Shown one piece after another: positions 1-64,000 of a stretch of DNA of 64,000 nt. The DNA comes from Mobula hypostoma (Eukaryota): positions 164,674,001-164,738,000 of the forward strand of contig NC_086097.1 in assembly GCF_963921235.1 (NCBI RefSeq), written 5' to 3'. The position numbers and the translations under genes are program-made. The notes beneath the pieces are model-generated. The model had not been told where the DNA came from. It did not search any database and was given only the letters and a program-made list of their open reading frames with translations. Position 1 is the stretch's first letter, and every line of letters starts with the position of its first letter.

Positions 1-1499
1 CACTTCCTTGTAATTGAAGATTGATTTAATTAAACTTTTGAATAATTCTAACAAATAAGCAATGTCATGCCTATGTTCTTGAGTTGATTACTGAATTATG
101 CATTCGAGTCTTCAAAGAATTTCATCACAGTTTCAAAAGCACATAAAAGCATCTCAGGCAGTTTGAGAGCCATCTGACTTCTGTGTGCAAAAGTGAGTAT
201 TCAAACCATTCATCATTCTCAATACAAAGCTCTTGAAATAGTCAAGAACTGAGAACATGGGACTTGATTTTATTTACCGCTGTGATAATGGTATTTAATA
301 ATCAGTTAGGTTTTTTTTGCGACAAGATGCTGTCTGTGAATTACATATGAATGGTAAATATGTAAGGTACAGCTATCTTCAAGAAAGTAAACCCACGGTA
401 GCATCCTGTCATTCATTGGTGGTGTCCCATCTGTTGCACATGCAGGAATGTTGATGAGCAAACTGTTCCTGTGAAAAATTGCTCAACTACCTGAAATATT
501 GACTCCCCCTTTGTATCTCTTTCTAGTCCCCTTGCAAATAACAACTCTTGAACCATGCTTTCATCTTTTATGAAGTGAACATAGCTAGAAGCAAAGATTC
601 GTTGCCTGGGAAAGTTGACTCATCCAACTGCAGAGCAAATTTTGTTATCTTATGCATGGTGCAGAATGTATTTTCACATTCTCAGACATTTCATCTATTT
701 GTCTTTGAAACGAATTGTCTCTGAGCGGAATCGAATTTTTAATTATTTGGTCTTGTCACTAATGCAAAGTCATATTCAGAACCTTTATTACTGCTATCAG
801 AAGCAGTTCTCCAGTTGTATGGGGCTTTCCAGATTTAGCAATGAGCAATGAAATGTTGTATGCCACAAGCAATCACTGTTTTGTTGTAAAGTGCTGGTAA
901 ACACGGTCAATCGCCTATTGCTAAAGTCCAACCTCAAGTGCTGCAGTCAATAAAGGGGAAAGTTATGACATCATCATAGTTCAGGCAAAGCCTGACTCTC
1001 TGCTTGAAGGTACATAAAGTGGGGCAGCAATATCGTGGTTCAGACATGAGCCAGAGAAATGTGGTCAAACTATTTGAAAGGGCAGATTCTGAACTTTACC
1101 CCATCGAACATCATACCCTAATTCGCAGGAATTGTGTGATTAGAGAATGTGATTCATACTAGCTAACACTATTCTACTGTTACTTCAGTCCAGATGGCTC
1201 ATGATATGCCAAATTCAGAAGTGTCACATTTCTTTTCAGCAACTGTAACATGCTTCGAGCAAAGTCTAAGTCGAGAACGGTGGGTTAGCAAGAGAAGAGG
1301 TGATTACATGATCATTGTAATCAGTTATGAGGCAGAGGTTCAAATGATTATAATAAGTAATTCATTTCTTAAATTAATCCTGTAATCCCTCAGCTGCTGA
1401 GTGCCACCTACTACTCCCTCCCCCCACTTTATCTTTACTGCCACCTTCACAACTTCCACCACCCTCGGCGGTGGGGGGGGGGCACAATACCGACCTTTT

Positions 1500-1885
1500 T
1501 GGGAGCCACTGTGATAAAGGTTTATGTGGTTGTGAGAAGTCTAGATGCAGTCAGTATCTTTTCCCTGGTTAACATTTCTAATACCAAAGGTTGTGCATTT
1601 AGGGTAATGGAGCAATGTCAAAGGAAATGTGAGAGGCAAGTTTTTTACACAGAGAGTGGTGGATGCTTAGAATTCATTGCCTGGAGTGATGGTAGTGCCA
1701 AATGCATAAGGGACTTTTAAGAGGCATTTAGATAGGTACATGAATGTGAGGTAAATAGAATTTATGGACATTGTAGAAGCAGACGAGATCAATTTTGTTG
1801 GCCTGTGATTACCAAATTAATTAGTTCAGCACAATATTGTGGGCTGAAGTGGCCGTTCCTTTGTTGTACTGGTCTATGTTCATTC
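1500..1885 (+). mobile_element. Decayed CR1 LINE 3' end
   Basis: tttttacacagagagtggtggatgc...ttttaagaggcatttagatagg...gggctgaagtggccgttcctttgttgtac resembles the 3' ends of the longer CR1 copies in this window. Confidence 0.7.
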
Positions 1886-2834
1886 TGTACTGTAAGGATA
1901 ACAAGCCCAGCTGTGAGAGATCAGAATAGCTGATCAAAAGGAGTTGTGAAGGACATTACAAAGAAGGGGAAAGTGAGAGGTGGAAAAGCTTCGGGAGGAA
2001 ATTCCAGAGGTGAGGCATTGCTGCCAGCATCGTAGCATTGAAGATATAGCAGGTGAAAGGAGCCATAATTGGCACTGGAGAGTTAAAGGTTTGCCAAGTA
2101 TTAAAGGAATAGATAGAGTTTAAGACAGTGGAGAAATTTGAAAATAACAGTGAGATCTTTGGAATCTAAGAACTGCTGAATCATCATTTCTATTTTAAGC
2201 ATCTTTGGTTATCCTTAAAATATCTTAAAATATACTAGTTTCTTTAATGAATGTATTTTCAGTACAATCACTGTTTAACTTTATGTGAGGCTAAGGGTTC
2301 ATCTTATAATATTAGGACACCATTCAATAGTCTTAGTGAATCTTCAAAATTGTCGACTCAAAGCCATAATGGAACTTAGTTACTAGGTATTTCCATGACG
2401 GACACCATGGAGTTATTGGATTTAAGGGAATCAAGCTTCATTAGTGTAGGAAAGTAGTGCTGAAGTAAATAATCAGCCATTTCTTACTGAACAGCAGATC
2501 GTGTCTATATCTCTTGTGCTGTTAGATTTGTAGTATCTGCACTTGGTTGCTGTAGTTGAAGAGTGCACAGGCACAGCAGCCAAGGAAGTAGAGACCTAAA
2601 GGTCAATCCAGACAGTGACAGCCATTGAAAATATCCGACAGTGCAAACTTCCTCATTATCAAGGTATCACAATATATCACTGGTGCCTCCTGAAAGCATG
2701 CACACCAATGGAGTGGAAATCTCATTAAAAAGGTCCAGGTTATTAATGAACATACAAATGCAGTCAATAGCTGTCAGGATTCATGTGATGCCATAAATTC
2801 CAATACCCAAAATGCTGCTATGAAATCGATGAAA

Positions 2835-2985
2835 TGGGGTGTTACCATCGCACAGCAAGTGGAGCCACTGCCTCACAGTACAAGCTTCAGTCCTGATCTA
2901 TAAGGAGTTTGCATAGTGATCTTATGTACTTCCTCCAGGTGCTTTGATTTACTTCCTTATCCCAAGAACAAGTGTGTTGTTTTGG
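2835..2985 (+). mobile_element. Old V-SINE (HE1-like) fragment
   Basis: cactgcctcacag...ggagtttgca...ttcctccaggtgctttgatttacttccttatcccaaga is a degenerate version of 53993-54175. Confidence 0.55.
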
Positions 2986-3314
2986 ATTTCCTGCATCTGC
3001 TGATTTTCTTGTGTTTATTATAATGAGACCTTACACAACCTTGAGGAGCAACATCTTACCTTCCATCTGAGCACACTGCACTTGCAGGGCTCAATATCAA
3101 ATTCCTGAACCAAAGACTTAGTCCTGAACTATAGACTTTCTTTCTATTTGTATGCGAACCGAACATCTTCGCCTGCTATCACTTCGGCTCAGCTTTTCCC
3201 ATTTTTTGTTTCATATTGTCTGGATTGTTGTGCATGTCTCCCAGGCATGCATCAATGACAGATTACACACACAAAGAAGCTTAACCTGATTTGAACTGCC
3301 ACGTTAGTTCATCC

Positions 3315-3830
3315 TCAGAATCAGATTTACGATCACTGACATATGTCATGAAATTTATTGCTTTGCAGCGGCAGTACAGTGCAATACATAAACTACTACA
3401 ACAATAAGTATATAAAAAATAAAATAGTGAGCAAAGTGAGGTCATGTTCATGGTTCATGGATCATTCCAATGGCTGATGGCAGAGGGGAAGAAGCTGTTC
3501 ATAAAACATTAAGTATGCGTCCTCAGGCTGCTGTTCCACCTCTCTGATGGCAGTAATGAGGAAAGTGTATGTTCTGCATGATGGTCTTTATTGATGGATG
3601 CCATGATCGTGAGGCACTACTTTTGGAAGAGGGCCTCGATAGTGGAGAGGCTAGTAGTCATGATGGAGTTGGCCGAGTCTACAACTCTGCTGCTGTTTCT
3701 GATCCTGTGCCTTGGAGCCTCCATAACGGGTGATGATGCAACTGGTCAGAATTCTCTCCACAGCACATCTGTAGAAATTTGCTTGAGTCTTTGGTGACGT
3801 ACCAATCCTCAAACTCTTATTGAAGTATTC
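3315..3830 (-). mobile_element. Rex1/Babar-like LINE 3' fragment
   Basis: starts with tcagaatcagatttac tail and contains gatggcagaggggaagaagctgttc, shared with 48054-53040. Confidence 0.75.
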
Positions 3831-4256
3831 TGTCTTAACTTATCCGAGAAATCAACTTGTTCCATTAACAACTCCTCAGATAACAATAACTCAGCAAATA
3901 GGTCTCAAGTAACATTCGCATCATTTAAGTGCCAGGAAATAATGGTATCTGACAAGAGAAAATCCAGTTGTCACCCCTTGAGGTTCAGTGGCAATACCAT
4001 AACTGAATTCGCCATCATTAAAACCATAGGGACTGCCATTAATCTGAATCTGAGCTGGGGTAGCCACATATGCAATGTGGTCACAAGAGCAAGAGGTAGG
4101 CTGGGAATTCTGTGGCAAATAACTTTGTCAGCTAACTCTCCAAAGCCTGTGCAGCATCTACAAAGTTCAAATCAGGAGTATGAGACCACACTGTCCACCT
4201 TCCTGGATGTGTTCAGCTTCAATAACACTCAAGAAGCTGAAAACCATATTGAATAT

Positions 4257-5529
4257 GGTGGTGGCATCCGTTAGTCTCGCGAGACCATGGATCTGTGCCT
4301 GGAAGTTGCCAGGGCGCAGGCCTGGGCAAGGTCATATGGAAGACCAGCAGTTGCCCATGCAACGAGTCTCCCCTCTCCACAACACCGATGTTGTCCAAGG
4401 GAAGGGCAAGGGCCGATACAGCTTGGCACCAGTGTCATTGCAGGAGTTGCCAGAACGAGGTTGAAGGCAACGTCGGACTGCCTTAAGGACTCCAGCTCCG
4501 GACTTGTCCTCAGGGTTAATTCCCGAAGCCTTTCCCATGAGTGGTGTTACGTACCCCGTAACTGGGTTGCCAAACCAGCAGAAATGGATCACTCAGTTGG
4601 AGTCTGGATTACTAGAACTAAGAAAGTTTTATTAAAGAAACAAGCAACACAGTACTCTAATCAAAAGGATAATAAATGCAACAGTTCAGCAATGATAAAC
4701 ACACATGTACACAGAATTAGGATAACAGGATCAATCAAGCTCTATCGTCGTCTAGGGGTAAATGACCAGTTTCAAAGTGACGCAAAGTTCAGTTCAATTG
4801 AATTCAGTTCAGTTCGCAGTAATCACTGCCGTGGGAGATGGACAGTGGGGGGAAGGAGAGAGAGAGCAAAAACGAATGAATATTCAAACGGCTTCCACAC
4901 AGACCGATATTCTTCGCAGTCAGCTTTCGGGCGAGCCCTTTTTGATGTCTTCTGAGGTCACCGACCATGACCCCTCCGTTTCCAGATACGATCGTTTCTC
5001 TGCGGTGAACCTTGCACCCAGGCAAGGGTGGACACACACCAGGTTCCCGCCGATCGTGCCTTTCCACCCTGTGCATCTATGGCTTGGTCCCGTGACCAGC
5101 CTTCCAAAACTTCCCACCGACTTGTGGGAGATGCACCGCTTCCAGGGTCTTGTTACCTCAGGGTGTCGTGTGTGTCTTGCCTTAGCGAACCTGTCCCTTT
5201 TTATCCCCCTGCTGGGGTATCGCCTGTCCATCACTTCAAACAGTTCAGGGTTCAAAGGGGGGGGGGCCGCTCTTGACAGCTCTCCTTCTGTCCCTTAATT
5301 AACATCTCCAAATGCTGCCCCATTGTTTTCCTTATCTCTCATTCTCCTGAAGACAGGTGGCAGACCAACTGCTGATCCCACTGGTGCCAGCACAGGACAG
5401 CTAACATCTTAATCTATGTGTATTCTCGTCACAGCGGGTATGGCCGCTAGGTAGCGGAGGTTTGAAATCAGAGTTTTCCCTCTTTTAAATGGACTGCCTT
5501 CCCAGGCTGATGAGCTCCATCTACCCAAA
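4257..5529 (-). mobile_element. Non-autonomous RTE-derived element (RTE 5' UTR-like plus 3' end-like parts, about 380 bp), interrupted by a solo LTR
   Basis: 9-bp TSD ATTGAATAT (4248-4256, 5530-5538); minus strand ends gtctcgcgagactaacggatgccaccacc and carries gggaaaactctgatttcaaacc near its 5' end, both RTE-like from recall. Confidence 0.65.
4545..5433 (-). mobile_element. Solo LTR (Gypsy-type), copy A
   Basis: TGTTAC...GTCACA termini; 4-bp TSD GTGG/GCGG; AATAAA (about 4626-4631) and TATA-like GATAAAAA (about 5197-5204) on the minus strand; homologous to 31941-32800. Confidence 0.85.
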
Positions 5530-8500
5530 ATTGAATATAGCAGCCCATTTATCTACAGCCGTTCACTCACTCCACTGCCCACATACAGTAGAAGCATCTA
5601 CAGGATACACTGCAGCAACTCACCAAGACTCCTTTAGATAGCATCTTCTGAACCCATGGCTTCTACTGACAAAAAGGACAAGGCAATGAAACCAGGGGAA
5701 AACCACCACCTGGAAGTTTCCCTCCAAACCACCGAACATCATGGTTGCCGATCCTTCACTGTCATCTGGTCAAAATCCTGAATCTCCCTCCCCCGTACAG
5801 TACCCTGCACACCAAGGACTGCAGTGGTTCAAGAAGGCAGCTCACCATCAATTGCTTGAGGGAAATTAGGGAGAGAAAGTAAATGCTGGTTCACACTGTG
5901 AAGCCCACATCCCTTAATTAAATAAGAATAAAACTAACCCGCCCAACATTCCGTGCTAACTTGTTTCTCCCTTTCCCAGTTTTGATGGAGAGTCATAAAC
6001 CTGAAATGCTCTTTCCACAAATGCTACCTGCCTCGCAGAGTGTTTCCAGCATTTTCAGTTTTAATTTCAAATTTTCAGCATCTGTGGATTTTTATTGTTG
6101 TTTACACTTTGTTCTCACTTTCTAATGTCTACAAGGAGTTTTGGGATCACTTCCTGGCAAAATTGTGCACTCCAGAATAACACCAAGGAGCTGGACTCCT
6201 AACTGGTCCTACCTGTATTTAATTCAAGACCATTAAATGTTGGCCTTACAGGAAGAGAATAGAGGGACTTGGGAGGTTAGGGACCTCATCAGACATGTAG
6301 CTGAGCACACCGCACACTCTTCCAACCATAATTTTATGGTAAGCAAATCCTTCTCCCTTCATTAGTATCTAAGGGCATTATTTGATAGAGTACATATTAC
6401 AGATTATATATCTATTTGTATAGAGTGAAGTCATGTAAAATATTTAAATAACTGTCCAGTGAGACAGGGACGGAGGGCTGATTGCTTACTTCATTTGGGA
6501 TTGATGGGAGTGGGGAAGTGGTCTTTAGGAGACGACTCTATATCTCCCAGGGTCAGTTTACAGTATGTGCATTGCAAACCTTCATTTTGCTTGCTCCCAG
6601 TATTTTTAGCTGTTGGTCTCTATGCAGCTGGTTGGAAACTTGAGAGTAATATGGGTTCTTTGATTACCAACACTGGTTGTTTTTTCTGTTTGAAGCATCA
6701 GGAGGAGCCAGAGTTATGGCAGGAGAAGGATAATGGATATTACTTGCCTTGGGATGGATTCATTTGCAGTATACCCCAGCTGAGCATCACATACTTAGTG
6801 ACAACTTCAAAGGATTTAACACATGCAGTAGCATTAACCATTGTACAGTGTAGAAGTTTGGCAATGTAGGGAATGTGAGATATGAACTAGCCTGTGGCCC
6901 CAGCATTGCATCTTTGTCTTTCATTTCTTTCATTGAAGCTTAATCAACTGTGCCTGAAATTTCAGTGATTCGGCCCCTTACCTCATCACATTTGCCTACA
7001 CTGTAACCACATTTAAAACGCCCCTTTTAAAAAGGTATTTCTAAATGCAGTCCTATTGCTCATCAATGTGTATAAAGTATTCTCACTGTAATACATCTTT
7101 CTCTGTAATAGACAATCTATAAAATAACTTCTGAATAGAGAAAACTCATCTATCTTTAGCTTTCCCATCTTCATAATATACAAACCCTATAAAATATCCC
7201 TTACCGTACAGATCATATTTTTAAGCTGCCAAATTAAAGTTCCTTCCAGATCTCTGAGTTCCTTAGAACAACATAAGCTTCATTGTCCACTAAAGGCCGA
7301 AACTTACATTCAGCCCACTTTGTAAACTCTTGAATATGATAAGAAACTTAGAAATATGAAGAGGGAACCTGAGAAATAAACTGTGTCTTAGTATATCTGT
7401 GAACTGTTTACTAATAAGAATGATTACAGATAGCATAACTGGTATGCTTTAAAAGCTGCTGTTCTTTATGCAATATCCCAATTCTACCCACTAGAATACA
7501 GTAAGAAAATGACAAAATTAATAAAATGTTCCAACATTAAAGAAATAGTAATTTGTTCAAAAAGCCATTGTAATTCATTCATTTTTTGTTCTGAGCCAAA
7601 ATTCTTAGCTATACAGTCCATCAATGGCGAGGAATTCTCTGACTTTCTGTTACCTTAACAACCCATTCCTGTTTTGTGTGGCAAATGTTTTTGATTTATT
7701 ATCAACAGTCTGTAGTACATCTAGAGGCTGGAACTATCTTTCGGCAGACTTACAGATCAAGGTCTGTGTTAGTACAAGGGGATGTTAAGTACAGGACTGC
7801 TTAGTGAGGCTGGAGATTACCGTCTCCTCCTGCGTGCTGGCACAAGGCAGAGTAGAACCTGACAGGCATGCAAATGATTTGCAGCCCACTTTCGTAAGTA
7901 ATCGTACATTCACGCTGATCAAAATCTGTCATCTTCAACATTATGGCCTTGGCAACTTCTTTGTGGAATTATTGGTTTCACCTATGAGGTGACATGCCAG
8001 ATCTGATTTACTTATAACCTTGAAGATGGTATTTGTGTAATATAAGAGTGGGATCATAGGAATAATTAAATGTGAGGTCATAATCACTTTCTAGTATAAT
8101 TCAATTCTACATCAAGCGGTACATTATATTTGGGATTTTGTTAAATTTTGCAAATGCCAAGCTGCCTGAGTTTTCATTGTGTTGTGGTCCCTTGGATGAC
8201 CAGCATAAATCAGGTTGCAATGGCTGGAAATTCATCAGTGATGATAGCATCAAACACACTGTTTAGTAACAGTTCTGTATTCTATATTGGCATTAAAGTT
8301 GAAGCCACTGCAACCAATCAAGGGAAGAATTTGTAGCTTAATATCCATAGTGAGAATTTGAAATACAGGAAAACTCTAATAATACATTATCTGATTTTTG
8401 GGAAATCCTGATGGTTTGGGAATTCTGTTGCCCACACTTCCTTTACAATCACTGGGGCTTTGCTTCCCACATTCCCTTTAAACACCATAAGATCTGATTC

Positions 8501-9691
8501 CTCATTCTTTAAGCTGACCAAGTTCACTACTAATGCACAACACCTTAAAAAAAGTCGATTAAAGTGTGCTGGAGCATTAATAGGAATAATAGCTAATAGT
8601 CCTAAAAAATCTGGAAGTCCATCAACACCTAATTTCAGCTTTAGTGTTTTACTATTCTGAAAGAAACGCTAACTGAATCATGAGGTGGAGTCATGATGTT
8701 AAAATTGTGTTTCTATTGTGACGATATTTTAATAGACAATGTAAGTGCCTACAAACACACTTCTGTTAATTCTGTATGCTGAACAGTGAAAAGTGTTAAA
8801 GGAATTTCAGGCAGTGGTCACATGTCAAGTTTACAGTCTCCACCAGACTGTCTGGGAGGAGGTGTGTGTAAGCCACATTGCTTAGCAACAGAAGGGAAAA
8901 CTGAAGTCAACACAGAGTGCCTCTGCATAACTCTTTGAGGTCAACCAGTGGTCTTTGCTGTGGAGCAGGTTGTCAGCCACATTTATAATCAAGACTGATG
9001 CATTGCAGGGTAACTCAAAAGATGGGGAGTTATTAGGGGAAAGGCATTAACAGTACAACTCAGAGACTCCTTTTAAGTACTTGCTTTGTGACCTTAAAGT
9101 TGTATATTTCTTTCCAGTATAAAGTCTCAGTGAAATTAACCTCGAAGCGGTTATGCCAGTTAGACATGTCACTTGTTTGGAAAAGATATTACAATACCAA
9201 TGCAAGAAATCTGAAAGTAATGTCAGCACAGGATTAAGGATTGAAATTATTGTGGTGAGTTTCCTAACCACCCACCTTAAATCAGACAATCCCTGGATAC
9301 CCTGGAAAAACAGTGACATTTAATTACCTTTGTATGTTATATAATGAAACTTTATTAGAAAAAAATAGCCTTGAGGCCTTGAGGTAATCTCTCCATAATA
9401 ATTAATTAGAATATGCACCGTAACAACATAGAAGATAACGCCAATAATCTCCAAATAATACTGCTGACCAGATCTTGTGACCCATGCCCCAACTTGCACC
9501 TGTCCGATATAAAGCCCTAATCTCCAGGCAAAATAACTCCCGGTCCCTGAGCTTTGTGAACGCCCCACAAAGACTGATCTTTGGCCAAACTACCTCCAGA
9601 AGTCCCTATTCCTTTTTCAGTCTTGCACCTTTAGTCCTCAGGAGAAATTGAAATTTGCAGTGGCAGAACTCTGAACAAAACATTATAGTAG

Positions 9692-9910
9692 AGCAAAAAA
9701 ATAAAAGCTAGAGAAACTCAGCAGGTCAGGCAGCATATGTAGAGAGAAATGGACAGTTAACTTTGAGGGCTGAGACCTTTCATCTGGACTGAAGAGTCTC
9801 AACCTGAATTGTCGACTTTTTAATTTTCCTGTACTGATGCTGTCTGACTCAGTGAGTTCTTTCAGCAGCTTTTATCCCCCGTCAAGTTTCAGCACCTGCA
9901 GTTTCTTCTG
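9692..9910. mobile_element. Head-to-head inverted pair of Penelope-terminus repeats
   Basis: left arm gagaaactcagcaggtcaggcagcat... is the reverse complement of right arm ...atgctgtctgactcagtgagttcttt. Confidence 0.7.
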
Positions 9911-10249
9911 TCTCCACATCTCTATCTTGCAGCACAGCAAGGTGACTACTAACAGGAAGGTTCTAGTTTGGCTGAGTTTTGATTGATTTTCCCTTTACTA
10001 TTATGGAAAAGAATTAGAGTTGTTCTCCCCCTTTTTTTCTGTGCCAAAATCTTGAGTTTGGTCAGGATAAATAGGGAAATTCTCAGCCTCTAATTGTTTT
10101 GAAATGAAAATGTAATAAAGAGTAAAAAAAATCTGGAGAGAGGTGTTCCTGTAACTGTTCAGTCTCGACTGACTGCTCTTGACAAGGTACATTAACCGCC
10201 TATATGTTTAAGCTTACTTGTAAAGCATGCCCCAATAAAATGATCTTAG

Positions 10250-10545
10250 AAACAGTCTTTCAGAGCTGAAGATGCCTTGCTTCCAAGTGATCAATGAGTC
10301 CAATATAGTCTTTTCGGCCCCTGTCAGAGAAGGGTTAGGTAGGGAGAGGGACTGATTGGGTTCATAAGGAGTCCTTCCACTGCTTGCATTTAGCCTTCAC
10401 AGCCATCTTGTTAAAGAGACATGCTCAGTGCTTCTCTGGATGCATCTCCACTACTTTGGTCAGTCTCGTGCCAAGATTCCCATTAGTTGGCACAGAAATC
10501 ACTTGCTGTGACATACGTTGGAGTCGAGTGCTTACCTTGGAAGTC
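10250..10545 (-). mobile_element. Probable old RTE-type LINE 3' fragment (host of the hAT nest)
   Basis: minus strand reads tgggaatcttggcacgagactgaccaaagtagtggagatgcatcc, similar to the RTE WExLAxDRxxWR motif. Confidence 0.4.
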
Positions 10546-10650
10546 TGGTAACACGGGTCCCCAACCTTGTTTGCACCACAGACCGGTTTAATATTGACAA
10601 TATTCTTGTGAGCTGGCTGACCCGGGGCGGGGGGGCCGGGGATGTTCAAG

Positions 10651-11333
10651 TAGGGTTAAACTCACCTCAACATGATGTCTTTTACAGTTAGGGTTGCCAA
10701 CTTTCTCACTCCCAAACAAGGGGCAAAAGTAGCAGTCAAATCCTGATGAAGGGTCCTGGCCCGAAACGTCAACTGTGCCTCTTCCTATAGATGCTGCCTG
10801 GCCTGCTGCATTCGCCAGCATTTTTTGTGTGTGCTGACAGGACGCTTGTGTTTACCCCGAGAAAGACGACCATGACCATGAAACCTTGCGCGGGCACCTG
10901 TGTGCACATGTATGACATACGCATACGTGACGTGCGCATGCGCATACGTGCCGATTTTTTTCCCCACATACTGTATCGGTTTTGGCTTAATCTTCCCGAC
11001 TACACTGTACATACATTATTTCTACTTTATATAGGCTGTGTATTTATCATATCATTCCTACTTTTACTATATGTACGAGTTATTTTAGGTGTTATGTGTT
11101 ATTTGGTATAATTTGGTAGGTTATTTTTTGGGTCTGGGAACGCTCAAAATTTTTTCCCATATAAATTAATGGTAATCGCTTCTGTGCTTTACGCCATTTC
11201 GGCACGAAAGGTTTCATAGGCACGCTCTACCTTAGCGGGGGAAATACGGGACAAGGGCGGTCCTGTATGGGACTAACCAACTTAGCCCAATATACGGGAT
11301 GTCCCTGCAAATACGGGACAGTTGGCAATCCTA
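10651..11333. mobile_element. hAT-Blackjack-like non-autonomous element nested in the Charlie MITE
   Basis: TIR tagggttgccaac (10689) and gttggcaatccta (11321-11333); repeated acgggac-type subterminal motifs; 8-bp TSD TGTTCAAG (10643-10650, 11334-11341). Confidence 0.8.
10743..10775 (+). ncRNA. Minimal type I hammerhead ribozyme motif in a Penelope-terminus insertion (10742 to about 10836)
   Basis: CTGATGA-A-GGGTCCTGGCCC-GAAAC-GTC: conserved core boxes, GGG/CCC helix II, palindromic ACGT helix III and GUC cleavage triplet; the 5' strand of helix I is missing in this copy. Confidence 0.6.
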
Positions 11334-11960
11334 TGTTCAAGTTCAACAGTGCGTGACAGGGAATGAGGAGAGGTGCAGCTGACTCATATCGTTTCCTCAC
11401 AGCCCTGTAGCACATGCTTTGTGGCCCAGTACCAGTGGCTGGTGACCGCTGTGGTAACAGATACACCGATAATATGGCTTTTCCATCACAGATGGTGTAG
11501 TAAAGTCAGAGTCTCATTGTTGCTCTAGGAGAGTACACTGACATTACTTCACCTATTCTGCCAGAGAAGAATTTTTTAAAGGCAACATTGGTTGTGCTTC
11601 TTTAGTGCTTTGTAGTGCCTGCCGAATGCTCCTTGGGTCTGACATAGAAAGGAGGGAGGGTATCAGTGCTTTTGAAAATTTTGAAATTAAAATCCTTCCA
11701 GAATATTAGAACTAAATTACTTTTGTTTTAAATTAAAGATCAAAGTAAATTGCAGTCCCATGAAGGTTAATTATACTGGTCGTATGACATGAAGGATCAT
11801 CAGAATAAATATCCGTTGCATTGCCTTTCCAATCTAATTTAAACAGTTGCTTAGTCAGATTAGTGTTATTATCCACAACTGATTTCCATTAATACAATTT
11901 CCAGATGTTTCAATACTTGCTGACCTCAGTAATCGGATAACCTACCTATAAGCATTAGGC

Positions 11961-12046
11961 AACATACATCAAAGTTGCTGGTGAACGCAGCAGGCCAAGC
12001 AGCATCTATAGGAAGAGGCGCAGTCGACGTTTCAGGCCGAGACCCT
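11961..12046 (-). mobile_element. 86-bp Penelope-terminus insertion
   Basis: 14-bp TSD TATAAGCATTAGGC (11947-11960, 12047-12060); minus strand agggtctcggcctgaaacgtcgactg...gatgctgc. Confidence 0.85.
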
Positions 12047-12109
12047 TATAAGCATTAGGCGTTGGTCATTATACTATACATGTTGACTGTTATGATCTAC
12101 CTCAAGAAG

Positions 12110-12478
12110 GTGACAATAATCATCAAGGATCCCCGCCATCCGGATCATGTAAACATCTCGCTGCTGCCATCAGGCAGGCGGTACAGAGGCCTGAGATTCA
12201 TGAACAGCTCAGTTCCTAAAACCATCAGGTTCTTGAACTGACCTACACAACCCTAATTTCTACCTTAGCAACAGAACACTAAGGACACCTCTAGAACTAC
12301 TGTGCACTTGTGTTTGCACTCATGTTTTGTTTTGCACTATTTTGTAGAATATACAGTATGTGTAATTTACGTATTGTGCATTGTCTGAACCTACGTGCCT
12401 GTTATTCTGCTGGAAGCAAACCTTTTCATAGTACTTGTACCTCACTTTTAGTTTTACCACTGACCATAAACTCTACTT
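12110..12478 (+). mobile_element. Rex1/Babar-like LINE 3' fragment
   Basis: catcatcaaggatccccgccatccgg...ctgccatcaggcaggcggtacagaggcctga is the reverse complement of the minus-strand Rex/Babar copies. Confidence 0.65.
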
Positions 12479-12973
12479 GCCTAAACTACACACCTAAACT
12501 ACTCACGCATTGACTAAATGTGTAAAAAGATACATATTTAGAGTGGGGTAGCTGATGGCTAATGTTGATGGCTTAACTGTCAGAAACATAAAAACTGTCA
12601 TTAATTGCAGCTTTTGAAAAGGAATGGCTTTTTAATAAAGAGGTCATGTGAGTGTCAACTTCACTCAATAAGATGGGGGAGAGTACCTGCATTGAGATAA
12701 GCTGAAATGGTAAAACTAACCTGGAAATGATTTGACAGAAATGACCTAGAGGTTATTTACAGGGATGCACCCCAGGGTGAAAATTATTTTAATGGCTACA
12801 AAAATTTTGAAATTATGGTTCTGCTGCTGTTTGTATGTACAATTATTGTACATAGATTAAATGATAGATTAGATTAGTTAGATTAATGCATAGATTAGAT
12901 TAAAAATAACTGTTAACATGCACACAATTGACGTATTCATTTGACACTTCACCTATTTCAAATGAGGCGTGAA

Positions 12974-13338
12974 ATCAGACTCAGGTTTAAAATCACTGGC
13001 ATATGTTGGTAAATTTGTTGTTATGCGACAACGATACATTGCAATACACAATAGAAACTGAAAAGCATTAAAAAATTAAACTAAATAAGTAGTACAAAAA
13101 GAGAAATAAAAGTTAGTGAGGTAGTGTTCAATGTCTATTCAGAAATCTGATGGCAGAGGGGAGGAAGCTATTCCTGAATCATTGAGTGTGTGCCTTCAGG
13201 CTCCTGTACCTCCTCCCTGATGGTAGCAATGAGAAGAGGGCAGGTCCAGGGTGATGGGGGTCTTTAATGATGGACGCCGCCTTTTTGAAGCAGCGCTTCT
13301 TGAAGATGTCCTGGATACTCGGGAGGCTAGTGCCCATG
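12974..13338 (-). mobile_element. Rex1/Babar-like LINE 3' fragment
   Basis: atcagactcaggttt tail and ctgatggcagaggggaggaagctattcctga, shared with 48054-48500. Confidence 0.75.
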
Positions 13339-13448
13339 TTTATAATAAACCTTTATAAAAAGGGATGATAATTATGGCTTTTTGATTTTCCAAGCTGCTA
13401 TCTCTGATCTTTTCTTCACTAAAGCACTTTGCCATTTGTATCTTACAG

Positions 13449-13508
13449 AGCTCTTTGAAGAGAAGGGGAAGCCGGGAGTTCTACAAGGATAAGAAAAGTG
13501 CTGCTCAG
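13449..13508 (+). CDS. MTCL1: MTCL1/SOGA2-like coding exon (60 nt, SSLKRRGSREFYKDKKSAAQ)
   Basis: tcttacag|AGC acceptor and CAG|gtaaca donor; open frame; splices in frame to 22291 giving ...[20 protein letters not shown], matching the recalled SOGA-family segment SLKRR...KK...Q-xDSADL. Confidence 0.88.
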
Positions 13509-15229
13509 GTAACATATGCCCCACTCTACTAAGTTAAACTCACTTTATTAAGGATATTTAATTCAATTTAGACTTCTTAATAATTCCATTCAGTTATTCA
13601 TTTTTTTTATTGAACAGCCACTTTCTTAAGCAGATAACTTTTAAAATATGCTTTCAAACATTTTATCCTTATTGTATATAATTTTGTGTCGTTGGTGAGC
13701 ACTGCTTCATAAATCACCTCAAGGAATGCTGGGAGAAGGAAGAGGTGAGAACAATAGCACAGGATAGTTAAAAAGTAACATCTTGCAGGATTTCCGAATT
13801 GCCATTTTTACCACACTATGCAGCAGAAAAATGGATTCTCCCTGCACACCAGCTTCTTCCATCCCAACCTATCCGCATTCTGATAGTTAAAAACATAAAC
13901 AAGATCTGGAAATCTTGAATGGGACATGGCAAGTCCTGGTTACAGGAGAAAATTGAAGAAGAAAGCTATTCAACTTAGCTTATTTGAACAAATTATGCTC
14001 CTCAAATTGGATCATACAGCTGGTTCTTGCATTTCTATTAGTCTGCCAAAAAGTACAATTTGATTGTTTCATATGAAGAAGAATTTTATGATACCTAACT
14101 CAGTTCAAAATGGACTCTCTTTGAAAAATGGGATCTCCTTTTGGATAGTGGACATATCCCTTTTATAATAGCTAAATAGATAGAACAAAACTCAGACAAA
14201 CTATAAAGGCTGCCCTTTTGACATTGAATGCCCTTTACAGTGGATGAATCAGTTGCCTTGGCATAAGGTAAATATGAATTGGCAAATTTGATATCATTGG
14301 AATCCCTTAAGTGTGATTAACATTATAAGATTTTACAATGGCCTTTAGTATATCTTGAAGTGTTTCATCAGGTTTATGAAATTGTGATATCAGGATTATA
14401 GATCACAGAGACAATTTTGGAAATTCAATTAGTCATCCCTGCAATATCTCCAAATACAATCAGCAGAACCTTTCTGATAGTGATTTGAATTTAAGTTCCA
14501 ATATACACTTCTGTAAGATACTTGAAGGCATCAAGATTACACTGTCTGTTCTGTATTTAATGCAAGGACTCAAAGGCAAATGGTCACACTGCTTAATAAT
14601 CCTTGTGGAGAGATAAAGATCCTATTGGCTTGATAACGCATGAATTTTGTAGGTAGGCTCGCCTTTCAGTCCTGTTGGACTCTCTCCTCCAAGACACCAT
14701 TGGCTTTGTCAAACTGGCAAGAGAAGCCATCATTGATAGTACTTTCCTTCAAGGGAATGCTCCTAAGGTAGCAGAATTTGCCCAGGATCTTAAATGATAT
14801 ATCATTAATCAAACAGCAAATGATATGGTTGGAAGATTGAATATGAACTGAATAATGACTTTAGTGTTTTCTAATTTAATTGTAGGGGCAAAAAGCATTG
14901 TTGCTCAAGGTAAAGCAATTGGATAGCAACAAAATGATCCTGAGATTGTAGCCAAATAACACCCAATCATGTGCAAAGTCTATGTCTCACATGACTGAGC
15001 TATTACATTTAAAGATACCATAATCAGTGCGATATCAAAAATACATCCTTGTCACAGCTCCTGATCTTTCCAAGCAGGCCATTGAGAATATTGTGCTCAA
15101 CAGGGTTGGGAGCCAAAAGCCAAACACACTGAATCATAGAGTAGTAGTGCAATACAGTCCAGCGAATCCATGTAACCATGGTGCCCACCCAGTTTCCTGC
15201 ATTCAGTCCATATCCCTCAAACCTCACTG

Positions 15230-15720
15230 AATGACATTATTGTTCCTGCCTCAACCACTTCCTCTGCCAGCTCATCCCATGTAGTCACGTCCCTCCGCAT
15301 GAAAAAGTTGCCTTTCACATCCCTTTAAAATCTTCCTCCTGTCACTTTAAATCTATGCCCCCTAGTTTTGGACTCCCTAGCATGGGAAAAGGTTGGTGCC
15401 CTCCATCTTACCTGTGCCTCATAATTTAAAATATTTCTTTAAGGTCACCCCTCATTCTCCTGTGTTCCAAGATATAAAGACCTAACCTGGCCAGCTTCTC
15501 CCTGTAACTCAGGTCCTCTCGCCCTTGCAAAGTCCTCGTAATTTTTTTCTGCACTATTTCCAGTTCAAACATGTTTTTCCTGTGACAGGGTGTTGAAACC
15601 TGTACAGTACTCCAAGTGCAAACTCACCAGTGCCTTATACAACTGCAGCACGATGACCCAACTCCTATACCCAATACCCTGACTAATGAAGTCCCTTTTC
15701 ACCACCCTGTCTACCTGTAA
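15230..15720 (-). mobile_element. CR1 LINE 3' fragment
   Basis: homologous to 44850-45300 (cctcaaccacttcctctgccagctcatccc...aactgcagcacgatgacccaactcct). Confidence 0.7.
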
Positions 15721-16116
15721 CATCACGTGATATCAGTAGATCAACAAACCAGTATACAATTGGCATATGATGTCCTTGATTCGCACATAATTTATGGAGA
15801 ATGTTCCAATTGTGCGTCACAGCAAACAGGACTGAACGTCTTTCCCACATCAACAACAGACAGAGCGATGTAGATGCTATTTGCTATATACTGTATTTCC
15901 AGAATTGGCAGGTTCAGGTGTGATCTGTGACTGGCTCATAAATACATTGGATTTCTAGAGAGCTATTTTCCACCAGTTCTTATGGTACAGTAGGACAGTG
16001 ATTGTGTTAATAATAATAATGATCATGTTACTGAACTAGTAATCAAGAAACCTGGACATATCACACAATGACAAAGGTTAAAATCCAACCATAGCAACTG
16101 GGGCTTAAAATTCAGC

Positions 16117-16641
16117 TGTACCTCTTGTTTTGGCTGGTGGCTTAATATAGGGGGTGATAGCCCCCATCCCGGCCAAACTTAAGAAATCTCGTTTAGGTGG
16201 TTGCTGCGCGATGTGTCCCCTGTTATAAATCATTACCCCAAAATAACAAACAGTACACAACATGTGATTAAACGATTAAGCTTTATAATTCTTACTGTGA
16301 TTGTATGGTTAGTAAGGAAAATGAAAAAAAAAGAAAAAGGGCCCAATCTTATTAAGCTGTCTATTTTGCAATGCTGGAGCTCACTGATGAGCCGATCGTC
16401 CACCATCGACCTCCTCCGATCGTCACTGCCCTTCGGACCCTCGCTCCAAGTCCACCCCATACAGCGGTGTACCAACTCTCTCCATTTGCGTCTTCTCTCC
16501 TCATCTCCCCGCGGCAAAAGAACACGAAAATCTCTCTTCCAAACTCACCAGAAGAAACAACAGCATTCCAACCCCCGTTATCTCTAGTCATAACCCAAAC
16601 ATTGCTGCTACATTATCAGTGAAACCTTACAGCATGTTACA
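16117..16641. mobile_element. Solo LTR (525 bp, second family) inserted in an old tRNA-SINE
   Basis: TGTA...TACA termini with exact 4-bp TSD CAGC (16113-16116, 16642-16645); CpG-rich interior. Confidence 0.75.
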
Positions 16642-16709
16642 CAGCTATGTATCATTACAAGCTGTTGTCATCTAATGCAGAGCCATTGCACTATGGTTGA
16701 CTATTCATT

Positions 16710-17370
16710 GCCACAAGACCATAAGGCATAGGTGCAAAATTAAACCATTTGACCCAACGAGTCTGCTCCAGCATTCCATCATGACTGATTTATTATCGCT
16801 CTCAACCCCATTCTCCCACCTTCTCCTTGTACCCTTTGACACTCTGACTAATCAAGAACATATCAACCTCTGCTTTAAATATACCCAATGACTTGGTCTC
16901 CACAGCCATCTATGGCAATGAATTCCACAGATTCACACCCTCTGGCTAAAGAAATTCCTCCTCATCTCTGTTCTGTTAACCCTATCTTTCCCAGGATCAT
17001 TCTCTTAAACCTCTTCTGGACCCTCTCCAATCCTAGCACATCCTTTCTAGATAAGGGGCCCAGTTCTGATCTCAATACGCCAAGAGCAATCTGGCTAATG
17101 CCTTATAAAGCCTCAGCATTACATCCTTACTTTTATATTCGAATCCTCTGGAAATAACTACTAACATTACATTTGTCTTCCTTACCACAGACTTAGCCTG
17201 CAAGTTAATCTATAGGGAATCCTGCACAAGCAATCCCCAGTCTCTTTTCACCTCTGATTTCTGAATTCTGTCCCTGTTTATAAAATAGTGTACATCTTTA
17301 TTCCTTCTACCAAAATGCATGACTATACACTTCCCTACACTATATTCCATCTGCCACTTTTTTGCCCAAG
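16710..17370 (-). mobile_element. CR1 LINE 3' fragment
   Basis: begins with cacaagaccataagg tail; reverse complement of the CR1 3' end seen at 39400-39674. Confidence 0.75.
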
Positions 17371-18714
17371 CAACTGACTGTTGATTGAGGTTGATTATTC
17401 AGTTGTCAGAGGAAGAAAGAGGCAAGAATTTTGGCTGCTGCTAACAGATGCAAACCACACTTGTGGCACAGTGCATTGATTGCATCTTTGAAATCTCACA
17501 CACTCTGAAACGTTGTTGTAAAGGGAAAAGAGTCTGCTGTGATGTCTGTGGCACTATGCCACAGTGAGTTTTGACTTTTCTTTTATTCCCAGCCTTCTAA
17601 TGTTCTTGAATTACAAGATAATTACACACATCCAAATTACTGTATGCTCTCTTGTCCACCTGCTTGTCTCAATCTTCAGTGTCAGCTGGTTTGCTTACTC
17701 ACAGCTGCCTGACCTTCGCGACAACTGAGACATCCCTTCCATAGCTGCTTCTTCAATGCCAAGCTACAAGTTTGGAGGCGAAGGGCAGAAGTAATCTTGC
17801 TTTAGCCCGCTGCTTCAGCAGAACTGCCAACTTCAAAGTCAGCTGAGCCACTGATATCTTTTTAAACTGCCTTTCTATTCTGAAGCCAAGTGAAATGTCA
17901 ACAGCCCTAATTGCATGAACTTCTGTAATGGACAAAATTTCTAACATAAATTGAGCAAATAGATAACACCACTACAACTCTGGCTCCATTATAAAGGTTA
18001 AATGTCTATGAATAAATTAACATTCTGAATTCAGAATACAATAACTAAACAAATGGTATCTCTTTTACATAATAACAAATTGTAGACATTAATATAATTT
18101 CATTTAATTGGATTATTGTTCGTTGATTTATTGTTGATTATCTGACAGTTCAAATATTTAAGGCTGAGTCTTATGCCAAGGAACTTCTAAAAGTTGATTG
18201 CTTGTCTGCACTGATCAACTTAGTCTTAGCCAAGTTTTACTGTTTGTTAACACTGTTCAGTGAACTTAATCAGGAAATGTGAATAGAATTACATTCCCAG
18301 TTGCCTTTTGAGTCATCCATGATAGACTAAGAGTCAACATGGGCACGATTGGACATTGATGCAGAAACTTTTATGCATCATGAAGATCTGGTTGCTTAAG
18401 TGGTTAGTGTTTGTGGCAGCATGCCCCATCTAGTAAACATCCATAGGGGAGAAAACTGCCGGTAAGGTTAAAATAAAGAGCATTAACTTGAGTCCACAAC
18501 TATGAAGCCAGTTTAATGTGCGTTACTTTATGGTTTGTTGAACTTTTATTGTTTGACTTTAAAGCTTCAAAACAAATTTGCAATGATGCCTACAGTTTGA
18601 AAGTATTTCATTGGTTGTAAAGGGTCCTGGAATGTACAGAGGTCAAGAAAAGTGACTCCATCCATGAAGTTACACAAAGAAATTTCCACTCAGTCTATCT
18701 GCTACCTGCCACTG

Positions 18715-19620
18715 TCAATATTCGAATAGGGAATGCAAGTGAGATATTGGCCTTCATCGCAAGAGAAATGGATGTGCAAATGTAGAGAATTCTTGTTACA
18801 CTGATATAAGCATTGACCAAGCCTGGTGTATCAAGCATAGCTTTGATATCCTTATTTATGGGAATGGTTGTCTTGGAAGCAGTACAAAGTTTCATTAGAC
18901 TCATTCTTGGGAACATGGAATTGTGATGAGGAATAATCAACTGCATGGCTGCATGCACCTTGGAGATTTAAAACATATAAGATTCTGTGAGTGGCTGAGG
19001 GCTTTATAGGGTAGATACTATGAAGATGTTCCCCTAGTAAGAGAATCTAGAGTAAGGGTTAATGTCTCATTAACAAGGGTTGTCACATCCAAGTCTGATA
19101 TAGAGGAGAAATTTAGAAACTTCATGACACAGCATCACATAATTTTTCCCATTGTGTCAGTGCCAGTCAAGAAGAGATACCCAGCCTAATACCACCTTCC
19201 AGCACTGGGTCCCTGCAGGGTATGGCTACCATCCTTTCAAATAATGAGTTCCAGAGTCCTACCTCCTCTGTCTCCTGGAGTACTTAGTTCTGCTTTAAAT
19301 CTGTGACCCCGGTTTTATTTTGCTAAGGATAATCAATTGATCCAGTAGAGTTCCATGTCCTTTTTGTAATTTTATATGTGAAGAGATGAGATCACAGGGA
19401 TTTGTGATTCTTTGGAATTCTCTACCTTAAAATAGTGTGGATGCTGAATTGCTAAGTACATTGAAGATTGACGTTGAGACTTTTTGGACTATTGGGAAAC
19501 AAGGGTTATGGTATTCAAGTAAGAAGGTTCAGTTGGGACAGCAGTCAGCTAAACCTCGGTCTTACTGACTGGCAAAGCAGGTCTGATGAGTTATTTGACT
19601 TATCCTTTTTGCTGTTTCTG
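18715..19620 (+). mobile_element. Old fragmented CR1 3' region
   Basis: atattggccttcatcgcaagag..., ctttggaattctctacc... and aagggttatgg pieces, with an internal opposite-strand piece near 19115-19380. Confidence 0.55.
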
Positions 19621-20164
19621 GACAGATTCACATTGATACTGGCTTCAGGAAGCACCTGAGACAAGTATGCTTTGTACACTATGTAGTTCTCACTACACTG
19701 AAAAGTTAGCTATCCTCAAGTCATGGAAATGCTAGAATTACTGGACTTACCCGGGAAATCTGGCAAGCTGCTACAGTCTGCAGTCATAAACATGAAATGG
19801 CTGGGGCAAAAGGTATAACTTGGAAACTTATCCAACATTAAATCCGGACTTTTATGAGATATGTGCAATACCAGCCTCACCAATGAAGCTTGGCAATAGG
19901 CAGGATTGGGACCAGGACAAGTATGAGAAAAGCAGAATCTTAAACTTTATTTGCTGTTTCCAATATCATATAAATGAAGAAGTCAGTAATGATGATGCCT
20001 GTCAATCCACTGTTACTGCTCCACAAGTCAAACAATCCATCTGAACGTATGTAATCAGCTTGTAACCTCACCCAGTCTTCAGTCTGGACTTGCAAATTCA
20101 GGAAATTTACACAGTGCTGCTGGATTATTTTCAATGAATCTAACCTGTTGTTAGCCATGATTCA

Positions 20165-20345
20165 GATAGCAGCTCGCTGTCTCCAAATCAGAAGGGACTT
20201 GGTTTGTCAAAATTCAGAGCACTCTGAAGATTTACAGTAAATCCTTTTAAGGAGTGCTACATTGTTGAAGATGCTCATCAGATGAGGTGTTAAACTGAGG
20301 ACCAGTTGTTTCTCTCAGGTGGCTGTAAAAGATCCTAAAATACTG
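20165..20345 (+). mobile_element. DeuSINE-like (SacSINE1/AmnSINE-related) remnant
   Basis: gatgaggtgttaaactgaggaccagttgtttctctcaggtggctgtaaaagatcc resembles the recalled Deu-domain core; related remnant at about 62300-62440. Confidence 0.6.
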
Positions 20346-22266
20346 TGGGTGGGTGGATGCAGTTATCATTTCTAAAGCAGAGCGTCTGGTTATTACCACC
20401 TCTAAGTCAACAATGACTATATCTATAAAGTACTCCACTGCCTCTAAGTTTTATGGTGTACTGAAGAGAAGGTGAATAAATGCCAGTCATACTCTCTTTG
20501 AGGCCACAGTTCCTCTCATTAATATTACCTCTGCTTTTCACTTCCCTTATCCAATGGGAGAGGAGCTTATTACTAGGTCACAGCCAACACAAGGCTCAAT
20601 CAGTCCTTCAAATGTCTGCTGGAGTCACCACCTGATCTTCAGATCTTCCATGCACAGACTGAAAAGTGGACCAAGCTTATTAAAATCTTAAGCTCATGCC
20701 AGTCCAGCAGAGATGTGAAGCTATATTGGTGCCATTTCTGCTTTTTCCTTCTATGGAGGAACCTGTTTGCCAGCATGAGCTCCCAGGTTAGTTTGCAAAG
20801 GAGAAAATTATAACCCAGGATTGACGTGCCTGCTGGCTGTTTATCGATCGCTGCAAATGAGACATGTGACGGCTAGGCTTTGGTGGCCCATTTGTATAAA
20901 ATATTTAAAATTACAGCCACTCATTGTGCCTACTAAGCTATGGAACAATGATGTGGGATGGAGAGCATTTCCATAAGAGTTGATTACAATATTTTTAAAG
21001 CTTGATTTTAATATTTTCCTTATTAAATTTTGAGAATCAACCTTCCTATGAGGCATTGCAATTTTCAGATGGAAAATAGCTATTTTGAACTATCCTTTAT
21101 TAATTTTACTTTTTCAATTAATTAGACCACGCTAAGTCACTGGTAATGGCATTATTAACTTGGTACAAGTGTAGTTCAAGGCTTTGTTTTGGTAGAGTAA
21201 TAATTTTATAATGCACCAATGTTAGAAGTGCTACATAAATGCATTATTTTAGAGCAAATTGTTACTTGATTTACAGCTTGTCAATCTACATGTTATATCC
21301 CCTGTCCTGTGGAGGAAATGCCTGGTTCAGTTTACTTTATAGTTATCTTACAAAGTTAATCAAAATGGAACATGCACAAAAAAGAATAGGTGTCAATGTT
21401 TCAAGTATATTGCATGAACAAGAAATGGGCTGAAGTAGGATCATGTTGCAGAGTAAATTAGCTGTAAAGTACATTGGTGTGTTCTGTTGCTGTTTTATGG
21501 TTTATTGATCCAAGCCAATGTCTTCTCTTATTTGTGTCTCTTCCGGTGGTTAATTTAGAAAAAAGGGCCTTGAAGTGTTTTGGGGGTACTTTGGGTTGAG
21601 ACGTTAGAGGCCAATATTTTAATGTGTGTAAATTGACTTCCTTGGTGCATGAATGTAAAAAAAATATTCTTATCATTTGTTTAAGGTATTGTGATTCTTT
21701 AAACAACCTTTAGACTATAAAAGTACGTACAGTATTTGAGCATCCCAGTGTGGTTTTAGGAAACATTCATTTGATTTTCCTTCTGTTTGAATATATGAAA
21801 ATTATATACGTGAGTTTGCACCTTCTTAATATCACTTCCTGAGGGTCAGGGTGCCTGACCACAGATTCAGCCCTTGTTTGCATTTGAGTTCAGTAGGAGA
21901 ATGGTTAATCCTACCAGACGCCCAGTCCCTCATCCAGTTTATAAAAAAGTAAATACTGATTATCCAATGGAATTAGTTTCTACTTTCCAAGCATTGGGGA
22001 ATGTAAATTCATTGACTTAAATTAATAAATTTAGTAAAATTTCTTGAATAGTGTCCACAAAAGTCTGCTACTCCCTCTTTAAACTCTTAAGTACCCTCTG
22101 AAAGGCCCCACAAGGGGCTCAGTTTGAGAGGGGGCATTTTAACATTGCCAAGTGACACTTACACCAAGTAAGCTCTTGTTCCAGAAAGGCGAGAAACTTG
22201 GTGCATTCAGTTTTCATCCCTAATCTTCGGGTAAATTTTGGGAAAGGGTGCATTAAACTGGTATAA

Positions 22267-23631
<1,365 letters not shown>

Positions 23632-23849
23632 TAACCTTTTTTTTTTGTTTTGTTTTGCTTCCTTACTGAGCTTGAACCCAAACTGCACTAAAGTATCAAC
23701 TAAATGCATTCTGAAATCAGCTCATGAATTTTGATGTGAAGCCTCAACAAATTTGGGAAAGGTATTAGAATGGCTACTAAACCCTAGGCTGGTTTAAACG
23801 ATGTTGAGTTTGCCCATTAGAGGAGGTTGACTCTGTTATTTATCGACTT

Positions 23850-24230
23850 TCAATGAGGAAATCTCATTAAAATTTACAAAATTCTTGTAATATTGGACAG
23901 GAAGGGTGCCAGATGTTTTCCCTGACTGAAGAGTCTAGAACTATGGATCTCTGGGAATGAGCAGTGGGATATTGAGGACTGAAATTAGAAATACCTGAGT
24001 GCATTGAGTGGTGAATCTTTGGGACTCTCTTCCCCAGAGGTCTGTGGAGGCTCAGTCATTGAGTTAATTGAAAACAGAGTTTATTAATTTCTTGCTAATC
24101 AGGGAATTGGAAAATGTGGGGATCATGCAGGCAAATGCTGTAGTGAGGCAGAATATTAGCGATGAACTTGATGAATGCCGAAAAAGATATATTATCTAAT
24201 TCTGTTCCTAATTCACCTTTTTCTCTGTAG
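23850..24230 (+). mobile_element. Old CR1 3' fragment
   Basis: gagtctagaact...gtggtgaatctttgggactctcttccccagaggtctgtggaggctcagtcattgagt. Confidence 0.6.
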
Positions 24231-25559
24231 GCAGGCTAACAAAAACAGGTTCTAATAAGCCGTGCTTTTAACACATGATTTGCAAAAACTAGCTGTGTTA
24301 TGATATTGACTCAAATCAAGTTCAAGGTTTTATTTTAAGAACAGTAATAACCTATTTTAAAGTTTTGTTTCACTGTAGGTCGTGCATTTAAAATTTCCCT
24401 TCACCATTACAAACAAAAATGAGTATAGAAATTCTGAGTTTAGCCCCTAGCCTTTCTTTTCATTTCAGTGTGGCGACGGTCTGAATGATCGCTGTAAGAA
24501 AATGACTCTTACTTAATGCCAATTTCAGAGAAGAGCACCTTTAAGTTCACTTCCCTCTCCCATGCTCCAGGAAAATGATTGGTTAATTATGGTGACAGTT
24601 TTGGGTAGAACATCTTTCTCGTCCACCTGCACTAAATATAGACGTACCGTTTTGTACATGTTTCCAGAATTCAGTTCCATTAATTTCAAACTGAACCTGG
24701 TACAATGCAGGGCCTCCCTGATAAAATTGTGTAGGAATAATTTTTTTCTCTCATTAGTGCCAAAACCCAGTCCAGACAAAGCACCTTGACCTGAAATATT
24801 GACTGTTCATTTCCCTCGTGTGTGACCTGCTGAGTTCCTCCACCATGCCTTCTATTGTGCCAAATAATGTCTTTGACATTGTGGCTGACACAACAGCCAG
24901 AATTTAGGCTAAAGGGGGTGGGAAAAGCAAAAGAGAAGCTGCAGATACTAGAAATCTGAAATATAAATGGAAAATACTTAACATGTTCAGTAACATTTTT
25001 GGAGAGAGAAGGAGATCGAGTTACCATGTCAGATCACTGATCTTTTGTCAGAACTAAGAAAAGATTGATATCAAGTATGCATAAATTGCAAAGAAGTCAT
25101 GGGATAAAGAGGTCAAATGGAATGTTTGTGATAGGATAGAAAGCACAAGAGACTGAAAGACGCTAATGGGGATGCATACTAAAAAAAAGTGCGTGAAGGC
25201 TTGTTAATAACAGATGATCTATCTGCAAATAGAAGATGAATGAAAGCAGAGAAATAGAGAGAAAGAAAGGGAGAAACAATGCTGGAACGTAATGTAAAAC
25301 TCCAGGGAAGCAAAACATTGCCAAGTGCTAGAATTCTGAAATATAAACTAAGTATACCAGAAATATTTTGTGGGTCAGGAACGATCTTTGAAGAGGAGTA
25401 AACAGTTTTCAGGTTAATGACCTTTCATTGGAGCTAGCCAGTTCTGATAAAACGTAAAAGGCTGTTAATCAAAAGTTGTTGAATACCCTCTCCAGAATTA
25501 TAGTTCTCCAAACTCTGCGGATAGCTTAGTAATCCATATCCATTACAAACACAAAGACT

Positions 25560-26345
25560 CCCCCAACTATCTTAACCACTTTGCTTCCTCTGAAAGTTCC
25601 AAGTCTCTATGGTTTCTTCATATCATTTCTAAAGAAGATCGGGGTAGGGTGTCCATTGTCCTCACCTTCTTTCCCATTAGCCTACACATTGAGTCAACCA
25701 CTTGATAACCTCTGCTACAATCACCTCTTCCCTTCCCCCTCAAGCAATCTCAATGGACCATCCTCTCCATGATACTATGATTCACTATCACGTCTGCACC
25801 AACATGCACTCCTCGCGTGCCTTCCCATGCAACTTCAGAAGATGCAGCACTTGACCTCTTCTCTCCTTCCCTTCTCAACATCTGCAGACCCAAACACTAC
25901 TTCTGGATGCAATACTTTTTGATTTCAACATCTGTCAATTTAGCAGGCTGTTTTTGATGCTCCTCTGCCAAATGCAGATTGTATAATTCTTTGCAGAACC
26001 CAACCACTCAGTCTGCATTGGAGATGATGAGCTTACAGTTATCTGTTGCTTTGAATCTCCACCCCACTTCCTGTATGATATCTCTGTCTTTGCCTCCTAT
26101 ACTTGCAACCTAGCCCAAAGCTAGCTTGAAGACCCCGCCTCACCCTCAGGCTGGGCTCATTATGGCTCTTATGCTGGATTTAGCAATTTGAGAAAATTAC
26201 TCTTTCCAATTTATATCAGAACTGACTGGTTATGGGGAAAGATCATCAACTTGAATAATTAACTGTTTTTCAATTTTCACAGGTGCTGCCTGACCTTCTA
26301 AATATTTATAGCTTTGTTTGTTCTTATTTCACATTTCCAGCATTG
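25560..26345 (+). mobile_element. Highly decayed Penelope-like fragment (endonuclease region plus terminus)
   Basis: patchy similarity to 31000-31940 and terminal ggtgctgcctgaccttc...tttccagcatt. Confidence 0.55.
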
Positions 26346-26447
26346 GCAGTGATTGCTTCCCCAGTATTTTGTTGCACGCATTTCTCGCATTGCTTTTCAT
26401 CCTTTGCTTTTTCTCTTCTATCTTCATTCATTGCCTTCTGTTTATAC

Positions 26448-26527
26448 CAGGGGTCCCCAGCCTTTTTTTTTCCCTGGACCTGTACTATTAAGCAAGGGGT
26501 CTGTGGACCCCAGGTTGGGAATCCCTG
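26448..26527. mobile_element. 80-bp hAT-Charlie (MER5-like) MITE
   Basis: TIRs caggggtccccagcc and ggttgggaatccctg; imperfect 8-bp TSD gtttatac/atttgtac. Confidence 0.7.
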
Positions 26528-26609
26528 ATTTGTACCTCCTTGAAACCAACCAGCTGCATTTACCAAGCCTTTACTATCACTTCTCACCAGCATCGACCTT
26601 GTGTCATTC

Positions 26610-27650
26610 ATTCTCTTTCCCTCCCCTCCCCCTCCCCCTCCATCTCCCTCCCCATCCCCACCTCTCTCTCTCGCGCCCTCCTCCCTCTCTCTCTCTCACA
26701 CTGCCTCCTTCCCCCTCTCACTCCCTCCCTCCTCTCCCCTCTCTCTCTCACACTCCCTCCTTCCCCCTCTCACTCCCTCCCTCCTCTCCCCTCTCCTTCC
26801 CTCCTCTCTCCCCTCTCTCTCTCACTCCCTCCTTCCTCTCTGCCCTCTCTCTCTCTCACTCCCTTACTACTCTCTCCCCTCTCTCTCCCACCCTCTCCTA
26901 CCCTCTCCCCCTCTCCCCTTCTCCCCCTCTCTCCCTCCCTCCTCCTCCCCTCTCTCTTTGTTCCTCTCTCTCCCCTCTCTCACTCCCTCCCTCTCCCTCC
27001 CTCACTCATTCCCTCCCTCCTCTCTCCCTCTCCCTCCCCTCTCTCCCTGCCCCTCTCTCCCCTCTCTTCCTCCCTCCTCCCCTTCCCCTCTCTTCCTCCT
27101 CCCCTTCCCCATCCCCTTCCCCTCTCTTTGTCCCTCTCTCTCTCCTTCTCTCTCTCTCACTCCCTCTCTCACTCAATCACTCCCTCCTCCCATCTCGCTC
27201 CCTTTCTCTCTGTCCCTCTCTCTCCCTCTTTCTCACTCCCTCCCTCCTCCTCTCTCCCTCTCCCACCCTCTCCCTCCCCCACCCCCTCTCACTCACTCAC
27301 TCTCTCCTCCCCCCTCCCCCCTCTCCCCTCCCCCTCTCCCCCTCTCCCCTCTCCCTCTCCCCCTCTCCCCTCTCCCTCTCCCCCTCTCCCCCTCTCTCCC
27401 TCTCTCCCACTTACTCCCTCCTCCTCTCTCCCTCTCCCACCCTCTCCCTCCCCCACCCCCTCTCACTCACTCACTCTCTCCTCCCCCCTCCCCCTCCCCC
27501 TCCCCCTCCCCCCTCTCCCTCTCCCCCTCTCCCCTCCCCCTCTCCCCCTCTCCCCTCTCCCTCTCCCCTCTCCCTCTCCCCCTCTCCCCCTCTCTCCCTC
27601 TCTCCCACTTACTCCCTCCTCTCTCTCCCTCTCCCTCTGTTTTCTCCACC
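26610..27650. repeat. About 1 kb polypyrimidine (CT-rich) low-complexity tract with internal duplication
   Basis: almost only C/T on the plus strand; duplicated blocks at about 27238 and 27417. Confidence 0.95.
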
Positions 27651-28583
27651 CTTCACCTTTGGGTAGGTTTGGAAGTTATAATCAGATTTTACTGATGGCA
27701 AACTGATGTTTATTCAGAAGCTTAATTAACCTTTCCATTGATAAACTTGATGAAAGAGTTTCATTGAATTGTGATAGTCCACAGAGAAATGAAAATGGAT
27801 GAACTCTTGATGATTGTGGCGCTCTGATTATCAAACAGTTGTATTCATGTCTGTACCTCCTTGATCTAGTCTGATCTAGGTTCTAGAATTAAGAAGTATT
27901 GCCTCTCCTCTTCCCTGGACTACCCTATCCCGCTTTAATTCCTTTATGTTTTTGCTGTCAGATCACTAACCATTGATTGTGTGTTGATTGTGAATGCATT
28001 GGAGCTTATCTTCACTGCCTCCAATTATCAAGGAGCCACAGACCTACTGACACCCAGTGGAGACTTCTTCTGGAAATTTATTCTTGGTAATACTTAGCAT
28101 GCGAATGTTTAATGGGTTATTTTTTTGGTAGCGTAGTGAGGCAACACCTCATTTGAAATCAAACAAATTAACAATTAAAATAGTAAGTAAAGCAATATCA
28201 GTCACCCATTGATGCCATCAACAAAAGTGTGTGGGTTTACTCATTCATTAAGCATTATGGTCCCAACCACAACAGGTTCCTCAGACCCCTTAAATCGGGC
28301 TTCATGAGCTGAATTACAGAATATAAGAGGCTGTTGAAGAGAAACACTTCACTAGGATGATTCAGAGAAACACACAAGTGTGCCCTCCATGAAAGCAAAC
28401 ATCCCTGCTCCTCGACGCAAGGGGGCTCATAGTCTCCTCGGACAGGCAGCATAATGATTTGTGGATGGTAATTGCTGCTGGCAAAAGACACTGCTGGATG
28501 ATGCTGTCTGCATGGCTGCTTCGAGGATAGGCAAATCTTGAACCAGAAATCCTTCATGATCCGTAAGCTTGCCGTTGGTTTGA

Positions 28584-28766
<183 letters not shown>

Positions 28767-28862
28767 TAGTTTTTTAGTCGTCTACTATACCCATTTTTGT
28801 TTTTTTTTTATTTCCCCCTCTGTCCTTTGTCGTTTTTGTTAAATCGTCCATGCACTCAACAG

Positions 28863-29018
28863 TCCAAACTGAGGGATCAGCCAGAATGGCAACTAGTCCC
28901 CGAACATACTCAAGAGCAAGAGACCCTTCAAAGTCAAGGTGCAGAGGACCAAAGCCGTACAGCTGATGGAAACTACAAAGTTTATGCAATGGAAGACAAG
29001 AACTGCTTCAGTCCAGAG
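28863..29018 (+). CDS. MTCL1: MTCL1-like coding exon (156 nt, SKLRDQPEWQL...KNCFSPE)
   Basis: long polypyrimidine tract then caacag|TCC; GAG|gtaact donor; resembles recalled MTCL1 SRLKEQLEWQL...TCFSLE. Confidence 0.88.
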
Positions 29019-29559
29019 GTAACTAGTGAAGCTCGCATTTTGCATGCAATTCATGTTTTTAGTGAGCCAAACCTAAGTAATTAGTGAAATGCAAAATTGA
29101 CTTCCTATTGAATTCAAACCCCTTTGATATTTGAGATTGTCCAATTTATCCATGAGACTCAATAAGCAACAGGACAGGGAAGGATCTCTTTTCATAGTTT
29201 GCCGTTTTACAGTTCTTTTGCAGTTTTTCTTCTCTTTCGCAGTTTTTAAAGTGTTAAATGCGAAATACTTTAGATTAAGATGAAACAAAGGAAGTGTTTG
29301 CATTTAATGACTATCCTGATAGGTTTGCCTCAATGATATTTTGGCATTATGCTCATTGAATCCTTTTTTTTTAGAAATGCAACTGGGTAGTTAGAGTCCA
29401 TGTAATTGTACTTTGCTCGTGGAAGGAGTGGGATTATTGAGGTGAATGAAAATTTTATTTTCCTTGTAGTCAAGGTCTGTTGGGTTTGTTTTCTCCTAAG
29501 GGACAGGAAGACAACAGATTTTGAAGCTATCTATCTTCATCTGAACACTCCAACTCTCC

Positions 29560-31940
29560 TCTCCCTCTGACATCACCAGCTCTGTTCCCCCATCCCCATC
29601 CCAGCTCTAATCCTTCACCATTCCCTCTGACCTTCCCCTCTCTGAGACAGACGTTCTGTTCTCAGTAAGGGCCTCACCTTTGTCCCACCTTGACTGCACC
29701 CCTGTGAGTTCCGCATCCGCCATGACATTAAGCTCTTCTTCCGCCTCCTCCATCTCCAAACCCACTTCTTTGGCAAGGATTCCACACCCTGCGCTGGTGA
29801 TCCCCTTCTCCCATCTTCAACCCACTTCCTCTTCTTGGACACGCCGCTCTGGTTTTCTGCTTGCTCCGGATCTTTTCATCTCAAGTTGCCGATGAGACAT
29901 TAACCATCTTGATTTCAGCACTCTTTTCTCCTAATCAAACTTACCCCTTCTGAACGCACTGCCCTCCACTTTTTCCACACCAATCCCAACTTTACCATCA
30001 AACCCGGGTGCTGTTGTAGTGTGGCGCTCTGACCTCGACCTTGCTGAGGCCAGGCAGCAACTCTCAGACACCTCCTCAAACCTACCCCTTGAAGGGGACT
30101 CCACTCGAGACCATCAGAAAACTGCCTTTGACACCATCACTGACCTCATCCACTACCATCAAACTCATAGTTCCCTTACCCCGCACTGCTCACTTCTTCC
30201 TCCTACCCAATATCCACAAACTGGACTGTCTGGGTTGGCCTCTTGTCTCTGCCTGCTCCTGCCCCACTGAAATTGTGTCCTTGTATCTCAGTTCCATTCT
30301 ATCCCCCTTGGTTCAGTCCCTTCCCACCTATACCTGCAACACTTCTCATTTCCTCGAGATGCTCAGTAACTCTCAGTTTCTTGGCCCTGATGGCCTCGTC
30401 TACACCACGGATGTTCTGTCTCTATACACTTTCTACCTCCCCCGTCAAGAGGGTCTCAAAGCTCTGCTTCCCTCTTGACTAAAGAACCAACCAATCCCCC
30501 TCCACCATCACCCTTCTCCGTCTGGCACCTTGAACAATCTTTCCTTTGGACTTTCTCCAGACTCAAGGGGTAGCCATGGGCAAACGCATGGGCCCCAGCT
30601 ATGTCTGCCTTCTCACTAGCTATGTAGAACAGTCCATGTTCAAAGCTGTTACTGGTTATACTCCCCCAACTCTACCTCCGCTACATTGATGACTGCTTCA
30701 TGCACCCATGCTGAGCTCATCCATTTTATCAACTTTACTTCTAACTTCTTCCCTGCCCTAAAGTTCACTTGGCCCTCCTCTGACATCTTACTCCCCTTTC
30801 TTGATTTCCCTGTCTCCATCTATAGAGACAAACTGTCAACTCGACAATACTTCTCCTTCCCTCCACCCCCTTTCCTGTAAAAATGCTAGTCCCTTTTCTC
30901 AGTTTGTTTGCCTCCGCCACATCTATTCCCAGGAAGTGGCTTTCCATTCCAGGACATCAGAGATGTCCTCCTCGTTTAAAGAAAGGGGTTTACCTTCCTC
31001 CACTATAGATGCTGCCCTCACCCACATCTCCTCCATTTCCTGGACATCTGTGCTCACCCCATCTTCCCTCTGCCTTAACAGTCAGTCCCTCTTGTCCTTA
31101 CCTACCACCCCATCAGCCTACGCATGCAACACATTATCTTCTGCAACTTCTGCCATCTCCAGAAAGATCCTACCACTGAACCTATCTTTACCTCCCCCCT
31201 CCCCCACCTTCCGCAGGATCGCTCCCTCCGTGATTCCCTTGTCCATTTATCCCTCCCAGCACTTATCCCTGCAAGCGGCCGAAGTGCCACACCTGCCCAC
31301 ACACCTCCTCCCTCACCTCCATTCAGGGGTCCCAGGCAGACCTTCCAGGTGAGGCAAAACTTCTCCTGCAAATCTGCTGGGCTCACCTATTGTGTCCAAT
31401 GCTTCCGATGCGGCCTTCAATACATTGGTGAGATCTATTGTAAATTTGGGGACCGCTTCATTGAGCACCTCCTCTCCATCAGCCACAAGTGGGACTTCCT
31501 GGTGGCCAAACATTTTAATTCCGATTCCTATTCCTGTTCCGAGATGTTGATCCATGGCCTCCTTTTTAACCAAGTTGAGGCAACCCTCAGGGTGGAGGAG
31601 CAACACCTTATATTCTATCTGGGTAGCCTCCAATCTAATGGCATGAATATCGATTTCCCCTTCTGTTAAACAAATTCCATCCCCTTACCTCTATTCCCCA
31701 CTCTGACCATTTACCTATTACTTACCCCTGGGTCCCCTCCTCTTCCCCTTTTTCCTATGGTCCGCTCTCCTCTCCCATCAGATTTCTTCTTCTCCAGCCT
31801 TTGACCTTTCCCACCCACCTGGCTTCATCTATCACCTTCCAGCTATCCTCCTTCCCCTCCCCCAACCTTTTTATTCTCGCATCTTCCCCTTCCTTCTCGG
31901 TCCTGAAGAAGGGTCTCAGCCCGAAATGTTGACTATCTTA
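29560..31940 (+). mobile_element. Decayed Penelope-like retroelement (RT plus GIY-YIG endonuclease); terminus resumes at about 32801-32850 after a solo LTR
   Basis: RT motifs FFLLPNIHK, PLVSACSCPTE and GVAMGKRMGPSY; GIY-YIG region YCVQCFRCGLQYIGE..RFIEH..VAKHFN..EEQHLIF..LQSNGMN (31124-31669); many frameshifts. Confidence 0.88.
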
Positions 31941-32800
31941 TGTTACGTACCCCGTAACTGGGTTGCCAAACCAGCAGAAATGGATCACTCGGTTGGAGTC
32001 TGGAGTACTAGAACTAAGAAAGTTTTATTAAAGAAACAAGCAACACAGTAATCGAAAGGATAATAAATGCAACAATTCAACAATGATAAACACACATGTG
32101 CACAGAATTAAGATAACAGCATCAATCAAGCTCTATCGTTGTCTGGGGTAAATGATCAAATTTCAAAGTGACTCAAAGTTCAGTCCAGTTAGTAGTTCAG
32201 TTCGCAGTAATCGTTGCCATGGCGATGGACAACGTGGGGGAAGAGAGACAGAGAACAGGAACAACTGATCATTCAGAGCACTGCTTCACTCACAGACTGG
32301 CGAGATGGCTCACAAGCAACTTTTGGGCGGGTCCTTGGTGATGTCACCTGAGGTCACCGACTGTGACCCCTCCTCCAGATGCGGTCGATCCTCTGCAGTG
32401 AACCCGGCACCCAGGCAAGGGCGGACACACACCGGGTTCCCGCTGATCGTACCTTTCCACCCTGGTCGTTGTCTGGTACTTCTCACCCACTCGTGAGAGG
32501 CGCACCGCTTCCAGGGTCTCGTTACCTCGGGTGGCGTGTGTCCTGCCTTAGCGAACCGGTCCCTTTTTATCCCCCTGCTGGGGTATCGCCTGTCCCTCAC
32601 TTCAAACAGTTCAAGGTTCAAAGAGGGGAGCCGCTCCAGACAGCTCTTCCTCCCACATCCCTTCATTACACATCTCCAGACGCTGCTCCATTGTTCCTTA
32701 TCTCTCCTTCCCCTGAGGGCAGGTGGCAGACCAACTGCTGATGCCACTGATGCTAGCCCAGGCCAGCAAACATCTTAATTTTATGTGTATTCTTGTAACA
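31941..32800 (-). mobile_element. Solo LTR (Gypsy-type), copy B
   Basis: perfect TGTTAC...GTAACA termini; long identical stretches with 4545-5433; splits the Penelope terminus; TSD imperfect (ctta/ctat). Confidence 0.85.
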
Positions 32801-34767
32801 CTATTCACTTCCATAGATCCTGCCTGACCTGCCGAGTGTGTGTTATTTTGAATCTAAAACAAAGAGAAAAATTACACATGGCCTTACTTCATCAAGAATA
32901 GAGAGAGAAGTCTGTGAGAGATAATGAAACATTGCCCAAGGGTGGAAGTTAAGCATGCCGACTCATGTTTATTCTTCAAGCACAATGTTGGTAGTGATCC
33001 ACACATTTGTAGTTCTAATTCATAGAAATGGATTCTGTTTCTTCCATTTCTGGCCTCAAGTTTATTTTAAAGGCTTTCGAATCTTTGAGATTTATGATCA
33101 ATGAGACATTATCCCATTCAACCAAGTCCACACTGCAATCATTGGGAATTAGGAATGAAATTTATTCAAAATTGATTTGTGATCGGGCAACAAAGGCTGA
33201 TTTTTGTGAGTCCAGAGTGTGTAAGGATTCTCACCATGCAGTATGCATCAGAGAACTAGATTTGTGAAGTCACATTAGTATATGCACTGCTTTATTACGT
33301 GCACTGAGCATTTACAAGTTGTTTATTTTCCTGCAAATTTTGGAAATTCTGCTTATTTGTCATGCCATGGGATTTCAAATTTGACATGTTTCAAATGGTG
33401 GAGCAGTATCTCTTCTTTGGTTGTCTTATATATAAACCCTGGTTTGGAAAGGGAAAGATGTGCTTGACTAACAACCTTGACAATATTGAAAATTTAGATA
33501 AAGTTCCACGTAAACAGTTACTAATTAAAAGGCTCATGAGACCTCAGTGGAAGAAATGTTCTAATAAATGAGCTTCAATAAATGGGTGCTTTTAGAAGGT
33601 TGTCGGGATTGGAGTTGGAAGAATGGAAGTGATAAGATGGTTAAAGAAGACAAACAAGACAGATTTTGCTCTTCTCCAGTTGACTATATAACACTTTAAT
33701 GAGAACTTCACTTTCCAGTGCTCTTGAAAGCAGATTATTCACTCACTGCACTAAAGACCCTTCCTGTTCCCTTTGCTACATACATTCAAGTATCATTTTT
33801 TGATTTAGAACATTTTAAATTTATTATATATTTGAATATAATATGAATATATTTTTTAAAATCAACTCCTAACTCCATAGTAGATCAATTGAGAGTGTTT
33901 GGCATTGACAGAACAGGTTGCACCTTTAACCTTTCAACCCTGTTTAATGTGTTATTAATTGGAAGCGATGAGCTTGATTCTTGATCTAATGTGCATCAGG
34001 TATCCCAAACCAAATCTGTGAACATGTCAGCTGAACAGTTTGAATATCACATGCCTCCCGTTGCCATGGCAGCCAGCCAGCAGTATGCTGTGCTCAATTT
34101 GCTGTACAATATGTAAAAATGGAACTTGCATTTTTCAGTATTCACATGTTTCTGTACTGTGTTCCTAGCAAAAGTTAGGGTTTGATCTACATATGTAGTT
34201 CCAATAGTAAAGCCAACACTATCCGTGATAGTGGAGCTAAAGAGTCTTGGAAACTTTCAAATGGAAAGTTTTAAGTCAGTCAAGCAGGAAGGACATAAAG
34301 TAGATAAAAGTGACAACAGGAGAAGTTTTGATCTTGATTGAGAGTATAAAAACATTCTATACTCTTCTTAAACAATATTGCTCCGCATGAAAAATTAATG
34401 TAATTTTTTTTTCATAATAGGCTGGAGGGAGTGTAGCTTGAATGCCCAAGAATTATACCGGGCCTTAAAGGATTAAAATATAGAGATACTATGTAAACTT
34501 GCCATCAGTTTCTTCCAGTATGAGCAGATATCTGATTGAGGATCTAATCTGACAGATGTTCAAAGACCATTTCTTTGATGGAAAATCTTATCAGAGAGAT
34601 TTATCATCTTCAATTCACAAAATAACAGAAAGCTATGGGCAGAGTGAGGCTGGCTATTTATCCCAGTGAGACCTTACCAGCTGAAGAGCAATTCATCTCA
34701 TCCAACTCCCAACTTTTGTCCTTCCCTCAGCTTCAATTTGAATCCAGCTACTGACTATGTAAAGAAA

Positions 34768-34977
34768 ACTCTCCTCTCTCTCTCTCCCCTCCCCTCCTCT
34801 CTCCCCTCCTCTCTCCCCTCCTCTCTCCCCTCCTCTCTCCCCTCCTCTCTCCCCTCCCCTCTCCCCTCCCCTCTCCCCCTCCCCTCTCTCTCCCCTCCCT
34901 CCCCTCTCTTCTCCCCCCTCTCTCTCTCCCCTTTCTCACACACCCTCTCCTCACCCCCCTCCCCCCTCCTGCCCCCC
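34768..34977. repeat. CT-rich minisatellite with CTCTCCCCTCCT 12-mer units
   Basis: visible tandem 12-mers at about 34785-34850 that degenerate outward. Confidence 0.9.
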
Positions 34978-34979
34978 CG

Positions 34980-35548
34980 AAGTGAAATGATTCACTTTGA
35001 AAGGTCAAATTTGAAGGCAGAATACAGGGTTAATGATAGGATTCTTAACAGTGTGGAGAAATAGAGAAATAGAGGGATTTCAGGATCCAAGTTCCCTCAA
35101 AGTTGCCATGCAAGTTGATAGGGTTGTTAGGAAGCCATATGGTGTGTTGGCCTTCATTAATTGGGGGATTGAGTACAAGAGCCTTGAAGTAATGTTACAG
35201 TTCTATAAAGACTTGGTTAATTCACACATGGAATATTGTGTTCAGTTCTGGTCACCTCATTATAGGATGTTGAAGTTTTAGAGAGAATGCAGAAGAGATT
35301 TACCAGGAAGCTGCTTGGAGTAGACAGCATGTTATATGAGGAAAGGATGAGCAAGCTAGGGCTTTTCTTTTTGGAACAAAAGTGGATGAGAGATGATTTG
35401 ATAGAGGTATACAAATGATAAAAAGCATAGATCGAGTGGATAGCCAGAGACTTTTCCCAGGGCAGAAATGAGTAATACAATGGGGAATGATCTTAAGGTA
35501 TTTGAAGGAATGTATCGGGGGATGTCAGAGGAAAGATTTTTACACAGG
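34980..35548 (+). mobile_element. CR1 LINE RT C-terminal fragment
   Basis: translates to ...LAFINWGIEYKSLEVMLQFYKDLVNSHMEYCVQFWSPHY. Confidence 0.85.
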
Positions 35549-36049
35549 GTTGAAGATTTCGAGTCATGGAAAATAAGCCCATTAAGAAATTTAGATCAAA
35601 GGCAGTAAATAAAATTGAAGAAAAGTACTTTCTCTATGTCTTACATCTCCATTGATAATCATTAGATGAAGGCTTTGGAATGCCCTAAAATGTGTAATGT
35701 TTATATAAACCAAAGGGGGAAGCTCACCTTAGGCAGTGATTGGCTAACAAGGTCTGTTGCTTGGACAGAAGGCTTGTAAATAAAGCTCAGGATTCTACTG
35801 CAGCTCAAGGACTTCTGGTTTGCTCTACTCGGGAACAAGTAAAGCTCTATGTCCCATGGTACCTCTACCCATCTTTACTTGGCCAACAAAGAAGACTTGA
35901 AAGAAATTGCAGAGAGCTGGTCTGAATGCCCTCTGTGATATTTATTCTGCAGAAGTTTTTATGAAGTCAGGAGAGGCAGCGGTGTGGTACACTGATTTGA
36001 ATTGGATCAAACCAGATGACTGCCCCCAAGAAAGCAAAGTCATCCTGTC

Positions 36050-37170
36050 CAGGAGGCGTTGTTCCTTGGGTACTGAGGGAATGAAGAGTGGAAGCTGCAA
36101 AAGCACCAGACAAAGTTTTCTGTTTATCCCCAGATATTGGAGCTAGTGCCAGAGGACAAGAGAAGTGAAAATATTATAGACCGGTTTAGCAAATGGGATA
36201 CAGATAAAGACAGTAAATACAGATCAATCAAGTTTGTATCATCGGTGGAGAAACATTTAGAAATGTATTGAAAATATCATTATTTGATTTTGAACAATAT
36301 GGACCAATAATTGAAAATCAGCTGGCATTGTTCAAATTAAATTGTGTTTAACCAATTGGGTGTTAATTTTATGGGTTTGGTATATGGATTTTAAAAAGGC
36401 ACTTGACAAAGTATCACAAAAAAACCTTATTAGCAAAATGAAGGCATGTAGAATTAAATGTAGAGTGGTTATATGGACAAGAAGTCATGGTAAGTTGTTT
36501 ATTAGTCTAGAGGGATGTACGAAAGAGTTTTCTCTGGAGAGTATATGATAATGACTTGAATTTAGATATACAGGGAAATAATTCCAAAGATTTTTGGACT
36601 GAATGATCCTCAGAAGTATGACAAATAATAAATCAGTTAACAACAGGCATTCGATGGACACAATCAGACAAATAGTCGATGAAGTTTAACACAGAGAAAT
36701 GTAACGATGGAAGAATATGGAGAGAAAACATGACCTAACTGATTACATTTTAGGAAGGAAGAGACAAGGTGTATATCTACACAAATCTTTGAAGACAGCA
36801 GAATAATTGGAGAAGGCTATTGAAATCTCTATGGGAATCTTGAAAATATTGCTGGAGAAGTGGATTGAAAAACAACTGTTAAAAATGTTGGCACTAGACT
36901 GCAAGTACTGGAGCAACACACAGAGGAGTTGGAGGAACTCAGCTGGTCAGGCAGCATTTATGGAGGGAAATGGACTGTCGGACTGAAAACCTATATCTAC
37001 TTATAGACACGGCATTTTGGAAGTATGTAAAGACTTGTAGAGGATGCAGAAGAAAGTTACTAAAGTGGTATTAGGGACAAGAATCTTTAATTATACGAAG
37101 ACTTGTAAAGCAGTGGTTGTACTACTTCAGGCAGACAAGATTAAGAGGAGACATTCAGAATCAAGAACTT
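36050..37170 (+). mobile_element. Very old CR1 RT remnant with a Penelope-terminus insertion at about 36912-36990
   Basis: CLTN, YMDFKKALDKV and MQKKVTKVV remnants. Confidence 0.6.
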
Positions 37171-37179
37171 GTATTAATG

Positions 37180-37690
37180 AGAAGGGACTTGCTGGCAAAG
37201 TCATCAGTTACATAGCATGGATACAGCCCTTTCAAACCAACTCATTCATGCTGACCAAGATACTTGTCTAAGCTAATCCTTTTTGCCTGAGTTTATCCCA
37301 TATCCCTATACAATTTTCCTGTCCATTTAATTGACTAAATTTCAAATCTTTTAATTGTACTTGCCGCTACCACTTCCTTTGGCAGCTCGTTCCCCTTTTA
37401 GAATTTTCCCCTTTCATGTTAAACCTCTGCCCTCTAGCTTTAAACTCCACCTACTCCAAATAGAAGACTGTGACTATCTATCTATGTTCCTTATAACTTT
37501 ATAATCCTTTTATCATCACCCCTCAGACTTCTTTGCTTCAGGGAAAACAGTCCCAGCCTCTTCTTGTCACTCAAGCCCTCCTTCCACTCCGGACAACATC
37601 CTTGTGAAGCGATTCTGCACCCTCTCTAGCTTAGTCATTCAGATAGGATAGTGACCAAAGTGGCACACAATGCTCAAAGTGCAATGAAAT
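37180..37690 (-). mobile_element. CR1 3' fragment
   Basis: homologous to 44740-45260. Confidence 0.65.
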
Positions 37691-37852
37691 CAAAATTCAT
37701 AGCCTCGACAAATTCAGCAGTGAGATTTTCTACAGAAATGGACAGAAATTTGAAGGAAAATAAAATTAGATGGATATGAATGAGGAGCAGAGAAGCAGGA
37801 CAAATTAGATAGCTCTATCAATTGACAAAGTGGAACAAAAGGCCTCTTTACT

Positions 37853-39674
37853 TAAAGAGGATACTAAAAGCTTTTTCAAGTATAGAAAGAGTAAAAGACA
37901 GGTGAGAGTAGATGTAGGACCGATAGAAAATGATGCTGGAGAAATTGTAATGGGAGGTAAGGAGTATTTTGCATCAGTCTTCACTGAGGAAGACATCAGC
38001 AGTATACCGGACACTCAAGGATGGCAGGGAAGAGAAGTGTGCGCAGTCACAATTACGACAGAGAAAGTACTCAGGAAGCTGAATAGGCTAAAGGTCGATA
38101 AATCTCCTGGACCAGATGAAATGCACCCGCGTGTTCTGAAGGAAGTAGCTGTGGAGATTGCGGAGGCATTAGCGATGATGTTTCAAAAGTCGATAGATTC
38201 TGGCATGGTTCCGGAGGACTGGAAGGTTGCAAATGTCACTCCGCTATTTAAGAAGGGCACAAGGAAGCAAAAAGGAAATTATAGACCTGTTAGCTTGACA
38301 TCGGTGGTTGGGAAGTTGTTGGAGTCGATTGTCAAGGATGAAGTTACAGAGTACCTGGAGGCATATGACAAGATAGGCAGAACTCAGCATGGGTTCCTTA
38401 AAGGAAAATCCTGCCTGACAAACCTATTACAATTTTTTGAGGAAATTACCAGTAGGCTAGACAAGGGAGATGCCGTGGATGTTGTATATTTGGATTTTCA
38501 GAAGGCCTTTGACAAGGTGCCACACATGAGGCTACTTAACAAGATAAGAGCCCATGGAATTATGGGAAAGTTACATACGTGGATAGAGCATTGGAAACAG
38601 AGAGTGGGAATAAAGGGATCCTATTCTGGTTGACTGCCGGTTACCAGTGGTGTTCCACAGGGGTCCATGTTGGGGGCGCTTCTTTTTACATTGTGCATCA
38701 ACGATTTGGATTATGGAATAGATGGCTTTGTGGCTAAGTTTGCTGACGATATGAAGATAGGTGGAGGGGCCAGTAGTGCTGAGGAAACAGAGAGTCTGCA
38801 GAGAGACTTGGATAGATTAGAAGAATGGGCAGAGAAGTGGCAAATGAAGTACAATGTTGGAAAGTGTATGGTTATGCACTTTGGCAGAAAAAATAAATGG
38901 GCAGACTATTGTTTAAATGGGGAAAGAATTCAAAGTTCGGAGATGCAACAGGACTTGGGAGTCCTCGTACAGGATACCCTTAAAGTTAACCTCCAGGTTG
39001 AGTCAGTAGTGAAGAAGGCGAATGCAATGTTGGCATTCATTTCTAGAGGAATAGAGTATATGAGCAGGGATGTGATGTTGAGGCTCTATAAGGCACTGGT
39101 GAGACTTCACTTGGAGTACTGTGGGCAGTTTTGGTCTCCTTATTTAAGAAAGGTTGTGCTGACGTTGGAGAGGGTACAGAGAAGATTCACTAGAATGATT
39201 CTGGGAATGAGAGGGTCAACATATGAGGAACATTTTCCGCTCTTGGACTGTATTCCTTGGAGTTAAGAAGAATGAGGGGAGACCTCATAGAAACATTTTG
39301 AATGTTGAAAGGCATGGACAGAGTGGATGTGGCAAAGTTGTTTCCCATGATGGGGGAGTCTAGTACGAGAGGGGATGACTTAAGGATTGAAGGGCGCCCA
39401 TTCAGAACAGAAATGCGAAGAAATTTTTTTAGTCAGAGGGTGGTGAATCTATGGAATTTGTTGCCACGGGCAGCAGTGGAGGCCAAGTCATTGGGTGTAT
39501 TTAAGGCAGAGATTGATAGGTATCTGAGTAGCCAGGGCATCAAAGGTTATGGTGAGAAGCCGGGGGAGTGGGACTAAATGGGAGAATAGATCAACTTATG
39601 ATAAAATGGCGGAGCAGACTCGATGGGCCGAATGGTTGACTTCTGCTCCTTTGTCTTATGGTCTTATGGTCTTA
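37853..39674 (+). mobile_element. 5'-truncated CR1 LINE (RT domain, frameshifted) with (TCTTATGG)n tail
   Basis: KSPGPDEMHPRVLKE, NYRPVSLTSVVGK, QHGF..SCLTNL, YLDFQKAFDKVPH, KFADD, LEYCGQFWSPY; 8-mer tail at 39654-39674. Confidence 0.95.
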
Positions 39675-40592
39675 CTTGCCGGATCATTCTAGAAGCAGAG
39701 AAAGAAAATAGGAAAAATACAGGAATTACAGGGATGTTCAACATCAAAGAAGAAGGTTGAAGAGAAACCAAATGAGTCTGGGATAACTATCCAAATGAGA
39801 TGGATATGTTATTATTCTATTATGGATTTATTGAGTATACCCACAAGAAAATTAATCTCAAGGTTGTATATGATGACATATATGTACTTTGATAATAAAT
39901 TTGCTTTGAACTTTAAATTTCAACTAAGATGGATCAGGCAGGTTATGTATACATGCAATTTGATTTTTTTTTCTTATTAACCTGTTCATCAAGAAGAAAC
40001 ATTGACCATCTTTGTGCTCTCTCTCCATTCTACATTTGAATCCCTCTGCAGTTGAAGTTCTTTGCATTTGGAATCTACTGATGAGAAAAAAATTAGGAGT
40101 AAAACAAATACAAGAATCTGAAGCAAACAAAAAAAAGAACTGCTGGAGGATCTCAGCACGGCAGGCAAGGGAATAGTTGGTAGTTCAGGCCAAACTGACC
40201 ATTCTGTTGCCTCCAGAGATGCTGCTTGAGTTCTTTCAATAGTTTACTTTTTGCTTGAGTGAAAGTAGTTGTGACGCTACAGCAATTTGCTGTCGATCAA
40301 ACTTCCTGTAATTTATTGAGAAAGCCAGTGAAAATGGTTGCTAAATTAAGCGTCGATTAAGTGCTTGGATTTAAATTTCTCTTGCTCTGGTTTTTGAAGA
40401 TTTTATCTAGGACAAAGAAATAAAGAGATCGTTATTTTAGATTTTGCAATCACAGCTATGGGTTATGTCCACAAGTAACACTTTCATGATCACTTTTGCA
40501 ATAACTGAGGAATCTTTGAACAGATGTTCTGTTCCAGGGATATTCATTTATGCAGCTTGAACTGAATATGTTTCCTTGTCTCAAATAAACAG

Positions 40593-40715
40593 CTCAGAGA
40601 GCCCCCTGTTTTACCAGAGCAGAATCTATCTGTCCAAGAACTGCAGGTTCAGCTAGAACAGGAAAGACAACTTCGGGAGGATGAAAATGAAAAATTTACC
40701 AGCAAGATTCTTCAG
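40593..40715 (+). CDS. MTCL1: MTCL1-like coding exon (123 nt, LREPPVLPEQNLSVQELQVQLEQERQLREDENEKFTSKILQ)
   Basis: taaacag|CTC acceptor and CAG|gtgagt donor; open, coiled-coil-like; resembles recalled LRGPPVLPEQ... segment of MTCL1 isoforms. Confidence 0.88.
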
Positions 40716-42459
40716 GTGAGTTTAATCATTTTCTGAGATAAATTATAGATTAATGCAAGATGCTCAGATCAATTTGTAGTATAAAATGTGGTATTCTTAC
40801 AGAAAGTTGTAGCATCACGTATTCCCAAATCTCATCTATGGTCGCTACTATTTTGGCTATTTGTGGTTCAGTCAATCTTTGGATCATCACCATTGTTTCT
40901 GGTCCTCCTTGACTAGAGGAGAGGTTCTGCATTTGACTGTGATCTCATCTGGAAAGAGTGTATGGACATTGGTTGGGGCACACACAAGGAATGATAGATA
41001 GACTGAGAAATCAGAGGGCAGCCAACACCCTTAGAACAATATACTAGCAGGAAAAGTGGTTTAAAATTCAGGATACTTTGGAGGGAATGGGGTGCCTTAT
41101 TCTGGAGCATATGCAGGATGCTTTGATATTGACACAGAACACCCAGCTCCTAGGCCAAAATGTGGCTCGAGAGCATCATTATCTGGACCCTCACCTGTGC
41201 TCTTTCTTCCAGCCTGTGAATTTCATATATTACAAGTGCGTGGTTCCCAAAACTACAAGCTATTTACTGGTTTTGGGTTTGGATCAATGGTGAAACAGCT
41301 TGACATGTCCAAACTAAGAAATTTTACTGAGCTCAAGATTCCTGTCATATTCTTTTATGAGGGAAAGCCTATCAACTCCTTGTGCTCGCAACAGTGCACC
41401 TGAGATTGAGAGATCATGTTGGTCATGCGTATGTTTTCAAATCCTATTTGAGCCATAGTATGCAAATTATTTGAACATGGCATGGCAATTTTAGCTAGCC
41501 TGCAGGGAATTGGTGACTTTAGGCCCAAGGTTTCCAGGCTGTGCACCACTGAAGGTTTCCTCACCTCATAACTCGGTCTGTTACAGTCTAATTGAAAGAG
41601 ATTGATTGTTGCAGTTAGTTAACAAGTCCATGATTGCTGCATTAGGATGCCAATAAGCAAACTCAATGGCCTTAATCTTTTCATTTTTCACAGTTCCTTT
41701 GCAGAAACGATTTAGGGGCTCTGATGGTAATGCATGTGAACCATTCTTAGGGATAAGGAACAGAAGGGTAAAGGCTTTGTGAGGGAAGGGAGAAGAGAAT
41801 GAAAAATTACTAGTGTAAAAAGTTGGGGAAGGGATAATCATGCTCCAGTGGAATTAATTAACCACTATGTTTCCACTGATTAAAGTTATGTTTAGTTTTC
41901 CCGTTCTGAATTGCCAGCCAGGATATTGAAGCTATGTGGAGATGCAATGGGAAATTCCTAACTTCAACAACAGCGTGTAGTTCTTGAAAGTTAAGAAGAT
42001 CTTAATCTTCAAAGCAAAATAAAAGCGATTAAACAAAGAAATCTTCTCCATTTTTTTAAATTAAGTGCAATCGTGAACAATAGCCAGATCAGAAATGCTG
42101 ATCAAGTCAACTAGTTCCCAAAGAGAACTCTGATAGGCCAATCAGATGGTTCACTGCTGCTCAGCTTCAGAACACAAAAAAAATCATATGTACAATTAAG
42201 AAACATTAAAAAATAGTGGAAATACTGGAGACATGATGATCATGATGAATTCTGCTGGAGAGAGACATTTATACACATGCTGTCCTCCATAATTCAAAGA
42301 GAGTGAAGGATAAGGTTGCAGGTTGACAAAATGTGGCAGGAGCACTTGGAACTAAAAACTAATCCCTACCGGGAGAAAACAGCACCTGTTCTCTCTGCAC
42401 TGTTCTCCAGCAGTTTAAGGACTAAGTCCAGCCAGAAAATAACTCACAAGTGCTCTTGA

Positions 42460-43020
42460 AAGTCAGGTATTAACCCTACCTACCAACAACCAAGCATTGC
42501 CATCCTGGTCCCCTTCATGATAGCTTATGAAGAAGCCTGTGACTTCCCTCCCAGAGATGATAGGTGTTTGTGCACTCAACTCTTGAAGGCTTGGACCCCA
42601 TCGTCGCAGATGTTTCCAACCACAGCATCTGGAAGGCTGTTCCAAATTCTGATAGCACAGTGAATGAAGCTTCTATCCAGTGTGTAGGTTCTCGCATCAG
42701 GCATAGAAACAGCATGAGCAGGCATAGATAAACTTGATCATGTGGTGCACCATCTCTCATAAGGTGAAGGCAGCATGGTGCGAAGTTCTGCAAGGCTGTG
42801 GCTGATGTGCATTTTGTATAGCACAGTAGCTGCAGCAACCAGTCATCTGCGGTGTAAGCTATTGATGGCTAGTTTCTCACGAGCTGTGACTTCATCTACT
42901 CTTATAATCCTGAGAGCCTTTCTCTGAATGGAATCAAGCTGGTTGAGGACACTCTTGAGGCATTCATCCATGATAAGCAGGCATTCTCCATGATACTTCG
43001 TACCTGGGCTTTGTAAACCG
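42460..43020 (-). mobile_element. CR1/L2-clade LINE 3' fragment
   Basis: VYKAQVRSIMENACLSWM and QLDSIQRKALRII...SLHRR motifs in minus-strand ORFs. Confidence 0.7.
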
Positions 43021-43227
43021 TAAAAGGACAAATAACAAATAAAAAAACCCAGGAATAGATTATTAAACTGTATTGGAATGCATACAGTAAAATCTTGGTC
43101 CAAGTTGATTCATTGGTAACTTTCAAAGGGATTGTAAATATATGGATAGGAGCTGCACAATTTCTGCTCAACAAGGGGATCACTGAAGTGACAGTAATTG
43201 ATCAGCTTCATCCAAAAGCTGATGAAT

Positions 43228-43372
43228 GATCAGAATCAGGTTATTTTCCTCTTTGACATAAGCTGTGAAATTTATTGTTTTGTAGAAACAGGACAGTGCA
43301 GGATAACAAATTACTATAATTTGCAATAAAAATAAAATGGTGTGAAGGAGTAATAGTGAGGTAGTGTTCATG
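43228..43372 (-). mobile_element. Rex1/Babar 3' tail fragment
   Basis: atcagaatcaggtt...gtgaaatttattgtttt...atagtgaggtagtgttcatgg. Confidence 0.7.
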
Positions 43373-44712
43373 GATCTCTGCTTCAGTGTTTCTTTCTGTT
43401 ACACAGCTGAGTAATTAAGATACAAGAGCTAGCTTGCAGGCATGTGCAAGCATGCAGTTAAGTGGTCTTCTCTGATGTGTAGGGAGAAATTATTTTTTGT
43501 CTCCAACAGACTTTTTGAGGAAGGATCATTTTGTAACCAGAAATGTTGCTTTTGATAGACTTTCACAGTAAGTACTTACAGGGAATTTCAGCTCTGGTAA
43601 CAAAGCGAATTGTCCCATATTCCCATATGTCCCATATTGTCATTTTGCCAACATTATTTGTAGAATTACACAGGCACCCACTCCACTCAGACCAAATAAA
43701 GATGAAGCAACTGCTTTCCTCCAAGGCAGGGAAACTGAAAAGCGTTGAAGCGAATGTCATCATGAAGATTCCTAGAGATCAGAAACATCTATAGCAAGCA
43801 TGCCGAGAAAATTAAATTTTAATGCTTTTGGTGAAGATGCAAACAAAAACCTCTCTGTACATGTGCCTATTTGTGCATATGTTTGTAATCGGATTAATGT
43901 TCAATTGGGTTGCCTGTTGCCCTTTCTGTCTTCCCCTTCCAACCAAAGCACGTGTCCCTGTTTTCGTGTGGGAAGTAGAGGCAGATTAATCAAGTGACTT
44001 TTAAAAATGCCTTTGGGAGAGAAAAATCAGGTCCTTTAAAAAATGTGATAATTATTTTTTGCAATAAATATTGATGAAGTTCTAGAATATATGTAATTAA
44101 TCTAATAACATCTTTTAAGTCTTGCCAGCTGATTTCATTGGGCAAAGATGACTTGAGGTGTTTTATTCTGATTCAAATGCATTGATGATTGAAAACATAT
44201 TTTTAGATGTTTGCAAAGTGTGGTTTAGAATAATATGCAAAAGCTTTATTCAGGATCTGATTAATGGTGAGTAATGCAATGGGTTAGTATACAGAACTGA
44301 ATCACATGCAAGTTAATGATAAATTTCCTGTGCCACTAAGGAAGACAAGGCAACACAGTGGGTTTGTTCACTATCTTTTTACACTTCAGCATATATTCGT
44401 TTCCAGTTCTAACAGACAACTACATAGATACTCTTCCATTTTGGCACTCTCTGTGTATGTTGGCAGTGTTAACTCAATTTAGGTTGGGGAAGTGGGGGAT
44501 GGACAGGAAATCAACAAAATGGAGTTGGCAAAGGACTGGTAAACCTAGCCAGCTGTTGGTGCTGTAGAAGTAGTTGTGCCTCTGCTTAAATTAAATTTCA
44601 TGCTGTTAAGATAATGTGGCCCTGGGCTATGAGTGGCCTGAAAGTACTTGATGCTAATACTGGATATAGAAATATGTGAGATCTTCTAACCTTTATAGGT
44701 CTGTGAAGGGTA

Positions 44713-46590
44713 CATAGAAACATAGAAAACCTACAACACAATACAGACCCTTCGGCCCACAAAGTTGTGCCGAACATGTCCCTACCTTAGAAATTACTAG
44801 GCTTACCTATAGCCCTCTATTTTTCTAAGCTCCATGTACCTATTCAAAAGTCTCTTAAAAGACCCTATCGTATCTGCCTCCACCACCATTGCCGGCAGCC
44901 CATTCTATGCACTCACCACTCTCTGAGTAAAAAACTTACCCCTGACATCTCCTCTGTACCTACTCCCCAGCACCTTAAACCTGTGCCCTCTTGTGGCAAC
45001 CATTTCACCCCTGGGAAAAAGCCTCTGACTATCCACACGATCAATGCCTCTCATCATCTTATACACCGCTATCAGGTCACCTCTCATCCTCCGTTGCTCC
45101 AAGGAGAAAAGGCGAAGTTCACTCAACCTATTCTCATAAGGCATGCTCCCCAATCCAGGCAACATCCTTGTAAATCTCCTCTGCACCCTTTCTATGGTTT
45201 CCACATCCTTCCTGTAGTGAGGCGACCAGAACTGAGCACAGTACTCAGTACCCAAGTGGGGTCTGACCAGGGCCCTATATAGCTGCAACATGACCTCTCG
45301 GCTCCTAAATTCAATTCCACGATTGATGAAGGCCAATACACTAAGCATTCTTAACCACAGAGTCAACCTGCGCAGCTGTTTTGAGCGTCCTATGGACTTG
45401 GACCCCAAGATCCTTCTGATCCTCCACACTGCCAGGAGTCTTACCACTAATACTATATTCTGCCATCATATTTGACCTACCAAAATGAACCACTTCACAC
45501 TTATCTGGGTTGAACTCCATCTGCCACTTCCCAGCCCAGTTCTGCATCCTATCAGTGTTCCACTGTAACATTTGACAGCCCTGCACACTATCCACAACAC
45601 CTCCAACCTTTGTGTTATCAGCAAACTTACTAACCAATCCCTCCACTTCCTCATCCAGGTCATTTATAAAAATCACGAAGAGTAAGTGCCCTAGAACAGG
45701 TCCCTGAGGCACTCTACTGGTTACTGACTTCCATGCAGAATATGACCTGTCTACAACCGCTCTTTGCCTTCTGTGGGCAAGCCAGTTCTAGATCCACAAA
45801 GCAATGTTTCCTTGGATCCCATGCCTCCTTACTTTCTCAATAAGCCTTGCATGGGGTACCTTATCAAATGCCTTGCTGAAATCCATATACACTACATCTA
45901 CTGCTCTTCCTTCATCAATGTGTTTAATCACATCCTCAAAAAATTCAATCAGGCTTGTAAGGCACAACCTGCCCTTGACAAAGCCATGCTGATTGTTCCC
46001 GATCTTATTATACCTCTCCAAATGTTCATAAATCCTGCCTCTCAGGATCTTCTCCATCAACTTACCAACCACTGAAGTAAGATTCACTGGTCTATAATTT
46101 CCTGGACTATCCCTACTCCCTTTCTTGAATAAAAGAACAACATCCGCAACCCTCCAATCCTCTGGAACCTCTCCTGTCCCCATTGATGATGCAAAGATCA
46201 TTGCCAGAGACTCAGCAATCTCCTCCCTCACCTCCCACAGTAGCCTGGGGTACATCTCATCCAGTCTTGGCGACTTATCCAACTTGATGCTTTCCAAAAG
46301 CTCCAGCACATCCTCTTTCTTAATATTTACATGCTCAAGCTTTTCAGTCTGCTGCAGTCATCACTACAATCACCAGGATCCTTTTCCATAGTGAATACTG
46401 AAGTAAAGTATTCATTAAGTACCTCTGCTATTTCCTCCGGTTCCATACATACTTTCTCACTGTCACACTTGATAGGTCCTATTCTTTCATGTCTTATCCT
46501 CTTGCTGTTCACATACTTGTAGAATGCTTTGGGGTTTTCCTTAATCCTGCCCGCCAAGGCCTTCTCATGGCCCCTTTTGGCTCTCCCATA
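44713..46590 (-). mobile_element. 5'-truncated CR1 LINE (RT) with (TTTCTATG)n tail, inserted into an older plus-strand CR1 3' end (about 44685-46925)
   Basis: ORFs with NYRPVNLTSVVGK, YMDFSKAFDKVPH, PQGPVLG, KFADNTK and YCAQFWSPHY; catagaaacatagaaa tail at 44713. Confidence 0.95.
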
Positions 46591-46959
46591 TAGATATGGG
46601 TATAGATAAGGTAAATAGCCACAGTCTTTTTCCTGGAATAGTGAGGACCAAAGCTGGAACCATAGGTTTAAGTGAAAGGGGAAATATTTATAAGGGTCCT
46701 GAGAGGCAACTTTTCCATCCAACTGAGTGGTGTGTATATGGAACAAGCGGGAGATGGGTACAGTTACAACTTTTAGAGGGCATTTGGACTGGTACGTGAA
46801 TGTGAAAGGGTTAGAGAGATATTTGACAAATAGAGGAAATGGAACTAGCTTAGTTAGGCAACCTGGCAGCATTGGCGAGTTGAGGTGAAAGTCTGTTTTC
46901 CATGCTCTATAACCCTGTGACTCTAAGTTTGCCCTATTTTCAGTCCTCTGAGACAATAA

Positions 46960-47330
46960 TGTGGGGGCACAGAATCTCATTGAAACCTATTAAATATTGA
47001 AAGGCTTAGATAGAGTGGATGTGGAGAGCATGTTTCCATAGTGGGTGATTTTAGGACCAGAGGGCACAACCTCAGAATAGAGGAATTTCTTTAGTGAGAG
47101 GGTAGACAATCTGTGAAATTCATTGCCACAGACGGCTGCAGAGGCCAGGTCATCGAGTATATTTAATGTGATGTTTGGTAGTTTCTTGATTAGTCAGGGC
47201 ATCACAGGTTACAGGGAGAAGGCACGGGAATGGGTTGAGAGGGATAATAATTCAACCATGATGGAATGGCAGAGCAGACTCGATGGGCCAAGTGTCCTAA
47301 ATCATCTCCTATGTCTTCTGGCCTTGTGGT
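46960..47330 (+). mobile_element. CR1 3' end fragment
   Basis: aatctcattgaaacctat...ggcagagcagactcgatgggcc, collinear with 39280-39670. Confidence 0.8.
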
Positions 47331-47482
47331 GCGTGTTGAAGCGTGGAATAATATCTCAGTTTTTCATTGGATTATTGTGTAAGTCTTGAAAAGAATTACT
47401 ATGTTTCAATATTAAGATTTGAGTTCTATTAATTTCATGACACTTATAGTACTTTTTTGTTCTACTATTTGCCTTGTGACAG

Positions 47483-47713
47483 ATTGAAGAGGAAAACCAG
47501 AAGAATCTACTGAGGAAAGATTATGAAGTGCAAAGCCTGAACCTACAGAACAGGCTGGAGCAAAAGTCCTGGAGTCATGAGAGGACTCTGCTACTGCAGG
47601 AGATGAGAATGTTCAAACAGAACAGCTTCCTGTTCTATGTCAAACTCAAATGGTTGCTTAAACACTGGCGGCAAGGAAAAAAAATAGAGTATGGAGGGGA
47701 GGATATCCTGGAG
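47483..47713 (+). CDS. MTCL1: MTCL1-like coding exon (231 nt, IEEENQKNLLRK...FLFYVKLKWLLKHWRQGKK...ILE)
   Basis: ttgtgacag|ATT acceptor and GAG|gtaggc donor; FLFYVKLxWLLKHWRQGK motif matches recalled MTCL1. Confidence 0.92.
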
Positions 47714-48053
47714 GTAGGCCTGACATTCTCAGTGTAGTCTCTTTTCAGAGGTTCCAGTTTATTGCATCGTGTGTGAGGTAAACAGTAAAAATTATATATT
47801 ATGGGAGGTAAATAGTAAAAATGATATGAGCATTATTTTTAATTCTAGTGGAAAAGCAAAATTCTATTGGAAATCTGATACTGAAACAGAACACGTTGAA
47901 AGCATCTGTAAAATCTGAAAAGTAGAGTTGACATTTCGTTAGAACCAGAAAAACTTAGGATAAACTGATTTTTAAAAAATGGAAAAGGAACAAAAGAAAA
48001 TGACTTTGGCATAGAAAATAAAAATAAATGACAAAAGGAGATAGTACTACAAG

Positions 48054-51000
48054 ATCAGAATCAGGTTTATTTTCACCGGCATGTGCCGTGAAATTTGTTA
48101 ACTTAGCAGCAGCAGTTCAATGCAATACATAATATAGAAGGGGGGGAATAAATAAATAAGTAAATCAATTACAGTATATGTATATTGAATAGATTAAAGT
48201 CATGCAAAAACAAAAATAATATATGTTAAAAAAAAGTGAGGTAGTGTCCAGTGGTTCAATGTCCATTTAGGAATCCGATGGCAGAGGGGAAGAAGCTGTT
48301 CCTGAGTCACTGAGTGTATGCCCTTGGGCTTCTGTACCTCCTAATTGATGGTAACAGTGAGAAAAGGGCATGCTCTGGGTGCTGGAGGTCCTTAATAATG
48401 GGCACTACCTTTCTGAGACACCACTCCTTGAAGATGCCCTGGGTACTTTGTAGGCTAGTACCCAAGATGGAGCTGACTAAATTTACAACCTTCTGCAGCT
48501 TCTTTCAGTCCTGTGCAGTAGTGCCCCCTCCCCCATTCAGACAGTGATGAAGCCTGTCAGAATGCTCCCCACAGTACATTAATGGAGGTTTTTGAGTGTA
48601 TTTGTTGACAGACCAAATCTCTTCAAACTCCTAATGAAGTATACTCACTGTCTTGCCTTCTTTATAACTGCATCGATATGTTGGGACCAGGTTAGATCCT
48701 CAAAGATCTTGATACCTAGGAACTTGAAACTGCTCACTCTCTCCACTTCTGATCCCTCTATGAGGATTGGTATGTGTTCCTTCGTCTTACCCTTCTGGAA
48801 GTCCGCAATCAGCTCATTCGTCTTACTGACATCAAGTGCCAAGTTGTTGCTGCGACGCCACTCCACCAGTTGCCATGTCTCACCCCTGTACACCCTCTCG
48901 TCACCACCTGAGATTTTATCAACAATGGTTGTATCATCAGCAAATTTATAGATGGTATTTGAGCTATGCTAGCCACACAGTCATGGGTATAGGGAGAGTA
49001 GAGCAGTGGACGAAGCACACACCCCTGAGATGCGCCAGTGTTGATTATCAGTGAGGAGGAGATGTTATCACCAATCCGCACAGATTGTGGTCTTCTGGTT
49101 AGAAAATCAAGGATCCAATTGCAGAGGGAGGTACAGAGGCCCAGGTTCTGTAACTTCTCAATCAGAATTGTAGGAATGGTGATTTTAAATGCTGATCTAT
49201 AGTTGATGAACAGCGTCCTGACGTAGGTGTTTGTATTGTCTTGGTCGTCTAAAGCCAGTTAAAGAGCCGTTGAGATTGCATCTGCCTTTGACCTATTGTG
49301 GCAATAGGCAAAATTCAATAGGTCCAGGTCTTTACTTACTGAGGCAGGAACTCAGTCTAGTCATGACCAACCTCTCAAAGCATTTCATCACTGTAGATGT
49401 GAGTGCTACTGGGCAGTAGTCATTAAGGCAGCTCACATTATTCTTCTTAGGCACTGGTACAATCGTTGCATTTTTGAAGCAAGTGGGAACTTCCACCCAT
49501 AGCAGTGAGAGGTTGAAAATATCCATGAATACTCCTACCTGTTCGGCACAGGTTTTCAGAGCCTTACCAGGTACTCCATCAGGACCTTCTGCCTTGTGAG
49601 GGTTCACTCTCTTTAAAGGCAGCCTAACATCGGCTTATGAGACAGAGATCACAGGGTCATCAGGTGCAGCAGGGATCTTCACAGTTGTAGTTATATTCTC
49701 CCTTTCAAAGTGGGCGTTGAAAGCGTTGAGTTCATCTGGTAGTGAAGCATCGCTAACATCCATGCTATTGGGTTTCGTTTTGTAGGATGTAATGTCTTAC
49801 AAACCGTGCCAGAGTTGTCATTCTTCCAATGTCGCCTCCAACCTCATTCGAAATTGTCTCTTCGCCCTTGAAATAGCCCTCTGCAAATCATACCTGGTTT
49901 TCTGGTACAGGCCTGGGTTGCCAGACTTGAATGCCACAGATCTAGCTTTCAGCAGACGATGTACCTCCTGGTTCATCCACGACTTTTGGTTTGGGAATGT
50001 ACAGTAAGTCTTTGTAGGCACACACTCATCCGTACAGGTTTTAATGAAGTTGGTAACAACTGCAGCATACTCATCCAGATTCAAAGATGAATCCCTGAAT
50101 ACAGTCCAGTCCACCGATTCAAAGCAGTCCTGTAGGCACTCCTGTGATTCCTTTGTCAATAGATTCTTGGTCCCCACTACTGGTGCTGCAGTCTTCAGTC
50201 TCTGCCTATTCCAAAGAGGAAGAAAGGATCTAAGAGGAGTAAGAGGCGACCATGGATGACAAGGGAAGTCAAGGACAGTATAAAAATAAAAGAGAGGTAG
50301 TATAACGTAGCAAGGATGAGCGGGAAGCCAGAGGATTGGGAGACTTTTAAGGAGCAACAGAAGGTAACTAAAAAGGCAATACGGGGGGGCGGAAAGATGA
50401 GGTACGAAGGTAAGCTAGCCAAAAAAATAAAGGAGGATAGTAAAAGCTTCTTTAGGTATGTGAAGAGGAAAAAATTAGTGAAGACCAAAGCTGGGCCCTT
50501 GAAGACAGAAACGGGTGAAATTATTATGGGGAACAAGGAAATGGCAGAGGAGCTGAACAGGTACTTTGGATCTGTCTTCACTAGGGAAGACACAAACAAT
50601 CTCCCAGATGTAATAGTGGCCAGAGGACCTAGGGTACGGAGGAACTGAAGGAAATTCGCATTAGGCAGAAAATGGTGTTGGGTAAACTGACGGGACTGAA
50701 TGTTGATAAATCCCCAGGGCCTGATGGTCTGCATCCTAGGGTACTTAAGGATGTGGCTGTAGAAATTGTGGACGCATTGGTAATCATTTTCCAGTTTTCT
50801 ATGGATTCAAGATCAGTTCCTGCAGATTGGAGGGTAGCTAATGTTATCCCACTTTTTAAGAAAGGAGGGAGAGAGAAAACAGGCAATTGTAGACCAGTTA
50901 CTCTGACATCCGTGGTGGGGAAGATGCTGGAGTCAATTATAAAAGATGAAATAGTGGTATATTTGGATAGAAGTAGCAGGATAGGTCCGAGTCAGCATGG

Positions 51001-53040
51001 ATTTACAAAGGGGAAATCATGCTTGACTAATCTTCTGGAATTTTTTGAGGATGTAACTATGAAAATGGACATGGGAAAGCCAGTGGATGTAGTGTACCTG
51101 GACTTTCAGAAAGCCTTTGATAAGATCCCACATAGGATGTTATTGGGCAAAATTAGAGCAAGTGGTATTGGGGGTAGGGTACTGACATGGATAGAAAATT
51201 GATTGGCTGACAGTAGGGATTAACGGGTCCTTTTCAGAATGGCAGGCAGTGACTTAGTGGGGTACCGCAAGGTTCAGTGCTGGGACTGCAGCTATTTACA
51301 ATATACATTAATGATTTAGATGAAGGGATTAAAAGTAACATTAGCAAATTTGCAGATGACACCAGGCTGGGTGACAGTGTGAAATGTGAGGAGGATGTTA
51401 TGAGAATGCAGGGTGACTTGGACAGGTTGGGTGAGTGGGCAGATGCAGTTTAATGTGGATAAATGTGAGGTTATCCACTTTGGTGACAAGAACAGGAAGG
51501 CAGATTACTATCTGAATGGTGTCAAGTTAGGAAAAGGGGAAGTACAACGAGATCTTGGTGTCCTTGTTCATCAGTCACTGAAAATAAGCATACAGGTACA
51601 GCAGGCAGAGAAGAAAGCTAATGGCATGTTGGCCTTCATAACAAAGGGAGTTGAGTATAGGAGCAAAGAGGTCCTTCTGCAGTTGTACAAGGCCCTGGTG
51701 AGACCCCACCTGGAGTATTGTGTGCAGTTTTGGACTCAAAATTTGAGGAAGGACATTCTTGCTATTAAGGGAGTGCAGCGTAGGTTCACTGGGTTAATTC
51801 CAGGGATTGCGGGAATGTCATGTGTTGAAAGACTGGGCTTGCATACACTGGGATTTAGAAGGATGAGAGGGGATCTGATTGAAACATATAGGATTATTAA
51901 GGGATTGGACACGCTAGAGGCAGGAAACATGTTCCCAATGTTGGGGGAGTCCAGAACCAGAGGCCACAGTTTAAGAATAAGGGGTAGACCATTTAGAACG
52001 GAGTTGAGGAAAAACTTTTTCCACACAGAGGGTTGTGGATCTGTGGAATGCTCTGCCTCAGAAGGCAGTGGAGGCCAATTATCTGGATTCTTTCAAGAAA
52101 GAGTTAGATAGAGCTCTTAAAGATAGCAGAGTCAAGGGATATGGGGAGAAGGCAGGAACAGGGTACTGATTGTGGATGATCAGCCATGATCACAGTGAAT
52201 GGTGGTGCTGGCTCGAAGGGCCAAATGGCCTACTCCTGCACCTATTGTCTATTGTCTATACTCAGGGAGTAGAAGTACAGCCAGGTGATCAGACTTCCTG
52301 AAGTGAGGGCGTGGAATAGCATGGTAGGCATTCTTGATGGTGGTGTAACAATGGTCCAGTGTGTTGTTTCCTCTAGTATTGCAAATAATCTGTTGATGGT
52401 AATTGCTTAGTGATTTTTTTCAGACTGGCCTAGTTAAAATCCCCCAAAACAATGGTGAAGACGTTAGGGTGTGCTGTTTCATGCATGTTGATCCCATTGC
52501 TCAGATCATTTAAAGCCTGATTGACATTGACCTGTAGAATGTATACTGTTACCAAAATGATCCCAGAAATCTCCCACGGTAGGTAAAAAGGATGGCACGT
52601 AACTGCTAGATATTCCAGGTCTGGTGAGCAGAATTGGGACAGCACTGATATATTTGTGTACCAAGAAGAGTTGATCATGAGGCATACTCCTCCACCTCTG
52701 CTTTTGAGGGACTCTATAGATCTATCCGGTACAGAAGGGGTTAACCAGGATTCTCTGAAACAAAGGACACACGCGGTCCTAATGTCCCTCTGATTTAGCA
52801 CCCTAGCTCTGAGATCATCGATTTTATTCACCAGAGACTGCACATTTGCTAGCAAGATGGTCGCTATTGGCAGTTTAAAACCCCATTTCCGAAAACACAT
52901 TTGTATCCCTGATCTGCAGCCACATTTCCTGATGAAGGAGGTTGTTGGTGGGTCAGGCAAAGATTAAAGATCATTCTGGTTAACCAATCCATAATTATAA
53001 TTTTGGAAATGAATACAATCCAGCTCTGATCTTAAATTAT
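48054..53040 (-). mobile_element. Near full-length decayed Rex1/Babar-like LINE (APE plus RT), interrupted by a CR1
   Basis: APE-region [59 protein letters not shown] and [24 protein letters not shown]; aataaacctgattctgat tail. Confidence 0.88.
50210..52255 (+). mobile_element. 5'-truncated CR1 LINE nested in the Rex/Babar element, (ATTGTCT)n tail
   Basis: CR1 RT motifs (KSPGPDGLHPRVLK, YLDFQKAFDK, LEYCVQFW); removing it restores host ctctgcctatactcaggg; CTAT duplicated at 50206-50209 and 52256-52259. Confidence 0.93.
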
Positions 53041-53407
53041 CGATGCAGCTTTCTAACATGAATCCCATTTGTCATTTTAAGATGGAACAGGGAGATGGCA
53101 ACTTGACCAATCATGTGGTACCATCTGGAAGTTTGTGGTAGGATATTATGAATACAATGGTGATACATTTGCATCTGTTTTCCATTCTGAAGAGCAATCT
53201 GAGAAACTGTACACTTTCAGTATCGATCCAAGCATTTCATACTCTTATGCTCTCTCTTAATAAAAGCAAGGTTAATTACTTAAACTATTTCATTATTTAA
53301 GCTATTTTTCAAGTTTTGGTGACCACTAGTTCTCTGATCATTCATTCTCTGTGCAACCAGGTTATGAAAGCAGCCTTAATAATCTGGGTCACCTTCACAG
53401 ATTAGTT

Positions 53408-53550
53408 ACAAACAAGAGAAAATCTGCAGATGCTGGAAATCCAAGCAACACACACAAAACGCTAGAGGAACTCTGCAGGCCAGTCAGCATCTGTGGGGAA
53501 AAAAGTACAGTTAACGATTTGGGTCAAGACCCTTCATCAGGACAGGAGGA
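53408..53550 (-). mobile_element. Penelope-terminus repeat with mutated hammerhead motif
   Basis: minus strand ctgtcCTGATGAagggtcttgacccaaatcgttaactg...ggatttccagcatctgcag. Confidence 0.75.
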
Positions 53551-53559
53551 AAAAAAAAC

Positions 53560-53970
53560 ACCCTGACTAATCAAAAACTTATCAAACACTGCATTAAATA
53601 TACCCAATGACCTGGCCTCCACAGCCACCTGTGGCAACACATTTCACATACTCATTACCCTCTGGCTAAAAAAATTCCTCTATTCCGAAGTTGTGCCCTC
53701 TGGTCCTAGAATCACCCACTGTGGGGAACCCCCTCTCCATATCCACTCTGTTTAGGCCTTTCAACATTCATTTTTATGTTTCTATGTTTCTATTAGCTTT
53801 TGATGAGATTCTGTGCCCCCACCCCCCATTCTTCTAAACTCCAGTGAGTACAGGCCCAGAGACATCAACCACTCCTCATACATTAGCCCTTTCATTTCTG
53901 GAATCATTCTTGTGAACCTCCTTTGGATCCTCCACAGTGCCAGCACATCTTTTCTCAGAGAAGGGGCCCA
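53560..53970 (-). mobile_element. CR1 3' fragment
   Basis: collinear with 16840-17060. Confidence 0.7.
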
Positions 53971-53992
53971 AAGGGACCTTAAGGGGGAATAA

Positions 53993-54175
53993 GGGATGCC
54001 ATAGTAGTGTAGCGGTTAGCACAACACTATTACAGCTCAGGGTGTTGGAGTTTGGAGTTCAGTCCTGATGTTCTCTGTAAAGAGTTTGTACATCCTCCCC
54101 ATAGAAATTATGAGTTTCCTCCTGGTGCTCTGGTTTCCTCCCACAGTCCAAAGACACGCCGGTTGGTAGGTTAGT
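53993..54175 (+). mobile_element. tRNA-derived V-SINE (HE1-like)
   Basis: A-box-like tagtgtagcggttagc and V-domain core gtttcctcctggtgctctggtttcctcccacagtccaaagac. Confidence 0.75.
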
Positions 54176-54179
54176 CTTT

Positions 54180-54280
54180 TTTTCCAATCCTGCTGAAGGG
54201 ATTTGGCCCAAAACATCGACTGTACTCTTTTCCATAGCTGCTGCCTGGCCTGCTGAGTTCTTCCAGCATTTTGTGTGTGC
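54180..54280 (+). mobile_element. Penelope-terminus repeat with mutated hammerhead motif
   Basis: caatcCTGCTGAagggatttggcccaaaacatcgactg...gctgcctggcctgctgagttcttccagcattttgtgtgtg. Confidence 0.75.
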
Positions 54281-54579
54281 CACAGATCGGTTATACTGGT
54301 CCTGATTTGATAAGCGACAGTGTACAAGAATTCAACCATCTGTAGATCAGACCATATGGGGAGAAAAGGAAGACTCGATCATAATGACACTTCCTTTCAC
54401 TTTTGGATATTGCTTCTGGAAGGAAAATTTTGGTTTTTGGTTATGTTCAATGATATTTCCACATATTAAAAAAACGCTACTGCAGCAGGGACTGACTGTT
54501 AATTTCATTTGTATCACTTGTAAATATTTGTGCTTAAAACATTTAATATTTGTTTAATAAGCAATAAATTATTTTTCAG

Positions 54580-54756
54580 CCTGAACAGATTGAAAGCCTG
54601 CCTGAATTTAACCTGCTTCTTGAACAGACAGAGCTGGACCCTGACCAAGAGGACAGTGGCTATGTGCTGACTGAATACTCCCAACTTTCCCCTTCAGAGA
54701 GTGATGACTACAGGCCTCAGCTACAGACAAAAGAGTTACTACAGCACCAGAAGCAG
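54580..54756 (+). CDS. MTCL1: MTCL1-like coding exon (177 nt, PEQIESLPEF...QLQTKELLQHQKQ)
   Basis: atttttcag|CCT acceptor and CAG|gtatgc donor; open in phase 0; position and C-terminal LQT...KQ fit the next MTCL1 exon. Confidence 0.82.
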
Positions 54757-55029
54757 GTATGCCAGTAGTTCCTGTTTGTATCCTTATTCCTTTAGAAATT
54801 TCTCTCATTCTACAATACTCTGCCAGTTGATATTTTCTGGATTAGCTTTCAGAAGAACCAGCCGATGCAACTCACATGACATATTTCATATGTATGTAAA
54901 GTGAATTAAACTAAACCTGCAGCTTTCTATAAAATAAAGTGCAGTACTTAAAAAAAAAACTTTAACTATGCATTGTTGGAAGTGTATTTTAACCAACATT
55001 TCTATGATCTTCCCTCAGTTCTGTTACCT

Positions 55030-56045
55030 TCTGTTACTACAGCACTGAAACAATCCCTTTGGCTCATCTAGTCTGTGCTAAACCATAATCTACCTAGTCT
55101 CATCGACCTGCACCAGGACCATAGCCTTCCACTCCTCTCTCATCCATGTACCTATCAAACTTACTCTTAAGTGTTGAAATTGACCCTGCAAACACCACTG
55201 GCAGCTCATTTCACACTCTCACCACATTCTGAGTGAAGAAATTCCCCTAAACATTTCACCTTTCACTCTTAGCCTATGACCTTTAGTTGTAGTCTCACCC
55301 AATCTCAGTGAAAAAAAGCCTGCTTGCATTTACCCTATCTATATCCCTCATAAGAGTGTATACCTCAATCTTCTATTTTCTAGGGAATAAAATCCTTCTT
55401 TAAAGTGACCAACAAATTATCTTAATTGTGAAGTCACTGAACTTTACTGCACTGAAGGAGGCTGTTCAAGCCCATGCTAAGCAAAAATCAAGCTATTTAG
55501 ATTTCTGCTTCCCAGTTGTTTGTTTATCACCTTGCAGCCCATAGCTCCTTAAGCACATCCTGTAAGCCTGATGAGGATTTCTACCCAACATCCCCTTCAG
55601 GCTGTGAGTTCTAGACACTCAGTACTTGTTGGAGGGGAAGGAAAAATAAAATCTGAACTCCCGTCTGATAATTAGACAAATTACATAAATCTCTGCCAAT
55701 GGAAATACGTTCTGTCTGTCCATACTGTCTTGGTCTGTAATAGTTTTTTACAGCTCAAGTAATTCTTCCTTGTTCGAAAGAAAACAACTGAACCTAGTCA
55801 GCCTTTTCTCATAATTCTGTAGCCCTGACAACATACTCATTTATTCCCTCTGTACCCTTTCTAGTATAATCACATCCTTCTTTGAGTGTGGTGATCAGAA
55901 ATGTGGCACAACTCATGATTATAGATTTCTGGGCACTCATATTCTGAGCCTCAGTTGACAAAGACTGGTATCTTGTGTATCACCTTAACCGCCTTATCTG
56001 TCTGTCCTGTTGCCTCCAAGGATCAATGGGCATGCACTTCAAGAT
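55030..56045 (-). mobile_element. Two old CR1 3' fragments
   Basis: similarity to 44740-45400 (ctacagcactgaaacaatccctttggc...; gacaacatactc...gtgtggtgatcagaa). Confidence 0.6.
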
Positions 56046-56943
56046 TCTCCTATTGTTATACACTTTTTGGTATGCTACCACCTATTGCTTTTTCCCCATT
56101 TGTATACACATTTCTTAGCCATATTTCATGGCTGCATGCAATGAGCTCAGTTCATATTTCTTTCATCTTGTGATTGATTTTTTTTGCAAAATCCAGTCAT
56201 CAAAACTTTAGAAGATAACAGTATCAGACTAGGACAGCATGCGTCTACTTGTCCTGTTTGGAACCCAGCTTAGGAGGAATATGGGGCGTGATCTCTGCTC
56301 TGTGGAATGGGCTTTAGACTTGTGATTGATCAAGCTCTCTGTCACGGTGGCTCCACTCACACTGTGCGCTGATCCATTATAGGCTAATAGATAGACGTGC
56401 AGATAAATACAGCTTTTGGTGAGGGATGGAGAGGATTCTTAGAAGTATAGAGAGACTTGATAAGTATTATTTTCAGCTGGCAACCTGTGGCAACTGCCAG
56501 AGTAGTTTCTGAATCCTGATTTGTTGATCTAGGAATCCTCACCCTCTAAAATTCTCTCCATGTGAAAAAGCTTGGGGATGCACTTGACTGGATTGCTCCT
56601 GCAAAGAGCTGGATTGCACACAATATGTCACATGGTTTCCATCCATGGACAATTATTTGATTTTACAAACCGTAGGACTGTGATCACTCAATGTCAAGCC
56701 ACTAGACTAACATTGAGGAGTGAATTGTTAATCCAGAGGCAGCTGGAAACAACTGGTGTAAATTAAATAGATTGGCAGTGAAAAGCTAGTAACAATATCG
56801 TCTGTGAAACTGGAAAATTGTTATTTTCTCGTTTTAAAAACCCATCTGGTTGAGCAATGGCCTTTGGGGAATTAAATCTGCTGTTCTTGCCCTGTCTGGC
56901 CTTTACAGATGACTCCAACCCATCAATGTAATTGACTCATAAC

Positions 56944-58290
56944 CAATGTTCCCTCTAATTTTTAGTAGTCAGTGTGCGCAAAAATCTAATGTTGTGCAAA
57001 TTTTTTTCCTGTGACAAAGTATATGCACACTGAATGCACACATGGGACAGTTTATATAGGTTTACAAAATATTTGACATAAAACTGCACAGAATAACAAC
57101 AAAATAACATACATATTTAAGTCACTCAGTTATCATTTCTCTTGCCTGTCTTTGGCATTTACCCATTCTTTGTAAACTCTATCTAGACTAATAGAACTTC
57201 CATCCAATTGATAGCTTTTGATACTCATTAACATATCCAAATGACATTCACCTAAACAGTTTCTCAGCTTGTTTTTGAGTTGATTCATTAGGCTAAAACC
57301 TCACTCACAGTCAGCATTAGACGCAAGAAAGGTTCCCCCAATGTCCATCAACTGTGCAAGGTCGCAAAACTGTTCATTTTGAAGTACAAATGCCACCATT
57401 TGAGCAAAGTTTGAAATCAGTTTGGATTTAATTCTTTCTTGCACGGAAAATTTGAAATCATTAAACTGTCTAACAATTACAGTATTTTCAGCTAGAAAAT
57501 CGTGATATTTTAGACATAAGGCATTAACTTGTTCATCGCCAAATGCGAAGGCACAATCTGCAATTGCGGAGAAATCAAAAGCTGACCATTCTTGTACCTC
57601 ACCTTCAGGAAACCTTTCTTCTAAATGAACACAAAGATTATTTATAAAAGTCAACAGCAAACTTGTATCTACTGTGATATTTTCTTCACGTTGTTGGCTT
57701 AGCAAAACTTTAACTTTGTCACTCCACGAAACATTGTCTCCCAGATACTGCTTTCTTATCTTGTTAATTTGCCTCGTGAAAAATGAAGTGAATCAATCGG
57801 TGTCAGGCCACTCTTTTGCAGAATCTTGCATGGTGCAGCCAGTTCATCAAAGACATCACTTAAGACCTGTAAAGCTACTTTGTATGCGATGTTTATCAAT
57901 TTCTTGTGACAGTATTTAGCCGCAGGGTCATTTGACTGATCTTTTTCAGTAAAAACTAAGTAAGCTATCTACAGGATTTGAAACAGATCTTTGTAAACTT
58001 TATGATATGAACACTGTCCGCCAAAGATGGCTGCCACCGTGATGCAGCTGTACAAACCGGAACAGGAAAGGTGAGGTGACGTAGAGTAGTGACGTGCATT
58101 GTGGTATTTGAAAAACCAACTAACTAGTTAACAGAAACATTTAGCTAAAAGATTATTTTCAATAAGTATAATTGTTAATTACTACATTATTTTAGGTAAC
58201 TAACCTTTTGTGCGCACATTAATTTTCTTTGTGTGCTGGTTGAAAAACGTGTGTGCGCGCACAGACACGCACAGCTTAGAGGGAACATAG
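56944..58290 (-). mobile_element. Internally deleted hAT DNA transposon with transposase C-terminal remnant
   Basis: TIRs caatgttccctcta and tagagggaacatag; perfect 8-bp TSD CTCATAAC (56936-56943, 58291-58298); ORF 57301-57705 LEERFP...SNADCE then stop, then GFSLMNQLKNKLRN (hAT dimerization motif). Confidence 0.9.
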
Positions 58291-58466
58291 CTCATAACTA
58301 TTCTCTAGAGTAGCCTGACAGGACAGATGTGCTTTCCAACAATCATGGTCACTGTCAGTGGATTTTTTAAACTGTAGATTTGTTTAATTATATGAATGTA
58401 AATTCCATAGCCACCTTGGTGAGATTCTCAGGCCTTGGAGCAACCAACACAGGGAGAACTGATTGC

Positions 58467-61400
58467 TGTCAAGCCTGCACAGGCAGACACCTCCCAATCT
58501 CCACCCAGCTAACAGGAGTCACTTGCCTCTTATTTCCAATTCATCACCTGCAACCTATTTTAACCTAACTCTTATCCACAGTCTTTGTTCACCCATTGAA
58601 CTAGCCAGCTTCAGCTGGTTGCTCCTAGCCTTCAGTTACCTTGTTGCCTGTTGTGTTTAGTGGTATTAGCGCCTGAATTCGAGGCCAATGTTGCTGAGTT
58701 CAAATCTGGCCATCTGTGCTAGGTTCAGTGTCGAGCTAGCAACTCGGCCTCGTAAAAAACCGACGAATGCTAAGGAAGCAGCAAAACAAAATACTGCCTG
58801 ATGCACGAAAAGGGAACTGCTGTTGTGTTTAGAATCTGTTTGCTCTTGTTTTGAGGCCACTCGTGGCTGTTATTTCACGGTTTATTATTAAAATTATCAT
58901 TCACTGCTGAATCTTCTCCACTGCTCTGCATCTGGGCCTCCTCCACATTGCCTGACAGGATGGGCGAACTAGCAAATGACCCAGCAGAGTTTGCTTGTCT
59001 GAAGGAAGTAGTCAGTCCACATGAGCACATGATCCAGAAGCAGCAGGAAACTATTGTGTATCTCTTCACCACTCTCAACCAACTCTCTGTCTTGATGTCA
59101 TTTCAAGCTGCTGGTCCCTCATCAGCAACACCTCCAGAACCCATGCAACTAGAGAGGGCTCTCTTAACCCCAAGAGGGAATGAGCGCTAGTGGAGAAACA
59201 ACTTGTGTGCGTACTGCAGAGCAACTGATCACCAATACATTGGATGTGCACTGCGCCTGGGAAGTGGCAGCACTGGGTAGAGATGAGGAGCTTCCTATCT
59301 GATAAGCTCCCCTGACCCCTCATTCCAGCACCATTGTCTGACTCTTTCTCTTTGTCCTCCTCCACACCCCGACAGCTCTACGTACACAGGAGGCTCTGGT
59401 TGATTCCAGCACTGCAAGCAACCAGACCCTGCGCTTGCAGCTTGGACTCCCTACCGAGCCTACCTCTCACCCCTTCTACATCATTCCACTGACACATTGC
59501 TTGGGGTCTGGGATGCTCAGAGTGTGCAGACAACCTATGCACATGAGCATCAGAGAGCACTGTCAGTCCATCCAATTCCTCCTGATCTACTTGCCCAACA
59601 CTCCTCTCATCTTGGGTTACCCTTGGCTCTCCCATCACAACCCTCACTTCACCTGGCCATCCAGTTCTCTGCTGAGTTGGGGTCTCACCCGCAAGACCAG
59701 CTGCCTGCAACCTCAGCTGACTTTACCCTGTAAACCTATGGAGACAGAGGAAACTCTCAACCTCAGTAAACACCTACAGGAATACCCAAATTAGTCATCA
59801 CCTTCAGTAAAAGAGAAGCCAATGCCCTGCTGTCTCACAGACCACACGACTGCATGATTGACCTCCTCCTGGGCAGCACCCCTCCCCAAGGTGATCTGTT
59901 CTCCCTCTTCTCCCCTGAAATCTAAGCTATTAATGACTACATCACCGAAGCACAACAGCACAGTATTGTTTGACCATCCCAGTCTCTAGCCGGTGCAGGA
60001 TTCTTCGTTGTCAGAAAGAAAGATGGGGTTCTTTGTCCCTGCATTGACTACTGGGGACTCAATAAAATCACCATTAAGACTGCTACCCTCTCCTTGATGG
60101 ATAGCACATTCGTAACGCTTTGTCAGGTCTTCATCAAACTAGATCTACAGAGCATGTACAGCCTGATCAGCAACCTCAAACTGCTACAGCACTTCTTGGG
60201 CTTCCCCAATTTCTATTGCTGTTTCATCAGAAACTACAGCAAAATTGCCGCTTCTCTCACCTCTCTCAGCAAATCACCCACCTCATGGTCTGTTGTCACT
60301 GACCACGCTTGCGAGGAGACGCTTCATCGCTGCTAGGACTAGATGGGAAAGCACACTCTTGTGCCGCCTTCTCGCGTAATTTCCACTCTACACAGCACTG
60401 TTGTGGAGTAGGAGACAGGGAGCTACTCACCATCAAATTGGCACATCACCATTGATTTCAACACTGGTTGGCCACCTTCCAATGGACCCATGATGATCAT
60501 GACAGTGATGGATCGGTTCTCCAAGGCAGACCACATCATTGCCCTCCCCGAACTTCCGTCAGCCTCTGAGCTGGCGGACCTGGTTCCCCAAAATGCAGTT
60601 GGGCTCCATGGCTCCCTCAGGATATTGTGCCAGACTAGGACCCACAATTCCTCTTCTGCTTCTAGTGAGCCTTATACTCCCTCCTCCGCATTTCAGTTAG
60701 TTTGTCCTCTGGCTATAATCCAACGATCAATCAGCAAGTTGAGAAGTTTCCGAGATGTTTCGCCACCTCTAGCTCTTCCACATGCAGGAAGTATCTGCTC
60801 TGAGCCAAGACAAACTACACACCTCCTCTGCCGCTTTGAAGTGCTTCATGTTTACCGACCACCATGGAGAAACCAACAATGGAGGTATATTTTAGCTGCC
60901 ATCCATGTCTACTACCTCCAGGCCAACCGGTGGTAGCACCAGCCAGTCTACTGTGGTCTGGCGACTGTGACTGTCTGTGCACTCAAGATCTTTCCTTGCA
61001 AACTCTCACACTGGTTGAATGGTCTCTTCAAGATCACTCATCACATTGAATCCAGTCATTTTCCCTCTCCATCTGCCGCTGTCCCTCAGGATCACACCTA
61101 ACCACCTAACTTCCATGTGTCCTTCTTCAACGTTCAAAGGAAATTTATTATCAAATACATATATGTCACCATATACAAGCCTGTGGTTTGTTTTTCATGG
61201 ACCACTCAACCTATCTGAGCCTGCAACTCCAGAACCTAGGATCGTGGAAGGTGGTTCAGTGTACATAGTCCGCCATTTAAAGGATTCACGTCATCATGGA
61301 CAAGGTGTGCAGTACCTGGTCAATTGGGAAAGGTGCAGCCCAGGGAAGGAAGGAGGGTTCTTGGCTGCCATCTAGTTTCATCTTGGATCCTTGCTCATCG

Positions 61401-61700
61401 AGGAGCTGCACTGAACCCATCCGGATCGTCCTGGGCTATCGGGTGCTGGCCATAGGCAGGAGAGTCCAGTCAGACCTGCACAAGCAGACACTTCCCAGTC
61501 TCCACCCAGCTACAGGAGTCACCTGCAGCCTTTTTAAACCCAGTTATCATCCACTGCCCTTGTTCATCCATCGAAGCAGCCAGTCTCAACTAGTTACACC
61601 TTGCCTACAGTTACCTGTTGCCTGTTGTCTTTAGTACCTGGTCTCCCTTGTGGCCCCTCATGCCTTCTTCGTTTGCAGTTAATTATTAAAGTTCCATCTT
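58467..61700 (+). mobile_element. Decayed, internally deleted chromodomain Ty3/Gypsy (sushi-like) LTR retrotransposon
   Basis: related LTRs at about 58467-58957 (TG..CA) and 61468-61700; gag DPAE and PEPMQL; protease [33 protein letters not shown]; RNase H HSCAAFSR..GDRELL; integrase IDF..G.PPSNG..TVMDRFSK; chromodomain YIVRHLKDSR..GVQYLVNWE. Confidence 0.88.
58661..58819 (+). mobile_element. 159-bp tRNA-headed SINE with RTE-like body inserted in the Gypsy 5' LTR
   Basis: 13-bp TSD CTGTTGTGTTTAG (58648-58660, 58820-58832); B-box GAGTTCAAATC; gtcgagctagcaactcggcctcgtaaaaaa; absent from the 3' LTR. Confidence 0.8.
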
Positions 61701-63039
61701 AATTGGTACCTAAAAGAGTTGAGCACAGCCAGAGGAATTGGATTATTTTGGTGCCTAAGCAATTCCTGTGCCTTCAGAGCTTCCTCTATAAATTTTATAT
61801 TCAGTGTCAGCATTGAGATCCAAACATAATGTAAAGTAATGAGTCATAATTCTTAGTTTTTTAAATGGTTGTGCCGAAAATACACATGTCAATGTAAACC
61901 TGAGTTCAAAAGCTAATATGATTGACATTCAACAGAGTAATTTCAAGTAATTTGTTGAAAATATTTTTTGTTTTGCTTGCATTTCTCAGGGTTAAAGTGG
62001 TTTATTGCTTTTCATGTGATCTAACCACATCTGCAAGGATTAAACTGCTACACATTTAACACAGGTCAATTGCATATGAATTAAAGTTCAAAATTCCTAT
62101 GATTTATTATCATGGTATGGATATGTTAATTAATTAATCACATTGGATGTAAGACTTCCTGGATAATAGTCACTGAGGCAGATTATCATGTTTATCTTGC
62201 GTACCGGTATGATTGAAACCTACATGAAGCAGGTGGATACTTCATACTGCCGTAGCGAGAGGTTGAAGATACTGAATTAATGTTCCTTTCGTGCCACTAG
62301 GTTAGGAGATCAAGTCCCAGTGTAGAGATTAGAGCATCGTATTTCAGGCTGACTCTCCGCAGCACTCCCAAATGCGCGTTGCACTGTCAGCCAAGCCATT
62401 ATCACACAAGACATTAAACTGAGTCTCTGCCTACTCGTTCAGCCATGCCCATCTAAGTTATTTCCATTTGTCTGCATTTGGCTCATAAAACCTTCCCAAT
62501 CTGTGTGTCTGTCCAAATGTCATAGAGTTCTGATGTAGATTGCATCGACTTGCACCTTTTGCCTCCATAGATGCTGCTTAACCTGTTGAATTCTGTAAAC
62601 ATTTTGTTTTAATTCAAGAGTCGAGCATACGCAGTCTCCCTTGTCATCTTTGTTGACTTCATTGTGTTTCTACACATAAAGAAAACATAACTTGCAATGA
62701 TTAGTATTTTCCATTGGTAAGTTGACCCTTGAAATTAGAAAAGTGTTATTATTTGCAGCTAATTTTTTAAGTAAAATAAATCTTTACTGCCAACAAGTTT
62801 AAAAACGAGTCAAAGAAAATACAGCCTTACTACTTGTTGCCTTGTACTAATTTATCTTGTAACTACCAACACCAGAAACGAAATGTGTTCATGTACTTCA
62901 TTGACTTTTGCAAAATTCCCCTCACATTTTCAAACACAGTGGTCATTGTACATAACAATAATTAATGATATGTAAAGCATTGTTATGCAAATCTGATAAA
63001 TTAATTTATATGCTCCACTTGGACTTGTCAATTGATGTA

Positions 63040-63570
63040 GTGTTGTCACACATATCGAGGTACAGTGAAAAATCTTTTGTGCGCTGTCCGTTCATTACAC
63101 AGTGCATTGAGGGAGTACAAGGTAAAGCAATAACAGAATGCTGATTAAAATGTTACAGAAAGTGAAGTGCATGTAGGCAGTAAGGTGCAAGTTCACAAAA
63201 AGGTAGATTGTGAGGTCAAGATCCCATCTTATCATCTCAGGGAAACATTCAACGGTCTTATAACAGTACGTGCTTTCAGAATTTGTATTTTCTGCCCATA
63301 GGAGGGGGGAGAAGAGAGAATGTCTGGGGTGGGTGGGATCTTTGGCAGTCCACGTAGGGAAGACTGGTGTCTGTGAAGTGCTGAACTGTGTCCACAACTC
63401 TCTACAGTTTCTTGCAGTCATGGGCAGAGCAATTGCCATATTAAACTGCGATATCTCCGGATAGTATTCTTTCTATGGTGCATCGATTTTAAAAATTGGT
63501 GAGGGTCAAAGGGGACGTGCCAAATTTCCTTAGCCTGTTGAGGAAGTAGAGGCACTGCTGAGATTTCTTG
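63040..63570 (-). mobile_element. Rex1/Babar-like LINE 3' fragment
   Basis: gtcacacatatcgaggtacagtgaaaaa tail region; minus ORF with KDPTHPRHSLFSPL motif. Confidence 0.65.
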
Positions 63571-64000
63571 AGCTTGCATCAACATAGTTATAGTTTAGAG
63601 TGTTTAGAGGTTTCTTTCTTATATTCCACATTATACCTGACTCATACTGAATATTATTGTTTCTATGGAGATAAACAATCCTCCATTACCTCATCATCAT
63701 TCTTCATAAACAAAAATGGGTCTGGATCTGGAAGACATCAGAGCCAAATGTGACTCTGTTCTCTGCACACACAAGGTGTTTTTGATCTGTTGGAGAGGAA
63801 TGAGCAGGGACTTGTATATTTCAGAAACACTGGTTTGGACTAGTTGCACTGAATCTTAGATATAATTATTCACCTCAGGACAAAAATAGGCTATCCGTCC
63901 CCTCAAGACTTTGCCTACTCTCCAGAGAACAATCCATTCTTCCCCATCTGATGCAATTTGCTCCCAGACAAATACATATCATTCTCTTGGGAACTTGCAA

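Follow-up and report, generated by a model that had tools for sequence, protein, structure and literature searches.

A dispersed repeat with a minimal hammerhead motif in the MTCL1 region of the ray Mobula hypostoma, very probably the decaying pseudo-LTR ends of a Neptune-type Penelope-like element

A short repeat that can be folded on paper into a hammerhead ribozyme occurs at position 10743 of the window, the stretch of 64,000 nucleotides of the Mobula hypostoma genome analysed here (NC_086097.1, positions 164,674,001 to 164,738,000, forward strand). Its position in the neighbourhood of the gene MTCL1 raises the question of whether it is a working intronic ribozyme or the residue of a mobile element. 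The initial annotation regarded it as a dispersed terminus of a Penelope-like element (PLE) and listed seven copies, all of which (7/7) were recovered with the right position and strand; about eight more had been overlooked, including two head-to-head inverted pairs. An iterated nhmmer search with a profile of the repeat gave 23 matches at E ≤ 1 and 16 at E < 0.001, the latter representing 15 copies, one of them split in two. The 64-kb window thus holds about 15 copies of this PLE-end repeat, nine on the + strand and six on the − strand. The same profile gave no match on the reversed window, which rules out a chance motif. The repeat extends beyond the hammerhead, by about 65 or about 100 nt more on the 3′ side of the predicted cut. 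Judged from contig depth, and not as a copy number, the repeat is very abundant: the summed depth on the short repeat is about 2 × 10^6, as compared with about 10 on the unique flanks, a ratio of about 10^5.

The motif corresponds to the published definition of the minimal type I hammerhead and to the Acropora Neptune example, as had been proposed. The CUGANGA, GAAA and UH core letters are found in the family majority and in the 10743 and 31898 copies, and an extra A between positions 9 and 10.1 is present in all six scored copies. The 10.1-11.1 pair is G-C in 14 of 15 aligned motifs and G-U in the remaining one. Helix III is reduced to an ACGU palindrome without a loop in the family majority, in the 10743 and 12021 copies and in seven of the eight strict matches found in relatives. 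The pairing of helices I and II, on which the reading had been staked beforehand, is present in the family, with 5 and 4 bp, respectively. Helix I was established from loose contig ends together with the window copies, and is absent in the 10743 copy itself. Helix II has 4 bp closed by a tetraloop, not the 3 bp initially described; its fourth pair is U-A in the loose-end consensus of organism C versus U-G in the window majority.

The conservation of the motif was assessed in 80 related loci retrieved by protein alignment, those ranking best among 310 that were confirmed. A strict descriptor found eight matches in these 80 loci and none in 20 shuffles. The descriptor check suggested for the motif was thus successful in relatives, but in the window it gave no passing copy on either strand, and Rfam at the gathering score reported no hammerheads in the window or in five related loci. 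Six sub-threshold Rfam matches at 9600-12200 were all unrelated, and an exact degenerate motif was absent from metagenome and viral contigs (0 in each). A relaxed descriptor was applied within 400 nt of the ORF end (shuffled control, 0-1 matches per 300 kb) to the 40 loci whose flanks were long enough; 18 of them had a sense motif, 88-273 nt downstream of the end of the ORF, and none had an antisense one there. The commonest motif of the relatives (L003-type) agrees with the Neptune motif of Acropora digitifera given in Fig. S3 of PMC4209133. Covariation was evaluated on 15 motifs, five being window copies and ten chosen from 35 locus matches. Pairing cells made up 83% versus 58% in shuffles (0/500 as high), in an alignment pre-selected for pairing and hence partly circular, and both-side changes occupied 39 cells versus 12.5 in shuffles (0/500), with 10 of the 15 motifs pre-selected by the pairing rule. 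Two of five covariation measures did not rise above the shuffles (113/500 and 95/500). Three different pair types occur at both 2.1-1.1 and 2.2-1.2. Since ten motifs were chosen by the pairing rule, the covariation count is partly circular, and the position of the motif behind the ORF is the independent result. Inverted upstream copies with antisense hammerheads lie beside the Neptune-type ORFs of loci L003, L011, L026, L028, L053, L058 and L075, the same arrangement as that of the inverted pairs in the window.

The identity of the element is indicated by the copy at 31898-31935 (+). It is preceded by a decayed, frameshifted PLE reading frame of the Neptune type at 29617-31666 (+), comprising an N-terminal region, a reverse transcriptase (RT), a linker with a CX4CxxC finger and a GIY-YIG endonuclease. 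The tblastn search matched residues 166-888 of a full-length Penelope-like protein (P0003) to this frame, over 29617-31663, with an E-value of 4e-79, and a second protein (P0001) matched the same frame with 54% identity. In Pfam, P0003 scored above the cut-off for RVT_1 and slightly low for GIY-YIG (20.8 bits, below the cut-off of 22.6), and no family was reported for the window's own broken PLE frames (4/4) or for P0001. The order of an RT followed by a C-terminal GIY-YIG domain, a feature of membership in the endonuclease-bearing (EN+) PLEs, is thus present via the P0003 match. Besides the linker finger, a CxxC precedes the YIG box of the endonuclease, with histidines downstream. A CX2-5CxxC finger in the linker distinguishes Neptune and Nematis from Penelope and Poseidon, which lack it, as described in bioRxiv 10.1101/2021.04.23.441226. 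The linker therefore makes the element Neptune-type rather than Penelope- or Poseidon-type, and the latter two clades were ruled out. On the basis of the linker finger and the Acropora motif match, used in place of an RT tree, the element is classified from its sequence as a Neptune-type PLE of rays.

Between the frame and the hammerhead lies a pyrimidine-rich 3′ UTR or pseudo-LTR (31667-31897, +), so that about 230 nt separate the RT and GIY-YIG frame from the hammerhead, which follows it in the sense orientation; the presence of this frame directly upstream bears out the attribution to a Penelope-like terminus. The pseudo-LTR is split by a later LTR-like insertion with TG...CA ends at 31941-32800 and continues at 32801-32842 (+). 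A second copy of this 860-bp LTR-like element, 82% alike, is located at 4545-5433. The 31898 hammerhead is the best preserved in the window, a distinction that the 10743 copy does not hold. Its core boxes are intact, contrary to the claim that the other copies carry core mutations, and it has 4 bp in both helix I and helix II, with A at N7 and U at H17. Positions 15.2 and 17 have changed from C to U, the former altering the palindrome.

The 10743 copy belongs to a 5′-truncated pseudo-LTR fragment of 95 bp (10742-10836, +), which consists of the hammerhead from position 2.1 and about 65 nt downstream. The hammerhead relic (10743-10775, +) includes the first core box at 10743-49, the extra A at 10750, helix II at 10751-62, GAAA at 10763-66, CGU at 10767-69, C17 at 10770 and the 3′ strand of helix I at 10771-75, and cleavage is predicted to separate 10770 from 10771. 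The copy retains both core boxes, the extra A, a 4-bp helix II, the ACGU palindrome and C17 unaltered. The initial annotation was right about the intact core and the missing 5′ strand of helix I, but overlooked a change of G1.1 to A, in the pair beside the cut, and the CCUG loop. The family as a whole keeps the 5′ strand: in three DNA runs, the loose contig ends before 10741 show a pyrimidine run followed by CAG. Among those listed, 674, 614 and 452 contigs stand behind these ends, with a 30-letter agreement of only 0.38-0.39, and the C at position 2.5 is retained in all four window copies that could be scored there. Judged from its sequence, the 10743 copy would have been dead on arrival for want of the 5′ helix I strand, with G1.1 lost since. 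The pyrimidine run with CAG directly 5′ of the core resembles a splice acceptor, from which the start of the 10743 copy is at most one base away. In the Penelope element of Drosophila virilis, the end of an intron falls inside helix I (PMC4209133); no splice donor was seen by eye in 31667-31897. It can also be mentioned that an ATG within the core opens a frame of 14 codons at 10746-10793, and a second ATG follows right after its stop.

In the part compared with contigs, 9600-12150, those of all four runs skip 10742-10836, with joints from 10741 to 10840/10845 and from 10738 to 10851. This indicates that the 10743 copy was inserted into a different repeat; no target duplication was found around 10742-10836. 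The host repeat covers 10554-11451 (strand not assigned), is flanked by an 8-bp target duplication (10546-53 and 11452-59) and is absent in organism C, where one contig joins 10545 to 11452. It is a high-copy repeat with similar ends, which we take to be hAT-like from the length of its target duplication. It is probably a non-autonomous DNA transposon, perhaps nested.

A young copy lies nearby at 11961-12046 (−); it begins after A9, carries one change in its hammerhead part and is flanked by a 14-bp target duplication (11947-60 and 12047-60). Its first core box was lost by truncation, not by the core mutation claimed earlier. The match to contigs of organisms B and C breaks off at 11946 and one contig of organism A continues into the copy, which suggests an empty site in B and C. 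The insertion at 11947-12060, apparently absent there in these two organisms, is usable as a lineage marker. No RNA source was listed for the interval 9500-12300.

Several of the remaining copies are old. A head-to-head inverted pair at 9699-9873 (9699-9792, −; 9790-9873, +), delimited by profile and alignment, is spanned by contigs of organisms A, B and C, and a second, older pair occupies 40131-40239 on both strands. The copy at 24767-24853 (+) retains a perfect helix I and a candidate 8-bp target duplication with its core destroyed. In the copy at 53410-53546 (−), which has the longer 3′ extension, G12 and A15.1 are changed, and in that at 54184-54280 (+) A6 and G12 are changed and the 3′ strand of helix I and an AUC site are intact. 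The profile also detected degenerate copies at 5976-6060 (+), 25357-25428 (−) and 26233-26317 (+), as well as an old copy with an internal deletion at 62527-62607 (+). In the copy at 36905-36985 (−), the core and helix II are gone and the 5′ strand of helix I abuts the 3′ strand at the cleavage site. Both core boxes are kept by only two of the six scored copies, 10743 (lacking helix I) and 31898; together with the failure of every window copy under the strict descriptor, this supports the earlier opinion that most are probably dead.

Three CpGs of the motif straddle 11.1-G12, 15.2-16.2 and C17-G1.1, which are sites of the catalytic region. Changes were counted at 13 of 36 positions in these CpGs versus 18 of 166 elsewhere (Fisher p 5e-4, for six copies and with the reference drawn from the same copies). 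The clustering of changes on CpGs is the pattern of neutral methyl-CpG decay. From this sequence pattern, the loss of G12, the palindrome, C17 or G1.1 in single intronic copies is attributed to methyl-CpG deamination.

The gene around these copies was correctly named. MTCL1 matches lie on the + strand in six exons (13440-13526, 22279-23571, 28860-29078, 40569-40718, 47480-47716 and 54571-54756), and the exon at 22279-23571 shares 97% identity with MTCL1 of Hypanus and 85-88% with that of other batoids. The claim that the 10743 copy is part of the MTCL1 pre-mRNA is less direct: residues 1-419 of MTCL1 have no match within the window, so the copy is placed only by inference in an upstream intron of the long isoform. 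The repeat copies show no sign of any role for MTCL1, and a domesticated intronic ribozyme was rejected. Other repetitive sequences of the window include a low-complexity tract of about 1.3 kb, very rich in C and T, within an MTCL1 intron (26350-27700) and decayed stretches of LINE-type RT at 37809-39577, 44791-46986 and 48645-52963, recognised by an RVT_1 match at 37809-38630 and otherwise from ORF translations. Fragments at 58855-61375 resemble a decayed LTR retrotransposon, with protease-, RT- and integrase-like words; Pfam returned no family for 60412-60933.

The ends of the insertions bear on how the pieces arose. Nine of the 15 pieces in the window begin 7-34 nt upstream of the predicted cut and then run well past it, and three begin further downstream of the cut. 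The other three have starts at a distance of 0-3 nt from the cut according to one alignment, but other alignments show upstream remains in each of them. The 3′ ends fall at +64 to +71 in five of the 15 pieces and at +89 to +116 in eight. In the related loci, the cut is crossed by 37 of 42 matches and is the starting point of none; the only one that ends there (L037) is an inversion junction into the ORF and was not counted as support. As most copies cross the cleavage site, the RNA template was apparently uncut or religated at that point. The insertion hallmarks of PLEs comprise 5′ truncation, inverted adjacent copies and an optional tail of 30-40 nt (bioRxiv 10.1101/2021.04.23.441226), and the window shows two inverted 5′-truncated pairs, its two end points being separated by about 30 nt.

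It would be possible to regard the pieces of 90-130 bp not as truncated copies but as a non-autonomous, SINE-like or retrozyme-like family moving on its own. The very high depth on a short piece (about 2 × 10^6 versus about 10, which is not a copy number) and the start of several copies just 5′ of helix I agree with such a family, as does the derivation of retrozymes from pseudo-LTRs (bioRxiv 10.64898/2026.07.22.740005). It is nevertheless improbable, considering that the 5′ ends vary from −34 to −7 relative to the cut, that no promoter or tandem array was recognised among the 16 window matches and that truncated PLE insertions typically show 5′ inversions (bioRxiv 10.1101/2021.04.23.441226). 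A retrozyme array was rejected, with no same-strand tandem among these 16 matches and no Rfam hammerhead. A different suggestion concerns the host transcript, in which the 31898 core might pair with the substrate half of the copy at 54185 and cut the MTCL1 intron 380 nt before an exon. On paper all the pairs form (5/5 in helix I and 4/4 in helix III), and both copies are in sense. The prospect is extremely remote, since the duplex has 9 bp only, its energy of −9.4 kcal/mol is less favourable than that of the two monomers (−14.1) or of the best dimer (−20.8), and the copies are separated by 22 kb and two exons; besides, minimal hammerheads are slow even in tandem (PMC4209133), and the match itself is a consequence of complementary CpG decay.

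Whether the motif cleaves at all in the living element is a more serious matter. Folding of six single window copies revealed no excess structure (z from −0.85 to +0.97). The lone motif of the window majority is predicted to fold shut, core positions G5-G8 pairing with 15.2-17, and the same is predicted for five of eight intact relatives with pair probabilities of 0.8-1.0. Nearest-neighbour energies are −19.9 kcal/mol for a double hammerhead, −25.4 for a pair of monomers and −33.7 for the most stable dimer. Such modelled energies, which do not favour the double hammerhead, suggest that assistance from protein or tertiary structure is required and cannot decide activity. The motif might accordingly be kept for a structural or binding role, such as RT recruitment, pausing or translation start, while hardly cleaving in vivo. 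The genomic copies crossing the cleavage site and the folded-shut relatives speak for this possibility, and in the Anolis element core mutants left insertion unaffected and no RNA-seq ends were reported at the cut (PMC11167929). It is still rather unlikely, because the catalytic letters are common to rays and corals while the helix letters vary, and because the G8C/C3G rescue proved ribozyme chemistry in the Anolis element (PMC11167929).

It is therefore preferred to regard the repeat as the pseudo-LTR end of a Neptune-type PLE, an identity that is almost certain, and the copies as its decaying 5′-truncated ends, which as a whole explanation is very probable. Reverse transcription would start inside the stretch downstream of the cut, as in the Anolis Poseidon element, would copy uncut or religated RNA and would usually stop early, in many cases near the structured motif. 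The early stops would leave promoterless fragments of 90-130 bp. In a live element, two pseudo-LTR motifs might swap their helix I strands and pair via the ACGU palindromes, forming two weak active sites, probably aided by the element's protein, since the lone motif folds shut. Cleavage would then trim unit-length RNA from tandem transcripts; single intronic copies would have no partner and no trimming role. The window contains no intact element and no tandem pair. A dimer or protein-assisted cleavage step in the live element is considered reasonably likely. The earlier statement that such hammerheads cleave as dimers goes further than the literature, which describes either low dimer activity (PMC4209133) or protein-assisted cleavage that is dispensable for insertion (PMC11167929).

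The core-deleted copy at 36905-36985 could in principle be a cDNA of self-cleaved RNA, the RT having left the 3′ fragment at its cut end and continued on the 5′ strand, kept in place by helix I. Its junction, at which the 5′ strand of helix I runs directly into G1.1, coincides with the cleavage site and is one base away from what an obvious 3-nt microhomology would produce. As a single case, it may be an ordinary deletion instead, and its origin from cleaved RNA is judged highly improbable. If it were true and such joints piled up at the cut, they would provide a countable fossil record of PLE hammerhead cleavage in vivo, which is not shown in the literature found.

Minimal hammerheads of metazoan PLEs, including a Neptune example, were described by Cervera and De la Pena in 2014 (PMC4209133), where a Schistosoma motif had no activity as a monomer and low activity as a dimer. 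The ray family shares with them CUGANGA, the extra nucleotide before G10.1, G10.1-C11.1, a 4-bp helix II with a tetraloop, the loop-less ACGU palindrome, the GUC site, the short helix I, the pseudo-LTR position and dispersed single truncated copies. It differs from the Acropora digitifera Neptune row in a helix I of 5 bp versus 3 bp in the coral, and its abundance, mostly of decayed copies, seems far higher than the figures for coelacanth and frog, 4,000-9,000 motifs (PMC4209133). With the Neptune EN+ PLEs of bioRxiv 10.1101/2021.04.23.441226 it has in common the RT and C-terminal GIY-YIG, the CX2-5CxxC finger, 5′ truncation, inverted copies and a tail of 30-40 nt, whereas the window has only a decayed 5′-truncated copy, classified with Neptune and Nematis not separated by a tree. 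The Anolis Poseidon element PAc (Frangieh et al. 2024, PMC11167929) is similar in its hammerhead within the pseudo-LTR, two downstream end points and copies of uncut RNA. In that element, RT starts at two internal sites with uncut RNA as the main substrate, the hammerhead cleaves only with protein, and insertion has no need of cleavage. PAc belongs to another clade, and the RT starts and protein-assisted cleavage measured there are only inferred for the ray element (PMC11167929). Non-LTR retrozymes likewise have a type I hammerhead, an origin in PLE pseudo-LTRs and dispersed monomers (PMC7229834; bioRxiv 10.64898/2026.07.22.740005), but the window is without tandem units of 170-400 nt or a canonical loop-loop hammerhead.

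The rows of Table S1 and Fig. S3 of PMC4209133 covered here include no cartilaginous fish, and no published ray or shark case was found in a literature search whose scope excluded Repbase/Dfam and most subscription papers. The 2026 retrozyme preprint covers one chondrichthyan genome, and its supplementary tables may list the ray family (bioRxiv 10.64898/2026.07.22.740005). The family adds rays to a known class, that of minimal PLE hammerheads, dating from 2014. The finding is also a warning that the intronic 'ribozymes' of cartilaginous fish are mostly transposon debris. The abundance of the repeat and its mixture of young and old copies would allow insertion ends to be mapped against the cleavage site, testing whether the motif is cut in vivo.
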